This document shows positions 1 to 60,964 of a stretch of DNA of 60,964 nt, one piece after another. The position numbers were made by a program, and so were the translations under genes. The notes beneath the pieces are model-generated. The model made no database searches and was not told the DNA's origin. It worked only from the letters and a program-made list of their open reading frames with translations. The DNA comes from Eubacteriales bacterium (GTDB lineage Bacteria; Bacillota; Clostridia; Oscillospirales; CAG-272): assembly GCA_045594745.1 (NCBI GenBank), contig JAZNZC010000074.1, positions 1 to 60,964 of the forward strand, given 5' to 3'. Numbering within the stretch: the first letter of the stretch is position 1; every line of letters begins with the position of its first letter.

Positions 1-166
1 CCCCCTCCTGCACCCGAACGCTCCACCCTGCGCGCCAAAGGCGCGGACAGGGGGCAGAATTTCAAAAGAAATTCTGCCGACGAGAGCCGCAAGGCTCGAA
101 GTTTGTCGCATGGTTCGAGTCCTGTTTAATATTTAGTTGTCTTTTCCCTATCCCCAACGCCCCGCC

Positions 167-215
167 CCCCCTGAAAGACCGTGCAGTCTTTCTTTCCCCC
201 TTGCCCCCGAGGGGA
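167..215 (+). repeat. ~48-bp direct repeat, copy 1 (contains hairpin AAAGAC-cgtgca-GTCTTT)
   Basis: CCCCTGAAAGACCGTGCAGTCTTTCTTT..TTGCCCCCGAGGGGA recurs at 1514-1561 with one substitution; the two copies bracket the CDS at 320-1483. Confidence 0.8.
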
Positions 216-253
216 CTCAACGCTTCGATGATATTACAACAACAAATTGGTAA

Positions 254-282
254 TTGACGCGGCCTTGCTTTTGTTATATAAT
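254..282 (+). promoter_or_regulatory. sigmaA-type promoter of the XRE/TPR-like regulator gene
   Basis: TTGACG (254-259), 17-nt spacer, TATAAT (277-282); 38 nt upstream of the ATG at 320. Confidence 0.5.
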
Positions 283-319
283 AAGATTACACCGGTGAAA
301 CAAAATGTGAGGTTTTTAT

Positions 320-1483
320 ATGAACGTAAAAATAGGAAAACAAATCAAACTCTTGCGAAATCGTGATGGTGTAACACAAGATCGTCTTGCCGAGGCACTT
401 GGTGTTACAAGTCAAGCAATTTCAAAATGGGAAAACGAAATCGGATATCCCGATATCGAGTATGTTGTTCCGATTGCAAACTTTTTCAATGTTACAGTCG
501 ATGCGCTTTTTGAACACGACAGAAGCGAGACTGAAAGCAAGATCAATCAATATTGCGAAAAACTTGATGAAATGCATCGCGGGTGGGAGAATGTGAACTC
601 CCGCATTGATCTTGCGCGACAAGCTCTTGCAGAATTTCCCGCAGAGGAAAAACTGCTTGTTCGCTTGGCAACCGCTTTGTGGGAAAAATGGAGTAACGAG
701 GCATACAACGGTTGTTATTTGATTGTGGATGGAAAAGCTGTATATCATTTTGAAAAGGTAAGAGCAACCGAAGGTTGGGAAGAACCCGCTCAAATTATGG
801 AAAAGCTGCTTGCCACATCTGTCGACGATAAAATCAGAAGCGAGTGTCGAGATATTCTTATAAGATTGTATGGGGATATTGGAGAAAAGGAAAAAGTATA
901 TCGGCTTGCAGAATACTGCCCCGATTGCAAGGCTGCCAATTTATTTGCTGCTTTTAATGGAAAATACGATGACGAAGCAAGAAATAACAGTCAAGTCCTC
1001 TTGCAAGGCGGACTTTTCCGCTTGCTTGTGCATCTGCCGCGACAAACCAAAAATTCAGCCCTAAGAGCAAAAGCTTTTGAAAAGTTGATAGACTTGTATG
1101 CTTTCATATTTGATGATGGAAACTATGCGTTCTGCCACTGTAAAGTGGAAGAGTTGTATATTGATTACGCGGATGCTTTAATTGGGCAAGAGCGCTTCGA
1201 CGAGGCAATTTTTGCTCTTGAAAAAGCATACGAGCACGCCAAAGCTTTTGATGCTTATCTCGATCAACTTCGCGAGAATGGCGAAGTTTGTTATACGTCA
1301 ACCTTTACAGATACTCTCAAAGATCTTTCTGTGGATGTCTATGCCACAAAGGCAGTTCCGGAATTGTTGAACAAAGTGTTTATGGATAAGCGGGATACTT
1401 TCTATAAAAAACTCCATAAAGAGGAGAGATTTATCAATCTTGTGAAGAAAATCGAAAGTGATGTCGGCACATCTGCAAAATGA
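320..1483 (+). CDS. XRE-family HTH transcriptional regulator with long alpha-helical (TPR-like) C-terminal domain
   Basis: 387-aa ORF. N-terminus IGKQIKLLRNRDGVTQDRLAEALGVTSQAISKWENE is a classic HTH_3/Cro-C1 motif. GAGG RBS upstream. Confidence 0.85.
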   Translation: MNVKIGKQIKLLRNRDGVTQDRLAEALGVTSQAISKWENEIGYPDIEYVVPIANFFNVTVDALFEHDRSETESKINQYCEKLDEMHRGWENVNSRIDLARQALAEFPAEEKLLVRLATALWEKWSNEAYNGCYLIVDGKAVYHFEKVRATEGWEEPAQIMEKLLATSVDDKIRSECRDILIRLYGDIGEKEKVYRLAEYCPDCKAANLFAAFNGKYDDEARNNSQVLLQGGLFRLLVHLPRQTKNSALRAKAFEKLIDLYAFIFDDGNYAFCHCKVEELYIDYADALIGQERFDEAIFALEKAYEHAKAFDAYLDQLRENGEVCYTSTFTDTLKDLSVDVYATKAVPELLNKVFMDKRDTFYKKLHKEERFINLVKKIESDVGTSAK

Positions 1484-1513
1484 TTGTTATAGCAAAAAGC
1501 GTATTTACCACTC

Positions 1514-1561
1514 CCCCTGAAAGACCGTGCAGTCTTTCTTTTCCCCTTGCCCCCGAGGGGA
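1514..1561 (+). repeat. ~48-bp direct repeat, copy 2
   Basis: Near-identical to 167-215. Confidence 0.8.
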
Positions 1562-1709
1562 AAAACAAAAACACAAGTAGACAGTATTTTTCCAACCAAA
1601 CGGAGAATTTTAGGGTGTAAAATCTCCAAATGTTATCTTTACTTTCCAATGTTTAAGGTGTATAATATAGTTACAAAGTCGATTTTGAAAACAAATTTAG
1701 GAGATTGTT

Positions 1710-2288
1710 ATGTCTATTGGAAAAAACATTGCGCGTTTTAGAAAAGCCAAGGGATGGACACAAGCAGAGCTCGGTGAAAAAATTGGAGTATCCAATCAAG
1801 CTGTATCGAAGTGGGAGTCTGAAACAAGTATGCCTGATGTGATGCTTTTACCGGTGCTTGCTGATGCTTTTGGATGTTATGTAGATGAATTGTTTTCTCG
1901 AGAAGTAAAGACCGAAATTCATTATGACCATTGTGCGGAGTTCCCTTGGGCGGATGATAATACGATAAGGATTTTTCAAACCGTGGGCAAGAAAATTATG
2001 AAATCGCAAGAAGTTAACACCTGCATGGAAGTGACTTTCCCGCGAAATTGTAATGAAACGACCAGACAATATTTTAAGGTTGAGGTTTTGGGCAATCTTA
2101 TGTCTGATAGTAGCATAAACGGTGACGTTGTTTGCCACGGATATATTGATTGTCATGAAATAAACGGAGACGTTTCAGCGCAGGGCTCCATTACCGCATA
2201 CGAAATCAACAGTCACGGAAAAATTGTTTGCAACTCTCTAAAATGTGACAAGATCGAAGGCGATGTTACCATCAAACAAGTAGATTGA
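1710..2288 (+). CDS. XRE-family HTH protein with C-terminal bactofilin-like (INGDV repeat) domain
   Basis: 192-aa ORF with AGGAG RBS. N-terminus IGKNIARFRKAKGWTQAELGEKIGVSNQAVSKWESE. C-terminus has repeated INGDV/GSI/GKI beta-strand-like units resembling polymer-forming cytoskeletal (bactofilin) folds. Confidence 0.85.
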   Translation: MSIGKNIARFRKAKGWTQAELGEKIGVSNQAVSKWESETSMPDVMLLPVLADAFGCYVDELFSREVKTEIHYDHCAEFPWADDNTIRIFQTVGKKIMKSQEVNTCMEVTFPRNCNETTRQYFKVEVLGNLMSDSSINGDVVCHGYIDCHEINGDVSAQGSITAYEINSHGKIVCNSLKCDKIEGDVTIKQVD

Positions 2289-2318
2289 TAAAAAAACAGA
2301 TATTGTTATACACAAAAA

Positions 2319-2356
2319 GAAAGTCACGGTTGCGTTTTGCACCGTGGCTTTCTCTT
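2319..2356 (+). terminator. rho-independent terminator after the XRE/bactofilin-like gene
   Basis: AAGTCACGGT-tgcgttttgc-ACCGTGGCTT stem followed by a T-rich tract. Confidence 0.55.
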
Positions 2357-2406
2357 ATCTCTCCTTCAATTTATTTATCTCAAAATAAGTTTTTTGTTAT
2401 CTGTAC

Positions 2407-2435
2407 TTGTAAAAAGGATAAAGATATGATACAAT
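2407..2435 (+). promoter_or_regulatory. sigmaA-type promoter of the retron ncRNA-RT unit
   Basis: TTGTAA (2407-2412), 17 nt, TACAAT (2430-2435). The predicted TSS near 2442 coincides with the first base of the a1 repeat. Confidence 0.55.
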
Positions 2436-2441
2436 AAAAAC

Positions 2442-2673
2442 AGAACAACAGTGTATTTCGATTTTTTCGAAAGGGATGGCGAGTCGTCATCTTTTCACCC
2501 AAGGTTTAGCGTATTCGCTGCACAAGCCCTACAAAAGTCTTTCCGACGCGCGAGCACATCGGGACTTTTGCTCGGTCTTGCTTCGCTCAGTCGAAATGCT
2601 CGACGAAGTGATACAAGGCTCTGCCTTGTAGTACTACGTCTGCGCGTTTTGCCATACAAATTGGTGTTGTTCT
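2442..2673 (+). ncRNA. candidate retron msr-msd non-coding RNA
   Basis: Non-coding region directly upstream of the RT on the same strand. a1 AGAACAACA (2442-2450) is the exact reverse complement of a2 TGTTGTTCT (2665-2673). G2451 is a candidate branching G. Internal hairpins at 2456-2474, 2478-2494, CAAAAGTC/GACTTTTG (about 2532-2572) and ACAAGGC/GCCTTGT (2612-2628), plus the 10-bp palindrome GTAGTACTAC (2629-2638). Confidence 0.55.
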
Positions 2674-2697
2674 AATCATCGGGAAAGGAGTCGCTAT

Positions 2698-3609
2698 ATG
2701 ATCGTTTACAAAGAGCTTGCTTCTGTTGAGCAAGATTTGGGCTTTTCGGCAAAGACCCTTTACGGGCTCAGCAACAATCTTGAAAAGCATTATCACAACG
2801 TCCTCATTCCAAAGCGTGACGGCAGTAAACGAAAGCTCTCCGTTCCCGATTTGATTTTGAAAAGAGTACAAAAATCAATAGCAGATAACATCTTGGCGCA
2901 ATATCCTGTTTCAAAATATGCAAAGGCATATAAGGTCGGGAGCAATGTTCAGCGGAACGCTCAGCCGCACATTGGAAAGAAGAAGATTTTGAAGCTTGAC
3001 ATAGAAGGCTTTTTTGATCACATTCTGTATTCTCAAGTCAAGAATACCGTTTTTTGCGAAGAGAAATTTGCAGAGCCCATTCGCGTTCTTTTAACGATGC
3101 TTTGTTATTACAAGGAGTCGCTTCCGCAAGGTGCGCCCACCTCGCCTGCCATTACAAACATCATTATGTACGATTTTGATGAGACTGTTGGAGCGTTTTG
3201 CGACGAGAAGAAGATCGCGTATACGAGATATTGCGACGATATGACTTTTTCGGGCGATTTTGACGAGGGGGAAGTCATTGCTTTTGTAAAAGGGGAGCTT
3301 TGCAAGCTTGGTCTGTTTTTGAAAAATCGCAAAACGGCGGTTATTCCCGCAAGCAAGCGCCAAACGGTAACGGGAATTGTTGTAAATGAAAAACTCAATA
3401 TTACAAAAGAATATAAAAAGAAGATCCGCCAAGAGATGCACTACATTCAAAAATTCGGGTTGGATGAGCACATAAAGAGATGTGGAATATCGGATAGGGA
3501 GCAATACGTTCTGTCGCTGTGCGGAAGGATCGCTTTTGTACTGCAAACCACCCCAAACGACTGCGAGTTTTTGGAATACAAAAAAATCCTTGCCGAAAAA
3601 CGGTTATAA
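2698..3609 (+). CDS. retron-type reverse transcriptase
   Basis: 303-aa ORF with AAGGAG RBS. RT motifs seen: IPKRDGSKRKLSVP, LKLDIEGFFDHI, LPQGAPTSPAITN, YTRYCDDMTFS (YxDD box), and the retron-typical VTGIVVN after the thumb region. No maturase, endonuclease or other fused domain. Confidence 0.9.
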   Translation: MIVYKELASVEQDLGFSAKTLYGLSNNLEKHYHNVLIPKRDGSKRKLSVPDLILKRVQKSIADNILAQYPVSKYAKAYKVGSNVQRNAQPHIGKKKILKLDIEGFFDHILYSQVKNTVFCEEKFAEPIRVLLTMLCYYKESLPQGAPTSPAITNIIMYDFDETVGAFCDEKKIAYTRYCDDMTFSGDFDEGEVIAFVKGELCKLGLFLKNRKTAVIPASKRQTVTGIVVNEKLNITKEYKKKIRQEMHYIQKFGLDEHIKRCGISDREQYVLSLCGRIAFVLQTTPNDCEFLEYKKILAEKRL

Positions 3610-3612
3610 AAA

Positions 3613-3648
3613 GAAAGCCACGCGACTATCGCGCGGCTTTTTCTTTAT
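3613..3648 (+). terminator. terminator-like hairpin after the RT gene
   Basis: AAGCCACGCG-actat-CGCGCGGCTT (one mismatch) followed by TTTTC. Confidence 0.5.
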
Positions 3649-3697
3649 CCCATCTTCAACTTTTTACATCCCTATATAAATTTTTATGTGTTCACAC

Positions 3698-3726
3698 TTG
3701 CAAAAAGAATACAGATATGCTAAAAT
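3698..3726 (+). promoter_or_regulatory. sigmaA-type promoter of the small TM gene (paralogous to the promoter at 2407-2435)
   Basis: TTGCAA (3698-3703), 17 nt, TAAAAT (3721-3726). The surrounding ~45 nt are near-identical to 2406-2450. Confidence 0.55.
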
Positions 3727-3754
3727 AAAAACAGAAACAAGAAAGGAGAACAAT

Positions 3755-4084
3755 ATGAAAAAAGTGATCTCGTGGGTGCTTTTTATATTAACGGTGGCTA
3801 TCTTTTTGTTTGATATATACTTTGCAATTACGGGAACGATTGAAGTCGATCTTCAACTGGATAGAATTAAGGAGATGGGCGGCAGCGGAGTTGATTTTTT
3901 GGGGGTTGGGGTAGAAATTTTGGCAATGGGGATTGCTTTGCTTACCTTTGTGGGATTGATTTTCTCTATCCTTTCTGCAATGCTCGCGCAAAAGCGTGTA
4001 ATCAAAATCATATCCTTTGTTCTCATCTTTTTATTTGTTTTTGTTCCGTTCTTTTCTTATGGCTTTTATTTGTTTATAGCATAG
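3755..4084 (+). CDS. small multi-pass membrane protein (putative retron effector)
   Basis: 109 aa starting at MKKVISW with AAGGAG RBS. About 3 hydrophobic helices (VISWVLFILTVAIFLFDIYFAI, ILAMGIALLTFVGLIFSILSAML, IISFVLIFLFVFVPFFSYGFYLFI). The longer ORF from 3686 lacks an RBS. Confidence 0.8.
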   Translation: MKKVISWVLFILTVAIFLFDIYFAITGTIEVDLQLDRIKEMGGSGVDFLGVGVEILAMGIALLTFVGLIFSILSAMLAQKRVIKIISFVLIFLFVFVPFFSYGFYLFIA

Positions 4085-4086
4085 AA

Positions 4087-4120
4087 GAAAGCAGACCGTG
4101 GTGGTCTGCTTTCTTTTTTA
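4087..4120. terminator. bidirectional terminator hairpin between the TM gene and the GH30 gene
   Basis: GAAAGCAGACC-gtggt-GGTCTGCTTTC followed by TTTTTT. Confidence 0.65.
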
Positions 4121-4149
4121 TATCAAACGATAATTTGAAATTTCAAATC

Positions 4150-5514
4150 TTACAAAATCACCGTCATCATGGAGTGAGGTTGCATGGTGAGCTTGGTGCA
4201 AACGTCGTTGTGTCTTACAACGGCGGGGAGCTCGCGGTGAGAGGTGCTCATCATAACGAGGACGATGCTGCCGTCGGGGTTCTTGAAGGCGACGGTGTAA
4301 ATGTTTTCGCTATATCGGGTGGTAGCGATACGCACGGCACCGCGTTGCACGAACTTGGAAAAATGCCCGATGTAATAGTAAATGGGAGTGAAAACAAGCT
4401 CTTTGGTTTCGGTGTTGTAAAGGATGGGTGCGTGGCAGCCTGCCGCCTTGTCCTCAAAAACAATTCCCGCAACCGCGGTGGTGCCTGCGGAACGGTTGTG
4501 GAAGGGCCCGCCTTTTTCGCTCAGCAAAAGGTTCCAGTCGCAAAGCCCTGCTGTAAAGTTGTTAAAGTCGCCGCACAGCTCTTTGCCGTATCTTTCGGCA
4601 AGAGAGATGGGGTCCTCGTTAATAGATCCGCAGTTTTCGGTGCTGAGCAAAACCTTGCCGAACTTTTCGTGCACAAGTCTCATGCCGTCAAAGTGGTTGC
4701 CCGAATACCAGTGGTGGCCAACCGCCCAAACGCGATCCTCGACCGCTTTGGAAGAGAAGATCTTTTTGGTACGGTCATAAACGCGCTCTTTGTTGTGGTC
4801 CCAAATAATGATCTTGATGTGGGAAAGTCCCTCGTCATCAAGAACAGGGGAGAGATATTTTTCAATGAACTCGCGCTCGTCATCGGGGGAGTAATAGCAG
4901 CTCTCCCAGGATTGGCGCGCGATGGGCTCGTTTTGAATGGAGATGGCGGAAATGGTAACGCCCTCTTCTGCCATCGCCTTGATGTACTTTGCGTAATATC
5001 TTGCCCAGCACTCCTTGTATTCTTCTTTCAGGGAGCCACCGCGGAAAACGCTTTCATTATCTTTCATAAACGCAGGGGGACTCCAAGGGGATGCGAACAG
5101 AACGAGCTCATCTTGGCAATACTTCATAGCATCCTTAATAAAGGGAATGATGTATTTTCTGTCGCGCTCGAGCGAGAAAGTTTTCAGCTCCTTGTCGCCG
5201 CTTTCGATGTAAGAATAAACGTCGAGAGAGAAGTCGCAGGAGTTGATGTGCGTTCTACCAAAATTGTAGCCGATGCCATTTTCGCGCGAGAAATAACTCT
5301 CCAAAAAGAGCTTTTTCTGCTCGTCGGTAAGCTGTGCATAATTGTAAGCCGCCGACTCGGTAAAAGCGCCGCCAAAGCCCAAAATGCTTTGATATTCAAA
5401 CTCGTCAAACACGTTGATAACGCCCATTTCGGTTTTTTCGGGGGCGTTGCCTGCTTCAACGGTCGTCTCCTGAAAATAAAGGTTCTCGGACGGAACGGAT
5501 GTAAAGATCTTCAT
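4150..5514 (-). CDS. glycoside hydrolase family 30 (glucosylceramidase-like)
   Basis: 454 aa. Motifs FGGAFTESAA, SPWSPPAFMK, ISIQNEP and HHWY are typical of GH30. AAGGAG RBS. No signal peptide. Confidence 0.9.
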   Translation of the reverse strand: MKIFTSVPSENLYFQETTVEAGNAPEKTEMGVINVFDEFEYQSILGFGGAFTESAAYNYAQLTDEQKKLFLESYFSRENGIGYNFGRTHINSCDFSLDVYSYIESGDKELKTFSLERDRKYIIPFIKDAMKYCQDELVLFASPWSPPAFMKDNESVFRGGSLKEEYKECWARYYAKYIKAMAEEGVTISAISIQNEPIARQSWESCYYSPDDEREFIEKYLSPVLDDEGLSHIKIIIWDHNKERVYDRTKKIFSSKAVEDRVWAVGHHWYSGNHFDGMRLVHEKFGKVLLSTENCGSINEDPISLAERYGKELCGDFNNFTAGLCDWNLLLSEKGGPFHNRSAGTTAVAGIVFEDKAAGCHAPILYNTETKELVFTPIYYYIGHFSKFVQRGAVRIATTRYSENIYTVAFKNPDGSIVLVMMSTSHRELPAVVRHNDVCTKLTMQPHSMMTVIL

Positions 5515-5550
5515 ACGGTTGCTCCTTTTGCGGTTGTTTTTGATATTTTC

Positions 5551-5579
5551 ATATTATCATATATAGAAGAAAAAGTCAA
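5551..5579 (-). promoter_or_regulatory. sigmaA-type promoter of the GH30 gene
   Basis: Minus strand: TTGACT (5579-5574), 17 nt, TAATAT (5556-5551). Confidence 0.5.
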
Positions 5580-5853
5580 GATGAAAGTGCAAAATTGTTG
5601 CAAAGCCGCAACTATTTGCGCCGGCCTATCCGTTCAGGATGACATACAGAGGTTTTACTTATTGGTATGTTTTAGATGCAAGCGGGGCGTCGAGGACGTC
5701 GCCCCCTACAAAAGTTGCTTTGAATCAATCGCGAAAAGCAATTTACATTTTTTATAAAACCAAAAAACGCGCGAAATGATTGATTTCTCGTAGGGGACGA
5801 CGTCCTCGACGTCCCGTAAAAACAACCGCATCTCACAAAACAACCAATCAACA

Positions 5854-6111
5854 TGTCATCCTGAGCGAAAAAATCGCAGTGCGATTTTGCAGTCGAAGTT
5901 CTGCGGGTTGAGCGTGAGCGAACAAGCAGAACCGAGGAGCGAATGCGACGATGGGATCTCTAAACGAGTTTGGGTGGCTTGCCAAAGAAAATGTTACATC
6001 CCATCAAAAAGTCACCAAGATTTGTAGCGAGATTCCTGCCAAACGCAAAGCGTTTTTTGGTTCTCACCTCGTTCCTCACTCGGCGAAACTTCGACTCCGC
6101 TCAGGATGACA
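5854..6111. repeat. 258-bp MITE-like element with perfect 14-bp terminal inverted repeats
   Basis: TGTCATCCTGAGCG (5854-5867) and CGCTCAGGATGACA (6098-6111) are exact reverse complements. Internal modules recur at 52327-52420, 54769-54910 and 55975-56057. Confidence 0.6.
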
Positions 6112-6220
6112 TACGGATTTTTTATTTATTTGCATGTGTTAGAAGCAGGGGGAGTAAGCTTCTTTGGTGAACAATGTTGAAACAAAAGGAACTTTCCTCT
6201 TGTAAATATTTCCTTCAATC

Positions 6221-6249
6221 TTGACACGTTCCTCCATTTATGCTATAAT
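6221..6249 (+). promoter_or_regulatory. consensus sigmaA promoter of the membrane-protein/GH2 operon
   Basis: TTGACA (6221-6226), 17 nt, TATAAT (6244-6249). Confidence 0.6.
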
Positions 6250-6272
6250 AAACGAAAGAAAGGCGGTGCGAA

Positions 6273-6662
6273 ATGAGAAACATTCTTGACAAACTGTTTG
6301 AAAACAAAAAGCTCGCGTTTTGGTTTCCAATCGCTTTTGCTGCGGTAGCATATTTGCTGTTTGCTTTGTTTGGGGTATCCGAGAACAAAGGCGAGGATCT
6401 TATTGTTATGCTTATTGTGAGCATAGGTTGGTTTTTCGGTGTCTTTCTTATTACCTTCTTTCAGGTGAAGAACCCTATGTGTCCCGAAAAGTTTTTGGAC
6501 TTTTTTGAACTGATGGCAATTGTTGTTTTTGTTTCGTGCGCTCTGGTGAATATGATCACGTTTTTCATCAACGGCTTTCAAGATTTGGGTGTTATTTGCC
6601 CCGGAGCAGTTACATACAGTGCCGTTGCTTGGGCGCACAGCAAAAGAGAAAAAAATAATTGA
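6273..6662 (+). CDS. small integral membrane protein (about 4 TM), unknown function
   Basis: 129-aa hydrophobic ORF, 34 nt upstream of and co-oriented with the GH2 gene. Confidence 0.7.
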   Translation: MRNILDKLFENKKLAFWFPIAFAAVAYLLFALFGVSENKGEDLIVMLIVSIGWFFGVFLITFFQVKNPMCPEKFLDFFELMAIVVFVSCALVNMITFFINGFQDLGVICPGAVTYSAVAWAHSKREKNN

Positions 6663-6696
6663 TAAAGAATAACAGATAAATAATAGGAGAAAAATT

Positions 6697-8448
6697 ATGA
6701 GCAACATTCCAAGATGTGAGCATCCCCGTCCCGACAGATTGCGCCAAGATTGGGTCAACCTCAATGGCGTATGGGATTTTGAAATTGATAACGCCAAGGT
6801 TGGCTTGGAAAAGAAATTTTACGAGAGAGGCAGCCTTGATCAAAAAATAAACGTTCCGTTCTCGCCCGAAACGGTTCTGTCAGGCATTGGACACACCGAT
6901 TTTATGAATGCGGTTTGGTATCGCAGAAATGTTGACATTCCCGCAGAGTGGGCTGGCAAGCGTGTGATCTTGCACATCGACGCCTGCGACCACACCACGC
7001 GCGTGTTTGTCAACGGCAAATCGGTAGGAGATCCGCACAAGGGTGGCTACACGTCCTTCTCTTATGATATCACCGACGCGCTTTCCCAAAAGGATAACTA
7101 TATCACGATTTATGCCGAGGATGACATTCTTTCGGGTAAGCAATTTGCGGGCAAGCAGTCCACAAAGCTGAACTCTTACGGCTGCTTCTACACGCGCACC
7201 ACGGGCATTTGGCAGACCGTTTGGCTCGAAGCAGTCGAGGCGGCACACGTCCTCTCCTACAAGGTTTACCCGAACATTTCAAAGCCCTCGGTTGTTATCG
7301 AAACCGCGACTGTTGGCACGCAAAGCGACGACACGTTGTGCATAAAAGCCTATTTTGAGGGAAAACTGATGGGTTCTGCCACCACAAAAATGGCATCTGC
7401 AACCACGGTTATGGAAATTGACCTTGCCGAAGCACACCTTTGGGAATGCGGTAACGGAAGACTCTACGATCTTGTTTTCGAGCTGACGTCGGGCGAAAAG
7501 GTTGACGTGATGAACGGCTACTTCGGCTTGCGCGAGGTCAAATTGACAAAAGAGAAGGGCCTTGAGATCAACGGCAAGACCGTTTTCGGTCGTTTTGTTC
7601 TCGACCAAGGCTTCAATCCCGAGGGAGTTATCACGGCTCCTACGGATGAAGCACTCAAGTTCGATATTGAAGCCTCGATGGCTTGCGGATTTAACGGCGC
7701 ACGCCTGCACCAAAAGGTGTTTGAGCCTCGTTTCCTTTATCACGCCGACAAGCTCGGCTACATGGTTTGGGCAGAGGCAGGCAACTGGGGCTTCGACCAC
7801 ACCAATTTTGCCAATCTTGAAAACTTTTTACCCGAGTGGCTTGAGGAAATGGAGCGCGATTTCTCGCACCCGTCTATCATTGGCTGGTGTCCTTTCAACG
7901 AGACGTGGGAGCGAAACGGACATCCGCAGAGCATCGCGCTCATCGATGCCGTTTATGACATCACCAAAGCGATCGACACCACGCGCCCCGTTGTTGCAAC
8001 GAGCGGCTCGTTCCCGACGACACGCACCGACGTTCACGACGTGCACGACTACGAGCAAGATCCAGCCCTGTTCCGTTCTTATTATGCGGAAATGGAAAAG
8101 GGCATCGCGCGCGATCAGCTTCACAGATTAAATTCGCATCGCCAGGTCTACAAAACAGAGCTGCCCGTATTTATGAGCGAATACGGCGGCATCCGTTGGG
8201 TTATGGACAACGACAACGCAGGCTGGGGCTACGGTGCATCCGTTCTCAGCGAGGACGAATTCTTCACGCGTCTTGAGGGGCTCACCGATGCTCTCCTCGA
8301 AAATCCGCATTTCTTCGCATTCTGCTACACCCAGCTCACCGACGTGGAACAAGAACAAAACGGTCTGCTTACCTACGACCGCCACTTCAAATTCCCTGCC
8401 GAGAAGTTTGCGAGAATCTTTAGCAAAAAGTCTGTTATAGAAAAATAA
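6697..8448 (+). CDS. glycoside hydrolase family 2
   Basis: 583 aa with GGAG RBS. Candidate acid/base WCPFNE and nucleophile MSEYGG motifs. The N-terminal sugar-binding region is paralogous to the C-terminal part of the 56254-59250 product. Confidence 0.9.
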   Translation: MSNIPRCEHPRPDRLRQDWVNLNGVWDFEIDNAKVGLEKKFYERGSLDQKINVPFSPETVLSGIGHTDFMNAVWYRRNVDIPAEWAGKRVILHIDACDHTTRVFVNGKSVGDPHKGGYTSFSYDITDALSQKDNYITIYAEDDILSGKQFAGKQSTKLNSYGCFYTRTTGIWQTVWLEAVEAAHVLSYKVYPNISKPSVVIETATVGTQSDDTLCIKAYFEGKLMGSATTKMASATTVMEIDLAEAHLWECGNGRLYDLVFELTSGEKVDVMNGYFGLREVKLTKEKGLEINGKTVFGRFVLDQGFNPEGVITAPTDEALKFDIEASMACGFNGARLHQKVFEPRFLYHADKLGYMVWAEAGNWGFDHTNFANLENFLPEWLEEMERDFSHPSIIGWCPFNETWERNGHPQSIALIDAVYDITKAIDTTRPVVATSGSFPTTRTDVHDVHDYEQDPALFRSYYAEMEKGIARDQLHRLNSHRQVYKTELPVFMSEYGGIRWVMDNDNAGWGYGASVLSEDEFFTRLEGLTDALLENPHFFAFCYTQLTDVEQEQNGLLTYDRHFKFPAEKFARIFSKKSVIEK

Positions 8449-8456
8449 GGAATGAT

Positions 8457-8492
8457 TGTGGGGGAAACTTCTTGCAAGAAGTTTCCCCCACA
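8457..8492. repeat. 36-bp perfect palindrome (GTGGGG..CCCCAC family)
   Basis: TGTGGGGGAAACTTCTTG/CAAGAAGTTTCCCCCACA; every base pairs with its mirror partner. Confidence 0.85.
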
Positions 8493-8655
8493 CCCCTTTC
8501 AAGAACTCTCGCACAAAAATTATCTAAATAGAGTTGTTAGTGCACTAACGGACAGTCGGCGCGAGGGGAGGGGATAAGAGTGCAGAGTGCAGAATGCAGA
8601 GTGAATATCAACCGGTAGGGCGGGAGCAAGCCCCCGCCCTACTTTTTAGAAACCA

Positions 8656-8684
8656 TTGACATTTTCGCGCAAGAGTGGTATAAT
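8656..8684 (+). promoter_or_regulatory. consensus sigmaA promoter of the GH78-like gene
   Basis: TTGACA (8656-8661), 17 nt, TATAAT (8679-8684). Confidence 0.6.
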
Positions 8685-8713
8685 AAAGAAAAGCAAAAAG
8701 GAGGAATCTGACA

Positions 8714-11086
8714 ATGATATTCTCTCAAAAGTTCATATCCTTTTCAAGAAAAACGTGCACCTTAAACGATTGGGTTGCCGCCCCCTATATGCGCCGCGAT
8801 TTCAATCTTTCAACTCTTCCCCAAAAGGCAGAGCTGACCGTTTGCGCGCTTGGCTTTTACGAGCTGTTTGTCAATGGAAAGAAAATAACAAAAGGGCATC
8901 TTTCTCCCTTTATCGTCAACCCCGATCAAGTGTTGCCCTATGACACCTACGACGTTACGTCTTTGCTTTGCGAGGGCGATAATGTTATTGCCTTTATTCT
9001 TGGCAACGGTATGCAAAACGGTTTTGGCGGATTTATTTGGGATTTTGACAAAACCTCTTTTCTTTCCGCTCCCAAGCTCGCCTTTGCGCTGGAGCTTACC
9101 ACAGGTGATGAAAAAACGGTGATCGAAGCCGATGAAAATGTTCGTTGCCACCCCTCTCCCATTGTGTTTGACGATCTGCGTTACGGTGAAAAATACGATG
9201 CAAACAAAGAGGTTGCAAATTGGAATTTGGTTGGCTGCGATCTTTCAAATTGGACACCGCCCATTCATCGAAGCTGCAATCGAGGCGATGCAATTCTTTG
9301 CGACAACCGTCCCATTGTCGCCACGGGTGAATTAAAGGCTGTTTCCATCACGCCCGTCGATGGCGGATACCTTTACGATTTTGGTGTCAACATTGTTGGT
9401 CTGACGCGCCTTTCCATCAAGGGAGAGGCAGAACAGCACATCGTCATTGATCACAGCGAGATGTTGGAAAACGGAAAGATATGCTTCAAAAGCATTATGT
9501 TCGACCGCCCGCACCTGGCACATCTTAACCCTTACGTACAACGCACCGAATACATCTGCAAGGGTGAGGGCGTTGAAGAATACATCCCCCATTTTACCTA
9601 TTACGGCTTCCGATACGCCTACGTTACGGGCATCGAAGCACATCAGGCAACGGTCGATCTTTTGACCTGCGTGGTGATGAACACCAAGCTTGGCGACAGA
9701 GGAAACTTCCATTGCTCCGATGAAACTCTGAACAAATTGCAGGGGATGACGCGTCGCTCCACGCTTGGCAACTTCCAGCATTTTCCCAACGACTGTCCTC
9801 ACCGCGAAAAGAACGGTTGGACGGCTGATGCGGCACTTTCTGCCGAGCAGACACTCCTCAATTTCGAGCCCGAGGATAACTACCTGATGTGGGAAAAGTG
9901 CATCGTTCGTGCAATGAACGAGCAGGGAGCGCTCCCCGGCATCGTGCCCACGGGCGGATGGGGCTTCCACTGGGGCAACGGCCCTGCATGGGATAGTGTG
10001 CTCATCTATTTGCCTTATTTTACGGCGGTTCTGCGCGACGACTTGCGCGTGGCAGAGGCGGCAAAAGAGGCGATGGTGCGCTATTTTCGCTACCTGACCT
10101 CGCGTCGCGATATCCGCGGACTGCTTGAGATCGGACTTGGTGATTGGTGCCCCGCAAATCCCGATTACACAACACCGCTTATTTTTACCGATAGCACCAT
10201 CGCTTACGATCTCGCCGTCAAGGCGGCGTACCTTTACGACCGTATGGAAATGCCTGAGGAAGCGGACTATTGTCGCAATTTTGCAACCGAAATGCGCGCC
10301 GCCATCCGCAAGCATCTTTTGGAGGATGCCGATACGATGCGCTTTATCAGCGGACGTCAATCGGTTCAATCGATGGCGATCTATTACGGTCTTTGCGACA
10401 ACGAGGAAGAAAAAGAAAAGGCACTTGCGATCCTTCTCGACGAGATCCACAAGCAAGACGACCACATGGGTGTTGGCGTGCTTGGCGGACGTGTCATCTT
10501 CCGTGTGCTTTGCGACAACGGCTACGAGGATCTCGCATTCAAGATGATCACGCGCCCCGATCCCCCCTCTTACGGCGTTATGATCGCCGATGGCCTGACC
10601 ACGCTTGCCGAGAACGTAAGAGAGCCCTACGGTTCGCTCAATCACCATTTCTGGGGTGACATTTCGGCGCTGTTCATCGAATATTTCGCGGGCATCCGTC
10701 CCAATCCCGACCTGCAAAATGCGGCGAATATCAATATACGTCCTGTATTTCCTTCCACTTTGCAGAGCGCAAAAGCCTATTATAAGGCTACCTCGGGCCG
10801 CGTTGAGGTGTCTTGGGAGAGAGAACCGGATTGCGTGAGAATGAAATTGACTTATCCCGCAGGCGCCAAGGGCTTTGTGATTGCTCCCCGCGGATACGTT
10901 GTAAACGGACGCGAAAAGGCCAAAGCCGAGAGCGGAACGTATGTTTTCTTGCCGCCCGACAAAGCAAGTCTGCCGCGAAGATCCATCGATTTTGTTCTCC
11001 ACAACCGCATTACACGAAGAATTAAGAGAGTTTTGAAAAACACCATGGGAATGGAAAAAAGCTCTTCTCAAAAAGAAGAAAACTAA
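8714..11086 (+). CDS. GH78-like alpha-L-rhamnosidase family protein
   Basis: 790 aa with AGGAGG RBS. DCPHREKNGWTADA resembles the DCPxRE+xGW motif of the GH78 six-hairpin catalytic domain. No signal peptide. Confidence 0.8.
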   Translation: MIFSQKFISFSRKTCTLNDWVAAPYMRRDFNLSTLPQKAELTVCALGFYELFVNGKKITKGHLSPFIVNPDQVLPYDTYDVTSLLCEGDNVIAFILGNGMQNGFGGFIWDFDKTSFLSAPKLAFALELTTGDEKTVIEADENVRCHPSPIVFDDLRYGEKYDANKEVANWNLVGCDLSNWTPPIHRSCNRGDAILCDNRPIVATGELKAVSITPVDGGYLYDFGVNIVGLTRLSIKGEAEQHIVIDHSEMLENGKICFKSIMFDRPHLAHLNPYVQRTEYICKGEGVEEYIPHFTYYGFRYAYVTGIEAHQATVDLLTCVVMNTKLGDRGNFHCSDETLNKLQGMTRRSTLGNFQHFPNDCPHREKNGWTADAALSAEQTLLNFEPEDNYLMWEKCIVRAMNEQGALPGIVPTGGWGFHWGNGPAWDSVLIYLPYFTAVLRDDLRVAEAAKEAMVRYFRYLTSRRDIRGLLEIGLGDWCPANPDYTTPLIFTDSTIAYDLAVKAAYLYDRMEMPEEADYCRNFATEMRAAIRKHLLEDADTMRFISGRQSVQSMAIYYGLCDNEEEKEKALAILLDEIHKQDDHMGVGVLGGRVIFRVLCDNGYEDLAFKMITRPDPPSYGVMIADGLTTLAENVREPYGSLNHHFWGDISALFIEYFAGIRPNPDLQNAANINIRPVFPSTLQSAKAYYKATSGRVEVSWEREPDCVRMKLTYPAGAKGFVIAPRGYVVNGREKAKAESGTYVFLPPDKASLPRRSIDFVLHNRITRRIKRVLKNTMGMEKSSSQKEEN

Positions 11087-11460
11087 AAAATCAGGCTCAA
11101 ATGCAAATATGGGCTAAGCCAAAACCCTTATTACAAACAGAAAGAGCAAACACGCAAGACGAAAAATCTTGTATGTCTGCTCTTTTTTTGTTAGTGATGT
11201 TTTTGCTGACGCAAAAGTGATGCTATGCTGTGCATAATGATGTTGTTCGCCAAGGCTCGCAGTGATGTGATGTTTGCCCACTGTGCCGAAGGCACAACAT
11301 CATTCACGCAGTGAACATCACGAGGCGAAGCCGTCATCACTTGCCCGTGAGGGCAAACATCGTTTAGCATGAATGCTCCGCTTGGAGCATCACGCTATCG
11401 GTGTGCGCTTTCCTTTTTTGTCCAAAGTGTAAAAAACCTATGGTTTTTTAATAAAAAGAA

Positions 11461-11489
11461 TTGACAAGTTTGTGCTATGATGCTATAAT
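11461..11489 (+). promoter_or_regulatory. consensus sigmaA promoter of the triple-MBL gene
   Basis: TTGACA (11461-11466), 17 nt, TATAAT (11484-11489). Confidence 0.6.
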
Positions 11490-11538
11490 AAGGCATACCC
11501 CCACATAAAAGGGGACTTTTGGAAAGGAACACAAAGGA

Positions 11539-14500
11539 ATGGAAGAAAGCAAAATGAGCAAAAGCTCTAAAAAATTTGACTGGAAGAAATACCTTGACAA
11601 AAAGTATTGGAAGGTATACGTAGCCGTTCTTCTTGCTCTTATTGTTGTTACAACAGCCATCGTTTGGATCGTTGTTGCGAACAAAAACAATGAGCCCGCA
11701 GAAACGACTCCCGCAGTAACCACTCCCAACACAGACGATCCCGGCGTTTCCCCGACCGATAAAACGGCGGCAGATATCGTTGCGTCTCTGAGTCCCGCAC
11801 AAGTCTTTGAGGCAACCTTTGGCTGCCAAGAGGCTATCTTTGAGAACGTCGCATCCCGCGATACCGTTCTCAATGCATTTAAGGCAGAAGGCTATACCCA
11901 ACTCGACGTTGGTATGGTCGAAGGTGCAAAATTTGAAACCATTCTCTTAACAAAAGCCGAAGAGCTCATTACGCTCTATTGGATCCCGGCAGAAAAAGAA
12001 ATGCGCGTCACCTGGGAAAAGGCTGATGAGGATGCTCTTTCTGTTCTGCAAGAGAACGCATCCACGGGCGGCGGCACCTTGACGATGGTACAGATCGGTG
12101 TTGAAAGAGGCCAGGCTGTTGACAACCCGATGATCGGTATGTGCTATGTATTCAAGCTCTCCAACGGCCGCGCAATGATCATCGACGGCGGTTATTATTA
12201 CGACGAGTGCGCCGAAAACATCTACGCAGCTTTGGCAAAATTGGATATTGCCAAGACAGAGGATGACAAATACATCATCGAGGCTTGGATCTTTACCCAC
12301 GGCCACGGCGACCACAACGGTGTATTGAACAATTTTGCTCCTCTTTACAGCGACAAGACAGAGATCAACTATTTCCTCTATCAGTTCCCCATGAACGATA
12401 CGATCTCTGCTACCGGCGGCGGCAAGGAAGGCGAGGAAGCCTTCCACGAGCTGTGCAAGACCGCGTATCCGAACGCTACATACGTCAACCCCCACGTAGG
12501 TCTTAACTACTATTTCGGCAACGCGACCGTTAGTATGCTCTACACCCCCGACGTACTGTGGGCAACCGACAACAAGCTGACCTACTACAACAACACCAGC
12601 TTGATCTTCAACGTTCACGGCGGCGGCACAGGCTTCCTTTGCATGGGTGACGCAGGCGATCTCGCAGCAGAAAGATCCTGGGGCTTGTTCGATGAAACTG
12701 CTTATAAGAGCGGCGTTCTGCAGATCACCCACCACGGTCTTACCACCGACGACAAAAACATCCACGTTTGGGATAACATCAAAAAGATCTACGAGGCAAC
12801 AGGCATCTCCTATGCGGTTCTCCCGATGGGTACGCGCATTGGCGATAGCGTTGAGAACGGAAACTGGAAGAGCGGCAACGGTCGTTGGGCAGTTATTTTC
12901 CAATATGCTTATGCCGGCGTCAACGGAATCGGTGGACAAATGTCCATGTTTGTTAAGCAAGGCGACGCTCCCACATCCAACGGTTATTTTGGACAGGAGC
13001 TGTTCAACCGCTTTATTGCAACCGTTGAAACAGGCTTCAACTATATGGAGCAGCAGTCTTCTTACTTCAAAAACGTAAAATCTCTGCACGGCTATAACGG
13101 CATCAATATGATCGATAACGGCAACGGCCTGATCACCTACATCTCCTCTCGCGATAAGACGGAAATGGCAACCGTATTCCAATTTGCCAAGGGTGGCGTT
13201 ACCGTTAAGAAGAACGAGGAGCTCTCCGAGTGGCTCAAGCTGCCCGAGTTCAACACCACCGATGTTATTACAAGCATTGACAGTGCCGCCGAGCTCTTTG
13301 AAAGCACCTTTGAAACACAAGAGGTCGTTTTGAAGAATGTTTCTGACAGAGCAAGCCTTGTTTCCGCATTTACCACGCGCGGCTTTGAGGCAGTTGATGT
13401 TACTTCCGTAGCAGGCGCAAAGTTTGATACCTTGCTCTTTACCAACGGAATGGAATTGGCAACCGTTTATTGGAAGCCTGCCGAAAACGAAGCACGCATC
13501 CTCTTTGAAAAATTGGATGAGAATGCTCTTGCACCGCTCTCCCCCAACCAGACAACCGGCAAGGGTGAATTGACCATGGTTCAGGTTGGTATTCAAAGAG
13601 GCCCCACCGATACGGGCAGCCCGATGATCGGTATGTGTTACGTTATCAAGCTTTCCGACGGTCGTGCGATCGTTATTGACGGTGGCTTTAACCTTGAGAG
13701 CAACGCCGATAACGTCTACGGTGCACTTTCCAAATTAAACGTTGCAAGAAACGATAACGATCAATATATCATCGCCGCTTGGTTCTTCTCGCACGGCGAC
13801 GGAGACCACATTGGCGTTATGGAAGCCTTTGGTAAAAAGTACAGTGATAAGGTAGACGTAGAATGTGTTATCTACAATCTCCCCAGTGTCGGTCAACTGT
13901 TGGCTCCCACAAGTGCCGCCGGAGAAAAGGCTTTTGTCGAAAACTGTAAGGTTGCATATCCAAACGCCGTACACCTCATTCCTCGCGCAGGTGTAACCTA
14001 TTACTTTGGCAATGCCACTATCGATATGCTCTACACACCCGACCTCGTTTGGTCGCCTGAGAGCAAGATCACCTATTATAACAGCACCAGCTTGGTCTTT
14101 ATGGTCAATGGCGGCGGTGTTTCCTTCCTTTCCACCGGTGATGCAGGCGAATCCGCCTTCACGGTTATGTGGAACAACTACGAGAGCAGCACCTTTGCGT
14201 GTGACCTCTTCCAATATCCGCACCACGGTCTTACCACCAAGGAAAAAGTAGACGGTGTCAATTACAGCGACTACACATGGACGTATATCAAGAAGGTCCT
14301 CGATGCAACAGGTGCGAAGTATGCGGTGCTTCCTATGGGCGACCGTCATCCCGGCAACTCCTATAACGGACGTGCTACCGAAATGATCTTCCGCGGCAAT
14401 GCAGGAACAGGTATCTCTTATATGCTGAACATGAGCGACAAACACGGCGTAGATCTTTCTAAGGATGTATATGAAGCGTTTGTAAAAGATGTCGCCAACG

Positions 14501-16074
14501 GAACGAACACCCATGAGACCTACCTTGGCTACAACGGCATCAATATGCTCAAGAGTGCCAATGGACTTATTACCTATATGTCCGGCAGCGAGCTTGATCC
14601 TATGGCAACGGTATTCTCCTTTGCGAGCGGAAAATTGACGGTTGATGTAAACAAAAAGCTCTACGATTGGTTGGCAGAGCCCACGCTTACCGAGTCCTTT
14701 GAAAACACCTTCGACTCGAATATGGAGATCTACACCAACGTTTGGGACAGTGCAATTTTTGTAGATCAATTCAAGGCAGAGGGTTATACGCTTCTTGATG
14801 TTGATACTGTTGAAGGCGCAAGATTTGAAACGATCGTTCTCTCCAAGGGTAACAAGCTTGTCACAATGTATTGGTTCAACACAACCGGCGACCTTCGCAT
14901 CGCTTACGACACGATTGACGAGAATGCACTCGCCCCCCTTACTCCCAACGAAGAGACAGGAAAGGGAACGGTCACACTGATCCAGATCGGTGTTGAAAGA
15001 GACAACAGAGATCCCAACAAGGCTACCGACAAGGGCAACCCGCAGATCGGTATGTGCTACATTATGAAGCTTTCCAATGGCAAGGCGATCGTTATTGACG
15101 GTGGCTTCAGTTACGAAACCAATGCAGATAACCTTTATAATGCGCTTGTAAAGCTTGACATTGCAAAGAATGCCGACGGCAAATATATGATCGAAGCGTG
15201 GATCTTTAGCCACGGTCACGGCGACCACAACGGCATTATGACCTCTTTTGGCGAAAAGTATGCCGATAAGACCGAGGTCAACTACATTATGTATCAGCTC
15301 CCCGCCAACAAGGCACTCTCCGATATTGGTGGCGGTGTTGGTGAGGCTGTATTCCACGAGCTCTGCAAAACCACCTATCCCAACGCAACCTATATTCTGC
15401 CTCACGCAAATCTGAAATACTACTTTGGCAATGCAACCATCGACGTGTTCTACACGCCTGACCTCATCTGGTCTCCTTCCAACCGTCTGCCCGACTATAA
15501 CGATACAAGTATCATTACCCGTTGGAACGCAGGCGGCACGGCATTCCTCTCCTTTGGTGATGCAGGTGAGATTCCCGCAACGGCTTTGTGGAAAAACTAC
15601 GAGGCTTCCGCTTTTGCAAGCAGCATCCTGCAAATCACGCACCACGGTCTTACCACAGGCGCAAATGAAAGCCAAGAGTGGAGAAACCTGAAGAAGGTTT
15701 ATGAAAGCGCTGGCGTTGATTATGCATTCCTGCCTATGGGAGCAGCATACGGTTCCCGTAACGGACGTTGGTCTGTTTTGTGCGGCTGGGGTTACACCGG
15801 CGGTCAAGCATCCTTTGCGCTCAACCGCGATGACGATGCGGCAGGCGTTGACCACACATCCTATGTCAACTTTGTAAACGGAGTTCGCGACGGCTCTATT
15901 ACCAACAAGACCTACCTTGGTTACAATGGCGTCAATATCATCGACAACGGACAGGGTAGAATCACTTATATCGCTTCCAGCGAGGATGACGTTATGGCAA
16001 CCATGTTCACCTTTGCCAACGGCGAAGCAACGCTTGTTTTCAATACCGAGCTCTACACTTGGCTTGAAGGCTAA
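11539..16074 (+). CDS. membrane-anchored protein with three tandem metallo-beta-lactamase-fold repeats
   Basis: 1511 aa. N-terminal Lys-rich tail, one TM helix and a Thr/Pro linker are followed by three alignable repeats of about 465-495 aa (roughly 11765-13254, 13255-14678, 14679-16071). Motifs are HGHGDH (12298-12315), HGDGDH (13792-13809) and HGHGDH (15211-15228). Each repeat also has GDAG and HHGL ligand-like motifs. Confidence 0.9.
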   Translation: MEESKMSKSSKKFDWKKYLDKKYWKVYVAVLLALIVVTTAIVWIVVANKNNEPAETTPAVTTPNTDDPGVSPTDKTAADIVASLSPAQVFEATFGCQEAIFENVASRDTVLNAFKAEGYTQLDVGMVEGAKFETILLTKAEELITLYWIPAEKEMRVTWEKADEDALSVLQENASTGGGTLTMVQIGVERGQAVDNPMIGMCYVFKLSNGRAMIIDGGYYYDECAENIYAALAKLDIAKTEDDKYIIEAWIFTHGHGDHNGVLNNFAPLYSDKTEINYFLYQFPMNDTISATGGGKEGEEAFHELCKTAYPNATYVNPHVGLNYYFGNATVSMLYTPDVLWATDNKLTYYNNTSLIFNVHGGGTGFLCMGDAGDLAAERSWGLFDETAYKSGVLQITHHGLTTDDKNIHVWDNIKKIYEATGISYAVLPMGTRIGDSVENGNWKSGNGRWAVIFQYAYAGVNGIGGQMSMFVKQGDAPTSNGYFGQELFNRFIATVETGFNYMEQQSSYFKNVKSLHGYNGINMIDNGNGLITYISSRDKTEMATVFQFAKGGVTVKKNEELSEWLKLPEFNTTDVITSIDSAAELFESTFETQEVVLKNVSDRASLVSAFTTRGFEAVDVTSVAGAKFDTLLFTNGMELATVYWKPAENEARILFEKLDENALAPLSPNQTTGKGELTMVQVGIQRGPTDTGSPMIGMCYVIKLSDGRAIVIDGGFNLESNADNVYGALSKLNVARNDNDQYIIAAWFFSHGDGDHIGVMEAFGKKYSDKVDVECVIYNLPSVGQLLAPTSAAGEKAFVENCKVAYPNAVHLIPRAGVTYYFGNATIDMLYTPDLVWSPESKITYYNSTSLVFMVNGGGVSFLSTGDAGESAFTVMWNNYESSTFACDLFQYPHHGLTTKEKVDGVNYSDYTWTYIKKVLDATGAKYAVLPMGDRHPGNSYNGRATEMIFRGNAGTGISYMLNMSDKHGVDLSKDVYEAFVKDVANGTNTHETYLGYNGINMLKSANGLITYMSGSELDPMATVFSFASGKLTVDVNKKLYDWLAEPTLTESFENTFDSNMEIYTNVWDSAIFVDQFKAEGYTLLDVDTVEGARFETIVLSKGNKLVTMYWFNTTGDLRIAYDTIDENALAPLTPNEETGKGTVTLIQIGVERDNRDPNKATDKGNPQIGMCYIMKLSNGKAIVIDGGFSYETNADNLYNALVKLDIAKNADGKYMIEAWIFSHGHGDHNGIMTSFGEKYADKTEVNYIMYQLPANKALSDIGGGVGEAVFHELCKTTYPNATYILPHANLKYYFGNATIDVFYTPDLIWSPSNRLPDYNDTSIITRWNAGGTAFLSFGDAGEIPATALWKNYEASAFASSILQITHHGLTTGANESQEWRNLKKVYESAGVDYAFLPMGAAYGSRNGRWSVLCGWGYTGGQASFALNRDDDAAGVDHTSYVNFVNGVRDGSITNKTYLGYNGVNIIDNGQGRITYIASSEDDVMATMFTFANGEATLVFNTELYTWLEG

Positions 16075-16094
16075 TCAAAAAAACCAACAAAAAG

Positions 16095-16118
16095 GGAGCT
16101 GTCCGCAAGGACAGCTCC
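16095..16118 (+). terminator. terminator hairpin after the triple-MBL gene
   Basis: GGAGCTGTCC-gcaa-GGACAGCTCC perfect 10-bp stem; weak T tract. Confidence 0.55.
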
Positions 16119-16294
16119 TATTGGTTTGCAAAACAAACACATATCGCAAATTCGCTCAGGATGACAGGCTGACTGATTATTTTGTTATATGCGTTAGAGC
16201 GGTCATCCCGAGAGAACTCTTATCGTGTGAATGCATAAAAAGGACAGAACGAAAGCATTCTCTGTCCTTTTCCTGTTGGTATGTATTATTTTTA

Positions 16295-16510
16295 TTAAAT
16301 TTCAGAACAGTCCTTTAGATAGCTACCCATAGGAATATTTTCTTCTTTGCTTTTTGGATAAAATTCAGGAAAACAAAACAAATAGTAGTCGCACTCATCG
16401 CAACAACACTCAAAGCCTTGTTTTCCGTTGCCAAGACAAGTGGTAGGCTCCCCGGGCATGAGTTCTACGCCGGTAATATCGATTACCCTTTTTTGAATAT
16501 TCTTACCCAT
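16295..16510 (-). CDS. small cysteine-rich protein, unknown function
   Basis: 71 aa from MGKNIQKR with AGGGGGA RBS. Cys cluster CLGNGKQGFECCCDECDYYLFCF. The ORF-track start at 16558 lacks an RBS. Confidence 0.65.
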   Translation of the reverse strand: MGKNIQKRVIDITGVELMPGEPTTCLGNGKQGFECCCDECDYYLFCFPEFYPKSKEENIPMGSYLKDCSEI

Positions 16511-16530
16511 ATATCCCCCTATCAGCATAT

Positions 16531-16690
16531 AAAAAAGTGCGCCCCAAAAGGAACGCACCGAAAAAATGCTTCCCCTTCAATTGTTGTCACACGAATTGCT
16601 CCCCCAACGAAGGGATGAGGAAAAGGAGAAAACACTTTTTGCCAAAAGTATTTTCCCTTCGTTGGTTGGAACATATGCAATTCATGTGAC
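16531..16690 (-). promoter_or_regulatory. structured 5' leader with intrinsic terminator (candidate attenuator/riboswitch)
   Basis: Minus strand: 14-bp outer stem (16677-16690 with 16586-16599). 12-bp inner stem (16654-16665 with 16604-16615). Then a 9-bp terminator stem (16537-16545 with 16550-16558) plus U6, just upstream of the RBS. Confidence 0.35.
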
Positions 16691-16696
16691 GGGTAT

Positions 16697-16725
16697 ATTT
16701 TATCACATTTCTGCTGATTTGTCAA
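16697..16725 (-). promoter_or_regulatory. sigmaA-type promoter of the Cys-rich small-protein gene
   Basis: Minus strand: TTGACA (16725-16720), 17 nt, TAAAAT (16702-16697). Confidence 0.55.
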
Positions 16726-16797
16726 TAAAACTTGAAAATTTGACAAAAACATTATTGCTTTGCTATCCTTATTAAGTCAGTGGATGGCAAGAAAAGA

Positions 16798-16826
16798 GGA
16801 CAGAGAGCATTTTGAGTTCTCTGTCC
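16798..16826 (-). terminator. terminator after DUF4838-like paralogue 1
   Basis: GGACAGAGA / TCTCTGTCC 9-bp stem, T-rich tail on the minus strand. Confidence 0.55.
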
Positions 16827-16839
16827 TTTTGTTATTCTT

Positions 16840-18435
16840 TTAATATCTGTAATCAAACCAATGGTCGGGGCTAAGGGAGAGGTCGGTTGCGTCCTCAACC
16901 TCATATTTGCGCTCGAGCCAAAGGATATTGCGGCTCTTGACGTCGTGAACCAGCTTTTTGGAACCCTCAAGGCTCGGGTGGAGCATCAATTTCAGATACT
17001 GCCATTGCAGAGCGGAGCGGCGAACGTTCTCTACGCGGTCCTCGTCGGCAAGCTCCTCGGCTTTTGCCCAAAGCTCGTCAAAGGACTCCTCGTTCTCGGC
17101 GTATTCCTCGCGCGTGATGGCTGTAAAGGGATTTTCGTAAATGTTCATACATCCGTCTTCTGCCAACTTTGTGGTCTTGTCGATGTATTTGCGAATGTAC
17201 TGCCAGCCTGCGCCGTAGTAGGCCTCGAGGAACTCATCCATGTGCGTGTAGTATTCTTCTTCCGACATATAGGGGTCCCACATCAGCTTGGCAAGCAGAT
17301 AAGCGCGGACCTCGCCAAACTCACCCGAAACAGATTGGCTATTGCCCTGCGGGAACATTCCGCGCACGTGGTTATCAACGTAAAAACGCATATTCTCGCG
17401 CAGCGCACCAAAGTTTGCATAGGTGGGAACGTAGAATTTGAAGTTTGTGGTGTAATCCCAAATATAGATGCGGTTGCAGATCTTACCCCATTCCACAAGG
17501 TCACGAACGAGGCTGGGGGTCTTTGTCCAAACGCTCTTGTTGGGGCACTTGGTCAGGGGGTGCATAAAGCAGCAACGAATAGAGCAGAGGCGCACGCAAA
17601 CGTTGGGCAGGGGCTTTGTGATCTTGGGAGCGGCCTGCGTGTAGTTGTAAGCGAGCGTGTCAACCACCACGTGGGGATAATCCTCTGCAATGTCTGCCGC
17701 GATGGCGTTGACAAAGCGAAGCATATTTCCCGAGGGGCTACCTTCTTCTGCGTCGATCGCTTGGCATTTTTCGCACTTGCAGTAGTTGTTATTGTCATTC
17801 TGCGAAACAGAAACGATATCGGTGTCAGGGTTTGCTTCGAGAGCGGCTCTGACGTTCTTGATAGCCTTTCTGAGGTTTTCGGGGTCGCAGAGGCAGGGGT
17901 TCGCACCGCCCCATTCGCCGGTTTCGGTCAGCTTACCAAGGGTGTGCACAAACAAGCCGCCATAGCTCCACTTGCCGCCAAATTTGCCGCTCATATCGGC
18001 ATCGCAGTTGTTAATGCCTTGCTTTGTGCACCATTCGGCGCTTCCCTTTACGGCGTTCCAGTTGATTTGGCGAGACTCGAAAATGGGTGCAAAATCAATG
18101 AGAACGCCCTCATCAAACGTGATGTCGCCTGCGGGGACCTTTTCAAGACCCGGCAGGAAGTAACGAACACCTGCGTATTTCTCGAGGAACTTGTAAACGC
18201 CATAGAGAACGGCGTGCTCTGTGCCGCCCGCGATGGTCATTCCATCGGCGGTTGCGCTGACGCGGAAGCCGTCATTGCGAGAGAGCGTTTTGTCATAGGT
18301 GATGGTGATAGGATAGCCACCATCCTCGATGGCAACGCCTTTCATCTCCAAATATTTTTGCAGCTCTTCTTTTGCATACACCTCGGTTTCGGTGTTGCCT
18401 GTGATGATAGAAACTTTTTTGAGAGTAATGCTCAT
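16840..18435 (-). CDS. DUF4838-like putative glycoside hydrolase, paralogue 1 (no signal peptide)
   Basis: 531 aa with AGGAGG RBS. Family motifs VLYGVYKFLEKYAGVRYF, VSVSQND, CKCEKC, DTLAYNYTQ, WDYTTNF, GEFGE.RAYL and EEEYY.HMDEFLEAYYGAGW. Starts directly with the catalytic-module N-domain. Confidence 0.88.
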   Translation of the reverse strand: MSITLKKVSIITGNTETEVYAKEELQKYLEMKGVAIEDGGYPITITYDKTLSRNDGFRVSATADGMTIAGGTEHAVLYGVYKFLEKYAGVRYFLPGLEKVPAGDITFDEGVLIDFAPIFESRQINWNAVKGSAEWCTKQGINNCDADMSGKFGGKWSYGGLFVHTLGKLTETGEWGGANPCLCDPENLRKAIKNVRAALEANPDTDIVSVSQNDNNNYCKCEKCQAIDAEEGSPSGNMLRFVNAIAADIAEDYPHVVVDTLAYNYTQAAPKITKPLPNVCVRLCSIRCCFMHPLTKCPNKSVWTKTPSLVRDLVEWGKICNRIYIWDYTTNFKFYVPTYANFGALRENMRFYVDNHVRGMFPQGNSQSVSGEFGEVRAYLLAKLMWDPYMSEEEYYTHMDEFLEAYYGAGWQYIRKYIDKTTKLAEDGCMNIYENPFTAITREEYAENEESFDELWAKAEELADEDRVENVRRSALQWQYLKLMLHPSLEGSKKLVHDVKSRNILWLERKYEVEDATDLSLSPDHWFDYRY

Positions 18436-18469
18436 TTGATTGCCTCCTTTTATCGGTAGGGTGTTATAT

Positions 18470-20323
18470 TTAGGGGTTCATGGGATCTTCTCCGTCCTGC
18501 GGTCCGCCACCGGTTTCGCCGCCAACGGGATAGAGATTTGTAAACATTTCATTGAGCGGCTTGTTGTTTTTGTCGCTCTCTGCCCATCTAATATCGTATC
18601 CCTTTACGTCCTCAATAAACTGTTGGCAAGCCTCTGCGTCGGGATGGAGCAACAGTTGAATGTAACGCCATTGCAAACGGGAGCGTTTTACGGCATCCAA
18701 ACGGTCACCCGCAAGCTCCTCGGCTGTATTCCACCAAGCCTCGATATCAGCCTCGTGTGCGAGGTACTCTTCTTTGGTGATGGAGTTCAGGGGTGCTTCG
18801 TAGATGTTGATGCAGCTACCGTCATTGGCAACAAGCTCGGTTGTCAAGTCGATGAATGCGCGAATACCTTCCCAACCTGCACCGTAGTAGGCTTCGAGAA
18901 ACTCATCCATATGCGAGTAGTATTCTTCCTCGCTCATATAGGGGTTCCACATCAGTTTGGCGATCAAATAGGCGCGGAGTTCGCCAAATTCACCGGAAAT
19001 GGATTGAGCGTTGCCTTGCTCAAACATTCCGCGAACGCCGTTTTCGTGGTAAAGTCTCATATTCTCACGAAGGGAGCCGAAGTTGGAAAAGGGTGCGATG
19101 TAATATGCAAAGTTGGTGGTGTAATCCCAAACGTACATGCGATCGCAGATTTCTCCCCACGCAAGCAGATCGGGTAAAAACTCGTGGGTTCTGCTCCACG
19201 CGTAGTTATTGGGGCCCAATGCATCGGGGCACTCAGTCATGGGGTGCATAAAGCAAACGCGAATGGAGCAGATACGGATGCAAACGTTTTCACGCGGAAC
19301 AATACCCTTGGGGGGTGTTTGCGTATAGTTATAAGCCAGCGTTTCAATGACGAGGTCGGGGTAATCTTTTTCTAACTCCTCGGCAATTCTGTTTACAAAT
19401 TCAAGCAGATTGCCTGCGGTGCCACCCTCCTCGTAGTTGTCGGGGTTATGGGTGTACTTGGCATAAGAGGCCAAGCAATCATCACACTTGCAGTATTCAT
19501 TTTTATCGTTTTGGGAAATGGATACGAGATGAGAGTTGGGGCTTTTCGCCAGGACGGCACGCACGTTTTTGAGGACCTTTTGATAGTTTTCCTCGCTGGA
19601 AAGACAAGGGTTGGGGGATGCGGTACCACCTGTCTCGGTCAATTTACCAAGAGTGTGAACGTTTAAGCCGGGGGCGAAGTCGACTTTACCGCCAAACGCG
19701 GGGGTGAGATGGCCGTTGCCGTTCATGCCGTTTTTCACACACCAAGAGAGCGCATCTTTTGTAGCAACACATTGCCAGCTGGTGTGGCGGTATTCAAAAT
19801 AGGGGGCGCGAGCGAGCAGATTGCCGTCACGGAGAACAATATCCCCCTCGGGGATCTTTTCAAGGTCGGGCATAAAGTAGCGCACGCCTGCGTATTTTTC
19901 AAGAAACTGATAAACGCCATAAAGAACGCCGCGGCCGTTGCCGCCGTAAATGGTCATACAGGCTTCCTCTCCGCGAAGTGTCGCATCAACAGAGAAGCTG
20001 TCATCGCCAAGTGTCGGGGCAAGACGAATGATGATGGGGAAGCCGCCATCCTTTACCTCAACGCCTTTTTTTGTCAGGTAAGCGGCGAGCTCTTCGCCTG
20101 CATAGACCTCGTTGTCGCTCTCGCCCGTAATGATGTTGGCGGATTTGAGAACGTTATCCTCTGTGATACCGTTTCCGTCATAGGAAGGCATAACGAACCA
20201 CGGCTCGTCGGGCTTGGTGGTCGTTTCGGGGGTGGTTTCGACGGGCGGTGTTGTATTGCACCCCGTCATAAAACAGGGCAAGAGAAGCGCTGCCACGAGC
20301 AAAAGCGTCAGTGTTTGTTTCAT
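18470..20323 (-). CDS. DUF4838-like putative glycoside hydrolase, paralogue 2 (lipoprotein)
   Basis: 617 aa from MKQTLTLLLVAALLLPCFMTGC (lipobox) with AAGGAG RBS, then a Thr/Pro linker. The ORF-track extension to 20455 lacks an RBS. Confidence 0.88.
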   Translation of the reverse strand: MKQTLTLLLVAALLLPCFMTGCNTTPPVETTPETTTKPDEPWFVMPSYDGNGITEDNVLKSANIITGESDNEVYAGEELAAYLTKKGVEVKDGGFPIIIRLAPTLGDDSFSVDATLRGEEACMTIYGGNGRGVLYGVYQFLEKYAGVRYFMPDLEKIPEGDIVLRDGNLLARAPYFEYRHTSWQCVATKDALSWCVKNGMNGNGHLTPAFGGKVDFAPGLNVHTLGKLTETGGTASPNPCLSSEENYQKVLKNVRAVLAKSPNSHLVSISQNDKNEYCKCDDCLASYAKYTHNPDNYEEGGTAGNLLEFVNRIAEELEKDYPDLVIETLAYNYTQTPPKGIVPRENVCIRICSIRVCFMHPMTECPDALGPNNYAWSRTHEFLPDLLAWGEICDRMYVWDYTTNFAYYIAPFSNFGSLRENMRLYHENGVRGMFEQGNAQSISGEFGELRAYLIAKLMWNPYMSEEEYYSHMDEFLEAYYGAGWEGIRAFIDLTTELVANDGSCINIYEAPLNSITKEEYLAHEADIEAWWNTAEELAGDRLDAVKRSRLQWRYIQLLLHPDAEACQQFIEDVKGYDIRWAESDKNNKPLNEMFTNLYPVGGETGGGPQDGEDPMNP

Positions 20324-20378
20324 AAAGGTTGCTCCTTTCAAAAAAGCAAAAAAAATATAAAACGAAGATGTTAGGTAT

Positions 20379-20406
20379 ATTATATCAAAATATATTATAA
20401 AAGCAA
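20379..20406 (-). promoter_or_regulatory. promoter of the paralogue 2-1 operon
   Basis: Minus strand: TTGCTT (20406-20401), 16 nt, TATAAT (20384-20379). GTAAACAA box lies 13 nt upstream of the -35. Confidence 0.5.
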
Positions 20407-20436
20407 GAGATAGAGAGATTTGTTTACAAAAAAGTA

Positions 20437-20475
20437 AACAACAGGGCAAACACAATTTGTGTTTGCCCTGTTGTT
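20437..20475 (-). terminator. terminator after paralogue 3
   Basis: 19-bp perfect arms AACAACAGGGCAAACACAA / TTGTGTTTGCCCTGTTGTT, followed by a T run on the minus strand. Confidence 0.7.
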
Positions 20476-20490
20476 ATAAAAATTTTTGCT

Positions 20491-22353
20491 TTATTGGTTT
20501 TCTTCGGGTTTTTCTTGAAGGTCAGGATAAAGATCCGTGAAGAACGACATTTGATAAATAGGGATATTGTTGTTTTTACCCTCAGCCCAGCGGATGCCAA
20601 GCTTTTCGACCTCTGCGGCAAAGGCAAGAGCCTCTTCGTCGTTGGGGTGCAAGAGGATCTGAATGCAACGCCATTGCAGACGGGAGCGGTGTACGTACTC
20701 GGCTCTGTCATATGCAACTGCTTCTGCCTTGCTCCACAGATTTTCAAAGAAGTATTCATTTGCAAGATATTCTTCCTTGGAGATGGATTGCAGCGGTTCC
20801 TCGTAAATGTTGATGCAGCTGTTGTCGTTTGCAACAAGCTGCGTGGTCTTGTCGATGAATTGACGGATGTATACCCAGCCTGCACCGTAGTAAGCCTCGA
20901 GAAATTCGTTCATATGTCTGTCGTATTCTTCTTGGGACATATAAGGATTCCACATCAGCTTTGCAAGAAGATAAGCGCGAAGCTCACCAAACTCACCGGA
21001 AATGGATTGGCTGTTGCCCTGCGGGAACATTCCGCGCACGCCGTTTTCGTGATAGAATTTCATATTCTCACGAATTGCGCCGAAGTTGGAGAAGGGAGCA
21101 ATGTAAAAACGGAAGTTGGTGGTGTAGTCCCAAAGGTAAATGCGATCACAGATCTTGCCCCAGTTGAGAAAATCGTTCATAAAGAGCTTGGTTCGGGTCC
21201 ATTGATAGCCGTTGGGCCCCTTGTGCTCGGGGCAAACGGTCATGGGGTGCATAAAGCATACGCGAATGGAGCAAACGCGGATGCAAACATTCTCATGGGG
21301 AACGATGTTCTTGGGAGGCGCTTGTGTGTAGTTGTAAGCAAGGGTATCGATAACGAGATCGGGATACTCGTCCTCTAATTCCTCGGCAATTCTGTTGACA
21401 AACGCAAGGAGTGTACCTGCAGGACCGCCTTGGGTAGGATCGGTTGCAGAGGTGCTGTAATACGCGTCGGACGCCTGACAGTTTTCGCATTTGCAATAGT
21501 CGTTGTTATCGTTTTGAGAGACGGATACAATGTTTACGGTGGGGTCTTCCTCAAGTCTTGCACGTAGGTTCTTGAGAACGGTTTGGTAGACTTCTTCACT
21601 GGTCAGGCAGGGATTGGGGTTGTCGCCGGGAGTTTCGTCGCTGGTGTCTTCGTTCAGCAAACCAAGCGTGTGAACGAACAAGCCACTGCCGTAAACGTTC
21701 TTGCCGCCGTATTTTGCGCTCATTTCGCCGTCGTGGCCGTTAATGCCTTGCTTGAGGCACCAATCGGTCGCTAGTTTTACCGAGTTCCAATTCAAGCGGC
21801 GATCTTCAAAGAAGGGGGTGTATTCCAAAACGACGCCATCCTTGAGGACGATATCGCTTGTGGGAACGGTTTCAAGGTCGGGGGTAAAGTAACGAACACC
21901 GCCAAGCTCCTCAAGGAACTTGTAAACGCCATAGAGCACGCCGCGGCCGTTGCCACCCTTGATGGTCATGCCTGCATTGTCACCCGAAAGGGTTGCGGTG
22001 ATCTTGAACGCGTCGGTTCCAAGTGTTTCATCGATCGAAAGAGCGATGGGGAATGCGCCATCCTTTACTTCGATCTTTTTCAGGCCGAGGTATTTTGCAA
22101 GCTCCTCGCCGGCATAAACCTCGCTCTCGCTCGCACCTGTGGTGATGCTGGCGCGCTTGAGCACGTTCTCGGCAGTGAGATCGGGGCCGTCGTAGGGGGG
22201 ATCAACAACTTCTTCGCCGCCGTTGTTGGGTGTGGTCGTTTCAGGAGTTGTGTTTTCAGGAGTTGTGTTTTCGGGGGGAGTATCGTTACAGCCTATCAAA
22301 AGGCAGGGCAGCAAAAGTGCCGCGATGAGCAGAATGATCAATGATCTTTTCAT
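20491..22353 (-). CDS. DUF4838-like putative glycoside hydrolase, paralogue 3 (lipoprotein)
   Basis: 620 aa. MKRSLIILLIAALLLPCLLIGC lipobox, TPENTTPE linker, AAGGAG RBS, same family motifs. Confidence 0.9.
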   Translation of the reverse strand: MKRSLIILLIAALLLPCLLIGCNDTPPENTTPENTTPETTTPNNGGEEVVDPPYDGPDLTAENVLKRASITTGASESEVYAGEELAKYLGLKKIEVKDGAFPIALSIDETLGTDAFKITATLSGDNAGMTIKGGNGRGVLYGVYKFLEELGGVRYFTPDLETVPTSDIVLKDGVVLEYTPFFEDRRLNWNSVKLATDWCLKQGINGHDGEMSAKYGGKNVYGSGLFVHTLGLLNEDTSDETPGDNPNPCLTSEEVYQTVLKNLRARLEEDPTVNIVSVSQNDNNDYCKCENCQASDAYYSTSATDPTQGGPAGTLLAFVNRIAEELEDEYPDLVIDTLAYNYTQAPPKNIVPHENVCIRVCSIRVCFMHPMTVCPEHKGPNGYQWTRTKLFMNDFLNWGKICDRIYLWDYTTNFRFYIAPFSNFGAIRENMKFYHENGVRGMFPQGNSQSISGEFGELRAYLLAKLMWNPYMSQEEYDRHMNEFLEAYYGAGWVYIRQFIDKTTQLVANDNSCINIYEEPLQSISKEEYLANEYFFENLWSKAEAVAYDRAEYVHRSRLQWRCIQILLHPNDEEALAFAAEVEKLGIRWAEGKNNNIPIYQMSFFTDLYPDLQEKPEENQ

Positions 22354-22386
22354 ATCTTTTCTCCTTAACCGTAAAGATGTGAGAAT

Positions 22387-24027
22387 TTATTTACCGTATT
22401 TCCAATAATAGGGACTGCGTGTCAGGTCAGATTCAGGTTGGACGTTGAATTGCCCCTCTTTCCAAACAACACCGGCAGCCTTTGCGTCGTCGATCAGTTT
22501 TTGGGCTTCCTCGGCATTGGGATGCAGGAAGAGCTTGGTCAGACGCCATTGCATCATGGAGCGCTGTACGCATTCGAGGCGGTCGCCTGCCATCTCTTCG
22601 GCCTTGTTCCACCACTCCTCAAAAAGAGCTTCGTGGTCAAGATATTCTTGTCTTGTAATGGCAGTGAGGGGATGGCCGTAAATGCCTTGTCCGCAAACGG
22701 GAGCACCTTCTGTCTCATCCTTGTTGATATTGAATCCGCCGTTCGCGGCAAGCTCTGTGGTTTTATCAATGAACTTACGAACATATTCCCAGCCTGCGCC
22801 GTAGTAGGCCTCGAGAAATTCGTCCATCAGAGCGTAGTATTCTTCTTCGGTCATATAGGGGTTCCACATCAGCTTGGCGAGTAGGTAAGCACGGAGCTCA
22901 CCAAACTCACCCGAAGCGCCCTGGCTGTTACCCTGCGGGAACATCGAAACGACGTTGTTCTCGGCAAAGAACTTCATATTCTTGTGAATGACGCCAAGGT
23001 TTGCAAAGGTGGAAAGGTAATAGTGGAAGTTCGTGGTGTAATCCCAAATGTGAAGCTTGTCACAAATCTTACCCCAACCAACGATATCGTCGTGGAATTT
23101 CTTGCTGCGCGGACAATCCTGATCATCAAGGGGATGCGTAAAGCAGCAGTTGATAGAGCAAAGACGAATGCAAACATTGTGACGGGGCTTTGTGATCCTC
23201 GGGGGCTTTTGCGTGTACTTGTATGCCAACGTATCAACGGTGAGGTGGGGGTAATCTTTTTCCAAGTCTTCCGCCACAGCGTTGACAAAGCGGAGCAGAG
23301 GTCCTGCGGGAGTGCCTTCTTCCTCTTCGATCTTGCGGCAGTTAGGACAATGGCAGTAACCCTCAAAATCGTTTTGCGAAACAGAAACGATGTTAATATC
23401 GGGGTTTTCGGCAAGAGCCTTGCGGACGTTTTTGATAACGGTGGCAAGCACATCGGGATCTGTCACGCAGGGGTTGGTGCCGTATGCGGGATAGGGATAG
23501 GTGGTCTCAGCAAGAATGTTGATGGTGTGCACAAACAGTCTGCCATAGTTCAGGCGTTGACCGCCAAGCTCCTCGGTGAGCTTTGCATCACAGTTGTTGA
23601 TGCCGTTTTTGACACACCAATCCGCATCGGATTGAACACAGCGCCAAGTCAGGCGGCGAGCCTTCATAGCAGGGGAGTATTCCAACACGATGCCGTGGGG
23701 AATGACGATGTCGCCCTTGGGGCATTTTTCCAACGTGGGTGTAAAGAAACGAACGCCTGCGTATTTTTCGAGGAAGTTGTAAACCCCGTAGAGCACGCCG
23801 ACCTTGTCACCCGTGATGGTCATGCCTTTTTCGGTTGCTTCGATTTTGTAACTGTCTTGATCAAAAGCAGGGTCTACCGCGATCGAGATCGGAAAACCGT
23901 CGTTCGAGAGGGCAACACCTTTCTTTTGCAAATACTTTGAAAGTTCTTCTGCGGCGTGAAGAGCTGTGGGCTCTTTACCTGATGTAATATTTACCGCAGT
24001 CAGTGTCTTTGTCATTTTGGGTTTCAT
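22387..24027 (-). CDS. DUF4838-like putative glycoside hydrolase, paralogue 4 (no signal peptide)
   Basis: 546 aa, starting MKPKMTKTLTAVNITSG with no hydrophobic leader. 33 nt upstream of paralogue 3. Confidence 0.88.
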   Translation of the reverse strand: MKPKMTKTLTAVNITSGKEPTALHAAEELSKYLQKKGVALSNDGFPISIAVDPAFDQDSYKIEATEKGMTITGDKVGVLYGVYNFLEKYAGVRFFTPTLEKCPKGDIVIPHGIVLEYSPAMKARRLTWRCVQSDADWCVKNGINNCDAKLTEELGGQRLNYGRLFVHTINILAETTYPYPAYGTNPCVTDPDVLATVIKNVRKALAENPDINIVSVSQNDFEGYCHCPNCRKIEEEEGTPAGPLLRFVNAVAEDLEKDYPHLTVDTLAYKYTQKPPRITKPRHNVCIRLCSINCCFTHPLDDQDCPRSKKFHDDIVGWGKICDKLHIWDYTTNFHYYLSTFANLGVIHKNMKFFAENNVVSMFPQGNSQGASGEFGELRAYLLAKLMWNPYMTEEEYYALMDEFLEAYYGAGWEYVRKFIDKTTELAANGGFNINKDETEGAPVCGQGIYGHPLTAITRQEYLDHEALFEEWWNKAEEMAGDRLECVQRSMMQWRLTKLFLHPNAEEAQKLIDDAKAAGVVWKEGQFNVQPESDLTRSPYYWKYGK

Positions 24028-24055
24028 ATCTTTTTCCTTTACTGTGTGTAAGGAT

Positions 24056-25837
24056 TTATCCGCCGTACTTCCAGTAGTAGGGGCTCAATGTCAGATCGGA
24101 GCTTGCCTGAACGTTGATGTTGCCTTCCTTCCAAACAACACCCGCAGCCTTTGCATCGGCAATGAGCTTTGCTGCATCCTCGGCATTGGGCTCTAAATAA
24201 AGCTTTGCCAAACGCCATTGCATAGCGGAGCGTTGTACAAATTCCTTGCGATCGCCCGCAAGTTCCTCAGCCAAAGCCCAGCACTCATCAAAGCGATATG
24301 TAAAATTGTAATATTCTTCCCTTGTAATAACAGTAAGGGGATGGTCATAAATGCCCTGTCCGCAAACCGCATTGGTGGGTTTTTCTTCTCCGTTGAGCTT
24401 GTATCCGCCATTCGAGGCGAGCTGGCTTGTCAAGTTGATATACTCACGAACAAAGGTCCAGCCTGCGCCGTAGTAAGCCTCGAGGAACTCATTCATATGT
24501 CTGTTATATTCTTCCTCGCTCATGTAGGGGTTCCACATCAGCTGTGCCAACAGATAGGAGCGGAGCTCACCGAACTCACCCGAGCGGCCCTGGCTGTTAC
24601 CCTGCGGGAACATCGATACCACGTTGTTTTCAGCATAGAATCTCATATTCTCGCGAATGGTGAACAGGTTTGCAAAGGTGGAGATGTAGTAATGGAAGTT
24701 GGTGGTGTAGTCCCAAATGTGAATGTTGTCACAAATTTTACCCCAACCAACGAGGTCGTCGCGGAACTTTTTGCTCTTGGAGCAGGATGTGTCGCTTATC
24801 GGATGTGTGAAGCAGCAGTTGATGGAGCACAGACGAACGCAAACGTTATGACGGGGCTTGACTTGCGTAGGGGGAGATTGGGTGTTTTTATACGCAAGCG
24901 TGTCGATGATGAGATCGGGATAATCTGCCTCAAGCTCTTCGGCAACTCTGTTTACAAACTGGATCCAAACACCGGAGTAGTTGCCGCCGTTCTCCTCTGC
25001 GATCTTTGCGCAGTTGGGGCAGTAGCAGGATTGCTCATAGTCGGCTTGAGAAACAGACACGATATTGATGGCGGGGTTCTTTTCAAGCTCCTTGCGCAGG
25101 TTCGCAATAACCATAGCAAAGATCTCGGGGTCGGTCAGGCAGGGGTTGGTTGCGTAGGTGGGGTAGGGGTAGGTAGTGTTTGTCAAAGGTGCAATGGTGT
25201 GCACAAAGAAGGGGCCGTAGTTCGAGCTGACACCGCCGTGCATTTCGTCGATTGCGACGTTGCAGCCGCTGACGCCATTCTTTACGCACCATTCCGCATC
25301 GTGGCCCGTATAGTTCCAGGAGAGACGGCGGTCCAATGCAATAGCAGGGGTGTACTCCAAAACAACGCCGTCGGGAATGATAACGTCACCGGGGTAAACG
25401 GTTTCGAGCTCGGGTGTAAAGTAACGCACACCTGCGTACTTTTCAAGAAAACGGTAAACGGCATAAAGGACACCGCGCTCGTTACCGCCCTTAATGGTCA
25501 TACCGACGTTCTCTTCAAGGGACGCCTCGATCTTAAAACCGTTGTCGTTAATGGTGGAGTCGATGGCAATAGAGATCGGGAAGCCGTCCTCTGCCTGCGT
25601 AATGCCTTGCTTGCTCAGGTAGGCGAGCAATTCGGCAGCGGCAAAGGCCTCGCTCGAGGTCTCTCCTGCAGTAACCTTAACGGTAGTCAGCTTTATTGTC
25701 TTTCCCTCCGGATTTGTAACGGGGGGATTTGTTCCCGTGGGGGTCGTTTGTTCGGGCTTGTCAGAGAGGTTGCAACCACTCAGGAAGCAAGGCAAGAGAA
25801 GCGCCGAGATGAGTAGAACGATCAATACCTTTTTCAT
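24056..25837 (-). CDS. DUF4838-like putative glycoside hydrolase, paralogue 5 (lipoprotein)
   Basis: 593 aa from MKKVLIVLLISALLLPCFLSGC (lipobox) with AAGGAG RBS. The ORF-track extension to 25888 was rejected. Confidence 0.88.
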   Translation of the reverse strand: MKKVLIVLLISALLLPCFLSGCNLSDKPEQTTPTGTNPPVTNPEGKTIKLTTVKVTAGETSSEAFAAAELLAYLSKQGITQAEDGFPISIAIDSTINDNGFKIEASLEENVGMTIKGGNERGVLYAVYRFLEKYAGVRYFTPELETVYPGDVIIPDGVVLEYTPAIALDRRLSWNYTGHDAEWCVKNGVSGCNVAIDEMHGGVSSNYGPFFVHTIAPLTNTTYPYPTYATNPCLTDPEIFAMVIANLRKELEKNPAINIVSVSQADYEQSCYCPNCAKIAEENGGNYSGVWIQFVNRVAEELEADYPDLIIDTLAYKNTQSPPTQVKPRHNVCVRLCSINCCFTHPISDTSCSKSKKFRDDLVGWGKICDNIHIWDYTTNFHYYISTFANLFTIRENMRFYAENNVVSMFPQGNSQGRSGEFGELRSYLLAQLMWNPYMSEEEYNRHMNEFLEAYYGAGWTFVREYINLTSQLASNGGYKLNGEEKPTNAVCGQGIYDHPLTVITREEYYNFTYRFDECWALAEELAGDRKEFVQRSAMQWRLAKLYLEPNAEDAAKLIADAKAAGVVWKEGNINVQASSDLTLSPYYWKYGG

Positions 25838-25901
25838 TGTTTTTCTCCTTTTGGTTCGTATCAAGGATAGATAGAAATGCAGATACATTCCTTCACCCTA
25901 T

Positions 25902-25930
25902 ATCATACCAAAAACTGTAATAAAAAGCAA
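25902..25930 (-). promoter_or_regulatory. promoter of the paralogue 5-4-3 operon
   Basis: Minus strand: TTGCTT (25930-25925), 17 nt, TATGAT (25907-25902). GTAAACAA box lies 13 nt upstream of the -35. Confidence 0.5.
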
Positions 25931-25986
25931 TAGTGTTCTTTATTTGTTTACAAATATTTACTTACAAAAATAAAAAGACAAAAAAA

Positions 25987-26010
25987 GCAAGCGGCTCACG
26001 AGCCGCTTGC
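25987..26010 (-). terminator. terminator after paralogue 6
   Basis: GCAAGCGGCT-cacg-AGCCGCTTGC, followed by T7 on the minus strand. Confidence 0.7.
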
Positions 26011-26025
26011 TGAAAATAAGTCTTA

Positions 26026-27723
26026 TCAAGATTTGTAGATCCACTCTGTGGGAGCGAGATCAAGATTGGAGTTTGCAGTGTCAACGTTCCATTGTTTTTC
26101 ACGCCAAGCAACTCTTTCGTTGAAGGAGATCTTGTTTTCTTCGATCAGTGCCAGTGCGTCCGCCTTGTTGGGGTGCAGGCAGAGCTTGATGTAACGCCAC
26201 TGATAACGGCCGCGCTTTACAAAAGCGATACGGTCGCCGGCGAGCTCCTCGGCCTTGTTCCACCATTCATCAAAGGTTGCCTCGTTGGCGAGGTATTCAT
26301 CCTTGGTAAGGGCATCAAAAGGACTGCCGTCAACCATCTGATGTCCGTCGGCGGAGAGCTCGATGATCTTATCGATAAACTTGCGAATGTATTCCCAACC
26401 CTCGCCGTAGAAGGCCTTGAGGAAGGAATCCATATAACCGTAGTATTCTTCCTCGCTCATTGTAGGATCTTGAATAAGCTTTGAGATCAAATAAACGCGC
26501 AATTCGCCAAATTCACCCGAGGGACAAGCGATGTTACCCGTAAAGTTGATGCTTGAAACGCCATACTCTGCAAAGAAGTTCATATTCTCGCGTAGCGTAC
26601 CGAGGTTTGCAAAAATGGGCATATATTCTTTGGCAGCGGTCAAGGCGTATTCTATGTGGATGTTATCACAAATTGAGCCCCAGCTCTTTATCTTTGCTGC
26701 GAGGTCGGCGGCCTCTGGGCAGGAGGCGTCGGTGAGGGGGTGCGAGATGTGACAGCTTGCGGTGTTGAAGCGGATCGAAATACCGTCAACCGGTTTTGTA
26801 ACGGAGGGGGCAGTTGTCAGATAAGAACGGATCACGAGCTCAAATTTTAACTCGGGATAATCAACCGTGATCTCTTTGTAGAGCTTATTGAGAAATCGGA
26901 CGTAATTTCCTGCAGGGCTGCCTTCCTCCTCGTGAACGCGGGCACAGCTTTCGCAGGTGCAGAAGGGGTCGACCTCGGTTTTTGGTGTAAAGCTGATAAT
27001 ATCAATGTCGGGAATAGCACGCAAGTAATTCCGAACGTTTTGAACTGCCTTGGCAAAGATCTCGGGGTCGCTCAGACAGGGCTTGATGTTACCTGTTCCC
27101 GCAAGGGCGTTAAGTGCCAGTGTTTGGGTGACGTTGCTGTCGGTGCGACTGCCGCCATCCTTTTCGGGGAGCTTATCAATGGGAGCCCAAGGATTACGAA
27201 TGACCTCAAACGCGGGCTCGAATACATCCAACACACCGCCGCCGATCATCAGGTCGCCATCATCTATCACGGTCGTGTCCGCAGAATAGATGTGAACACC
27301 CAAGAATTTTTCAAGAAAACCGTAAAGGCCGTTGGCAAGACCGCGATTGTCGCCGCCCATAACCGTAAGGCCGTTCTCGTCGGCTGTAATTCTGTAGCCG
27401 CCCTCGGCTACACGCTCATCAATGATGAAGGAGATGGAATAACCGTCCTCGGCGAGGGGGATATTCTTTTTTGCCAAATACCATTTCAGCTCCGTTGCGG
27501 CAAAGCTTTCAATGGCACTCTCGCCAGAGGAGATCTTGACGCTTGTGATCTTTTTTGCGGGAGTTTCAGGGGGACTGGGAAGCGGGTTGGGGTCAGGTGT
27601 TGTTTCGGGCGTTTGGTCGGGAGTGCTTCCTTCGGGAGTTTGGGGCTTGTTACAAGCTGCAAGAACGGACACCAGCATAACAACCGTCAAAAGGAGCGCG
27701 AATATTCTTTTCATCATACTCAT
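26026..27723 (-). CDS. DUF4838-like protein, paralogue 6 (lipoprotein, motif-divergent)
   Basis: 565 aa. MSMMKRIFALLLTVVMLVSVLAAC lipobox. Keeps CTCESC, SHP..C and GEFGELR. Replaces SQND, DTLAY, WDYTTNF and MFPQGN. Confidence 0.85.
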   Translation of the reverse strand: MSMMKRIFALLLTVVMLVSVLAACNKPQTPEGSTPDQTPETTPDPNPLPSPPETPAKKITSVKISSGESAIESFAATELKWYLAKKNIPLAEDGYSISFIIDERVAEGGYRITADENGLTVMGGDNRGLANGLYGFLEKFLGVHIYSADTTVIDDGDLMIGGGVLDVFEPAFEVIRNPWAPIDKLPEKDGGSRTDSNVTQTLALNALAGTGNIKPCLSDPEIFAKAVQNVRNYLRAIPDIDIISFTPKTEVDPFCTCESCARVHEEEGSPAGNYVRFLNKLYKEITVDYPELKFELVIRSYLTTAPSVTKPVDGISIRFNTASCHISHPLTDASCPEAADLAAKIKSWGSICDNIHIEYALTAAKEYMPIFANLGTLRENMNFFAEYGVSSINFTGNIACPSGEFGELRVYLISKLIQDPTMSEEEYYGYMDSFLKAFYGEGWEYIRKFIDKIIELSADGHQMVDGSPFDALTKDEYLANEATFDEWWNKAEELAGDRIAFVKRGRYQWRYIKLCLHPNKADALALIEENKISFNERVAWREKQWNVDTANSNLDLAPTEWIYKS

Positions 27724-27770
27724 TTTTATAAATTCCTTTCCTAAAAATCAAATTGTACTGTTGGTATTCT

Positions 27771-29558
27771 TTACCATCTGGTGTTGTGTTGGTTACCCTC
27801 ACTCCACCAAATGCCGCGGTCCGTAATTTCCTGAACGTAGTCGGGCTGCTGTGCTTGATTGAATCTTGCATTAAACCAACGCCATTGGAGGCTGGAGCGG
27901 CGAACGTTGTCTACGCGTGCCTCGTCGGCCATAGCCTCGGCCTTTGCCCACCAATCGTCAAAGGTGTAGATCATAGTGATATACTCCTCGGCGCTTACGC
28001 GGATAAGTGGATGCATATAAGTGTCGCCGCAATGCTTTTCAAACATTTCGGAGGTTTTATCGATATACATACGGATATAGGACCAGCCGTCGCCGTAGTA
28101 AGCCTCGAGGAACTCATCCATCAGGCGATAGTATTCTTCCTCGCCCATATAGGGGTTCATCATCAGCTTGGAGAGCAGGTATGAACGGAGCTCGCCAAAC
28201 TCACCCGAGGGGCCCTCGCGATTGCCCTGTGTAAACATTCCTCTCGCGTTGTGCTCTGCATAAAATTGCATATTTTCCTGCAGAACGTGCAGATTTGCAT
28301 AGGTGGGGATGTAAAAAGCAAAGTTGGTGGTGTAGTCCCAGATGTGAATGTTATCGCAAATTGCGCTCCATCCCTCAAGGTCGCGGCAGAATTTTGCATT
28401 TGCACTGCAGGTCGGGTCAGTCAAGGGATGTGTGAAGCAGCATTTGATAGAGCAAAGGCGAATACAAACATTCTTCTCGGGAACGATGTTTTTGGGAGGC
28501 GTTTGCGAGTAGGCGTATGCCAGCGTGTCGATGGTGAGGTTGGGGTAATCGTTGGCAAGGTCCTTTGCAACCTCATTTACGAATGCAAGAATCGTGCCGG
28601 AGGGGCTGCCGTAATAAGCATTCAACGCCAAACAATTTGCACAGCGGCAGTAGTCGGCATCGTTCTGCGAAACAGAAATAATGGTTGCCGTCGGGTATAG
28701 TTCCAGTTGTGCACGAACGTTTTTAATAGTCTTTGCAAGGTTTTCCTGGCCCTTGGGAGTATCCAAAGCGAGACAGGGGTTTACCGAAAGACCGTTACCT
28801 GTTTCGGTCAGGGAACCCATGGTGTGAACAAAGAGCTTACCGTAGTCCCAGGCGCCGCCAAGGCTCTCGTCCCAGGAGTTCCACCAGCCGTCAACCATAT
28901 TGACGCCGTTTTTGACGCACCATGGATATCTAAACTGATTGGGTACCCATTTGTACCAGTCGTTGACGCGCATCTCGAATACGGGATGGTATTCGATCAT
29001 TTTGCCTTCCTCAATGATGACGTCTCCCTCGGTGGGATAGACCTCAAGGTAGGGTGTGAAGGAGCGCAGACCTGCGTATTTTTCAAGGAATCCGTAAACG
29101 CCGTAAAGAACGCCGCGACCGTTACCGCCGCGAATATCCATACCGGGGCGATTGCCCTCGATAACAGCCTCTACACAATAAGAGTCATCCTCCATCGTGG
29201 TGTCGAGATAGATCGAGATGGGGAAGCCACCCTCGGAGACGGTGATGGAGCGTTTTTCAAGATATGCCGTCAGCTCTGAGAGAGCGGTCAGCTCAGCGGG
29301 AGATTCGCCCGCGTCAATGGTTACGTGCGTCAGCTTCATTGTAACCTTGGGTTCAACGGGCTCTTCTTGATCGGGGGTTGTTATTTCCGGTGTGGTTGTC
29401 GTTTCTTCGGGTTCATCTTTTCCACCGGCAACAGCCAATCCGACGATCAGGCCTACAACAAGAGCCAGTCCGAGGAAAATAGCAACGTATACCTTCCAAT
29501 ACTTCTTGTCAAGATACTTTTTCCAATCGAATTTTTTGGTGTTTTTTGTTTCTTCCAT
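27771..29558 (-). CDS. DUF4838-like putative glycoside hydrolase, paralogue 7 (N-terminal TM anchor)
   Basis: 595 aa. MEETKNTKKFDWKKYLDKKYWKVYVA followed by a TM helix and Thr/Pro/Glu linker. AAAGGAA RBS. Confidence 0.9.
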   Translation of the reverse strand: MEETKNTKKFDWKKYLDKKYWKVYVAIFLGLALVVGLIVGLAVAGGKDEPEETTTTPEITTPDQEEPVEPKVTMKLTHVTIDAGESPAELTALSELTAYLEKRSITVSEGGFPISIYLDTTMEDDSYCVEAVIEGNRPGMDIRGGNGRGVLYGVYGFLEKYAGLRSFTPYLEVYPTEGDVIIEEGKMIEYHPVFEMRVNDWYKWVPNQFRYPWCVKNGVNMVDGWWNSWDESLGGAWDYGKLFVHTMGSLTETGNGLSVNPCLALDTPKGQENLAKTIKNVRAQLELYPTATIISVSQNDADYCRCANCLALNAYYGSPSGTILAFVNEVAKDLANDYPNLTIDTLAYAYSQTPPKNIVPEKNVCIRLCSIKCCFTHPLTDPTCSANAKFCRDLEGWSAICDNIHIWDYTTNFAFYIPTYANLHVLQENMQFYAEHNARGMFTQGNREGPSGEFGELRSYLLSKLMMNPYMGEEEYYRLMDEFLEAYYGDGWSYIRMYIDKTSEMFEKHCGDTYMHPLIRVSAEEYITMIYTFDDWWAKAEAMADEARVDNVRRSSLQWRWFNARFNQAQQPDYVQEITDRGIWWSEGNQHNTRW

Positions 29559-29605
29559 TCTCTTACGTTCCTTTCATAAGGTTATCCAAATAAGATGTGT
29601 ATACT

Positions 29606-29635
29606 ATTATAGCACGAAAATATTGGCAATGTCAA
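29606..29635 (-). promoter_or_regulatory. promoter of the paralogue 7-6 operon
   Basis: Minus strand: TTGACA (29635-29630), 18 nt, TATAAT (29611-29606). Confidence 0.55.
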
Positions 29636-29674
29636 CTGTTTTTGCACTGTTTTGCTTTCAAAATTCAAAAAAGA

Positions 29675-29695
29675 CGCTCGACAGATAGTCGAGCG
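29675..29695 (-). terminator. terminator after paralogue 8
   Basis: CGCTCGAC-agata-GTCGAGCG, followed by a T run on the minus strand. Confidence 0.6.
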
Positions 29696-29710
29696 GCTAA
29701 AGGATGAGGT

Positions 29711-31570
29711 TTAATTTTCGTCTGTTTTGGGTTGTGTAAACCATTTATCGGGTTCGAGAGCTAACAGATTGTATTGATAAGCATACCAAAGGAGTTTGGG
29801 ATTCCGTTCACTCCATTTGGTTCCCATAGCCTCAACCTCTGCGGCGAACTGCTCGGCGGTTTCCAAATCGGGGTGAATGAAGAGAAGGAGATAGCGCAGC
29901 TGCCAACGGGAACGTTGAACGTATTCGAGGCGATCGCCTGCGGCTGCCTCGGCAGCATCCCACCAACCGTTGAAGCTGTCCTCAAGCGAAGCCAAAGAAT
30001 CCTTTGAAAGAACGCCAAAGGGATAGTTGTAAAGAGTCATTCCACTGGGGGACATATTAGCATATTGCGTATACGTGTTGATGTATTTGCGAATGTTTTC
30101 CCAACCCTCTCCGTAGTAAGCGGCGAGGAATTCATCCATGTGAGCGTAATATTCATCCTTGCTCATATAGGGGTCCATCAAGAGCTTGCCGATAAGGTAA
30201 GCGCGCAATTCACCGAACTCGCCCGAGGGGCCCGAGCCATTGCCCTGCTCATAAATGCCCTTGACATTGTGGTTGGCAAAGAATTGTACATTCTCACGCA
30301 GAACGTGGAAGTTGGGGAAGGTAGCAAGGTAATATGCGTAGTTTGTGGTGTAGTCCCAAATATAGATGTTGTCACAAATCGCGCTCCATTCCTCAATGGC
30401 CTTGCGGAAGTTAGAGCAAACGGAACAACTGCTTTTGGTAAGAGGATGCGTCAAGTGACAGGTGATCGTAGAGAGACGGATGCAAACGTTGGGTGCAGGC
30501 TTTGTAACCTTGGGCGCGGGTTGCGTGTATTCGTACGCCAATGTATCGATGACGACATCGGGATAATCTTGCGCGATATCGTTGGCAATTTTGTTTACAA
30601 AGCGGAGAAGTGTGCCCGAAGGGCTGCCTTCTTCTTTGTCTATGGCATCGCAGTTAGCACAACGGCAACGAGCAGAGGTGTCGTTTTGAGAGACGGAAAA
30701 AATTCTTGTGTTGGGGTTTTCGGCTAATATCTTATGCACGTTGGCAAGAGCGGTGTTGTAAATGTTTTCGTCGGTCAGGCAGGGGTTTGCCGATGTTCCG
30801 CCGCCTGTTTCGGTCAGCTTGCCTATGGTGTGCACAAACATACTGGGAGCATAGGAAAGGCTACCGCCGAGGGATTCGTCCCAAGACTGTTTCCAACCGC
30901 TCATAATATTGATGCCGACTTTAGACGCCCAAGTATGTCGTTTGGTTTCATCCATCCAGTTGTACCAGTCGGTCTGGCGGAGCTCAAAGGTGGGGGTATA
31001 ATCCAAAAGAACACCGTCGGGAATGGCAACCTCGCCTGCCCTACATACCTCTAAATCGGGGGTAAAAAAGCGCACGTCTGCGTAGTTTTCAAGGAATCGA
31101 TAAACACCGTAGAGCACGCCACGGCCATTGCCGCCCACGATGGAAAGGCTCTCGTCCTTACCCTCGCCAACGATTGCCGTTACGCGAAAAGCATCGTCTC
31201 CGAGCGTTTCATCGATCGAGAGCGTAATAGGGAAACCGCCCGTAGCCCGAACATCAACGCCTTTTTCAAGCAGATATTTTTTGAGGTCGTTTGCCGCAGT
31301 CTCCTCGGCAGGAGAAGCACCCATAGAAATAGAGACCTGTGTCAGCGTTTTTTGAATAACGGCAGGCGGATCTTCCTCCTTGGGAGTGGTCACCTCGGGA
31401 GTAGTTTCTTCAGGACTGCCACCGATCACGCCGGTGGCAAGCAAAACGATCAGCGTTGCGGCAAGAACCACGACACCGATGCCGATAGCATAAAATTTCC
31501 AATATTTTTTGTCAAGATATTTCTCCCACCACTTTTTTTCGGGGGGAGTAGAATTTTTGGTTTCTTCCAT
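29711..31570 (-). CDS. DUF4838-like putative glycoside hydrolase, paralogue 8 (N-terminal TM anchor)
   Basis: 619 aa. MEETKNSTPPEKKWWEKYLDKKYWKFYA followed by a TM helix and linker. AAGGAG RBS. Confidence 0.9.
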   Translation of the reverse strand: MEETKNSTPPEKKWWEKYLDKKYWKFYAIGIGVVVLAATLIVLLATGVIGGSPEETTPEVTTPKEEDPPAVIQKTLTQVSISMGASPAEETAANDLKKYLLEKGVDVRATGGFPITLSIDETLGDDAFRVTAIVGEGKDESLSIVGGNGRGVLYGVYRFLENYADVRFFTPDLEVCRAGEVAIPDGVLLDYTPTFELRQTDWYNWMDETKRHTWASKVGINIMSGWKQSWDESLGGSLSYAPSMFVHTIGKLTETGGGTSANPCLTDENIYNTALANVHKILAENPNTRIFSVSQNDTSARCRCANCDAIDKEEGSPSGTLLRFVNKIANDIAQDYPDVVIDTLAYEYTQPAPKVTKPAPNVCIRLSTITCHLTHPLTKSSCSVCSNFRKAIEEWSAICDNIYIWDYTTNYAYYLATFPNFHVLRENVQFFANHNVKGIYEQGNGSGPSGEFGELRAYLIGKLLMDPYMSKDEYYAHMDEFLAAYYGEGWENIRKYINTYTQYANMSPSGMTLYNYPFGVLSKDSLASLEDSFNGWWDAAEAAAGDRLEYVQRSRWQLRYLLLFIHPDLETAEQFAAEVEAMGTKWSERNPKLLWYAYQYNLLALEPDKWFTQPKTDEN

Positions 31571-31630
31571 TCTTGTGCGCTCCTTTCCTAAAACAGTGTG
31601 TTGTATCGACCTGCTTTGAACATCTCCTTT

Positions 31631-31659
31631 ATTTTACAGGAGAACGCGCAAAAAGGCAA
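31631..31659 (-). promoter_or_regulatory. promoter of paralogue 8
   Basis: Minus strand: TTGCCT (31659-31654), 17 nt, TAAAAT (31636-31631). GTAAATAA box lies 13 nt upstream of the -35. Confidence 0.5.
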
Positions 31660-31859
31660 TAGGGAGAGCTTTTTATTTACAAAAAAGTTAAGAACGGGAT
31701 GCTTCTTGACAGAACAATGAGCCGCGGTGGCAACTTTCGGATTGTTTGTTACAAACGAATGAAATAAAATAACTGGTAGGGGACGGCGCCCTCGACGTCC
31801 CATTTTATTGCTAACAACCCTATTTAGATATTTTTTGTTTAGAAAGTTCCTGAAGGGGG

Positions 31860-31895
31860 TGTGGGGAGAACTTCTTTTCAAGAAGTTCCCTCACA
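31860..31895. repeat. GTGGGG..CCCCAC palindrome family, imperfect copy
   Basis: TGTGGGGAGAACTTCTTTTCAAGAAGTTCCCTCACA. Confidence 0.75.
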
Positions 31896-31919
31896 AACAC
31901 GCTTCTCCTAAACTTTTTG

Positions 31920-31948
31920 TTGACAAATCCCGAAAAATATGGTATTCT
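31920..31948 (+). promoter_or_regulatory. promoter of the acyltransferase gene
   Basis: TTGACA (31920-31925), 17 nt, TATTCT (31943-31948). Confidence 0.45.
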
Positions 31949-32001
31949 AAAGTATATGAGATTTTAACGTGTGTAAATTCAAAAATTATGGGAGACGGCA
32001 A

Positions 32002-33276
32002 ATGAAGACAGCATTTTTGAGAAAAAGCTACGACGAAGTCGTGGCAATGCCCCGCGCCCCGCACAAAAAACCAAAGCGTCCCAACATTTTCTTCCGCACC
32101 TTAATTCGCATTTTATCGGCAAAGGACCTCATTCCCATCAAGTTCTCCCACGTCAAAAAGGACATGAAGAGAGCGGGAGAGGGCCCATATCTGATCTTGA
32201 TGAACCATTCCTGCTTTTTGGATCTGGAGATCGCCTCGGCGATCTTTTATCCGATGGCGTACGGCATCGTTGCCACATCCGATGGGTTTGTGGGCAAGGA
32301 TTGGCTTATGCGACAGATCGGTTGCATCCCTACGCAAAAGTTTGTCAGTGACCTGACACTTGTGCGTGATATTGACTATCTGCTCAAAAAGAAAAAGACG
32401 AGTGTTCTGATGTATCCCGAGGCAGGCTACAGCCTTGACGGACGCGCCACCGTTTTGCCACGCAAGATGGGCGGACTTCTCAAGCTCCTCAAGGTTCCCG
32501 TGCTTTCGGTGCACGTCGACGGCGCATTTTTGCGCACTCCCCTTTATAATGAGCTCAAAAACCGCAAGGTGCCTGTGCGCGCCGAGGTCAAATGTCTGCT
32601 CACCGCCGATGAGATCCACGAAAAGAGCGTAGAGGAGCTTGACGCCATTTTGGATGACGCCTTCTCCTTTGACCACTTCAAATGGCAAAAAGAAAATAAC
32701 ATCCGAATCACCGAGCCCTATCGCGCAAACGGACTTGAGCGCGTGCTTTACAAATGCCCGCACTGTCAAGCCGAGGGAAAGATGCGCGGCGATGGAGAAA
32801 TCCTGACCTGTCACGCCTGCGGCAAGGCTTGGAGACTGACAGAGCTTGGCGAGATGCAAGCCCTTGAGGGCGAGACCGAGATCTCGCACATTCCCGATTG
32901 GTTCGATTGGGAGCGCGAATGTGTGCGCCGTGAGATCGAAGAGGGCACATACGCACTTGAGGGTGAGGTTGAGATCGGTATGCTTGTCAACCACAAGGCC
33001 ATTTACCTGGTGGGCGACGGACATCTGTCTCACACCAAAGAGGGGTTTGTGCTCACGGGATGCGACGGCAAGCTCGAATACGTTCAAAAGCCCCGTGCAT
33101 CCTACACCGTCAACTCCGACTATTATTTCTATGAGCGCGGCGATATCATTTCCATAGGAAACCGCGACTGTCTCTATTATTGTTTCATCAAGGATAACAC
33201 ACCCGTAGCCAAAGCAAGACTTGCAACCGAGGAGTTGTTCAAGCTCAGCGTTTCCGAGTCGCGCAGAAAGCAATAA
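32002..33276 (+). CDS. PlsC-type (lysophospholipid/1-acylglycerol-3-phosphate) acyltransferase family protein with C-terminal zinc-ribbon region
   Basis: 424 aa from MKTAFLRK. HX4D acyltransferase motif NHSCFLD, then MYPEAG. CPHCQ..(14)..CHAC zinc-ribbon-like motif. Confidence 0.8.
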   Translation: MKTAFLRKSYDEVVAMPRAPHKKPKRPNIFFRTLIRILSAKDLIPIKFSHVKKDMKRAGEGPYLILMNHSCFLDLEIASAIFYPMAYGIVATSDGFVGKDWLMRQIGCIPTQKFVSDLTLVRDIDYLLKKKKTSVLMYPEAGYSLDGRATVLPRKMGGLLKLLKVPVLSVHVDGAFLRTPLYNELKNRKVPVRAEVKCLLTADEIHEKSVEELDAILDDAFSFDHFKWQKENNIRITEPYRANGLERVLYKCPHCQAEGKMRGDGEILTCHACGKAWRLTELGEMQALEGETEISHIPDWFDWERECVRREIEEGTYALEGEVEIGMLVNHKAIYLVGDGHLSHTKEGFVLTGCDGKLEYVQKPRASYTVNSDYYFYERGDIISIGNRDCLYYCFIKDNTPVAKARLATEELFKLSVSESRRKQ

Positions 33277-33330
33277 CCTTTTTTCGCCTGTAAAAACGGG
33301 CAAGCAATTCATTTTTTAGGAGGTCCCTTT

Positions 33331-36300
33331 ATGAAAAACATTCAAAAAAGAGCTCTCGTGTGGCTTCTGACGCTTGCAATGCTCATCCCCATGTTGAGCA
33401 CCGCTGTTCTTCCCGCTATGGCGGCTATCACCAGCGGTTACATCGGCAATATGGATAACAGCCTGACCAAGGGGCTGATCGCTCCCGCGGAGGAGGCGAT
33501 GATCAATCTCGATAACAACGGCGGTATTCGCTTTGCTACCAATATCAATCTCGAAAAATATCAAGCGCTAAAGCAGTTCTGCAAGCAGAGGAGGATCAAA
33601 GGCCTTTCTGTCGGAACTCTCATCGCTCCCTTGGATTACATACAAGAGACGGGCGAGTTCAGCACCATGGCACTTGGCCTTTACGACAAGACCTATCTTG
33701 ATATCAAGGCAAACACCGAGCTTTTTTACGACGGTGAAAAAACAGTAGTCGAGGGCTATGACGAGCAGTTTGTGGCATCCATCATAAACATCAAGCTGGG
33801 CAACCGCGCGCGCAAGTTTGCTTCGATCGGTTATATCCAGCTTACCTTGGTGGACGGTTCTCATTTCACCATTTACAGCTACGACAATCAAAACATGGAC
33901 TTGGTTGAAAAATATGCAACCTCTTTGGAAGAGGTTGCCACCAAGGCTTTGGAGAAAGATAACTGGAGCGACGAGGAGAGAGCAAAGATCGCAGACCTTG
34001 CCGCAAAGGAGACAAAGCTCGATATCAACACCGAAACCGTGAAAGATGTTCGCACCACGCGCAATCAAGTATTCTTCACCTATGTGAAAGGCAACACGAA
34101 TTTCTACAACCGCCTGACATACGACGGCTCTAACGGTTGGAGATTGCAGACCAACACCAAAAACTACAACCATTTCAAGGATATCGGCGCAGGTCAGTCG
34201 CTTGCACTGTATATGGACGAGGGCTTTGATGACGTTACCGTTCCGCTGAAGGTTGAAAAAAGGGACGATGCGCTTGTTATTAAGGTGGAGGGGGTTGATG
34301 AATATGCAACGCTTTCCTACAACACTTTCGATCTTGATTTTTGCAACAAGGATGGCGTATCTCTCTATAACGTCAACGGAATGTCTGCAGAAAGCAATGG
34401 CGATATAAAACTGACGGGTAAAATGAATGCGACCGAAGCCGTTTATGGCGGTGGTGAACGCTTTGACGACGCCAACAAGCGCGGAAAAGAGATGAACCTT
34501 TACATTTCCGATGCTTACGATGCAAGCGGCTCCTATGTAGCCATTCCGCTCTTCAGCACCTCGCGCGGCGGCGGTCTGTTCGTCAACAGATATGAGCCGA
34601 TGTCGATCGCATTTCCTGAAAAAAACACTGCGGGCAACTGGTCGCTGACGATCAGCTCCGAGACCGTGGACTGCTACTTCTATGCAACCGGCAACATTTC
34701 CGACGTGCTCGAGGCGTATGTCGATATGACGGGACACGCATCTCTGCCCGAGGAATGGGCCCAGGGTTATCTCGTTTGCCGTTACGCTCCCGATTTTAAC
34801 AGTCTCACCGATATCAACGGCGAGACCGAGGGCGTTTATTGGCGCGAAACGCTCCCCAACCCGCAAAACTACACCTACACGCCTCATCTCCCCTTGACAG
34901 AAGAAGCAGTGTCAAAACTTAAAGACAATGCTGTTATCCAAGACAAAACAGGCAAAATTACGTATTATATCTATTACGGCGGACGCTTCAGAGACATCAA
35001 AACAGGCGTAAACTATACGTATGCACGGTTGCCCAACAAAGAAGAATGCTACTACGACGACCCAACAAAAGTTTCTTTGGCAGATTATCCCGATGCACTT
35101 TGTCACAAAAAATCCATAACCTACGGCTCCAACTATTACAACTATGTAATTGAAGATGAAACCGAGGACTTTAACTACAACGGTGTTATGGGCGAAACCT
35201 ATTTCCTGCGTGTTGGCACCAGAGGCGGCCCCGGCGGAGCGGGCACTATCTACGTTGTACAGAGTCTGATCGATGCAGGTATGAAGCCGACCGGTGTTAT
35301 TTTGGAAGGCGCTCAATGGTATAACATGGCTACCGATGCTCTCCAATGGGCAAACCTCAAAAAGTACGTCGATTATCTTGACGAGCAAGGTATTAAGACT
35401 CTGGTATATACTTCTTTGGGTTATGTTACCGGTAGCGGAATGGGATCCGGATTTAAGTCCGAGTATAAGCTTTCTATCGACGTTTATGAGTACGATGTTT
35501 CTACCGGTGAAAAAACAGGACAGAAGCTTGCCGAAAAAATAACCAATATTCCCAAGAGTGACGAAACCGATAACCCCGATACCACAAGCGACGGCTCGCA
35601 GGTTTATTTGGATATTACCAATCCCAACGCGGTCAAGTGGTATATGGATAAGGTGTGGGACGAAATGCTGGATCTTGGTATCGACGGTATTAAGATCGAC
35701 TTCTGCGAATCCGTACCCAATCAGGGCTACTATAAAAAAATGTATATCAACAAACAGGAAATGGCCGGCTATCTCGAATACAACTGGTATGATCCCACTT
35801 TGTTCGAGAATAAAGAGGTCCACCACGCATACCCCTCTTACTTCGTTTCCCTGTTCTATAAGGAGATGGAAAAGAGATCCGCACTGCGCGAGGATGATAA
35901 AGGCTTTGTTCTCATCACCCGTGGCGGAGGTATTGGTTCTCAACGTAACCCTTATATCTGGGCAGGCGACCAATCGCGTACCTTCCGTAATCTCTCAACG
36001 CAGCTTGCAGCCGTTATCAACTCGGGCATCTCGGGCATTCCCTTTATAACCTACGATATGGCAGGCTACGCTTATGCAGGCTCTGCTTACCACTATTATG
36101 GCGGACAGCTTCAAACTATTAAGGACGTGAATGGCGAATTCTATCTGGAAAGTCTCCGTGCCGCTGAGGAATACGAATCCGAGATCTTTGTTCGCGGATT
36201 GCAGTTTACCGTCTTTGGCAACTTGATTCAAACCCATGGCTATGTGCGACACGTCTACCAAATGACCGAGGAGGCACAAGAAATTGCGGCACTGTACACG

Positions 36301-36741
36301 GCTTTGCACGAAGAGCTCGCAGATTACCTGCAAAAGATGTCAAAAATCGCTTGCGATACGGGAATGCCGATGATCCGACATATGATTTTGGAATATCAAG
36401 ACGATGCAAACGTAGCCGACGTCGATGACCAGTTTATGTATGGCGACGCATTGCTTGTCGCTCCCATTCTGAATTGCAATTCCACCGTTGATCAAAAGGG
36501 ACAACAAATTTTAACTTACGCCTCTATTGTTACCCGCGAGGTCTACCTTCCCGCAGGTGAGTGGATCGACCTGAATACGGGTGAGACCATTACATCGACA
36601 GGCGAGACGATCAGCGTAGATGCAAACCTTGCAAAGATCCCCGTATATCTCAATACAGCATCCGAATATGCCGAGGAGCTGCAAACCATCTTTGAGGGCG
36701 ATACTTGGAGCGCGATCAAAGCGCTTGCCAATGCACAGTAA
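33331..36741 (+). CDS. secreted glycoside hydrolase family 31
   Basis: 1136 aa with AGGAGG RBS. Signal peptide MKNIQKRALVWLLTLAMLIPMLSTAVLPAMA. GIDGIKIDFCE (nucleophile region) and IWAGDQ motifs resemble YicI-type GH31. Confidence 0.88.
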   Translation: MKNIQKRALVWLLTLAMLIPMLSTAVLPAMAAITSGYIGNMDNSLTKGLIAPAEEAMINLDNNGGIRFATNINLEKYQALKQFCKQRRIKGLSVGTLIAPLDYIQETGEFSTMALGLYDKTYLDIKANTELFYDGEKTVVEGYDEQFVASIINIKLGNRARKFASIGYIQLTLVDGSHFTIYSYDNQNMDLVEKYATSLEEVATKALEKDNWSDEERAKIADLAAKETKLDINTETVKDVRTTRNQVFFTYVKGNTNFYNRLTYDGSNGWRLQTNTKNYNHFKDIGAGQSLALYMDEGFDDVTVPLKVEKRDDALVIKVEGVDEYATLSYNTFDLDFCNKDGVSLYNVNGMSAESNGDIKLTGKMNATEAVYGGGERFDDANKRGKEMNLYISDAYDASGSYVAIPLFSTSRGGGLFVNRYEPMSIAFPEKNTAGNWSLTISSETVDCYFYATGNISDVLEAYVDMTGHASLPEEWAQGYLVCRYAPDFNSLTDINGETEGVYWRETLPNPQNYTYTPHLPLTEEAVSKLKDNAVIQDKTGKITYYIYYGGRFRDIKTGVNYTYARLPNKEECYYDDPTKVSLADYPDALCHKKSITYGSNYYNYVIEDETEDFNYNGVMGETYFLRVGTRGGPGGAGTIYVVQSLIDAGMKPTGVILEGAQWYNMATDALQWANLKKYVDYLDEQGIKTLVYTSLGYVTGSGMGSGFKSEYKLSIDVYEYDVSTGEKTGQKLAEKITNIPKSDETDNPDTTSDGSQVYLDITNPNAVKWYMDKVWDEMLDLGIDGIKIDFCESVPNQGYYKKMYINKQEMAGYLEYNWYDPTLFENKEVHHAYPSYFVSLFYKEMEKRSALREDDKGFVLITRGGGIGSQRNPYIWAGDQSRTFRNLSTQLAAVINSGISGIPFITYDMAGYAYAGSAYHYYGGQLQTIKDVNGEFYLESLRAAEEYESEIFVRGLQFTVFGNLIQTHGYVRHVYQMTEEAQEIAALYTALHEELADYLQKMSKIACDTGMPMIRHMILEYQDDANVADVDDQFMYGDALLVAPILNCNSTVDQKGQQILTYASIVTREVYLPAGEWIDLNTGETITSTGETISVDANLAKIPVYLNTASEYAEELQTIFEGDTWSAIKALANAQ

Positions 36742-36779
36742 GCATTGATACAATGTATTTCTGGAAAGGAAACACAGCA

Positions 36780-37187
36780 ATGGAAGAAAAGAGAAATAAT
36801 ATAGAACCCGAGGAAACAGGGAATACGGCATCTGAACAAACGGCTCGTGCAGAATCCGAAAAGGTCGAGCAAAAGGAAACCAAGAACATCGACTCGGCAG
36901 AGCCCGCGAAGGGCGGCGAGAAGAAGCCTTTTGACAAAAAGAATTGGAAGATGTATGCGGCGATCTTTGTTGGATTAGCGGTTATCATTACCGTGATCGT
37001 TTTGATCGTCGGTGGCGGCAAGCCGGATGATCCTGCACAAACCACTCCCGGTGAAACAACACCCGCGGTAACAACTCCTAAGACGACCACTCCCGCAGCA
37101 ACCACACCTCCCGGTCCTACCGAGCCCGTAACCTTCCCCTCGGATGAGGACAACGATCCCAAGCAAGAGGATAACTTCTTTGAATAA
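36780..37187 (+). CDS. anchor-only protein: acidic/Lys-rich tail + TM helix + Thr/Pro linker, no globular domain
   Basis: 135 aa from MEEKRNN with AAGGA RBS. KKPFDKKNWKMYAAIFVGLAVIITVIVLIV, then TTPGETTPAVTTPKTTTPAATTPP, ending 25 aa later. Confidence 0.65.
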   Translation: MEEKRNNIEPEETGNTASEQTARAESEKVEQKETKNIDSAEPAKGGEKKPFDKKNWKMYAAIFVGLAVIITVIVLIVGGGKPDDPAQTTPGETTPAVTTPKTTTPAATTPPGPTEPVTFPSDEDNDPKQEDNFFE

Positions 37188-37207
37188 ACCAAACGATCAA
37201 AACAGAA

Positions 37208-37235
37208 CCCCGTGGTGCGTTTTCGCACCACGGGG
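37208..37235 (+). terminator. rho-independent terminator of the GH31/anchor-only unit
   Basis: CCCCGTGGTGCG-tttt-CGCACCACGGGG perfect 12-bp stem followed by TGTTTTA. Confidence 0.75.
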
Positions 37236-37402
37236 TGTTTTATGTTTGCTTCTAAAGATAATCGCAAACGGTCTTATAGGATGACGGATAGAGGGGATAT
37301 TTGTTTATAATCGTTAGAATGGGACGTCGAGGGTGCCGCCCGTATGTTTGCGTACTAACAACTCTATTTAGATGTTTTCTGTGCAAAAGTTCTTCAAAGG
37401 GG

Positions 37403-37438
37403 TGTGGGGGAAACTTCCCTCAAGAAGTTTCCCCCACA
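37403..37438. repeat. GTGGGG..CCCCAC palindrome family, imperfect copy
   Basis: TGTGGGGGAAACTTCCCTCAAGAAGTTTCCCCCACA. Confidence 0.75.
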
Positions 37439-37451
37439 AAACACGTAATCC

Positions 37452-38621
37452 TTACAAACTATTCAAAAATCTTTCAATTCGTTTGAGGGCTTCCATAATG
37501 TGCTCGGTGGAGTAACAATAGGAAGCGCGGATAAAGCCCTCGCCGCTCTCGCCAAAGGCGGTACCGGGAACAACGGCGACCTTTTCGGAATAAAGCAGGC
37601 GCTCGCAAAACTCCTCAGAGGACATTCCCGTGGAGCGGATGCAAGGGAATGCATAGAACGCGCCCTTGGGCTCACGGCAGGAAAGTCCGAGCTTGTTAAA
37701 TCCGTTCACGATCAGGCGGCGGCGCATATCGTATTCCTCGCGCATAGCGGCAACGGCTTCATCACCGTTGCGCAGAGCCTCAATGGCGGCGTATTGCGAG
37801 GTCGTAGGCGCGCACATAATGGCGTATTGATGAATTTTTGTGATCTGTTCCATCACAGGAGCAGGACCGCAGGCGTAGCCGAGACGCCACCCCGTCATGG
37901 AGAAGGTCTTGGAAAAACCGTTGATGAGCACGGTTCGCTCTCTCATTCCATCGATCGAAGCGATCGAGATGTGCGGAGCGCCGCCAAAGGTTAGCTCGGC
38001 ATAGATCTCGTCGGAAATAACGAGAATGTTCGTGCCACGCAGAACATCGGCAATCGCCTCAAGGTCTGCCTTTTCCATAATTGCGCCCGTAGGGTTGCAG
38101 GGGTAGGGCAGAATGAGCGCCTTAGTGCGCGGCGTGATGGCTGATTTGAGTTCTTCGGGCGTGATTTTGAAGGAGTTTTCCGCACGGGTCTCAATAATCA
38201 CGGGCTTGCAGCCGCACAGAGCGGTGATGGGCTCGTAGCAAACGTAGCTGGGTTGGGGGATGATAATTTCATCGCCGGGGGAAGCAATGGCGCGGATGCA
38301 GGCGTCAATGGCTTCCGAGCCGCCAACGGTTACGAGGATCTCGTCCTCGGCGTGGTAGCGGACGTTGTATTTTCGCTCCACGTAGCGACCGATCTCGGCA
38401 CGCAGAATTTCAAGTCCTCGGTTGGATGTATAGCGCGTCTTTCCGCCCTCAAGCGAGAGAATGCCCGCCTTGCGGATCTCCCACGGAGTGGGAAAATCGG
38501 GCTCGCCCACGCCAAGAGAAATGACGTCATCCATTGTTTCGGCAATGTCGAAGAATTTACGAATGCCCGAGGGCTTGATGCCGAGGACGGTAGGGGAGAG
38601 CAGCTTTTGATAATCCATCAC
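37452..38621 (-). CDS. class I/II PLP-dependent aminotransferase
   Basis: 389 aa. SKTFSMTGWRLGY (PLP-lysine region) and GEPDFPTP motifs. Confidence 0.9.
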   Translation of the reverse strand: MMDYQKLLSPTVLGIKPSGIRKFFDIAETMDDVISLGVGEPDFPTPWEIRKAGILSLEGGKTRYTSNRGLEILRAEIGRYVERKYNVRYHAEDEILVTVGGSEAIDACIRAIASPGDEIIIPQPSYVCYEPITALCGCKPVIIETRAENSFKITPEELKSAITPRTKALILPYPCNPTGAIMEKADLEAIADVLRGTNILVISDEIYAELTFGGAPHISIASIDGMRERTVLINGFSKTFSMTGWRLGYACGPAPVMEQITKIHQYAIMCAPTTSQYAAIEALRNGDEAVAAMREEYDMRRRLIVNGFNKLGLSCREPKGAFYAFPCIRSTGMSSEEFCERLLYSEKVAVVPGTAFGESGEGFIRASYCYSTEHIMEALKRIERFLNSL

Positions 38622-39106
38622 AGCGAGTAACTTCCTCTCTCATCCTTGCCGCTGCCGAGCAATTCTACATCCAGCTCCTTGTAGCGGCGCATTACAAAGT
38701 GGGTTGCGGTAGAGGTCACCGACTCCATAGCCGAGAGCTCCTTAGCAACAAAATTGGCAACGTCTTGCAGAGATTTGCCCTTAACGACCACGTTCAGGTC
38801 ATACACGCCCGACATCAGATAGACCGATTCGACCTCAGGATATTTCATCACCTTTGCGGCAACGTCCTCAAAACCAAAGCCTGCCTTGGGCGTGACCTTG
38901 AGCTCGATGATGGCGGAGACGTAGGCGTTGTCGAGCTGATCCCAGTCGATAACCGCCTTGTAGCCGCGAATGAGCCCTTCTTTTTCCATCTCTTTGATCT
39001 GTGTAACTACCTCTTCCTCGCTGATGCCGAGCATAGTAGCCATATCAGCAGGAGACGTGCGTGCGTTTTTATTCAACAATTTTAACAGTTTGATGTTCAT
39101 AATCAA
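38618..39106 (-). CDS. Lrp/AsnC-family transcriptional regulator
   Basis: 162 aa with N-terminal HTH (LLNKNARTSPADMATMLGISEEEV) and a C-terminal RAM-like domain. ATGA overlap with the aminotransferase start. The start could instead be 39100. Confidence 0.88.
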   Translation of the reverse strand: MIMNIKLLKLLNKNARTSPADMATMLGISEEEVVTQIKEMEKEGLIRGYKAVIDWDQLDNAYVSAIIELKVTPKAGFGFEDVAAKVMKYPEVESVYLMSGVYDLNVVVKGKSLQDVANFVAKELSAMESVTSTATHFVMRRYKELDVELLGSGKDERGSYSL

Positions 39107-39252
39107 TAATTCCTTTCTTTTGGAATATCAGGAAATCCTTATGGCGAGAGTTAAAGGCGGAAACTTGTGAAAGCCTCCCTTTACACAAGGGAGCCTTTCG
39201 GCTATTCCAACTCTTGCCTATACTTTTTTAATTTGTTGTGATACGGAAAAAA

Positions 39253-39765
39253 TTACTCCTCAACAACTTCCATTTTTTCGATAACAACGGGAACACGGGG
39301 GACGTCGTCAAACCAACCCATACGGCCCGTGGGAACAGCGGCGATCTTGTCGACCACCTCGATGCCCTCGATGACCGCGCCAAAGCCTGCGTATTGACGG
39401 TCAAGATAAGGCGCGTTTTGGTGCATAATAAAAAATTGAGAGGATGCAGAGTTGGGATTGTTGGTTCTCGCCATCGAAAGCACGCCACGGGTGTGCTTGA
39501 GGTCATTTTGAGGGAAGCCGTTTGCGGCAAACTCGCCCTTAATGGCGGGGGCGTCGGTCTCTCCAAAGCTTTCGTTGTAGCCGCCGCCCTGGATCATAAA
39601 GCCGCTGATCACGCGGTGGAAGATCAGACCGCTGAAAAATCCGCTTTTGACAAGACCGAGAAAGTTTTCAACCGTCTTGGGAGCCTTGTCGGGGTAGAGC
39701 TCTGCGGTCATTTCGCCAAAATCACGTACAACAATTTTAATTTTCGGGTTATTCATAATCATCAT
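39253..39765 (-). CDS. ppiB: cyclophilin-type peptidyl-prolyl cis-trans isomerase
   Basis: FHRVISGFMIQGGG and SMARTNNPNSASSQFFI motifs. Start is among the clustered ATGs at 39765, 39762 and 39756, after a GAAAGGAAA RBS. The ORF-track start at 39816 was rejected. Confidence 0.9.
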   Translation of the reverse strand: MMIMNNPKIKIVVRDFGEMTAELYPDKAPKTVENFLGLVKSGFFSGLIFHRVISGFMIQGGGYNESFGETDAPAIKGEFAANGFPQNDLKHTRGVLSMARTNNPNSASSQFFIMHQNAPYLDRQYAGFGAVIEGIEVVDKIAAVPTGRMGWFDDVPRVPVVIEKMEVVEE

Positions 39766-40153
39766 TTTCCTTTCGTGTGTCTGCGCCATCGAGATACGCG
39801 GCGCGGAAGAGTTCATCTATGCGTTCTTTTTGACCGGAAACGTGCAAATATCCAAATAGGACTTCCATACCGGTTGCGGTGCGATAATCGCTGACTGTTG
39901 CATTTTTGGGGACGTTTGTGTGTCCGATGTTGCGCCCGCGTTTGAAAAACGCTTCTTCTTCCTCGGTGAGTATCGGGAAGAGCTTTTTCATTGCCTCGGC
40001 TTGTGCCGATGCGCGAACGTAGTTGAGCGCTTCACGGTTGAGGTTCCGCGAGGTCGAAAGCCCCGATTCCACCAGATATTCACGCACACAAAGCTCAAGA
40101 ACACAGTCGCCAAGATAGGCAAGAGCGGGCGTGCTCATCTCTCGCAGATTCAT
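39749..40153 (-). CDS. mrnC: Mini-ribonuclease 3
   Basis: 134 aa. ALAYLGDCVLELCVREYL and GMEVLFGYL motifs are typical of Mini-III. Confidence 0.88.
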   Translation of the reverse strand: MNLREMSTPALAYLGDCVLELCVREYLVESGLSTSRNLNREALNYVRASAQAEAMKKLFPILTEEEEAFFKRGRNIGHTNVPKNATVSDYRTATGMEVLFGYLHVSGQKERIDELFRAAYLDGADTRKENDDYE

Positions 40154-40833
40154 TGCTTGCCCCCCTCGTCGGCTGCCTCATCGGCTGCCTCTTTTTTGCT
40201 CTTTGCCGCCTTCTTTTCGGCCTTTTGGCGCCTCACGGCTTCTTTCTTTTCTTGCTCCTCGCGCGATTTTTCGGCGTTCAGGTCGGGGTAGTGAGACTCC
40301 AAAAGAATCTGCACCGCATTCTTCAGATACGACGACATTGCCGAAAGGGAGAGCAAAAATGCCAAAAAATCCTCTTCGTTTTCAAGATTTAATTCTTTTT
40401 GATCGGCAAACGCCACAACGCTTTCCACAGCTGCCGCGCGTTCTTCCTCTTTGATGGAGAGGTAGCGCGTGTAGATGCGCTCAAGAGATGCCGCATCGTA
40501 TTCGGGCAGGGCATAGACGTTTTGCAAAACGCGCTTGATCTCGCCAATCGAAAGCGTGTTTTTCATCTCGTAAACCATCAGCATTTGCAAGATCTGCTCT
40601 TTTGTGTACTTCTTGCCCTTGATGGGGGAAAGCAGACCGTCCTTGGAGTAGTTGTTGATCATTGTCTTTGTCAGCGCGCGGTCAGCAAAGCGAGGTGAAC
40701 CCTCTTTGCGTTTTTCGTCGGCAAGACTTGTGATCTGATCGAGATAAAGATCGATCGCGGGGATCTCGTGCGGATGCAGATCAGCATCGCGCACCGCTTC
40801 GGCAAGAAGCGCCTTCAGTTCAATCTCATTCAC
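40150..40833 (-). CDS. DUF1836-like protein with Lys/Glu-rich C-terminal tail
   Basis: 227 aa from GTG (VNEIELK) with AAAGGGGG RBS. TKTMINNYSKDGLL and GKKYTKEQI motifs. The upstream ORF-track extension to 41262 has no RBS. Confidence 0.75.
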   Translation of the reverse strand: MNEIELKALLAEAVRDADLHPHEIPAIDLYLDQITSLADEKRKEGSPRFADRALTKTMINNYSKDGLLSPIKGKKYTKEQILQMLMVYEMKNTLSIGEIKRVLQNVYALPEYDAASLERIYTRYLSIKEEERAAAVESVVAFADQKELNLENEEDFLAFLLSLSAMSSYLKNAVQILLESHYPDLNAEKSREEQEKKEAVRRQKAEKKAAKSKKEAADEAADEGGKQ

Positions 40834-41110
40834 GGGCAAGCCCCCTTTCTGCGGTTTTGATGTCCGCCTGATGCGTTTTCTTGTACCATTATAACGGATT
40901 TTTCGCAAAAAATCAATACCTTTATAAAAGATTGTAAGAAAAGAACATCCTCGGGGAAAGTTTTCCACAGCATTTTCTGCATAAATGCACGAAAAAAGGC
41001 GAATAATGGTAGCAAAATATGGGTTTTCCGCATAATCCACAGAGTTTTCCACAGTTTTGCGCATTAGAAGAAAAAGGCTGTGGAAAACTTTTTGCGTATC
41101 CAAAACCGGT

Positions 41111-41139
41111 TTGACAAATTCCGGTGTTTGTGGTATAAT
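41111..41139 (+). promoter_or_regulatory. consensus sigmaA promoter
   Basis: TTGACA (41111-41116), 17 nt, TATAAT (41134-41139). Confidence 0.6.
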
Positions 41140-41172
41140 GATTATAGATAAAACAGCAAGGAGGTCGACGCT

Positions 41173-42741
41173 GTGCAATTTTATGATGAAAAGCAAAATG
41201 CACTTGCTTGCATTTGGTGGAGTTTGGCTCACATCAAGAGTGAAAAGAAATACCGCAAACAACTCAAAAAGCAGTTAAAGATTTATGGATTGACAGAAGA
41301 GTTCGGTCACCTTGCCACTCCCGAGACTCCCGTGGAGGAAAGCCGTCGCTTTTTGCAAGATGTAAAAGATCGCAGCATTGCACAAGATGAAGAAAGAGTA
41401 GCTACCTTTTTGCGCGTGGCAGAAGAATTGGGCATTTCCCGCGAGGAGGCCGCCGAGCTTGCCGACCATTTGCCCTTGTGCCTGCGTCAAGAAGGAGAGA
41501 ATGTTCTTTTAAGCGTTGGCGGCGTAGCCACCTATCACCACATCGTTTTTTGCAATGCCCAAATAGGCGGCGAAAAATTCTATTTACCCGATCACATAGA
41601 GCTTTCCAAAACAGAGGAAGGTTATCTGTTGGAGTTTGTGGAAGAAGAAACGATCATCTCAATGCCGTTTTCGCACGCCGAAATGCGACTTTCTCCCATT
41701 CACGCTGCCTGTGCCACCGATTACTTTTTGTTTATGGTTGGCACTCCGTGGGACTTTTTGGCGCAATATGCCCGAGGAATTGCAGAGCATATTCAAAAGG
41801 GAATTGCCAACGAACGCGAGCTTGTTCTGCGCGATATTGTAGAGTATTTCTCAAGCGAACAATCCAAACAAATCCCCGAGGCGTTTCTTGCATTTGCGCG
41901 CCGTCATGATATAGAGCTTGCGGTGACGCAATGCGCAGGCAAACGCCGAAAGCTGTTTCGCGAATTGTCCAAGCAATACTACGAGCCGATGTGGCGAGAG
42001 CTGTTTGAAGCGTTTGAGGCATCACAAGAAGGGCTTCCGCAGGAGTGGGAGTTCTATTGCACACCCGAGCAGTTTGAGGAGCATAAGCGGTTTGTTACCG
42101 TTCAAATGCGTCTGCGCGGCTTTGAGGGGGAATATCCGCATTTTTGCAAAAAAGCCCCCTTCCGTCGCCTGTCTTTGATGAACGCCTTTGGCGAAAGCTT
42201 TTTCGTCGGCTTTGAAAAATACGCATCGCACCATATCTATTGCCGTGCCGCTTGCCGAGGTGGAGAAAAGAAGATCACCGAAAACTATTTGTGCGGCACC
42301 GTTTTCCGCAAGACACCCGAGGAAGAGACCGACATTTGGTCTTGCTCCTTCGACCGACGCGGAAAAACAAATTTTTCTGCCGTTTTTCATTTTTCGCAAG
42401 AAGAAAGCACGGCAGAGGAGCGCAGTCTGTTGGCATCAGCCGCCGCCAAAAGCGCAGAGCTTCGCCGCCTGACAAAAGAGGAGAGAACGCTCAAGCTGAG
42501 CTTTCAAACTCCTGCATCTGTCTACATCCTTATGTTCCTGTTTACAAGCGTTTTCTTTGGCGTTTTTTGGACGCTTGGGTTTATACTCGTTATATCGATC
42601 ATAACCCTACTTGTTACTTTTTCGTTTGCGGCAGTTGCCGAAATTATTCTTGGCATACCGTGGTGGCTGGTTGGCGTGGCGGCCGGCGGTTTGTTCGGCT
42701 TTCTTATGACCATTGTTGCGTGGCTTGCGAATAGAAGATAA
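41173..42741 (+). CDS. hypothetical protein with C-terminal transmembrane helices
   Basis: 522 aa with GTG start 8 nt after an AAGGAGG RBS. No motif recognised. The last ~90 aa form 2-3 hydrophobic helices. Confidence 0.75.
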   Translation: MQFYDEKQNALACIWWSLAHIKSEKKYRKQLKKQLKIYGLTEEFGHLATPETPVEESRRFLQDVKDRSIAQDEERVATFLRVAEELGISREEAAELADHLPLCLRQEGENVLLSVGGVATYHHIVFCNAQIGGEKFYLPDHIELSKTEEGYLLEFVEEETIISMPFSHAEMRLSPIHAACATDYFLFMVGTPWDFLAQYARGIAEHIQKGIANERELVLRDIVEYFSSEQSKQIPEAFLAFARRHDIELAVTQCAGKRRKLFRELSKQYYEPMWRELFEAFEASQEGLPQEWEFYCTPEQFEEHKRFVTVQMRLRGFEGEYPHFCKKAPFRRLSLMNAFGESFFVGFEKYASHHIYCRAACRGGEKKITENYLCGTVFRKTPEEETDIWSCSFDRRGKTNFSAVFHFSQEESTAEERSLLASAAAKSAELRRLTKEERTLKLSFQTPASVYILMFLFTSVFFGVFWTLGFILVISIITLLVTFSFAAVAEIILGIPWWLVGVAAGGLFGFLMTIVAWLANRR

Positions 42742-42924
42742 AAGTGGGCGACAAAAAGAGTGCAGAATGACATATAGCATTTTTGCTTTTTGATAATCGT
42801 TTTCTTTCAAGGGAGGTCGAGGGCGCCGTCCCTACCGGAACGCGAGCGCATCTTGCGCCGACCGTCTGTCCGTATCTATCGATTTACATCCATAAACCTT
42901 TTGTTAGAGATTTCTTGAAAGGGG

Positions 42925-42960
42925 TGTGGGGAAAACTTCTTTTAAGAAGTTTTCCCCACA
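42925..42960. repeat. GTGGGG..CCCCAC palindrome family copy
   Basis: TGTGGGGAAAACTTCTTTTAAGAAGTTTTCCCCACA, 17-bp arms with a 2-nt loop. Confidence 0.8.
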
Positions 42961-42970
42961 AAAAGACTCT

Positions 42971-44167
42971 ATGAAAACCATTGGTATTATTTGCGAATGC
43001 AACCCGTTCCACGGGGGGCATCAATATTTAATAGACCGCGCGAGAGAGTGCGGAGCGGAAGCCATCATCTGCGTGATGAGCGGCAATTTTGTGCAACGCG
43101 GAGAGGCTGCGGTGTTGTCTCCACACGCGAGAGCCGAGATCTTGGTCTCGAGCGGAGCGGATGCTGTGGTCGAATTGCCGTTCCCGTATGCGGCATCGAG
43201 CGCGGAGTTTTTTGGCCGCGCAGGTGTGGAGATCCTTTCGCGCCTTGGCGTGGATGAGGTCTGGTTTGGCTCGGAGACGGGGGACTTATCGCTTCTTTCG
43301 CGTTACGCCGAGGTGGCAGATTCGGCAGAGTTCCAAGCGGCGTACGCCGAGGCAACCGAGCGCGAGGGCGGCACGGCGAGTGCTTATTTTGCGCTTCTTT
43401 CCGAACTGTCGGGAGTGGACGCCGCGTGTGCGCCCAATGACATCCTTGCCATCTCGTATCTGCGTGCCATTCGCAAGCTCGGATCGGCTATTCGTCCCGT
43501 CACCGTTAAAAGGCAGGGGAGTGGATACGCCGACAAAGACATCACCGAGGGTAATTTTCCTTCTGCCACCGCCCTGCGACAAGTGTGGGAAGCGCAGGAG
43601 ATCGAAGCCGTTATGCCGTATCTCCCCGACGTTTGCGGAGAGGTCTCGCGGCGCGAGGAAAGGGCAAAACGTGCACCTGCGAGTCTTAAAAACGCGGAGG
43701 GCTTAGTGCTTGGAATGTTGGCTTTGACGCCGCAAAAGGAGCTCGAAAAGTATGCGGGGCTTGGCGGCGGTCTTGCGGGACGCATTTGTGATGCCGCCCC
43801 AAAAGCGGCTACACTCGATGCGTTTTGGGCGCTCTGCGCCACCAAAAAATATCCCGATGCACGCATCCGCCGCGGCGTTCTCTCGGCACTGCTGCGCGTG
43901 ACCGAAGAGGATCTTCGCGCGCCTGTGTCCTATGTCCGCCTGCTCGCGGCAAACGAGGTGGGAAGAACCTTTCTGGCATCGGTGCGTCGGACAAGTGATT
44001 TATGTGTCGTCACGCGGCAGACCGATCTGCCAACCACGCCCGAGGCCCTGCGACAGTTTGAACTCGAAAGCGCATCCGCGGTGCTGTATTCCAAGTGCTT
44101 GCCGCAAGCCATCGCCGCCGACGAACAGCTGCGCCGTCCGCCCGTAATTTTGGGCGAGAAAAAATAA
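42971..44167 (+). CDS. tmcAL: tRNA(Met) cytidine acetate ligase (UPF0348/DUF795 nucleotidyltransferase)
   Basis: 398 aa from MKTIGIICECNPFHGGHQYL, the family-typical N-terminus. Weak RBS. Confidence 0.85.
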   Translation: MKTIGIICECNPFHGGHQYLIDRARECGAEAIICVMSGNFVQRGEAAVLSPHARAEILVSSGADAVVELPFPYAASSAEFFGRAGVEILSRLGVDEVWFGSETGDLSLLSRYAEVADSAEFQAAYAEATEREGGTASAYFALLSELSGVDAACAPNDILAISYLRAIRKLGSAIRPVTVKRQGSGYADKDITEGNFPSATALRQVWEAQEIEAVMPYLPDVCGEVSRREERAKRAPASLKNAEGLVLGMLALTPQKELEKYAGLGGGLAGRICDAAPKAATLDAFWALCATKKYPDARIRRGVLSALLRVTEEDLRAPVSYVRLLAANEVGRTFLASVRRTSDLCVVTRQTDLPTTPEALRQFELESASAVLYSKCLPQAIAADEQLRRPPVILGEKK

Positions 44168-44191
44168 AAATCAAAAAAATTGAAAAAAGAC

Positions 44192-44220
44192 TTGACAATC
44201 GGTCAAAAATCGTGTATAAT
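44192..44220 (+). promoter_or_regulatory. consensus sigmaA promoter of rpsU
   Basis: TTGACA (44192-44197), 17 nt, TATAAT (44215-44220). Confidence 0.6.
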
Positions 44221-44296
44221 TTTCAAGGATAATTTCGCGCAAGGGATATCCGCGCGAACATTTCTTGTATAACCGGTTGAGGGGAGGGATAAGAAA

Positions 44297-44473
44297 ATGG
44301 CAGAAATCAGAGTTAAGGAAGGCGAATCTTTGGATAGCGCTCTTCGTCGCTTTAAGCGTGCAACCGCCCGTTCAGGCATCCTCACCGAGCTTCGCAAGAG
44401 AGAACACTATGAGAAGCCGAGCGTAAAGCGTAAGAAGAAGTCTGAAGCAGCCAGAAAGCGTAAGTATAAGTAA
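44297..44473 (+). CDS. rpsU: 30S ribosomal protein S21
   Basis: 58 aa, so below the ORF-track cutoff: [70 protein letters not shown]. Confidence 0.92.
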
Positions 44474-44653
44474 TTTATACACCGCTTACAAAATAGGGGC
44501 GGACCGATAGGGCAGCGCCTTTTTTGTGCGTTTTTTGAAAGAAGGACGCGGGGGAACCTTTTTCCCGAAAAAGCCTTCCCCCGCACCCCTTCCAAAAAGC
44601 ACTCGCACGAAAAGAAAAAAGAGGGAATAAATGAAGCTGTTTTTGGGGGGATT

Positions 44654-44860
44654 TTAAGAATAAGGATTTCTCTTGTCTGTCAATCCCAGAATATAATCAG
44701 TTGATGTTTGATAAAGCTTGGCCAATGCAACAAGGTGAGGTAGGGGGAGTTGTCTTTGTCCATTTTCATACTGACAGTATGTGTTCTGTTTTATGTTTAG
44801 ATATTTTGCGACAGCTGTCTGTGTTAAGTTGTGATCTTCTCGTAAATCTTTAATACGCAT
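44654..44860 (-). CDS. small XRE-family HTH transcriptional regulator
   Basis: 68 aa: MRIKDLREDHNLTQTAVAKYLNIKQNTYCQYENG. Confidence 0.85.
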   Translation of the reverse strand: MRIKDLREDHNLTQTAVAKYLNIKQNTYCQYENGQRQLPLPHLVALAKLYQTSTDYILGLTDKRNPYS

Positions 44861-44915
44861 ATCTTTTCTCCTTCAAGTGGTTATAAAAAATAATAACATA
44901 TCTCGCCTTGAGATA

Positions 44916-44944
44916 TTGACTTTTATCTCAAAATGTGATATAAT
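44916..44944 (+). promoter_or_regulatory. promoter of the divergent small gene, overlapped by operator-like inverted repeats
   Basis: TTGACT (44916-44921), 17 nt, TATAAT (44939-44944). Half-sites ATATCTC (44898-44904), GAGATAT (44910-44916) and TATCTCA (44924-44930). Confidence 0.5.
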
Positions 44945-44996
44945 TATTTTTATAAAGGGCATTTTCCTATTAAAAACACAAAAAAGGAGCATTAAA

Positions 44997-45275
44997 ATGA
45001 GAAGTATATTAGAAGAACTATGGTATGGCAATGTTTGTCCGAACGAGGGGTGTCGGGAAGTGACAAAAGAGACAAAGGAACTGATGAAATACATTGCTGA
45101 ACATCACGACAATCTACACGCTACGCTAAGCGAAAAGCAAAAAGAAACACTTGAAAAGTTCGATGATTGCTATTCCGAACTGACGGATATCAACGAGCGA
45201 GATATATTCGTATATGCTTTTCGCTTAGGAGCAAGAATGATGCTTGAGGTAATGACTCCAAAATCAGAGAAATAA
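44997..45275 (+). CDS. small hypothetical protein divergent from the XRE gene
   Basis: 92 aa from MRSILEELWYGN with AAGGAG RBS. Helical and acidic; no motif recognised with certainty. Confidence 0.7.
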   Translation: MRSILEELWYGNVCPNEGCREVTKETKELMKYIAEHHDNLHATLSEKQKETLEKFDDCYSELTDINERDIFVYAFRLGARMMLEVMTPKSEK

Positions 45276-45428
45276 CAGATCTCTCCATAAAGGTAACAAA
45301 AATTATGTTTCAAAGTAGGGGCGACCATCGGTCGTCCGCTCAAGCGGTAATGTGTATTGTTAATTTTTTTCGTTTCCGCTCTCTTATAATTATATACATT
45401 TCTTTATATACAAAATCCCAATAAGCCC

Positions 45429-45457
45429 TTGACAACGCCTCTTTTTTTGTGTATAAT
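45429..45457 (+). promoter_or_regulatory. consensus sigmaA promoter of rny
   Basis: TTGACA (45429-45434), 17 nt, TATAAT (45452-45457). Confidence 0.6.
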
Positions 45458-45536
45458 AAATAGAGTATGATACACTCGGTAAGAGTTTGTTTTTTCATAC
45501 ATCTTGAAAACAAAATAAGAAAAGGGAGGTGTAAGA

Positions 45537-47081
45537 ATGGTACATTTATGGGTTCTGGTTGTCTCTGTAGCGGCCGCGATTGTCGTTGGATGCGGTATCG
45601 GCTTCCTCGTCCGAAAGAACATCGGTGAGAAGAAGATCGGTTCTGCTGAGCAAGAAGCAAAACGCATCGTTGAAGAAGGACACAAGAACGCTGAGGCCCA
45701 AAAGAAAGAGCTTCTCCTTGAGGGTAAGGAAGAAGTGCTTCGCCTGCGTAACGAGACCGAGCGTGATCTCAAAGAGCGTCGCGCTGAAATTTCCCGTCAA
45801 GAGCGCCGTTTGGTGCAAAAGGAAGAAAATCTTGACAAAAAGACCGAAGCATTGGAACGCAAAACAGAACAACTGGACGAAAAGCTGAAGGCAAACGACG
45901 TTGTCAAGGAACAGATTCAAATGGTTCTGACACAACATCTGACCCGTCTCGAAGAAATCTCCGGCTATACCGCCGAGGAAGCCAAGGCTGAGCTTATTTC
46001 GCGTGTGGAATCTGAAGCCAGACACGATATGGCTCAAAAGCTGGACGAGCTCGAGGCACAGTTCAAGGAAGAAGCCGACAGCAAGGCACGCAATCTGTTG
46101 TCCCTGGCAATTCAGAGATGCGCCGCCGATCACGTAACCGAAGCGACCGTTTCCGCTGTGGCATTGCCCAACGAGGAAATGAAAGGCCGCATCATTGGAC
46201 GTGAAGGACGTAACATTCAAAAGCTGGAAACGCTCACGGGCGTCGAGCTTATTATCGACGATACCCCTGAGACCATTGCAATTTCGGGCTTTGACCCCGT
46301 CAGACGTGAAATTGCAAGACTGACACTCGAAAAGCTGATCTCCGACGGTCGAATCCACCCCGCTCGCATTGAAGAAACAGTTGAAAAATCCCGCAAGGAA
46401 GTTGAAAACGTTATCAAGCAGGCAGGTGAGCGTGCAACCTTTGAGGTTCACGTACACGGAATCCACCCCGAATTGATCAAACTGCTCGGTCGCTTGCGCT
46501 ACCGCACGAGCTACGGGCAAAACGTACTGCAGCACTCCATCGAGGTGGCATGGCTGGCAGGTATCATGGCAGACGAACTTGGCGTTGACGGAACCGCCGC
46601 ACGCCGCGCAGGCCTTCTCCACGATATCGGTAAGGCTTTCCCACAGGATATGGAAGGCTCGCACGTAGAGCTGGGTGTTAACGCACTCAAAAAGTATAAG
46701 GAGAGCCCTGAGGTTCTTCACGCAGTCGAGGCGCACCACAATGATGTGGAGCCCCAAACCATCATCGCAGTGCTCGTTCAGGCAGCAGATGCTATCTCTG
46801 CAGCAAGACCCGGCGCACGCCGCGAGGATATGGAAAACTACATTAAGCGCCTGCAAAAGCTCGAGGAAATCGCCGCAAGCTTCCAAGGCGTCGACAAAGC
46901 ATTCGCCATTCAGGCAGGACGTGAGATCCGCGTAATGGTCAAGCCCGAACTCGTTAACGACGAAGGCATGAAGCTCATCGCCCGCGAAATGGCAAAGAAG
47001 ATTGAAGATGAAGTAAAATATCCCGGTCAAATCAAGCTGAATCTGATTCGCGAGACAAGAACCGTTGATTATGCAAAATAA
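45537..47081 (+). CDS. rny: ribonuclease Y
   Basis: 514 aa. N-terminal TM helix, coiled-coil Lys/Glu region, KH domain ([11 protein letters not shown]) and HD domain (LLHDIGKA). Confidence 0.95.
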
Positions 47082-47219
47082 TTCCTCTCCGATCCAAAAC
47101 GGATTTTATCATATATTCTAGTGTGATGAAATAACAGCCTAACGGCTTCCGATAAATGCAAACAAAAGGGAAAAACCATTCCGGTTTTTCCCTTTTGTGT
47201 TTGTGGGGGAGGCGTTTTT

Positions 47220-47255
47220 TGTGGGGAAAACTTCTTGCAAGAAGTTTTCCCCACA
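47220..47255. repeat. 36-bp perfect palindrome (GTGGGG..CCCCAC family)
   Basis: TGTGGGGAAAACTTCTTG/CAAGAAGTTTTCCCCACA. Confidence 0.85.
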
Positions 47256-47515
47256 CCCCTTTCAAGAACTTGCACACAACAAATATCTAAATAAACTTGT
47301 TTGTTCACGGACAGACGGATGGCGCGAACGCAAGGTTCGCTTTTGCTGCCGCAAGCGCGTGGGCGCCACCAAGATCCCGCGCGCTAAGAATGTTGTTGAG
47401 ATTTGGTAGGGGATGGCGCCCTCGACATCCCGAACGCGAAAGACAATTACAAACAACAACGGGCGACCGCTGGTCGCCCGTTTCAATTCTTTATATTCGT
47501 GTTTTGAAATTGGTA

Positions 47516-48013
47516 TCAGTTGCATTCTTTGCAGTCGTAAAGGGCGACGGGGTAGCACGCCACAATTGTTTTTTTCTTGTTGTTAAGAATAACAACGTAA
47601 AATTCGTTACCTTCCGAGGCGAGGTCAAAATAGGTCTTTTTGCATACGTATCTGCCGTATACGGAAAAATACAACACGTTGACCGGAAGTCGACGATAAC
47701 GCTCTGCTTCACCTGCAACCTTTCGAGAAACGATGTCCTTCATAATAGAAAATTCGCCACGCGAGATTGAGATGAGCCCAATGACGCCCTTGGCTAAATA
47801 CCACGTAAACAAAAAGAGCAAAACGAATGACAGTACAATAAGCGGAATGCTCAAGCCCCAAAGAGGAGCCAAAACACCAAAAGCGGCTGAAATCATCGGT
47901 GCCAGAAGTATTGTGGCTATAACCAACCAAGCGGAACGAATGAGAACTGTGCCTTTTGCTTTCCTCAAGGCCTCTTGTTGGCATTCTTGACGAGAAAGTA
48001 AAGTTTTGTTCAT
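47516..48013 (-). CDS. hypothetical membrane protein
   Basis: 165 aa from MNKTLLSRQ with AAAGGTGG RBS. Two TM helices and a C-terminal CxxC. Confidence 0.65.
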   Translation of the reverse strand: MNKTLLSRQECQQEALRKAKGTVLIRSAWLVIATILLAPMISAAFGVLAPLWGLSIPLIVLSFVLLFLFTWYLAKGVIGLISISRGEFSIMKDIVSRKVAGEAERYRRLPVNVLYFSVYGRYVCKKTYFDLASEGNEFYVVILNNKKKTIVACYPVALYDCKECN

Positions 48014-48599
48014 GTTGTCACCACCTTTCAATTTATTATAACATAGATAGCAAGCCGTGTCAATAGAAAAATGCAGAATGACAGGATGACTGTTTGGTTT
48101 GCTGCTTTTCGGAGCGCTAAGAATGTCGCATCCCTACGAGGAATCTTTCCCTTGGCTCATCAACAATCTATCATTTTAACAAAATCTTGCGTGTGCTAAA
48201 ATTACACAAGGTAAACAACTTTTGTAGGGGGCGACGTCCTCGATGCCCCGCCAACAAACGAATACCGCAAATAAAAACGGGCGATTCGTGAATCGCGCCG
48301 ACGGTGAATATTAAATTTGCGGTAGGGGACGGCGCCTTCGACGTCCCACAATAACAGAAAAATATCATTGTAGGGCGACCATTGTGTTCGCCCGTACCAA
48401 AGTCAAACAACTTTCTTAGCGGATAGGGTCTTGGCGGGTCTCGCTGCGGCTCGGTCACGCTCGGGCTCTGACACCACACCGTGGTGTCATTCACTCCCCT
48501 CGCGCCGCTTCGCCACCTAGCCGCTCGCGGCAGCCAAAGCCGGTTGTTGGTATATAACTTTTTAGGCGGCGGGAGCAAGCCCCCGCCCTACTGTGTATG

Positions 48600-48974
48600 T
48601 CAAAGTCGCGTATGATGCTTGCGGTCATATATTACAATGTCGATAAACAAGCACACATATAATATCGAATGAATGATAACAAAGGATACCAAAATGGGTT
48701 TATAGCAATTCAAAATAACATTTGCGTTAAGAAATTGAACAACAAGTGTAAAAATCAAATACAACAATGTGACAGCTTGCGCCAAGGTGCTCCAAACGTT
48801 ATATTTCTTTCGACGTGAAAAGAAAAACAACAAGGCAACAAAGGCTGGCAAGAAAATCATATAATTGCTGTTGGCGCGAACGCCATCCTGTCTGCCGATC
48901 ATATTTCCATCGATAAGATGAACGACAAACACCATAATGTAGATTGTCGTTAAAACAATAAAAGCATTTTCCAT
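48600..48974 (-). CDS. hypothetical small membrane protein
   Basis: 124 aa from MENAFIVLTT, about 4 hydrophobic helices. The upstream part of the ORF-track ORF runs through intergenic repeat sequence. Confidence 0.55.
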   Translation of the reverse strand: MENAFIVLTTIYIMVFVVHLIDGNMIGRQDGVRANSNYMIFLPAFVALLFFFSRRKKYNVWSTLAQAVTLLYLIFTLVVQFLNANVILNCYKPILVSFVIIHSILYVCLFIDIVIYDRKHHTRL

Positions 48975-49226
48975 TTTGATAAAAATCCTTTGTGTGACAA
49001 ATTTGCTATAATTTTTTGTGGGACGTCGTCCCCTACCGAGTTCCAACAACTTTCTTAACGAGCAGGGTCTCGGTGGTCCCTGCGAGTTAGCGGTAGCACA
49101 AGCGAGCCTTGCGCTCGCGTCGACCGTCTGTTGGTGCACTGCGGACTTCTTTTGATAGACCCTTGTCAGCAAGTTTTTGCGGGGGTGCAGGGGGCGCTTT
49201 TTTCAAAAAGCACCCCCTGCGTCTCC

Positions 49227-51185
49227 TCACTGATTGATTCTATAACTCTTCACCTGCTGCTTGCACTTAATCATCTCTTTGTGGCCGGGGCAGAGGGGAT
49301 AGAAACCGAGGGAGGCGAGGACGTACCAAGCGGCGGTGGTGCCGTTGTCCTCGTCGCCGGGGAATCCGTCGTTATGCCAAGAGAAGGCCTCGCGGCAGAG
49401 CTTGGTTACCCAATAATCGGTCTTTTCCTGCTCGCCGAGGGCGGCGTAGAGGAAGGGAAGATGGAAGGACGGCTGATTAGAGATGGCGCACTGACCAAAG
49501 TCGGCGGCAGCCATTTCGGTCATCTCGTGGATCTCGTTGCCGTAGCCGAATACGCGATAGCGAGGGGGCGTGGCAAAGAGCTCGTCGAGCTTTTCGATGA
49601 ACTTTTCCTTTCCGCCGTAGAGGTCGGCAAGACCCTCGACATCGTGCGGCACGAACATCGAGTTCTGCCAAGCAGAGCCCTCGGTGTACTCACCGCCCCA
49701 AGTGCAGGGGTCAAAGTTCTCTGCCATCTTGCCGTCTGTATCGCGACCGCGCATAAAGCCGGTTTCGGGGTCGAACAGATTTTTATAATTTTTGGAGCGC
49801 GCCATATATTCGTCAACCAGGTCGTCGCGCCCGAGAACCTTTGCAACGGTGGCAATGCACCAGTCGCCATAGGCGGCGTCAAGCGTGAGGTTGACAGATT
49901 CTCTCTGCTCGTTCCGCGGAACGTAGCCGTATTTGCAGTAGGAAAGCGCGCCGTTGCGACCGTAAATGGGATTTTCGCTCTCGTTGTTGGCGTGATGAAG
50001 CATACCCTCAAGTGCCTTTTCGAGCGTTTTCCTTTTGCCAATTCCGTTGACGGCGGCGCAAGCGATCACGCTGTCGATCAGTGTGCTGGGCATACATCCG
50101 ATCTCGCCCAACCCGAGCCAACGGGGTAGCCAACCCGACTCCTCGTAGTCGCCAACAAAGCCCTCGAGCATCTCGGCAAATTCCGCGCGCGCGGTGAGCG
50201 TAAAGAGGGGATAGACCGTGCGGCTGGTGTCCCAAAATCCGTTATTCGTGTAGCGATAGCCGGGACGAACCTCGCCTGTGGCGGGAACGTAGTGAACGGG
50301 CTTGCCGTCGGCATCCAATTCGTACGCCTTTTGCGGGAAGAGGAACGTGCGCCACAGACAGGAATAAAAGGTTTTCATCTCGTCCTCGGTCTCGGTCGTG
50401 ACCTCAACGCGGTGGAGCATTTCTTCCCATACGTCCTCGCTTTCCGCGCGGATTTCGTCAAAGGAACGAGAACCACATTCGCGCTCGATGGTCGCGAGCG
50501 CCATCTCCTCGCTAATGTAGGAAAAACCAATGCGCGCTTCAACCACGCGACTCTTGAGCGGAATATGCGTGTTTGTGGTGTGTTTTCCGCTTTGAATGAT
50601 CACCTTTTCGTCGTCGACCACGTCGCCCAAAAACTTGACGGCAAGGTAGGACTTGAAATTGACAGCCACACCTGAGCCGGTGGCATCGTTTGTGCCAATG
50701 AGCGTGTGGGTGGCGGCATCGTAGCGGTAGGCATAGTTGCCCGTGACGGGCAGGAACGAGAGAACCGACGCGCGGTCATCGCCAAAGGTCAGACGAATCG
50801 CGCCGCCGCGATCGGTGGGGGTGAGCTCGAAAGTGCAGTTGGAACGCAGGAAGGTCACCTTGAGATAATCGGGACGAAAGACCGACTCGCGCGGACGGTA
50901 TCCCGACCACGCACCGGGCGCGTTGTTGGAGATAACGTCGTTTTGCGGAATCATCAAAAAGGTGGCGTATTCGCCAAGCCAAGGGCTGGGCTGATGCGTC
51001 AGACGGATGCCTTCAGTGCAAGGGTGGTCGGGGTGGAAGAACCAACGACCGCCGCCCGCATCCGATTGCAGGCAGAAAGGCGCCATGCCAAACGGACGCT
51101 GTACCAAGGGCAACGTGTTGCCGTTGGAAAATCGGCAAATCGATGCCGAGCCTTGTTTTATGTTCACATAGGGGATGTATTTCAT
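49227..51185 (-). CDS. glycoside hydrolase family 92 (alpha-mannosidase-like)
   Basis: 652 aa. Motifs RPFGM, THQPSPW, YTEGSAWQ, NQPSFHLPFLY and PGDEDNGTTAAWYV resemble GH92. No signal peptide. Confidence 0.85.
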   Translation of the reverse strand: MKYIPYVNIKQGSASICRFSNGNTLPLVQRPFGMAPFCLQSDAGGGRWFFHPDHPCTEGIRLTHQPSPWLGEYATFLMIPQNDVISNNAPGAWSGYRPRESVFRPDYLKVTFLRSNCTFELTPTDRGGAIRLTFGDDRASVLSFLPVTGNYAYRYDAATHTLIGTNDATGSGVAVNFKSYLAVKFLGDVVDDEKVIIQSGKHTTNTHIPLKSRVVEARIGFSYISEEMALATIERECGSRSFDEIRAESEDVWEEMLHRVEVTTETEDEMKTFYSCLWRTFLFPQKAYELDADGKPVHYVPATGEVRPGYRYTNNGFWDTSRTVYPLFTLTARAEFAEMLEGFVGDYEESGWLPRWLGLGEIGCMPSTLIDSVIACAAVNGIGKRKTLEKALEGMLHHANNESENPIYGRNGALSYCKYGYVPRNEQRESVNLTLDAAYGDWCIATVAKVLGRDDLVDEYMARSKNYKNLFDPETGFMRGRDTDGKMAENFDPCTWGGEYTEGSAWQNSMFVPHDVEGLADLYGGKEKFIEKLDELFATPPRYRVFGYGNEIHEMTEMAAADFGQCAISNQPSFHLPFLYAALGEQEKTDYWVTKLCREAFSWHNDGFPGDEDNGTTAAWYVLASLGFYPLCPGHKEMIKCKQQVKSYRINQ

Positions 51186-51214
51186 AATGAGAGCTCCTTT
51201 GCAAGAGGATGTTT

Positions 51215-52177
51215 TTAATTCAGTGCTGCCGCAACAAAGACAGAAGCAACAGCAATGATGAAGGAAACAATTTGTGCGAAAGTCCAGTAATTCATAATTT
51301 TGTTTTCGTCATCAGTTAGATGATTTTGGTTAAGCATATTTGTGAAAACAACATTGGAAACGATAAGATGAAGTGTGAGAGGAACGATGCCAATGCAGAG
51401 GATGCCATCGAGGAAAATACCAAAGAGAACATTCAAAAACGCATATACTAAATGAACGACAGAGACGACTTTGAAATACTTTTGGATAAATCTCGCACGA
51501 GGATGTCCTGCGGTGACTCTTTGCCCGTCAACGGTGTATTTCCTTTGTACGTTTCTATAATCTGCCGTTGTTTGCCACACGATCAAAACAATGATTCCAA
51601 TAGCGGCGGCAAATGTAAATAGCATAAAGAACAGAGGATTTACAAACCGATACCAATACGGCCTTGCAACAAGTGTAATCTCGCTACCGTCTTCTGCTAT
51701 TTTGTAAACTTGAAATGAATCAAAATAAATATCTCCGGGGGCGGGAGTTCCACTATATTCGTCATCAAAATCACGTTCCCAAAGCACCTCTTCTGTATTC
51801 TTTTTGGCAACAAAGGCGCCGTTTTCTGCATTGTAGATGTAAGCATATTCAGAGCCGTCAATCACCAAATTATTTTCTAAAAGTACAAAATCAACATTTC
51901 CGGAATAGGGTGTGGCAACAGCCCAAAGGAATTCGCCCGAGGCGTTATATGTGTTTACGTGTGCCGCATCGTTGTAGCAAACATAAATCTGTTGTAGATC
52001 GTCTCTTATCAAAACCGCCGAAATATCCTCGTGAGTGAACAGCTCGGGTTGAAGCTCTTCGTAATTCATATCTTCGCTGTTTCGAGGGTGTAACCACATA
52101 CTAATGAAAGAAAGCGCAATACCCAGAAGGAATATTGCTCCGAAAAGGTAGTATAAAATTAAAATCTTTTTTACCAT
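51215..52177 (-). CDS. hypothetical membrane protein (N-terminal TM, extracytoplasmic domain, C-terminal multi-TM)
   Basis: 320 aa from MVKKILILYY with AAAGGA RBS. 29 nt upstream of the GH92 gene. Confidence 0.7.
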   Translation of the reverse strand: MVKKILILYYLFGAIFLLGIALSFISMWLHPRNSEDMNYEELQPELFTHEDISAVLIRDDLQQIYVCYNDAAHVNTYNASGEFLWAVATPYSGNVDFVLLENNLVIDGSEYAYIYNAENGAFVAKKNTEEVLWERDFDDEYSGTPAPGDIYFDSFQVYKIAEDGSEITLVARPYWYRFVNPLFFMLFTFAAAIGIIVLIVWQTTADYRNVQRKYTVDGQRVTAGHPRARFIQKYFKVVSVVHLVYAFLNVLFGIFLDGILCIGIVPLTLHLIVSNVVFTNMLNQNHLTDDENKIMNYWTFAQIVSFIIAVASVFVAAALN

Positions 52178-52326
52178 TTTGAGTCCTTTCTTTGCAAGAA
52201 GATAATCGGTTGCCGGATAAAACCAACCGCACCATAATAGACAGATTTTATATCTCAAAAATCACGGGTGACTGTGAAATTTTGCATTTTTAACATCTCA
52301 GGATCAAAACAAGTAATATTTCTATA

Positions 52327-52420
52327 TGTCATCCTGAGCTTGTCGAAATTTTACCGAGCGGAGAGCGAGGTAAAACTTCGACTACAAAATCGCAGTGCGA
52401 TTTTTTCGCTCAAAATGACA
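52327..52420. repeat. 94-bp miniature copy of the GTCATCCTGAGC-ended element
   Basis: TGTCATCCTGAGC (52327-52339) and degenerate CGCTCAAAATGACA (52407-52420). Contains the AAAATCGCAGTGCGATTTT hairpin also present at about 5868-5888. Confidence 0.6.
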
Positions 52421-52780
52421 GACAGAGGGTTTGTTTTGCTATTATCTTTAGAGGCGGGACGCCGAGGTTCTCGCTGCGGCTCGGTCACGCTCGGGCTCTG
52501 ACACCACACCGTGGTGTCATTCACTCCCCTCGCGCCGCTACGCTACGTCCCCTACAACGCAAAACAACTCTCTTAGCGAGTAGGGTTAGTGGGTCACGCT
52601 GCGGCTCGGTCACGGTGCGGTTCAAACACCACACTGTGGTGTTTTTCATTGCCGCCCCGCCGCTTCGCTACCCTAGCCGCTCGCGAGAGCAAAAGCAAGT
52701 CCTTGTGACTTGCGCCGACTGTCCGTCCGTGTGCTGGGAATTCTCTTTTGATATATTTGTGCGAGAGTTCTTGAAGGGGG

Positions 52781-52817
52781 TGCGGGGGAAAACTTCTTTC
52801 AAGAAGTTTCCCCCGCA
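52781..52817. repeat. GTGGGG..CCCCAC palindrome family, variant copy
   Basis: TGCGGGGGAAAACTTCTTTCAAGAAGTTTCCCCCGCA. Confidence 0.75.
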
Positions 52818-52823
52818 TACACT

Positions 52824-53597
52824 TTAGAAACTAATTCTTCTTACGCTGCGGACTGTCTTCGCGCCCTCGTCAACGTCAAAGATGACGCCTTGTGCCTTCA
52901 CATCGCCCGAAGCGACAGAGAAGCGCGTGGGCATGAGGGTGCGGAAGCGGTGAATGACGGCATCGAGATCGGTGCCGAGGATACCGTCAACGGGACCGCA
53001 CATACCGAGGTCGGTGATATAGCCCGAGCCGTGGGGCAGGATCTGCTCGTCGGCGGTGGGAACGTGCGTGTGCGTGCCGAACAGAACCTGAATTCGTCCG
53101 TCAAAATAGCGACCGAGAGCCAACTTTTCGCTGGTGGCTTCGGCGTGGATGTCGAGCAGGGCGACATCATAACGACCGTCCTCTCTGTCAAGGATGCGAT
53201 CGACGGTATCAAAGGGAGAGGCGAGCGGATCGAGATAAACGCGTCCGCTTACGTTGATGCAAAGCACTCTCCAGCCGTTCACGTCGCAAATGGTGTAACC
53301 CACTCCCGGTGCGTCGGTGGGGTAGTTGGCGGGGCGGATGATAGAGTGCTCGTTGGCATCAAGATAGGAATAAATATCTTTCATGCCAAACGCGTGGTTG
53401 CCAAGCGTGATGAGGTCAACGCCCGTGCCAAGAAGAGCCTCGGCATCGGCGGCGGAAATGCCGCGAATTTCGGTGGCGTTTTCTCCGTTTGCAACGCAAA
53501 AATCAATTTTTTCTTTCGAGCGGAACGCCCAAAGCTTGTCCGCAAGATAATCAATGGCAACGTGTCCAACAACGTCACCAAGGGCAAGAATACGCAT
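52824..53597 (-). CDS. ymdB: 2',3'-cyclic-nucleotide 2'-phosphodiesterase, YmdB-type metallophosphoesterase
   Basis: 257 aa. MRILALGDVVG, NGENA, GNH and GTHTHVPTAD motifs. Confidence 0.9.
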   Translation of the reverse strand: MRILALGDVVGHVAIDYLADKLWAFRSKEKIDFCVANGENATEIRGISAADAEALLGTGVDLITLGNHAFGMKDIYSYLDANEHSIIRPANYPTDAPGVGYTICDVNGWRVLCINVSGRVYLDPLASPFDTVDRILDREDGRYDVALLDIHAEATSEKLALGRYFDGRIQVLFGTHTHVPTADEQILPHGSGYITDLGMCGPVDGILGTDLDAVIHRFRTLMPTRFSVASGDVKAQGVIFDVDEGAKTVRSVRRISF

Positions 53598-53622
53598 AGA
53601 TGTGCCTTTCTATTTTGTGGTT

Positions 53623-54024
53623 TTATTTTTCCTGAAAGAATTCGATCTCCTCGCCTACGGGGCCAATACAAAAGCCGATGCGAGCAGGGTAGGGGGGATC
53701 GGACGGGATGCAGATGTCGGTGGGCTCCATCGTGATTTGATAGCCTGCCGCGCGGACGGTCTCGATGCAGTCGTCCACGTCATCGACGGCGAACGCGATG
53801 TGGCGGAGCGCGCCTTGCCCGAGTGTGTCGGGAGCATTGGAGAAGATCTCAAGCACGCCTGAGCCGGTGTTGAGCATCATGCAAGGGAGCCCCTCGTTGG
53901 TTTTCCATTCACGAACGGTCTCCATACCGAGCAGATCGCGATAAAAGCGGATGGTTTTCTCAAAATGTGCAACCCCCTCGCATTTGAGCGCGAGGTGATG
54001 AAATCCGTTTGTTTTGCGTTTCAT
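53623..54024 (-). CDS. VOC/glyoxalase-family protein
   Basis: 133 aa from MKRKTNGFHHLAL with AAGGAG RBS. HIAFAVDD motif. 25 nt upstream of ymdB. Confidence 0.8.
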   Translation of the reverse strand: MKRKTNGFHHLALKCEGVAHFEKTIRFYRDLLGMETVREWKTNEGLPCMMLNTGSGVLEIFSNAPDTLGQGALRHIAFAVDDVDDCIETVRAAGYQITMEPTDICIPSDPPYPARIGFCIGPVGEEIEFFQEK

Positions 54025-54174
54025 AATAGTCTCCTTGCAAAATCCCATAAATGTTTTTGTTCTGTGATTATTGTACCACAGTTTTTGGCGGGATGTCAAT
54101 AGAAATGGAAGAAATAATGGAGTGTAGAAAAACGAACACCCGCAAGGGTGTCCGTTAGAGTATATTGTTTTACA

Positions 54175-54606
54175 TTACGGGTCGAGACCGAAAAAGGTCA
54201 CATCAAATTCGTTTGATAGATGAATTTCATATACACAATCATCTGATACCGATTCCATTCCATAGGTTTGTACACGGACGATATATTCGTCATCCTCTTT
54301 TCGGATGCTATCCATAAAATCGTGGTTGATAAAAATTAAAACGCGTTTGCGGTTGTTTTGGTCGTTGTCAAGTTGAATAGAATTATATATGCCGCTATTT
54401 GAATCTGCAAAAACCGAAAGGCGCGCTTCTACACATTCCAATGCGATTTTTTTAATAAAGTAATTTTCTTGGTTTGTCAGGGTGTCATTATCCGAATAGC
54501 AGGAAGGGGAAAGGTAAACAAACCTTGCAGCGCAAAACTCTGCCGCAATGATGAAAAGAACCGAGACCGAAATTGCAATAATTGTTTTGAAAATTCTGTT
54601 TTTCAT
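54175..54606 (-). CDS. hypothetical protein with N-terminal signal/anchor
   Basis: 143 aa from MKNRIFKTIIAISVSVLFIIAA with AAGGGGGA RBS. Terminator ACACCC-gcaa-GGGTGT downstream. Confidence 0.6.
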   Translation of the reverse strand: MKNRIFKTIIAISVSVLFIIAAEFCAARFVYLSPSCYSDNDTLTNQENYFIKKIALECVEARLSVFADSNSGIYNSIQLDNDQNNRKRVLIFINHDFMDSIRKEDDEYIVRVQTYGMESVSDDCVYEIHLSNEFDVTFFGLDP

Positions 54607-55133
54607 ATGTTCCCCCTTGTTAAAAAATGTGTGGTTTGTTATTTCCATTATACCACAAAACCCCAACATTGCAAGCGGATAATGGCGTTTTTTAACGATA
54701 GATGAAATGTTTTTATTTGCAGATAAATAATCAAAAACGAACGGCTATTGTAAGCCAAACAACCAACCTGTCATCCTGAGCTTGTCGAGGTTTTTTCGAG
54801 CGAGGAGCGAGGAAAAACCAAGGCGCCAAAGCGCCGCAGGGATCTCCTAACAAATTTGGGTGGCTTTTTGTATCGATGTAACATCCCGTTGGCAAGCCAC
54901 CAAAACTCGTTACGAGATAGGGGTGTGCCCTAAAGGACAGTTTTCAAAAAATGCGGCATATCTCGAAAGAGGTATGCCGTGTTTTGCATTTGTGCACACA
55001 AATGCAGTGCTTGTCAGGAAAATTGACAAGTCATAGGTGAACATAAAAAGGCTCCCTTGTGTAAAGGGAGGCTTTTCGTCGCTCAGCGCATTAGTGTTTC
55101 TCAACAAACAAGAATTTGATGAGTTCTTTTATC

Positions 55134-55748
55134 TTACTGATTGTATTTAAGATATAATAGATAAGACTTCACGTCGTCAACAAACTGATTGCCACATCGG
55201 GCGAGTTCGCCAAGAACACGGTCTATTCCTTGTTCAGTCATATGCCAATTGTCTTTTGTTATATCGAAACAATGAACAGGGCATACCTTTATCTGAACAT
55301 CGGGAAATGCCATTTGATAAAGCATAAGACAACGCCGAGCGTGAAATGCCTTGCAGACAATCAAAGCTGTCTTTATCTTTAATCCTTTTTCGTCAACGAC
55401 TTTTCGGGAGAGGAAAGCATTGTCACGAGTATGACCTGACTTATCTTCTCCAATAATTGCATCAGCAGGCACACCATTTTTAACAAATACATCTGTAAAG
55501 AACTCACAGTCAGATTGATAGTCGCCATTGTATATATCTGCCTTTGAGCGAACACCGGGCCATTTATCCCGTTTAACACTAACTCCACCTGACGGAATAA
55601 GCCACTTCGCATATCCCTTGCGATAAAGCTCGGCAGCATATTCAGGTTGCTCAGGGTGTGAGCCGCCGGGCAGAAAGATGGCGTCAACTTTTTCAGGCTC
55701 GTCAGAAATAAAAATATAGTCAGAAATATCCGAAATAATCTTGTTCAT
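55134..55748 (-). CDS. YdcF/DUF218-family protein
   Basis: 204 aa. IFLPGGSHPEQPEYAAELY and LIPSGG motifs are typical of the family. Confidence 0.8.
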   Translation of the reverse strand: MNKIISDISDYIFISDEPEKVDAIFLPGGSHPEQPEYAAELYRKGYAKWLIPSGGVSVKRDKWPGVRSKADIYNGDYQSDCEFFTDVFVKNGVPADAIIGEDKSGHTRDNAFLSRKVVDEKGLKIKTALIVCKAFHARRCLMLYQMAFPDVQIKVCPVHCFDITKDNWHMTEQGIDRVLGELARCGNQFVDDVKSYLLYLKYNQ

Positions 55749-56188
55749 TTTATACCTCTACAAAATTACCCATGTTTCATTCGATAGGAATTTACAAATT
55801 CTTATTTGTTGTTCAGCTTTATCGCAAGTTTCAACTTTGCTTAACAAATTTATAGGTGTTTGTTCATAGTTCTTATTATAGCACAAATATTATAGCACAA
55901 AAACCGCAGAAAATCAATCTGCGGTTTCTGTTTTTTTCTGCCAGTAGGTAAAACTGTCCTTTAGAGTAAAGCGCTATCCCGCTTCGCCTTTTGGCTCGCG
56001 CTTCTGCTTGTTCGCTTGCGCTCAACCCGCAGAAGTTCGACTTCGCTCAGGATGACAGGCTGATTTTTTTGTTTACAATCATCGTTAGAGGGCGTGCGAC
56101 GGAGGGGCGCCCCCATAAAAATCATTTCACTCTGCACTCTGCATTCTGCACTCCGCACTTTCCTTTCTCTGCACTTTTCTTTCCCCTC

Positions 56189-56217
56189 TTGCAAAGTTTC
56201 TCACAATATGCTATAAT
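56189..56217 (+). promoter_or_regulatory. sigmaA-type promoter of the MFS::GH2 gene
   Basis: TTGCAA (56189-56194), 17 nt, TATAAT (56212-56217). Confidence 0.55.
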
Positions 56218-56253
56218 AATAGATAAGACCATTCAATTTAACAGGAGGCTCTT

Positions 56254-59250
56254 ATGAAAACCAAGCTTTCCCCTCGTTTTTGGTGTGCGCTGACCTTGTT
56301 CAGCCTCATCGGTCAGGTGGCGTGGGTCGTGGAGAATATGTATCTCAACGTGTTCATCTACAATATGTTCCGCGCGACCGCTGACGATATTTCCACAATG
56401 GTTGCCGCGAGTGCGATCTCTGCCGCGCTGACCACCATCCTCATCGGTGCTCTTTCCGACCGCGTTGGTAAGCGAAAGCTCTTTATGTGCGCGGGTTACA
56501 TCCTGTGGGGCATTTCCATTCTCGGCTTCTGCTTCATTCGCGTGGATCAATCCGACCCCACCGTGTGGCTTGCGACAAACGCATCTGCGGTTGCGGTGTC
56601 GCTTGTTATCATCCTTGACTGTGTGATGACCTTCTTTGGCTCTTCCGCCAACGATGCGGCATTCAACGCGTGGCTGACCGACAGCACCGACAGCACCAAT
56701 CGCGGAGCTGCCGAGGGTATCAATTCTATGATGCCGCTGGTTGCCATTCTCGTTGTGTTTGGCGGCTTTATGTTCTTCGATCTGACCGTGGCAGAAAGCT
56801 GGGTATGGATCTTTGCCATCATCGGTGGCGTTGTTCTTGTGGTTGGTATTCTTGGCATTTTCCTGATCAAGGATTCGCCCAAGTGCGTCAAGTCCGAAAC
56901 GGGATATTTCCAAAACCTCATCTACGGCTTCCGTCCCTCTACCGTTAAGAGAAACGGCTCGCTGTATTTCTATCTGATTGCGTTTATTCTCTTTAACATT
57001 TCCATTCAGATCTTTATGCCTTACCTCATCATTTATTATGAAAAGTCGCTTGGTATGACCGATTACGTCTTTATTATGGCGCCTGCCATTATTCTGGCAT
57101 CGGTCGCTACTGCGCTGTGGGGCAAGGTTTATGATAAGAAAGGCTTTGATTTCTCGGGCTTTATCGCGCTTGCATCCCTGATGACGGGTTACGTTCTTTT
57201 GTACCTGTTCAGGGGAACAGCCCTTGTGTTTGTTGGCTCTCTCTTTATGATGTGCGGCTACCTTTGCGGAATGGCGGTGTTCGGTGCGAAGATCCGTGAC
57301 CTCACCCCCGACGGCAAAGCGGGAATGCTCCAGGGCGTGCGCATCTGCTCGCAGGTACTTATCCCCGGTGTTGTAGGCCCGAAGATCGGTAGCTGGGTTC
57401 TTGCCAATGCCGAGCTCGTTGCAAACAACGATGGAACCTTTTCTTTCCTTCCCAACGAAAACATTTTCCTCGCCGCGCTCGTTGTAGCGGCAGTGCTGAC
57501 GGTTCTGTTGGTTATTCTGCGTCCTAAAAAAAGAGTTCGTACAGTGGAGATGAAAACCCCTTTTGAAGAAACCGCAAAGGGAGACGAGTGGGCAAGAGAA
57601 TATCCCCGCCCGCAAATGAAACGTGCGTCTTACCACTCGCTTTGCGGAGATTGGGATATCAGCATTGAAAAAAAGGGGAGCCTGACCCCTATTGGTTCTA
57701 TTAAGGTTCCGTTCTCTCCCGAAACAAGACTTTCGGGCGTGCATCGAACCCTCGAGAAGAACGAACAATACATCTACGAAAAAGTTTTTGAACTCTCTGA
57801 AGATTTTACAAAAGAAAAAGTACTGTTGCACTTTGGAGCGGTCGACCAAATTGCCGAAGTGTGGCTCAACGATACCTATCTTGGTGAGCACGCAGGCGGC
57901 TATTTGCCATTCACGTTTGACGTGAGCGACATCGCCGTGACGGGAAGCAATATTCTGCGCGTGCGCGTGACAGACGATCTTGACACCGAGCTTGCTTACG
58001 GCAAACAGCGCAAAAAGCGCGGCGGAATGTGGTACACGCCCATCAGCGGCATCTGGCAACCCGTGTGGCTCGAGGGTGTTCCCGAGCATTATATCTCCTC
58101 GCTTCGCGTCACACCCACGCTTTCGTCTGTAAAGATCGAAACGCTTGGCGGAAACAAACAAAAGACCGTAACGCTCCATCTGCCAAAGGGCGACAAAATT
58201 TACACCTACGAGGGCGACTGTATCGAGATCGCGATTGACGATCCCATTCTCTGGTCTCCCGAAAATCCGCACCTTTACAACTTTACCCTCACCGATGGAG
58301 CGGACTCCATCGATTCCTACTTTGCTCTGCGCACCGTCGAGAGCAAGACGGTCGCGGGCAAGCCTCGCATTTTGCTCAACGGTAAGCCCTATTTCTTCCA
58401 TGGGCTTCTCGACCAAGGATACTTTAGCGACGGCATCTACACCCCTGCCACGCCCGATGGATATCGTTATGATGTTTCCAAAATGAAGGAGCTCGGCTTC
58501 AATATGCTGCGCAAGCACATCAAGATCGAACCCGACGTGTTCTATTACGAGTGCGACAAGCAGGGTATGATCGTATTCCAGGATATGATGAACAGCGGTC
58601 ATTACAACTTTATCTTTGATACCGCGCTCCCGACAGCGGGATGGAGATGGGGCTTCTTCCACTCCGTTAGCGCGCGTCGCCGCGCCGATTTTGAGTGCGG
58701 TGCAAGAGCTGTGATAGAACTGCTTTACAATCATCCGTCGGTTTGCTACTATACCATCTTCAACGAAGGATGGGGGCAGTTTTTTGATGCGTCAAGCGTA
58801 TATGATGACCTCAAAGCCACCGATCCCACACGCATTTGGGATACTGCCTCGGGTTGGTTCCGCACGTTGCGCAGTGACGTGCAAAGCGAGCACATCTATT
58901 TCAGAAAGGTAGACCTCGCGGCGAAAAAGCTCCCCTTGGTGCTCTCCGAATTTGGCGGATACTCCTGCAAGATCGAGGGGCACTCCTTCAACCTCGACAA
59001 AAACTACGGTTACAGTACCTATGACACCCCCGAGGCATTCTCGGATGCCCTTGAAAAGCTCTACCTCGACGAGATCGTTCCCTGTATCAAGAACGGCGGA
59101 CTCTGTGCCACGGTTCTGACACAGGTCAGCGACGTTGAGGATGAAACCAACGGTCTTGTGACCTACGACCGCCACGTTTGCAAGGTGACCCCCGAGCGGA
59201 TGCAGGCACTTGCAAAATCGCTCAACGAAGCTTTTGATAGTCAATTCTAA
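56254..59250 (+). CDS. fusion protein: N-terminal GPH/MFS-type sugar transporter (about 12 TM) + C-terminal glycoside hydrolase family 2
   Basis: 998-aa single ORF with AGGAGG RBS. Residues 1 to about 430 are hydrophobic, with the GALSDRVGKRK loop motif. From about residue 440 the GH2 part starts (EYPRPQMKR, VPFSPETRLSG, FNEGWG acid/base candidate, LSEFGG nucleophile candidate). The GH2 part is paralogous to 6697-8448. Confidence 0.9.
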   Translation: MKTKLSPRFWCALTLFSLIGQVAWVVENMYLNVFIYNMFRATADDISTMVAASAISAALTTILIGALSDRVGKRKLFMCAGYILWGISILGFCFIRVDQSDPTVWLATNASAVAVSLVIILDCVMTFFGSSANDAAFNAWLTDSTDSTNRGAAEGINSMMPLVAILVVFGGFMFFDLTVAESWVWIFAIIGGVVLVVGILGIFLIKDSPKCVKSETGYFQNLIYGFRPSTVKRNGSLYFYLIAFILFNISIQIFMPYLIIYYEKSLGMTDYVFIMAPAIILASVATALWGKVYDKKGFDFSGFIALASLMTGYVLLYLFRGTALVFVGSLFMMCGYLCGMAVFGAKIRDLTPDGKAGMLQGVRICSQVLIPGVVGPKIGSWVLANAELVANNDGTFSFLPNENIFLAALVVAAVLTVLLVILRPKKRVRTVEMKTPFEETAKGDEWAREYPRPQMKRASYHSLCGDWDISIEKKGSLTPIGSIKVPFSPETRLSGVHRTLEKNEQYIYEKVFELSEDFTKEKVLLHFGAVDQIAEVWLNDTYLGEHAGGYLPFTFDVSDIAVTGSNILRVRVTDDLDTELAYGKQRKKRGGMWYTPISGIWQPVWLEGVPEHYISSLRVTPTLSSVKIETLGGNKQKTVTLHLPKGDKIYTYEGDCIEIAIDDPILWSPENPHLYNFTLTDGADSIDSYFALRTVESKTVAGKPRILLNGKPYFFHGLLDQGYFSDGIYTPATPDGYRYDVSKMKELGFNMLRKHIKIEPDVFYYECDKQGMIVFQDMMNSGHYNFIFDTALPTAGWRWGFFHSVSARRRADFECGARAVIELLYNHPSVCYYTIFNEGWGQFFDASSVYDDLKATDPTRIWDTASGWFRTLRSDVQSEHIYFRKVDLAAKKLPLVLSEFGGYSCKIEGHSFNLDKNYGYSTYDTPEAFSDALEKLYLDEIVPCIKNGGLCATVLTQVSDVEDETNGLVTYDRHVCKVTPERMQALAKSLNEAFDSQF

Positions 59251-59478
59251 AGCTGTTTATAGTAACCAAAGTAATTTGTTTTTTGTAGGCGAACACTTAT
59301 GGTGCCCTCCTCCGGGAGGAGGGAAGATCCGCGCAAAGTCGCGGAGTAGGGAGGAGCCCGCGTGCATTAAAACGCCTCAGTTGCGCAGGCTCCTTCCGAC
59401 TCGTTTCACTCGTCACCTCCCTCTCGGAGGGAGGCTAAAAACAGCCTCACGAAAATTTGATAAGAAAGGAATTTAATT

Positions 59479-60282
59479 ATGGACCAATATTTGATTTATG
59501 TAGGACAGCTTCTCGGCTTGACGCTTGGCGTTATGGTCGTTTGCGGTCTTGTTGCGTGGCTTGCGCGACAGACGTTTATGTACTTTGTGGGCAACTCCGC
59601 AACGGCAGTGCTGTATGCTTCCTCGGTTGTGGGAACGCCCGTGCACGAGCTGGGACACGCCCTGATGTGCATCCCCTTTGCACACCGTATCACCGATATG
59701 AAGCTGCTTCTGCCCCCCAGCCGACGCTCTCGCACGCTTGGCTATGTGGAACACAGCTACAACCGCAAAAATCCGTGGGCGGTGTTTGGTGACCTCTTTA
59801 TCAGCTTTGGCCCCATCTTCAGCGGACTCGGCGTTATGATTTTGGTGCTCAACCTTTGCTTCCCCGCACAATGGAATGCATACCTCGATAGCTCTCGCGC
59901 AATGGTCGAGTCGGGCGCGAGCCTGCAGGAAATGTCGTCCATCGTTTTCTCGCTTCTGTTCTCGCTGTTTGAAAGATTCGAGGAAGATGCCGTTCGCTCC
60001 ATCGTGGGTATGATCATTATTTTGTCGGTAGCGCAACACATCACCTTGAGCTTTGCCGACCTGAAGGGATGCTTCACCGCTCTTTTGATGTATACGGGCA
60101 TCGTTGCAGCGTTTGCAGGCGTTACCATGCTCTTTAACCTGCAAGGTGGCATTGTCAATGCCCTGATGCAGGTCAACCTGCCGCTTCTCTCGCTCTTCTG
60201 CGTAGCCATTGCGTTCTCGCTCGTTTGGGTCGCCATCGCGCTGCTTGTTTACATCTTCCGTTGGCTCAGAGTGATATTTTAA
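59479..60282 (+). CDS. integral membrane protein with HExxH motif (DUF3267-like putative zincin peptidase)
   Basis: 267 aa. VHELGHALM sits after the first TM helix, followed by multiple TM helices. Confidence 0.75.
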   Translation: MDQYLIYVGQLLGLTLGVMVVCGLVAWLARQTFMYFVGNSATAVLYASSVVGTPVHELGHALMCIPFAHRITDMKLLLPPSRRSRTLGYVEHSYNRKNPWAVFGDLFISFGPIFSGLGVMILVLNLCFPAQWNAYLDSSRAMVESGASLQEMSSIVFSLLFSLFERFEEDAVRSIVGMIIILSVAQHITLSFADLKGCFTALLMYTGIVAAFAGVTMLFNLQGGIVNALMQVNLPLLSLFCVAIAFSLVWVAIALLVYIFRWLRVIF

Positions 60283-60290
60283 TTGGATTT

Positions 60291-60713
60291 ATGAAAAGAA
60301 CGTTTCACACAGAATACCCTGAAAACCCACCCGAATGGTATTGGAAAAAAGGACTGCATGACGCATTTGTTGTGGGGGTAGAAGCCTACGAATTTCCGTT
60401 TGATTATAATCAATCCGCAGGTCAAAAAAGTCGATACGATCGCAATGTGTTAACATTGAAGCTTGATGCAAAAGGCGCGATGTTTGATTTTTGCGTTCAG
60501 GAAATACGCTTTTTCAATTACAAAATTCTCCCTGAGAGTTTTGATCTTACAAGCATTGATCTGACGGGCAAGAGGAAAATGTGGTGGCTTGCTGACAAAC
60601 TCACAGAGGAAAACGGGCATTATGTGTTGGATATTTTGCTTGATGCTACTTCCTATCCTGAATCGTTTCACCTAAAGCTTCGCTTTGACCGCGCGGAAGT
60701 GGATAGAAAATAA
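60291..60713 (+). CDS. hypothetical cytoplasmic protein
   Basis: 140 aa from MKRTFHTEYP. No motif recognised. Followed by a terminator hairpin at about 60724-60765. Confidence 0.65.
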   Translation: MKRTFHTEYPENPPEWYWKKGLHDAFVVGVEAYEFPFDYNQSAGQKSRYDRNVLTLKLDAKGAMFDFCVQEIRFFNYKILPESFDLTSIDLTGKRKMWWLADKLTEENGHYVLDILLDATSYPESFHLKLRFDRAEVDRK

Positions 60714-60893
60714 ATTGATTATGAACAAGGTAACATCGTTTTAAGCGGTGTTGCCTTGTTTTTTCATGTTTTGAAAACGAACAATTATAACAAAACAATC
60801 AATCAACATGTCATCCTGAGCGGAGAGAATGTGGTATAATATATTTAAGAAAAAAGCAAATGACAAAATGACAGTCGTAGAAAGGGGTATATT

Positions 60894-60964
60894 ATGCCAA
60901 AAGGTGAACGAAACGAGTACAGCAAAGAGTTCAAATTAACAGCAGTTCATTTAATGAAAAGCGG
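60894..60964 (+). mobile_element. 5' end of an IS3-family transposase OrfA (truncated by the window edge)
   Basis: MPKGERNEYSKEFKLTAVHLMKS matches the typical IS3/IS911 OrfA N-terminus (YS.EFK..AV). AAAGGGG RBS. Confidence 0.55.

Follow-up and report, generated by a model that had tools for sequence, protein, structure and literature searches.

The window, a stretch of 60,964 nucleotides from an Eubacteriales bacterium (GCA_045594745.1, JAZNZC010000074.1), contains a putative reverse transcriptase (RT) gene that is preceded by a structured non-coding RNA and lies between two other genes, XRE192 and TM109. A retron consists of an RT and a structured RNA that the RT copies into a small DNA. The features identified are the following, in positions of the window.

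320-1483, + strand: HTH387, HTH_3 domain with a TPR-like C-terminus; possible local regulator, immediately ahead of the retron among the closest relatives, not conserved family-wide
1710-2288, + strand: XRE192, HTH_3 regulator (E 8.6e-15) with a beta-rich C-terminal domain; a neighbour, not part of the retron
2328-2349: terminator hairpin after XRE192 (promoter/terminator scan)
2343-2445, + strand: promoter-containing element, copy 1, upstream of the ncRNA; -35 TTGTAA at 2407-2412 and TG-extended -10 TACAAT at 2430-2435
2442-2673, + strand: retron ncRNA (msr-msd), 232 nt, a1 through a2, from fold and covariation
2442-2450, + strand: a1 arm, AGAACAACA, exact complement of 2665-2673
2451, + strand: candidate branching (priming) guanosine, unpaired and immediately 3' of a1
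2456-2472 and 2473-2493, + strand: two conserved msr hairpins (helices 2 and 4), likely RT recognition elements
2523-2580, + strand: variable middle hairpin (helices 7-12), msr or msd
2592-2664, + strand: predicted msDNA template, the long msd hairpin 2592-2651 and a short stem to G2664 (helices 13 and 14)
2665-2673, + strand: a2 arm, TGTTGTTCT, 100% complementary to a1 and ending 24 nt ahead of the RT ATG
2698-3609, + strand: retron RT, 303 aa, no fused domain (PADLOC, Pfam, NCBIfam, and PDB matches)
3614-3640: terminator hairpin closing the retron cassette (promoter/terminator scan)
3632-3736, + strand: promoter-containing element, copy 2, the native TM109 promoter; direct repeat with 2343-2445 around the ncRNA and RT
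3755-4084, + strand: TM109, small membrane protein with ~3 TM segments; from the synteny survey a neighbour, not part of the retron

The 303-aa RT without a fused domain that had been predicted at 2698-3609 was verified, together with the motifs listed for it, IPKRDGSKRKLSVP, LDIEGFF, LPQGAPTSP, YCDD, and VTGIVVN. The retron-typical NAQPH is also present. NAxxH and VTG are retron-specific RT signatures. In the RT family, NAxxH is retained in 48/53, VTG in 50/53, and YCDD in 50/53. The Pfam scan returned RVT_1 and neither a maturase nor an endonuclease nor any further domain. The original prediction had left the placement among RT clades to classification with retron and RT HMM sets, PADLOC among them, and here the best PADLOC model was RT_Ec107-like (E 1.6e-127, 423 bits, profile positions 7-305 of 307), with RT_III-A second (9.5e-103, 342 bits). 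The best 25 PADLOC matches listed were all retron RT models and included none for the type IV RT, and RT_VI matched at 1.4e-52. In NCBIfam, retron_St85_RT was matched at 3e-64 and the group II intron RT at 2e-18. The best 14 PDB matches are retron RTs. The ORF is unbroken in 34 species-level loci at 69-94% identity and in a few more at 45-58%, with no frameshifts or lost catalytic residues seen in it. On these matches, the product of 2698-3609 is a retron RT of the Ec107-like lineage (clade 2), which can be separated from type III-A by 423 against 342 bits.

The RNA upstream of the RT was examined by folding and by comparison with homologous loci, which carry L numbers here. The 232-nt RNA, the exact 9-nt a1/a2 repeat, and G2451 were all found at the predicted coordinates. 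Finding one perfect 9-mer inverted repeat within 232 nt is not unusual in itself, with a rough chance expectation of ~0.1. The minimum free energy of the RNA is -85 kcal/mol, which beats its shuffles (z -3.4, 1/200). In an alignment of 38 distinct homologous sequences with 80 pairs, 87% of the pair cells are paired, as compared to ~40% when the partners are slid. Double changes occur at 32 pairs, against 18.5 +/- 2.2 in shuffles, and 0/500 shuffles reach 32. Covariation over the whole structure, which the original prediction had proposed to examine, lies above both controls. The compensatory changes imply selection on structure. No matching model was found when Rfam was searched with the ncRNA.

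Pairing of the a1/a2 helix reaches 99.7% of the aligned cells. Inside the close clade the helix hardly varies, and its support from covariation therefore comes mostly from four distant loci. In three of these the arms are altered together and still pair, as AATGAACGATA/TATCGTTCATT in L043, GTGGAACA/TGTTCCAC in L044, and GCGGAACA/TGTTCCGC in L047. The sequence differs in L045 as well, with pairing retained. By this geometry, the upstream RNA is an msr-msd RNA. The position of G2451 is a G in 37/38 of the aligned sequences, and in the distant loci L043-L047 it corresponds to the G of a TAG(C). An A precedes it, consistent with the A-G context of branching guanosines (10.1101/2024.01.25.577267), and G2451 is the putative priming site.

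The two msr hairpins are 98% paired, and the loop GCGAGTCG is retained in L043, L044, and L047 though the stem changes. The middle hairpin covaries too, and its tip has large insertions and deletions. It is missing in the shorter ncRNAs of L043 and L045, and is thus an extra variable hairpin when this ncRNA is set against its own more distant relatives. In helices 13 and 14, 16 pairs are altered on both sides. The first templated base beside a2, G2664, is a G, the usual base there.

A promoter and terminator scan found the two promoters of the original prediction. The ncRNA promoter at 2407-2435 is TTGTAA-17-TACAAT with a TG extension, and the TM gene has its own, TTGCAA-17-TAAAAT, at 3698-3726. 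The two promoter-containing elements are 76% identical, and copy 1 accompanies the retron in L001-L015 and L055-59. In 32/41 loci listed, a TAnnnT -10 box ends 6-8 nt ahead of a1, and this includes loci with unrelated upstream DNA. Sequence similarity also indicates the limits of the unit. It stops at 3646 for L001 and L009, and for the distant loci it begins at 2424-2443 and stops at 3454-3613. The resulting cassette of 1.3 kb sits inside the XRE192-TM109 intergenic spacer of the window with the duplicated element on both flanks.

The neighbourhood of the RT was surveyed in ~45 species-level genome loci. Gut or rumen MAGs of Clostridia (Eubacteriales, Oscillospiraceae) or Bacilli account for nearly all of them, apart from one contig of Marinilabiliaceae and one of Prevotella. 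There is no conserved RT neighbour across these loci. When ORFs within 4 kb of the RT were clustered for the RT-bearing loci gathered by that stage, no family besides the RT was recurrent except an HTH group in 11 loci. Approximately 30 of the 45 genome loci have no homologue of TM109, XRE192, or HTH387. Both XRE192 and TM109 are missing from L001, L002, and L009, where the RT is 93-94% identical. No PRTase-like or winged-helix partner was found with Pfam and PADLOC among the four flanking proteins of the window and ~20 neighbour proteins from other loci. Judged by this survey, no protein effector belongs to the retron unit, and the pair XRE192 and TM109 is resident in a glycoside-hydrolase locus of the GH30/GH2 kind.

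HTH387, or XRE-type HTH proteins generally, could be proposed as the true accessory partner, in a type VI-like retron or in one under a dedicated repressor. In L001, L003-6, and L009, HTH387 immediately precedes the retron on the same strand, ~420 nt ahead of the RT, and the downstream flanks of these loci are of two different kinds. Weak full-length homologues (26-30% identity) adjoin the RT in L007/8/46 and L023, as do HTH_3 genes in L015, L018, and L024. The likeness to type VI, which consists of an RT, a small Cro/C1 HTH protein, and a small auxiliary protein, lies in the XRE-type HTH genes found close to the RT, both in the window and in roughly a quarter of the loci. The PADLOC model HTH_VI matches the HTH domains at ~1e-8 to 1e-9. 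However, these matches span only the generic 60-residue domain, and RT_VI falls far behind RT_Ec107-like. Most loci lack HTH387, the close relatives L010-L013 and L055-59 among them. The type VI partners are 91-110 aa, with an auxiliary protein of 75-79 aa and a clade 3 RT (PMC7736814), whereas the HTH proteins of the present loci measure 192-404 aa, vary at the C-terminus, are not conserved partners, and come with no 75-79 aa auxiliary gene. L066 contains four XRE genes in 7.5 kb and no RT. XRE genes are very common in Clostridia. An HTH protein as accessory partner is therefore improbable on the RT-based survey, and a loose regulatory link between XRE-type HTH genes and the retron is possible.

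XRE192 had been described as an XRE-HTH protein fused to a bactofilin-like domain. The HTH part was borne out by HTH_3, and the bactofilin-like label for the C-terminus has weak support. The C-terminus of the window protein has no Pfam match, and a 37%-identical homologue in L023 has a sub-threshold Bactofilin (PF04519) match (E 1.3e-5, 25.8 bits against a cut-off of 27.9). The AlphaFold (AF2) model has an all-beta C-terminus with pLDDT 70-86. In a Foldseek search against PDB, matches with E <= 0.001 cover the HTH domain only, and no bactofilin is among the 50 matches listed. The XRE192 family comprises 1693 clusters.

The original prediction went further and combined three genes, with TM109 as a membrane effector of abortive infection, of the kind known from type IV (Ec48-like) retrons, and XRE192 as a regulator or third component. 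XRE192, the retron, and TM109 are adjacent on the same strand in the window, and XRE192 is directly upstream of the retron in L011 as well. The separately promoted gene of ~3 TM segments is indeed present downstream of the RT. It encodes 109 aa from an RBS-preceded ATG at 3755, with three hydrophobic stretches seen by eye. Since the TM109 promoter copies the element that drives the ncRNA, the two could conceivably be co-regulated. TM109 lies within ~2.5 kb of the RT in four of six informative contexts, and homologues of it do so in L010, L055-57, and L059. A small multi-TM gene beside an RT is also a superficial likeness to type IV (Retron-Eco6/Ec48, an RT with a 2-TM effector).

Against this, a convergent GH30 gene splits TM109 from the retron in L010, L055-57, and L059. 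Wherever a locus also holds GH30, TM109 is found just upstream of it and convergent with it, with or without a retron. Among the 45 species-level genome loci, a TM109 homologue is present only in L010, beyond a GH30 gene. TM109 also occurs without any RT in L058 and L061/62, in the latter in an unrelated context, and XRE192 does so in L063-66. The two are absent beside the 93-94% identical RTs and, with HTH387, from most of the survey. The families differ in size by more than 100-fold, with 20 clusters for TM109 and 5738 for the RT. TM109 has no family match in Pfam, PADLOC, or NCBIfam, and unlike a type IV effector it is not syntenic with the RT, which itself has no type IV model among its best 25 PADLOC matches listed. 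The RT of Ec48 belongs to clade 3 (Mestre et al., PMC7736814). Synteny of the TM gene with the RT is lacking across the ~45 loci, so the tripartite reading falls, and neither the effector role of TM109 nor a retron role of XRE192 is supported. A system of this composition is slightly less probable still than one with an HTH partner.

YADD is the usual retron catalytic box. It is very unlikely that the RT is instead a group II intron, DGR, Abi, or UG/DRT enzyme, or that the element is an inactive relic, as its YCDD box and its weak secondary matches (group II RT, Drt2, Drt3a) might suggest, since retron models are ahead by 45 to 100 orders of magnitude, extra domains are absent, YCDD is the family norm with NAxxH and VTG retained, and both the intact ORF and the compensatory changes in the ncRNA speak against it.

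Positions 2343-3646 of the window are therefore best read as a self-contained minimal retron cassette of ~1.3 kb, of the Ec107-like lineage (RT clade 2) and without an effector, and this reading is given a probability of roughly 85%. The computed support covers the class of the RT, the conservation and covariation of the RNA structure, the geometry of the promoter, and the cassette limits; from these we infer msDNA production, the priming site, and the extent of the msDNA. Transcription from the sigma-70-type promoter would start at ~2441-2442. One transcript would carry the msr-msd RNA and then the RT ORF, and would end at the hairpin 3614-3640. The RNA ends would pair through a1 and a2, and the RT would bind the two msr hairpins at 2456-2493. 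The 2'-OH of G2451 would then serve as the primer, with copying of the msd starting opposite G2664 and proceeding through the hairpin 2592-2651, possibly further. The predicted product is a branched multicopy single-stranded DNA (msDNA). By analogy with other retrons, the role of the cassette is probably phage-related, and it would act either by way of the RT-msDNA complex or together with a partner encoded elsewhere. This output step is a conjecture, as effector-less retrons have no established function.

A cassette of this composition agrees with the lineage of Retron-Eco5 (Ec107). The RT_Ec107-like model is matched over its full length, and the unit is likewise a promoter, an msr-msd RNA, and an RT of ~300 aa only. 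For the Ec107 branch, Mestre et al. (2020, PMC7736814) list no protein cluster as associated, and clade 2/Ec107-like retrons are abundant in gut Bacillota without accessory genes (PMC7736814; SPIRE survey, bioRxiv 10.64898/2026.05.14.725207). The present loci resemble them in having no recurrent accessory gene and gut-associated Bacillota hosts. The gene set had been thought new or poorly described. As this lineage of gut Bacillota has already been published in the same two sources, the locus is a further example of a known lineage and not a new type. Clade 2 retrons are among the best producers of RT-DNA in E. coli (10.1101/2024.01.25.577267). The Ec107 branch is on a node common with PRTase-linked RTs (Mestre et al., PMC7736814). 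Type III-A, with a PRTase-like effector and a winged-helix protein (e.g., Retron-Eco11, PMC12746101), is accordingly a sister RT group and its model is the second best here, but neither of its partners is among the proteins scanned at this locus. There are also differences from Retron-Eco5 (Ec107). The present hosts are uncultured Oscillospiraceae/Eubacteriales, whereas the Ec107 host is E. coli, and the msDNA of the present member is predicted from sequence alone. The present cassette is also found at several sites of one glycosidase locus, and in the window it has the duplicated promoter element.

Among retron groups in metagenome-assembled genomes, Ec107-like retrons reportedly rank second in abundance and show the strongest association with hosts. 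The locus offers a clean, well-delimited, effector-less member with exact limits (2343-3646). As material for a minimal construct, the window and its relatives offer an ncRNA structure backed by covariation, along with 'empty' and 'filled' sites that occur naturally. The analysis reveals no new retron type, effector, or partner domain, and it corrects a wrong assignment of two neighbour genes.

The retron cassette occupies several different intergenic sites of the glycosidase locus. When L055 is compared with the empty site in L058, a 1386-bp insert is found in place of 22 bp. Ec107 was reportedly described by Herzer et al. in 1992 as a 1.3-kb element in place of a short intergenic sequence, and the replacement in L055 resembles it. 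Tentatively, the cassette may be a mobile ncRNA and RT without a protein effector that moves between intergenic spacers by homologous recombination, by means of a ~105-nt promoter-containing element that it has in common with resident genes such as TM109 and an RHS-repeat gene. A Campbell-style integration at the TM109 promoter could have left the direct repeat 2343-2445/3632-3736. If true, relocation through this element would be a concrete mechanism for the spread of minimal 'orphan' retrons, and it would bring the ncRNA together with a few host genes under a common promoter and operator. In L059, XRE192 directly adjoins TM109 with one spacer and a single copy of the element between them, and the retron is found beyond GH30.

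The forward strand of the window carries a reverse transcriptase (RT) gene with a noncoding RNA (ncRNA) upstream of it. These two features and the genes around them are listed below.

320-1483, forward strand: HTH387, a protein with an HTH domain
1710-2288, forward strand: XRE192, an HTH_3 protein
2442-2673, forward strand: ncRNA (msr-msd), with arms a1 (2442-2450) and a2 (2665-2673)
2698-3609, forward strand: RT, 303 aa
3755-4084, forward strand: TM109, a protein with about three transmembrane segments

The RT and its ncRNA had been predicted to form a retron, and this identity is supported. The motifs IPKRDGSKRKLSVP, LDIEGFF, LPQGAPTSP, YCDD, and VTGIVVN are all present in the 303-aa ORF. 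Pfam identified RVT_1 only, and no maturase, nuclease, Cas, or other domain is fused to it. In PADLOC, the top model was RT_Ec107-like (E 1.6e-127, 423 bits, profile 7-305 of 307), followed by the RT_III-A models (best 9.5e-103) and then by all remaining retron RT types. Among the NCBIfam models, retron_St85_RT (3e-64) was far ahead of the group II intron RT (2e-18), and Drt2/3 was even weaker. The top 14 matches to solved structures were all retron RTs, the first being Ec86 (1.8e-29). Judged by its sequence, the protein belongs to the Ec107-like branch of retron RTs. The family is composed of 5738 clusters (E <= 1e-20). Its motifs are largely retained among the 53 members that were recovered, with NAxxH in 48, YCDD in 50, and VTG in 50. 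The hosts of 45 species-representative loci are nearly all gut or rumen MAGs (Eubacteriales, Oscillospiraceae, and other Clostridia), with a few Bacilli.

The ncRNA has the expected geometry. Arm a1, AGAACAACA, is perfectly complementary to arm a2, TGTTGTTCT. The candidate branching guanosine, G2451, lies directly 3' of a1, and 24 nt separate the end of a2 from the RT start codon. The 262-nt leader has a minimum free energy (MFE) of -85 kcal/mol (z = -3.4 against dinucleotide shuffles). By a rough estimate, about 0.1 inverted repeats of nine bases are expected by chance within 232 nt. A single repeat of this kind is not significant alone, and the case for the ncRNA rests on conservation. The region upstream of the RT was taken from every locus, and 38 distinct sequences were aligned. 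The fold predicted by RNAalifold comprises the a1/a2 helix, a pair of msr hairpins, a variable hairpin in the middle (2523-2580 in the window), and the tip of a long hairpin on the 3' side. The MFE structure of the window sequence, with 80 pairs, was then projected onto the alignment, with shuffles and partners slid by 1-3 columns as controls. Over these pairs, 87.2% of cells were paired, against 38-46% with slid partners. Both sides had changed in 32 pairs, compared with 18.5 +/- 2.2 in shuffles (0 of 500 reached 32) and 10-22 in the slid controls. The long hairpin (2592-2651) contributed 16 covarying pairs by itself.

The a1/a2 helix is almost invariant inside the close clade (99.7% paired). 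In distant loci the arms differ in sequence yet still pair.

Arms of the a1/a2 helix in four distant loci, all of which pair
L043: a1 AATGAACGATA, a2 TATCGTTCATT
L044: a1 GTGGAACA, a2 TGTTCCAC
L045: a1 ACAAAGACAG, a2 CTGTCTGTGT
L047: a1 GCGGAACA, a2 TGTTCCGC

The guanosine 3' of a1 is conserved in 37 of the 38 aligned sequences, and its counterpart in distant loci is the G of TAG(C). Its setting agrees with what has been published on the sequence around branching guanosines (10.1101/2024.01.25.577267). The ncRNA is a real, conserved, and covarying msr-msd with a1/a2 arms. Rfam returned no model for a retron ncRNA, either in 1-9000 at E <= 1 or in the whole window at the gathering threshold. 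Its weak matches, whalefall-1 and miRNA-like, fall on repeats and hairpins and are not meaningful families. A 74-aa ORF inside the ncRNA (2451-2675) was rejected as coding because many indels in the alignment have lengths not divisible by three and because the changes in this region are paired and compensatory.

By homology with retrons that have been studied, the RT would bind the msr hairpins (2456-2493) and would prime from the 2'-OH of G2451. The msd would be copied from opposite G2664 through the hairpin at 2592-2651. As a conjecture, the most likely role is a phage-related one, exerted via an unlinked partner or by the RT-msDNA complex alone.

The Ec107-like lineage has been described before. 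Ec107 (Retron-Eco5) is in RT clade 2, and its branch of 59 RTs has no associated protein cluster and shares a node with the PRTase-linked (type III-A) RTs (PMC7736814). In a 2026 survey, "clade2_Ec107like" ranks second in abundance, with n = 192 (bioRxiv 10.64898/2026.05.14.725207). Clade 2 retrons are also among the top producers of RT-DNA in an experimental census (10.1101/2024.01.25.577267). The window retron is a further member of this lineage, and it belongs to none of types IV, VI, and III-A. It likewise lacks a recurrent partner, and the independent synteny analysis presented here reproduces the published picture.

The original prediction was of a tripartite system, with TM109 as effector and XRE192, thought to be bactofilin-like, as regulator or third component. 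This is unsupported, since synteny of the neighbours fails. In L001, L002, and L009, whose RTs are 93-94% identical to that of the window, HTH387 is directly upstream of the RT and a GH30 gene is directly downstream; XRE192 and TM109 are both missing. The alignment with L001 is in three blocks, from which it follows that 1546-2344 (XRE192) and 3647-4116 (TM109) are absent there.

DNA alignment of the window with L001
window 215-1545, L001 2547-3875
window 2345-3646, L001 3882-5185
window 4117-5680, L001 5183-6744

Among the 45 genome loci, TM109 has one homologue (L010), located 1.9 kb upstream of the RT and past GH30. Full-length homologues of XRE192 were found in L011, L012, and L023. About 30 of the 45 loci have none of XRE192, TM109, and HTH387. 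An all-against-all comparison of ORFs <=4 kb from the RT, at strict and relaxed thresholds, identified no recurrent neighbour family beyond generic HTH-linked proteins in 11 loci. In ten other loci, the tightly linked downstream genes gave no significant PADLOC match to known defence proteins, and Pfam assigned them unrelated functions (LRR, ZIP transporter, ankyrin, and MoxR-like AAA with DUF2201).

Both genes are also found without the retron. The TM109 family is small (20 clusters in 5.8 billion proteins), has no match in PADLOC, Pfam, or NCBIfam, and gave one short locus in a metagenome scan. Wherever TM109 shares a locus with a GH30 gene, it is just upstream of GH30 in convergent orientation. 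The retron is on the far side of GH30 from TM109 in L055-57 and L059. L058 has TM109 and GH30 and no retron, and in L061 and L062 TM109 lies in unrelated surroundings that contain no RT. The XRE192 family comprises 1693 clusters. The gene is followed by GH30 and GH2 in L063-65, where no retron is present, and L066 has it in an unrelated context, again without a retron. At the N-terminus of XRE192 there is a clear Cro/C1 HTH, and the conserved beta-rich C-terminus contains repeated INGDV motifs. The sole source of the bactofilin label is a sub-threshold match in a 37%-identical homologue; the Foldseek matches listed for the predicted structure covered only the HTH domain and did not confirm it. 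On gene content and order, XRE192 and TM109 are neighbours and not components of the retron. Neither a new gene set nor an independently transcribed effector is supported, and the lineage is one already published.

HTH387, with its HTH domain and weak TPR matches in the C-terminal half, is the commonest retron-adjacent gene in close relatives. It may act as a local regulator, but most loci lack it. XRE-type HTH genes whose C-terminal domains vary form clusters in L001 (1148-3816, three in a row) and L066 (1960-7520, four). Since such genes are abundant in these genomes, their adjacency to the retron is weak evidence of a functional link.

The limits of the element can be seen in three comparisons. 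L059 has XRE192 directly adjoining TM109 with one terminator-promoter spacer between them, and its positions 1965-2096 align twice, once with window DNA up to 2445 and once with window DNA from 3610 onward. The window thus corresponds to the L059 gene pair with ncRNA, RT, and terminator inserted at the TM109 promoter and the spacer duplicated. Between GH30 and GH2, a 1386-bp block in L055 (5156-6541), containing promoter element, ncRNA, RT, and terminator, replaces 22 bp of L058 (4909-4930), with no obvious target-site duplication at this filled and empty pair. For more distant loci, homology at the DNA level starts at window positions 2424-2443 and ends at 3454-3613, covering the ncRNA and RT only. 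On these grounds, the retron is a minimal unit of about 1.3 kb with autonomous cassette limits, and it is present in differing intergenic sites.

Consensus scans confirmed a TG-extended promoter (2407-2435), with the end of its -10 box 6 nt upstream of a1, and a separate promoter ahead of TM109 (3698-3726). Terminator hairpins were found downstream of XRE192 and of the RT. Of the 41 loci listed, 32 have a TAnnnT box that ends 6-8 nt before a1, also where the rest of the upstream DNA is unrelated. This spacing puts the transcription start at the 5' end of a1. The duplicated promoter-containing spacers (2343-2445 and 3632-3736) are 76% identical. The promoter element, of about 105 nt, includes -35 and TG-extended -10 boxes together with roughly the first 10 bases of the transcript, AAAAACAGAA(A)CAA. 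It is common to the retron ncRNA, TM109, and a gene for a 382-aa RHS-repeat protein, at 70-83% identity, and precedes the ncRNA at every site of this sub-clade's retron.

Copies of the promoter element
Window: 2343-2445 and 3632-3736, the only two in 61 kb
L010: 1333-1441 (before TM109), 3322-3422 (before the ncRNA), and 4608-4699 (after the RT, ahead of the RHS-repeat gene)
L013: 899-999 and 2790-2881

The sharing of this element suggests a common regulator or a substrate for recombination. Recombination at the element would explain the arrangement in the window.

Other features were observed in these loci. A homologous gene pair flanks the RT in L044 (7927-9570) and L047 (1730-4167), whose RTs are 53-55% identical to that of the window. 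One gene encodes a MoxR-like AAA_3 ATPase (369 or 376 aa), and the other a DUF2201 protein that has metallopeptidase-like and VWA domains. In L044 the pair lies downstream, overlapping the stop of the RT, and in L047 it lies upstream. With these two loci as its only examples, the pair may represent an accessory module of a sister sub-lineage. In the window, a 540-aa ORF (4135-5757, forward strand) was rejected as a gene, being an antisense shadow of GH30 (4150-5514, minus strand). A hydrophobic 129-aa ORF (6273-6662, forward strand) between GH30 and GH2 has no NCBIfam match. Homologues are present in L001 and L009 (127 and 131 aa) and missing from the L058 spacer, so it is another small variable cassette. 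The same GH30-GH2 spacer contains a near-perfect 142-nt hairpin (5679-5820), which is responsible for the spurious miRNA-family matches in Rfam. Its arms, GCGGGGCGTCGAGGACGTCGCCCCCTAC, recur at 31776-31801 and 48216-48251, and it is therefore a dispersed REP-like repeat. A 49-nt repeat, CCCCCTGAAAGACCGTGCAGTCTTTCTTT.CCCCTTGCCCCCGAGGGGA, is found on either side of HTH387 (167-215 and 1513-1561) in copies that are 98% identical, and it gives weak sub-threshold whalefall-1 matches in Rfam on the minus strand. In the comparison with L001 and L009, the left edge (1546) of the XRE192 indel is within the second copy.

Follow-up and report, generated by a model that had tools for sequence, protein, structure and literature searches.

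Eight tandem DUF4838 paralogues in an uncultured gut Clostridia bacterium: a probable surface and cytoplasmic β-N-acetylhexosaminidase-type battery of the GH163/GH185 superfamily

The window analysed here, a stretch of 60,964 nucleotides, comes from an uncultured Oscillospiraceae-like Clostridia bacterium of the animal hindgut or rumen; genomes related to the host come from herbivore guts. In the ORF listing of the window, positions 16840–31570 hold eight back-to-back minus-strand ORFs of 531–620 aa, designated c1 to c8 (Table 1), which matches the coordinates and size range of a preliminary description of this DNA. All eight proteins match the Pfam family PF16126 (DUF4838) with E-values from 1e-42 (c6) to 2.7e-80 (c4) and scores of 146.9–270.4 bits, well over the 26.6-bit gathering threshold of the family, and the DUF4838 assignment made previously is thereby borne out. 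The NCBIfam search gave no match for c1–c8. A profile made from the eight proteins and run on the window found exactly these eight copies. The start of c2 was placed at MKQT, with the RBS GGAG followed by an ATG at 20323, and that of c5 at MKKV, which likewise has an RBS; the mechanical ORFs extend to 20455 and 25888, respectively.

Table 1. Positions of the DUF4838 paralogues, the convergent neighbouring gene and the predicted expression signals in the window.
Feature	Position	Strand	Details
MBL surface-anchored protein, convergent neighbour	11539..16074	+	1511 aa; Pfam, NCBIfam
Hairpin directly past c1 stop codon	16794..16830	.	15 bp; likely end of c2-c1 unit
c1 DUF4838 paralogue	16840..18435	-	531 aa; Pfam E 1e-76
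c2 DUF4838 paralogue	18470..20323	-	617 aa; Pfam E 2.9e-70
Extended -10 following c3 hairpin	20387-20379	-	TGATATAAT; sequence reading
Terminator-like hairpin after c3	20437..20475	-	18 bp stem
c3 DUF4838 paralogue	20491..22353	-	620 aa; Pfam E 5.1e-75; alignment
c4 DUF4838 paralogue	22387..24027	-	546 aa; Pfam E 2.7e-80, profile positions 3-325
c5 DUF4838 paralogue	24056..25837	-	593 aa; Pfam E 3.1e-75
Promoter-like site following c6 hairpin	25930-25902	-	TTGCTT-17-TATGAT
Terminator-like hairpin after c6	25986..26011	-	11 bp stem, T7
c6 divergent DUF4838 paralogue	26026..27723	-	565 aa; Pfam E 1e-42
c7 DUF4838 paralogue	27771..29558	-	595 aa; Pfam E 6.4e-70
Promoter-like site for c7-c6	29606..29635	-	TTGACA-18-TATAAT; 12/12 matches, TG present
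Terminator-like hairpin and T-run after c8	29675..29695	-	sequence
c8 DUF4838 paralogue	29711..31570	-	619 aa; Pfam E 1.6e-78
Promoter-like site upstream of c8, weak	31631..31659	-	9/12 matches

Strong terminator-like hairpins are found only after c8, c6 and c3, each followed by a promoter-like site, and the remaining intergenic gaps in the array are 28–47 bp long. Four transcription units are accordingly predicted, c8, c7-c6, c5-c4-c3 and c2-c1, the same division that had been proposed before. The surroundings are rich in glycoside hydrolase genes, again as described, and include GH30, GH2, GH78, GH31, GH92 and an MFS-GH2 fusion.

Cellular locations were read from the N-termini, and the signal peptides, like the promoters and terminators, are predictions. 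Lipoprotein-type signals are predicted for c2 (…FMTGC, followed by a T/P/E-rich linker), c3 (…LLIGC), c5 (…FLSGC) and c6 (…VLAAC). The c7 protein has an N-terminal cytoplasmic tail, a predicted TM anchor (MEETKNTKKFDWKKYLDKKYWKVYVA…) and a T/P/E linker, and c8 has a predicted N-terminal TM anchor of the same type. Neither c1, which starts at its N-domain with the preceding stop only 14 codons away, nor c4, where that distance is only 19 codons, carries a signal peptide, and both are predicted to be cytoplasmic.

The AlphaFold (AF2) model of c1 (pLDDT 93.7) comprises an N-domain, a TIM barrel ((β/α)8) and a C-terminal helical bundle of about 110 aa, and was matched by Foldseek to GH84, GH138, GH67, GH115 and GH20 structures, so that the architecture proposed earlier, an N-domain plus a TIM barrel, is upheld. 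The N-domain is GH20b/GH67N/NAGLU_N-like by weak, sub-threshold Pfam matches. Membership of GH115 or GH67 by sequence was considered and rejected, the only matches being to the N-domain (E 0.007–0.025) and, below threshold, to GH67N.

The motifs quoted in the preliminary description are all present in the alignment (GVLYGVY.FLE, VSVSQND, CxCxxC, DTLAY.YTQ, WDYTTNF, GEFGELRAY and MSEEEYY..MDEFLEAYYG.GW), with deviations in c6 at most of them and in c5 at QND and Y.Y. Cys 181, Cys 219, Cys 221 and Cys 224 are invariant in c1–c8 and in 71 homologues. In the model C181 lies just before helix α3 (185–201) and C219-x-C221-x-x-C224 follows strand β4 (207–209), and these four residues would form a binding site for a structural metal, probably Zn. 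Seven copies share the near-invariant residues H164, Q212-N213-D214, D259, W326-D327-Y328, Q363/N365 and E372/E375, which sit at or just past predicted barrel strands, with H164 in coil before helix 166–170. QND is replaced by Q[A/S/T]D throughout the c5 clade. The c6 protein retains the Cys cluster and SGEFGELR and lacks R122, H164, Q212/N213, the DTLAY motif, WDY and Q363; its clade conserves replacement residues of its own (EYALTA, E[LI]V.R.YL and CHISHP), and position 214 is still acidic. The active site of c6 is remodelled yet conserved within its own clade.

The earlier view that no activity had been established for this family is outdated, as two CAZy families, GH163 and GH185, have DUF4838 as their catalytic domain. 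BT1035 (GH163) is an endo-β-N-acetylglucosaminidase cutting GlcNAc-β1,2-Man and Sp_0475 (GH185) is an exo 6-sulfo-β-GlcNAcase, each with a DUF4838 catalytic domain (PMC10570127, PMC10154615). Both of these characterised enzymes act on β-GlcNAc linkages, and do so by a retaining mechanism or one in which a neighbouring group takes part (PMC10570127). The preliminary description had named assignment to a well-characterised CAZy family of known specificity as a finding that would refute it; the refutation goes only halfway, because GH163 and GH185 each rest on a single characterised enzyme.

GH163 proteins have a Cys upstream of α3 in addition to the CxCxxC after β4, whereas GH185 proteins are reported without the first Cys (PMC11776370). 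GH185 proteins form cluster 3 of a sequence similarity network (SSN) and have no signal peptide; the same network shows large diversity within DUF4838 (PMC10570127). All eight copies combine the DUF4838 domain with the four-Cys cluster of GH163, and C181, the Cys that GH185 is reported to lack, is invariant among them. In the absence of a signal peptide c1 and c4 resemble the cluster 3 proteins, while a lipobox or TM anchor is seen in the remaining six. Judged from this one published Cys signature, on which the choice between GH163, GH185 and a new family rests, the array is closest in signature to GH163.

BT1035, the founding member of GH163, from Bacteroides thetaiotaomicron, releases LacNAc units from complex N-glycans. 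It is surface-exposed, as the six predicted exported copies would be, and the gut habitat is common to both. Unlike BT1035, c1–c8 lack a C-terminal F5/F8 (CBM32-type) domain, a trait of the founding member that need not mark the whole family: PF00754 (F5/F8 type C) was absent from all eight copies in the Pfam search, and the helical bundle is found instead. Lipobox or TM anchors and T/P/E linkers are used in the Gram-positive host of the array, and the single gene of the BT1035 PUL contrasts with eight tandem paralogues here. Sp_0475, the founding member of GH185, from Streptococcus pneumoniae, is cytoplasmic and substrate-assisted, and both it and the array are from Firmicutes. The CxCxxC after β4 is shared, and H164, D214 and Y328 occur in the same chain order as H227, D309 and Y436, three of the mutated residues Q174, H227, D309 and Y436 of Sp_0475, a comparison made by order along the chain only. 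On the other hand, c1–c8 are shorter than Sp_0475, whose sulfate-binding R633 lies past the end of c1, six of the eight copies are predicted to be exported, and the surroundings of the array contain neither PTS nor GH1 genes. GH84 O-GlcNAcases and GH20 β-hexosaminidases/lacto-N-biosidases belong to the same three-part fold class and are among the best Foldseek matches. They provide the mechanistic model, with neighbouring-group participation and a catalytic pair on the β4 loop, and in some GH20 enzymes a Cys cluster occupies the same position as in c1–c8. Identity to GH84 and GH20 is however only 10–13%, and c1–c8 did not match the GH20 or GH84 catalytic-domain Pfam models, giving only sub-threshold N-domain matches. 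The β4 loop of c1–c8 reads S-Q-N-D, where GH20 has D-E (after H-x-G-G) and GH84 has D-D.

We consider it reasonably probable that the locus encodes eight DUF4838 glycoside hydrolases of the GH163/GH185 superfamily in tandem, forming a surface-plus-cytoplasm battery of β-N-acetylhexosaminidase type. The enzymes would be retaining glycosidases using substrate-assisted catalysis, with D214 as the putative acid/base and N213 as the putative acetamido-polarising partner, roles suggested because the pair lies at the same distance and side of the Cys cluster as the D-E pair of GH20. Against this reading stand the identity of the putative polarising residue, Asn here but Asp in GH20 and GH84, and the lack of any sugar transporter or dedicated regulator in the locus. 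Labour may be divided by location: the tethered lipoproteins c2, c3, c5 and c6 and the TM-anchored c7 and c8 would cut HexNAc-containing glycans into fragments outside the cell, and the signal-less c1 and c4 would finish the imported oligosaccharides in the cytoplasm, a split that would parallel the surface endo-acting BT1035 versus the cytoplasmic exo-acting Sp_0475. The exposed copies may have diversified in specificity, as the change of N213 to A/S/T in c5 and the new barrel-top set of c6 suggest. Given these active-site changes and the differing cellular locations, a diversified set of substrate specificities is plausible.

The copies might instead have a different specificity or mechanism, for example as GH115/GH67-like uronidases on plant or microbial polysaccharides, with a non-HexNAc glycan as substrate. 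In Foldseek, GH67, GH115 and GH138 match no less well than GH84 and GH20, the highest TM scores (0.51–0.53) are with the GH115/GH67 α-glucuronidases, and the sole PDB sequence match is to a GH115 N-domain (E 0.007); since GH115 and the array also share the WDYT(T/S)N motif, a non-HexNAc activity is conceivable. The neighbouring GH78, GH30, GH2 and GH31 genes are typical of plant-glycan use, the herbivore-gut origin of the related genomes points the same way, and the large diversity of DUF4838 in the SSN also speaks for this alternative. However, the similarity to GH115 lies mainly in the non-catalytic N-domain, and GH115 and GH67 enzymes are inverting, with a different catalytic apparatus, whereas both characterised DUF4838 enzymes are retaining and act on β-GlcNAc linkages. 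The His, Asp and Tyr ordered as in Sp_0475 also speak against a uronidase, and we regard this alternative as unlikely.

The convergent neighbour of the array encodes a protein of three MBL-fold modules of about 480 aa with HGHGDH, HGDGDH and HGHGDH motifs. Wherever the flank of a sister MAG is long enough, it adjoins the array (L001–L005, L008–L010 and L013), and in the host genome c7 and c8 have the same cassette of promoter-proximal region, RBS and N-terminal anchor as this protein. The model of a single module (pLDDT 93.9) is best matched in Foldseek by the ComEC MBL (nuclease) domain and by Pce/CbpE, the phosphorylcholine (teichoic-acid) esterase of S. pneumoniae. A functional link between the MBL protein and the array is conceivable, and the two could act jointly on phosphodiester-decorated or -linked HexNAc polymers such as phosphoglycans or the teichoic-acid-like or capsular glycopolymers that other microbes make, with the MBL modules stripping phospho-substituents and the DUF4838 enzymes cutting the sugar backbone. 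Such joint action is improbable: the adjacency is limited to one genus, the MBL gene is convergent to the array and therefore not co-transcribed with it, single-module homologues elsewhere are not beside DUF4838 genes, the more distant DUF4838 arrays (L021/L025, L070 and L074) have no MBL protein, and MBL-fold likeness at 13–15% identity is weak evidence for substrate. We give equally little credence to the broader proposal that, in place of ordinary hexosaminidases, the array is a fast-evolving, lineage-specific repertoire for cutting glycans at the surface. One clade at least (c6) would then have acquired a new activity or serve to capture glycans without catalysis, and the three-module Pce/ComEC-like MBL phosphodiesterase would help to dismantle phosphorylated HexNAc polymers such as the teichoic-acid-like or phosphoglycan material of other gut microbes. 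The pairing, if true, has not been described before for DUF4838 enzymes.

Pairwise identity among c1–c8 is 34–64% for protein and 49.5–68.1% for codon-aligned DNA, and the longest exact DNA word common to any copies is 30 nt. Neighbour-joining bootstraps of 99 for (c2,c3), 98 for (c1,c2,c3), 100 for (c4,c5) and 79 for (c7,c8) uphold the nested duplications and subgroups previously proposed by eye, as does the long branch of c6. Sister genomes contain a separate orthologue clade for each of the eight copies, and the order c7-c6-c5-c4-c3-c2-c1 followed by the MBL gene is the same in sister MAGs whose assemblies are independent and which represent other species and samples. The copies are thus old, diverged and actively maintained paralogues. 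Orthologues of c1, the most conserved copy, are 91–95% identical. With dS near saturation the dN/dS values are rough, at 0.035–0.076 for c1, 0.065–0.090 for c4 and 0.17–0.20 for c6, or 0.035–0.09 for the two signal-less copies and 0.13–0.24 for the exported ones. The six exported copies evolve faster, and c1 and c4 slowly.

That several copies are redundant or decaying, with c6 catalytically dead and either retained for glycan binding or being lost, would accord with the loss from c6 of most barrel-top residues that are invariant elsewhere, with its Pfam score about 100 bits below those of the other copies, and with differences in copy number among sister genomes, which include an extra c2-like clade and, in L008, no c2. 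The array may indeed gain and lose copies between species. Nevertheless all eight ORFs are intact, orthologues of every clade, that of c6 included, occur in several species (dN/dS 0.04–0.24), the replacement residues of c6 are conserved across its clade, and the divergence of the copies with their order retained across species indicates long-term maintenance. Eight intact paralogues are each under purifying selection, and decay is quite improbable. An expanded or mis-joined repeat, the assembly artefact against which the preliminary description had advised a check, found no support and is exceedingly unlikely, because the same ordered array recurs in the independent assemblies and because a DNA identity of 50–68% with a 30-nt longest word is too low to mislead an assembler.

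The locus is otherwise a normal case of glycosidase gene-family expansion in an enzyme family already in CAZy; new here are the split between exported and non-exported copies, the remodelling of c6, the copy-number variation and the conserved MBL neighbour. Run against 1.84 billion representatives, the profile of c1–c8 retrieves 12,241 clusters (50% identity), of which 3,286 are at E ≤ 1e-30, yet only two enzymes of this large family are characterised. One locus offers eight natural variants, with exported and cytoplasmic forms, one clade with a rebuilt active site and orthologues for each, and so a compact test set for mapping the specificity determinants of GH163/GH185-type enzymes, which matter for N-glycan remodelling and sulfated-glycan analysis. 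The array could also reveal the diet of uncultured hindgut Clostridia.

The ORF listing of the window holds eight minus-strand genes in succession between 16840 and 31570, numbered c1 to c8 by rising coordinate (see table). For c2 and c5 the start was taken as the ATG after a GGAG ribosome-binding site, which yields a normal lipoprotein signal; the mechanical ORFs begin further upstream. All eight products matched DUF4838 (PF16126) in a Pfam search, with E values from 1e-42 (c6) to 2.7e-80 (c4), as the preliminary description had proposed, and every motif quoted there was found in the alignment of the copies. A search with a profile made from c1–c8 gave exactly eight copies in the window, and NCBIfam has no model for them. 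Pairwise identity between copies is 34–64% for protein and 49.5–68.1% for DNA (codon alignment), and the longest exact DNA word common to any two is 30 nt.

Features of the array and its surroundings in the window
Feature	Coordinates	Strand	Remarks
c1	16840-18435	-	531 aa
c2	18470-20323	-	617 aa
c3	20491-22353	-	620 aa
c4	22387-24027	-	546 aa
c5	24056-25837	-	593 aa
c6	26026-27723	-	565 aa
c7	27771-29558	-	595 aa
c8	29711-31570	-	619 aa
Terminator-like hairpin after c8	29695-29675	-	
Terminator-like hairpin after c6	26011-25986	-	
Terminator-like hairpin after c3	20475-20437	-	
Hairpin after c1	16794-16830		
Promoter-like site before c7	29635-29606	-	perfect TTGACA-18-TATAAT
Promoter-like site before c5			TTGCTT-17-TATGAT
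Promoter-like site before c2			extended -10
Palindrome upstream of c2	20419-20430		exact
Palindrome upstream of c5	25943-25954		exact
Palindrome	29651-29662		1-2 mismatches
Palindrome	31672-31683		1-2 mismatches
MBL gene	11539-16074	+	1511 aa
Anchor cassette, MBL gene	11539-11660	+	
Anchor cassette, c7	29558-29440	-	
Anchor cassette, c8	31570-31450	-	
Leader and Cys-rich ORF	16295-16725	-	promoter-like site 16725-16697; ORF 16510-16295
GH30	4150-5514	-	
GH2	6697-8448		
GH78	8714-11086		
GH31	33331-36741		
GH92	49227-51185		
MFS-GH2 fusion	56254-59250	+	single 998-aa ORF
HTH_3 protein	320-1483	+	387 aa
Reverse transcriptase	2698-3609	+	retron-type
Low-GC stretch	320-3609	+	GC 0.41

The array is real, old and conserved. 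An assembly artefact is ruled out by the DNA identity of 50–68%, by common words of at most 30 nt and by recurrence of the same array in independent assemblies; divergence of this size cannot arise from repeat mis-assembly. A reading of the copies as pseudogenes was likewise rejected from the orthologue and dN/dS comparisons. At least nine copies adjoin the same ~1500-aa MBL protein in the NCBI MAG GCA_052833805.1, ENA metagenome scaffolds carry at least six, and a scan of GTDB species representatives found many uncultured gut MAGs of Oscillospiraceae, Eubacteriales and Clostridia with 5 to at least 9 tandem copies per 20-kb locus, recorded from buffalo, goat and roe-deer caecum, yak, buffalo and goat rumen, rabbit, and faeces. 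Best-hit analysis showed the order c7-c6-c5-c4-c3-c2-c1-MBL to be retained in sister species. In a neighbor-joining tree each window copy clusters with its own orthologues (bootstrap 91–100), and the groups (c2,c3), (c1,c2,c3), (c4,c5) and (c7,c8) received support of 99, 98, 100 and 79, respectively, with c6 as a long branch. These groupings bear out both the subgroups drawn earlier by eye (1-2-3, 4-5, 7-8, with 6 apart) and the nested duplications they implied. Copy number differs among species: an extra c2-like clade has no window member, GCA_052833805.1 carries one further c2-like copy (three c2-like genes altogether), and another related locus is without c2.

The distant arrays of SIG649, UMGS416 and Ca. 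Parachristensenella avicola form separate clades. Those of UMGS416 (locus L074, 6395-21553, at least nine genes) and Ca. Parachristensenella avicola (locus L070, 4490-13501, five genes) are separate tandem arrays in which every gene lacks a signal peptide, and are thus predicted to be all-cytoplasmic, whereas the window array is mostly exported. In SIG649 (locus L025, 8945-11527 and 16153-18789), an (α/α)6-barrel GH with weak GH116/trehalase/GH78-type matches interrupts the run of DUF4838 copies, and a GH95 fucosidase adjoins the array.

The earlier statement that DUF4838 has no established activity is outdated. The domain is the catalytic domain of BT1035, founding member of CAZy family GH163 (PMC10570127), a surface endo-β-N-acetylglucosaminidase that cleaves GlcNAc-β1,2-Man of complex N-glycans (PMC10570127, PMC10154615). 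GH185 was established with Sp_0475, a cytoplasmic exo 6-sulfo-β-GlcNAcase using substrate assistance; in this enzyme Q174, H227, D309 and Y436 play an important part in catalysis, and the sulfate-binding residue is R633 (PMC10570127). GH163 enzymes have a Cys directly upstream of helix α3 together with C-x-C-x-x-C past strand β4, like Zn-binding GH42 enzymes, and GH185 has CxCxxC only (PMC11776370). In the copies C181, C219, C221 and C224 (c1 numbering throughout) are invariant in 8/8 copies and 71 aligned homologues; in the AlphaFold model of c1, helix 185-201 begins four residues past C181 and strand 207-209 precedes CxCxxC. The copies thus have both elements, as GH163 does, and differ from GH185 in carrying the Cys before α3, so that, judged from the published description of the two families and the predicted c1 structure, the arrangement is a GH163-type signature. 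No F5/F8 domain occurs in the long DUF4838 representatives scanned. In the literature searched, DUF4838 is named in only three papers and we found no account of tandem DUF4838 arrays; most text matches to "GH163" are actually GH16_3.

The c1 model (pLDDT 93.7, pTM 0.93) comprises an α/β N-domain (1-115) with sub-threshold Pfam matches to GH20b, GH67N and NAGLU_N, a (β/α)8 barrel and a C-terminal helical bundle. A sequence search of the PDB detected no solved structure of the family; Foldseek against the PDB returned GH84 O-GlcNAcases, GH138, GH67, GH115 and GH20 lacto-N-biosidase (TM 0.40–0.53, identity 10–13%). Near-invariant residues lie at or just past predicted barrel strands (R122/W126, Q212-N213-D214, D259/Y263/Y265/Q267, W326-D327-Y328, Q363/N365, E372/E375); H164, also near-invariant, is placed in coil ahead of helix 166-170. 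In TrdeGH20 the corresponding pattern is C157…D188E189…C198,C201 (PMC11776370), and the copies' C181…N213D214…C221,C224 puts N213-D214 where the D188-E189 pair stands. From this position relative to the Cys cluster we infer that D214 would be the acid/base and N213 the residue polarising the acetamido group, and that β-HexNAc linkages would be hydrolysed with retention by substrate assistance. Counting against β-HexNAc specificity, inverting α-glucuronidases are among the fold neighbours, and the lone PDB sequence match is a GH115 N-domain (E 0.007), alongside a WDYT(T/S)N motif that GH115 has in common with the copies. Past barrel strand β6, a second conserved Cys/His motif (residues 280-297, C280…C284…C288-[C/H]289-x-x-H292-P…C297), mostly retained in c6 and distant homologues, may be a second metal site.

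The copies differ in predicted location, in rate and in the putative active site. Both c1 and c4 begin at the N-domain, with the previous stop 14 and 19 codons upstream, respectively, leaving no room for a signal; c2, c3, c5 and c6 have a lipobox followed by a T/P/E-rich linker, and c7 and c8 a basic tail, a single TM helix and a linker. Against five sister genomes, identity and dN/dS, the latter rough because dS is near saturation, were 91–95% and 0.035–0.076 for c1, 80–84% and 0.065–0.090 for c4, 62–83% and 0.13–0.24 for the exported copies, and 58–69% and 0.15–0.24 for the MBL protein. The identity of c1 is found among species whose neighbouring genes reach only 56–83%, and its dS is somewhat lower (0.64–0.89 versus 0.78–1.65 in other genes), which suggests that c1 is exceptionally constrained and may have undergone some exchange between species. 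In the c5 clade, QND reads Q[A/S/T]D and Y265 is N/H. The c6 clade replaces R122, H164, Q212/N213, D259-T-L-A-Y, W326-D-Y and Q363; position 214 is still acidic in this clade, and the Cys cluster, H292-P293 and SGEFGELR are also retained. Its replacement residues are themselves conserved across species, so c6 is maintained; from its sequence, it would either catalyse a different reaction or act in binding.

Strong minus-strand terminator-like hairpins occur within the array only 3' of c8, c6 and c3, each with a promoter-like site downstream, and the other intergenic gaps are 28–47 bp. This pattern fits the four transcription units proposed previously, [8], [7-6], [5-4-3] and [2-1], which are predictions only. 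At 4/4 predicted units the palindrome TTTGTAAACAAA stands between the terminator of the gene before and the unit's own promoter, close to the terminator, and could be a shared operator, a UP-like element or a duplication remnant; other exact or 1-mismatch matches within the copies (30590, 19388, 24947) correspond to a coding FVN motif.

On the c1 side, the MBL protein is the conserved convergent neighbour in sister MAGs. It consists of three tandem ~480-aa MBL-fold modules (HGHGDH / HGDGDH / HGHGDH) and has no PDB match by sequence; the model of one module (pLDDT 93.9) best matched the ComEC MBL nuclease domain and the pneumococcal teichoic-acid phosphorylcholine esterase Pce/CbpE. In this genome it has a near-identical RBS and N-terminal anchor cassette in common with c7 and c8 (MEE[ST]K…KKFDWKKYLDKKYWKVYVA followed by a TM helix and T/P/E linker), and the MBL gene and c7 are similar, by eye in the alignment, over the RBS and first ~110 nt. 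Since sister-genome orthologues of all three proteins have lipoprotein signals, the comparison of sequences points to a swap of the anchor by recombination in the window's lineage. A general MBL–DUF4838 linkage was rejected: single-module MBL homologues occur in unrelated contexts away from DUF4838 genes, and a functional link between the MBL protein and the array is therefore hypothetical. Between c1 and the MBL gene, a strong promoter-like site precedes a ~185-nt leader with a very stable fold (-76.7 kcal/mol, z = -7.9) and a terminator-like hairpin at its end; a 71-aa Cys-rich ORF (…CLGNGKQGFECCCDECDYYLFCF…) lies downstream of the leader. This locus has no Rfam or Pfam match and is absent from the c1–MBL interval of sister MAGs; the leader may be a new riboswitch or attenuator.

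Neither the Rfam scan nor the tRNA scan of the window gave a hit. The conserved flank on the c8 side within the genus is a PF01553 acyltransferase, and distant arrays are flanked by housekeeping genes, a GH95 or a Sel1 protein; no conserved transporter or regulator partner was found in the window and related loci. Describing the surroundings as GH-rich is fair given the GH genes tabulated, with housekeeping genes interspersed. In the MFS-GH2 ORF, residues 32-375 make up an MFS transporter domain and residues 502-866 GH2 domains, an unusual transporter-glycosidase fusion. Near the start of the window, an HTH_3 protein with weak RmrA/HTH matches lies upstream of the reverse transcriptase (PADLOC RT_Ec107-like, E 1.6e-127); this low-GC stretch probably represents a retron defence locus.

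The enzymes are new members of a known superfamily, GH163-like DUF4838, and the array most likely comprises enzymes of β-N-acetylhexosaminidase type, some at the surface and some in the cytoplasm, whose specificities have diversified. As a gene-family expansion it is of an ordinary kind, and its usefulness lies in the contrasts among its members.
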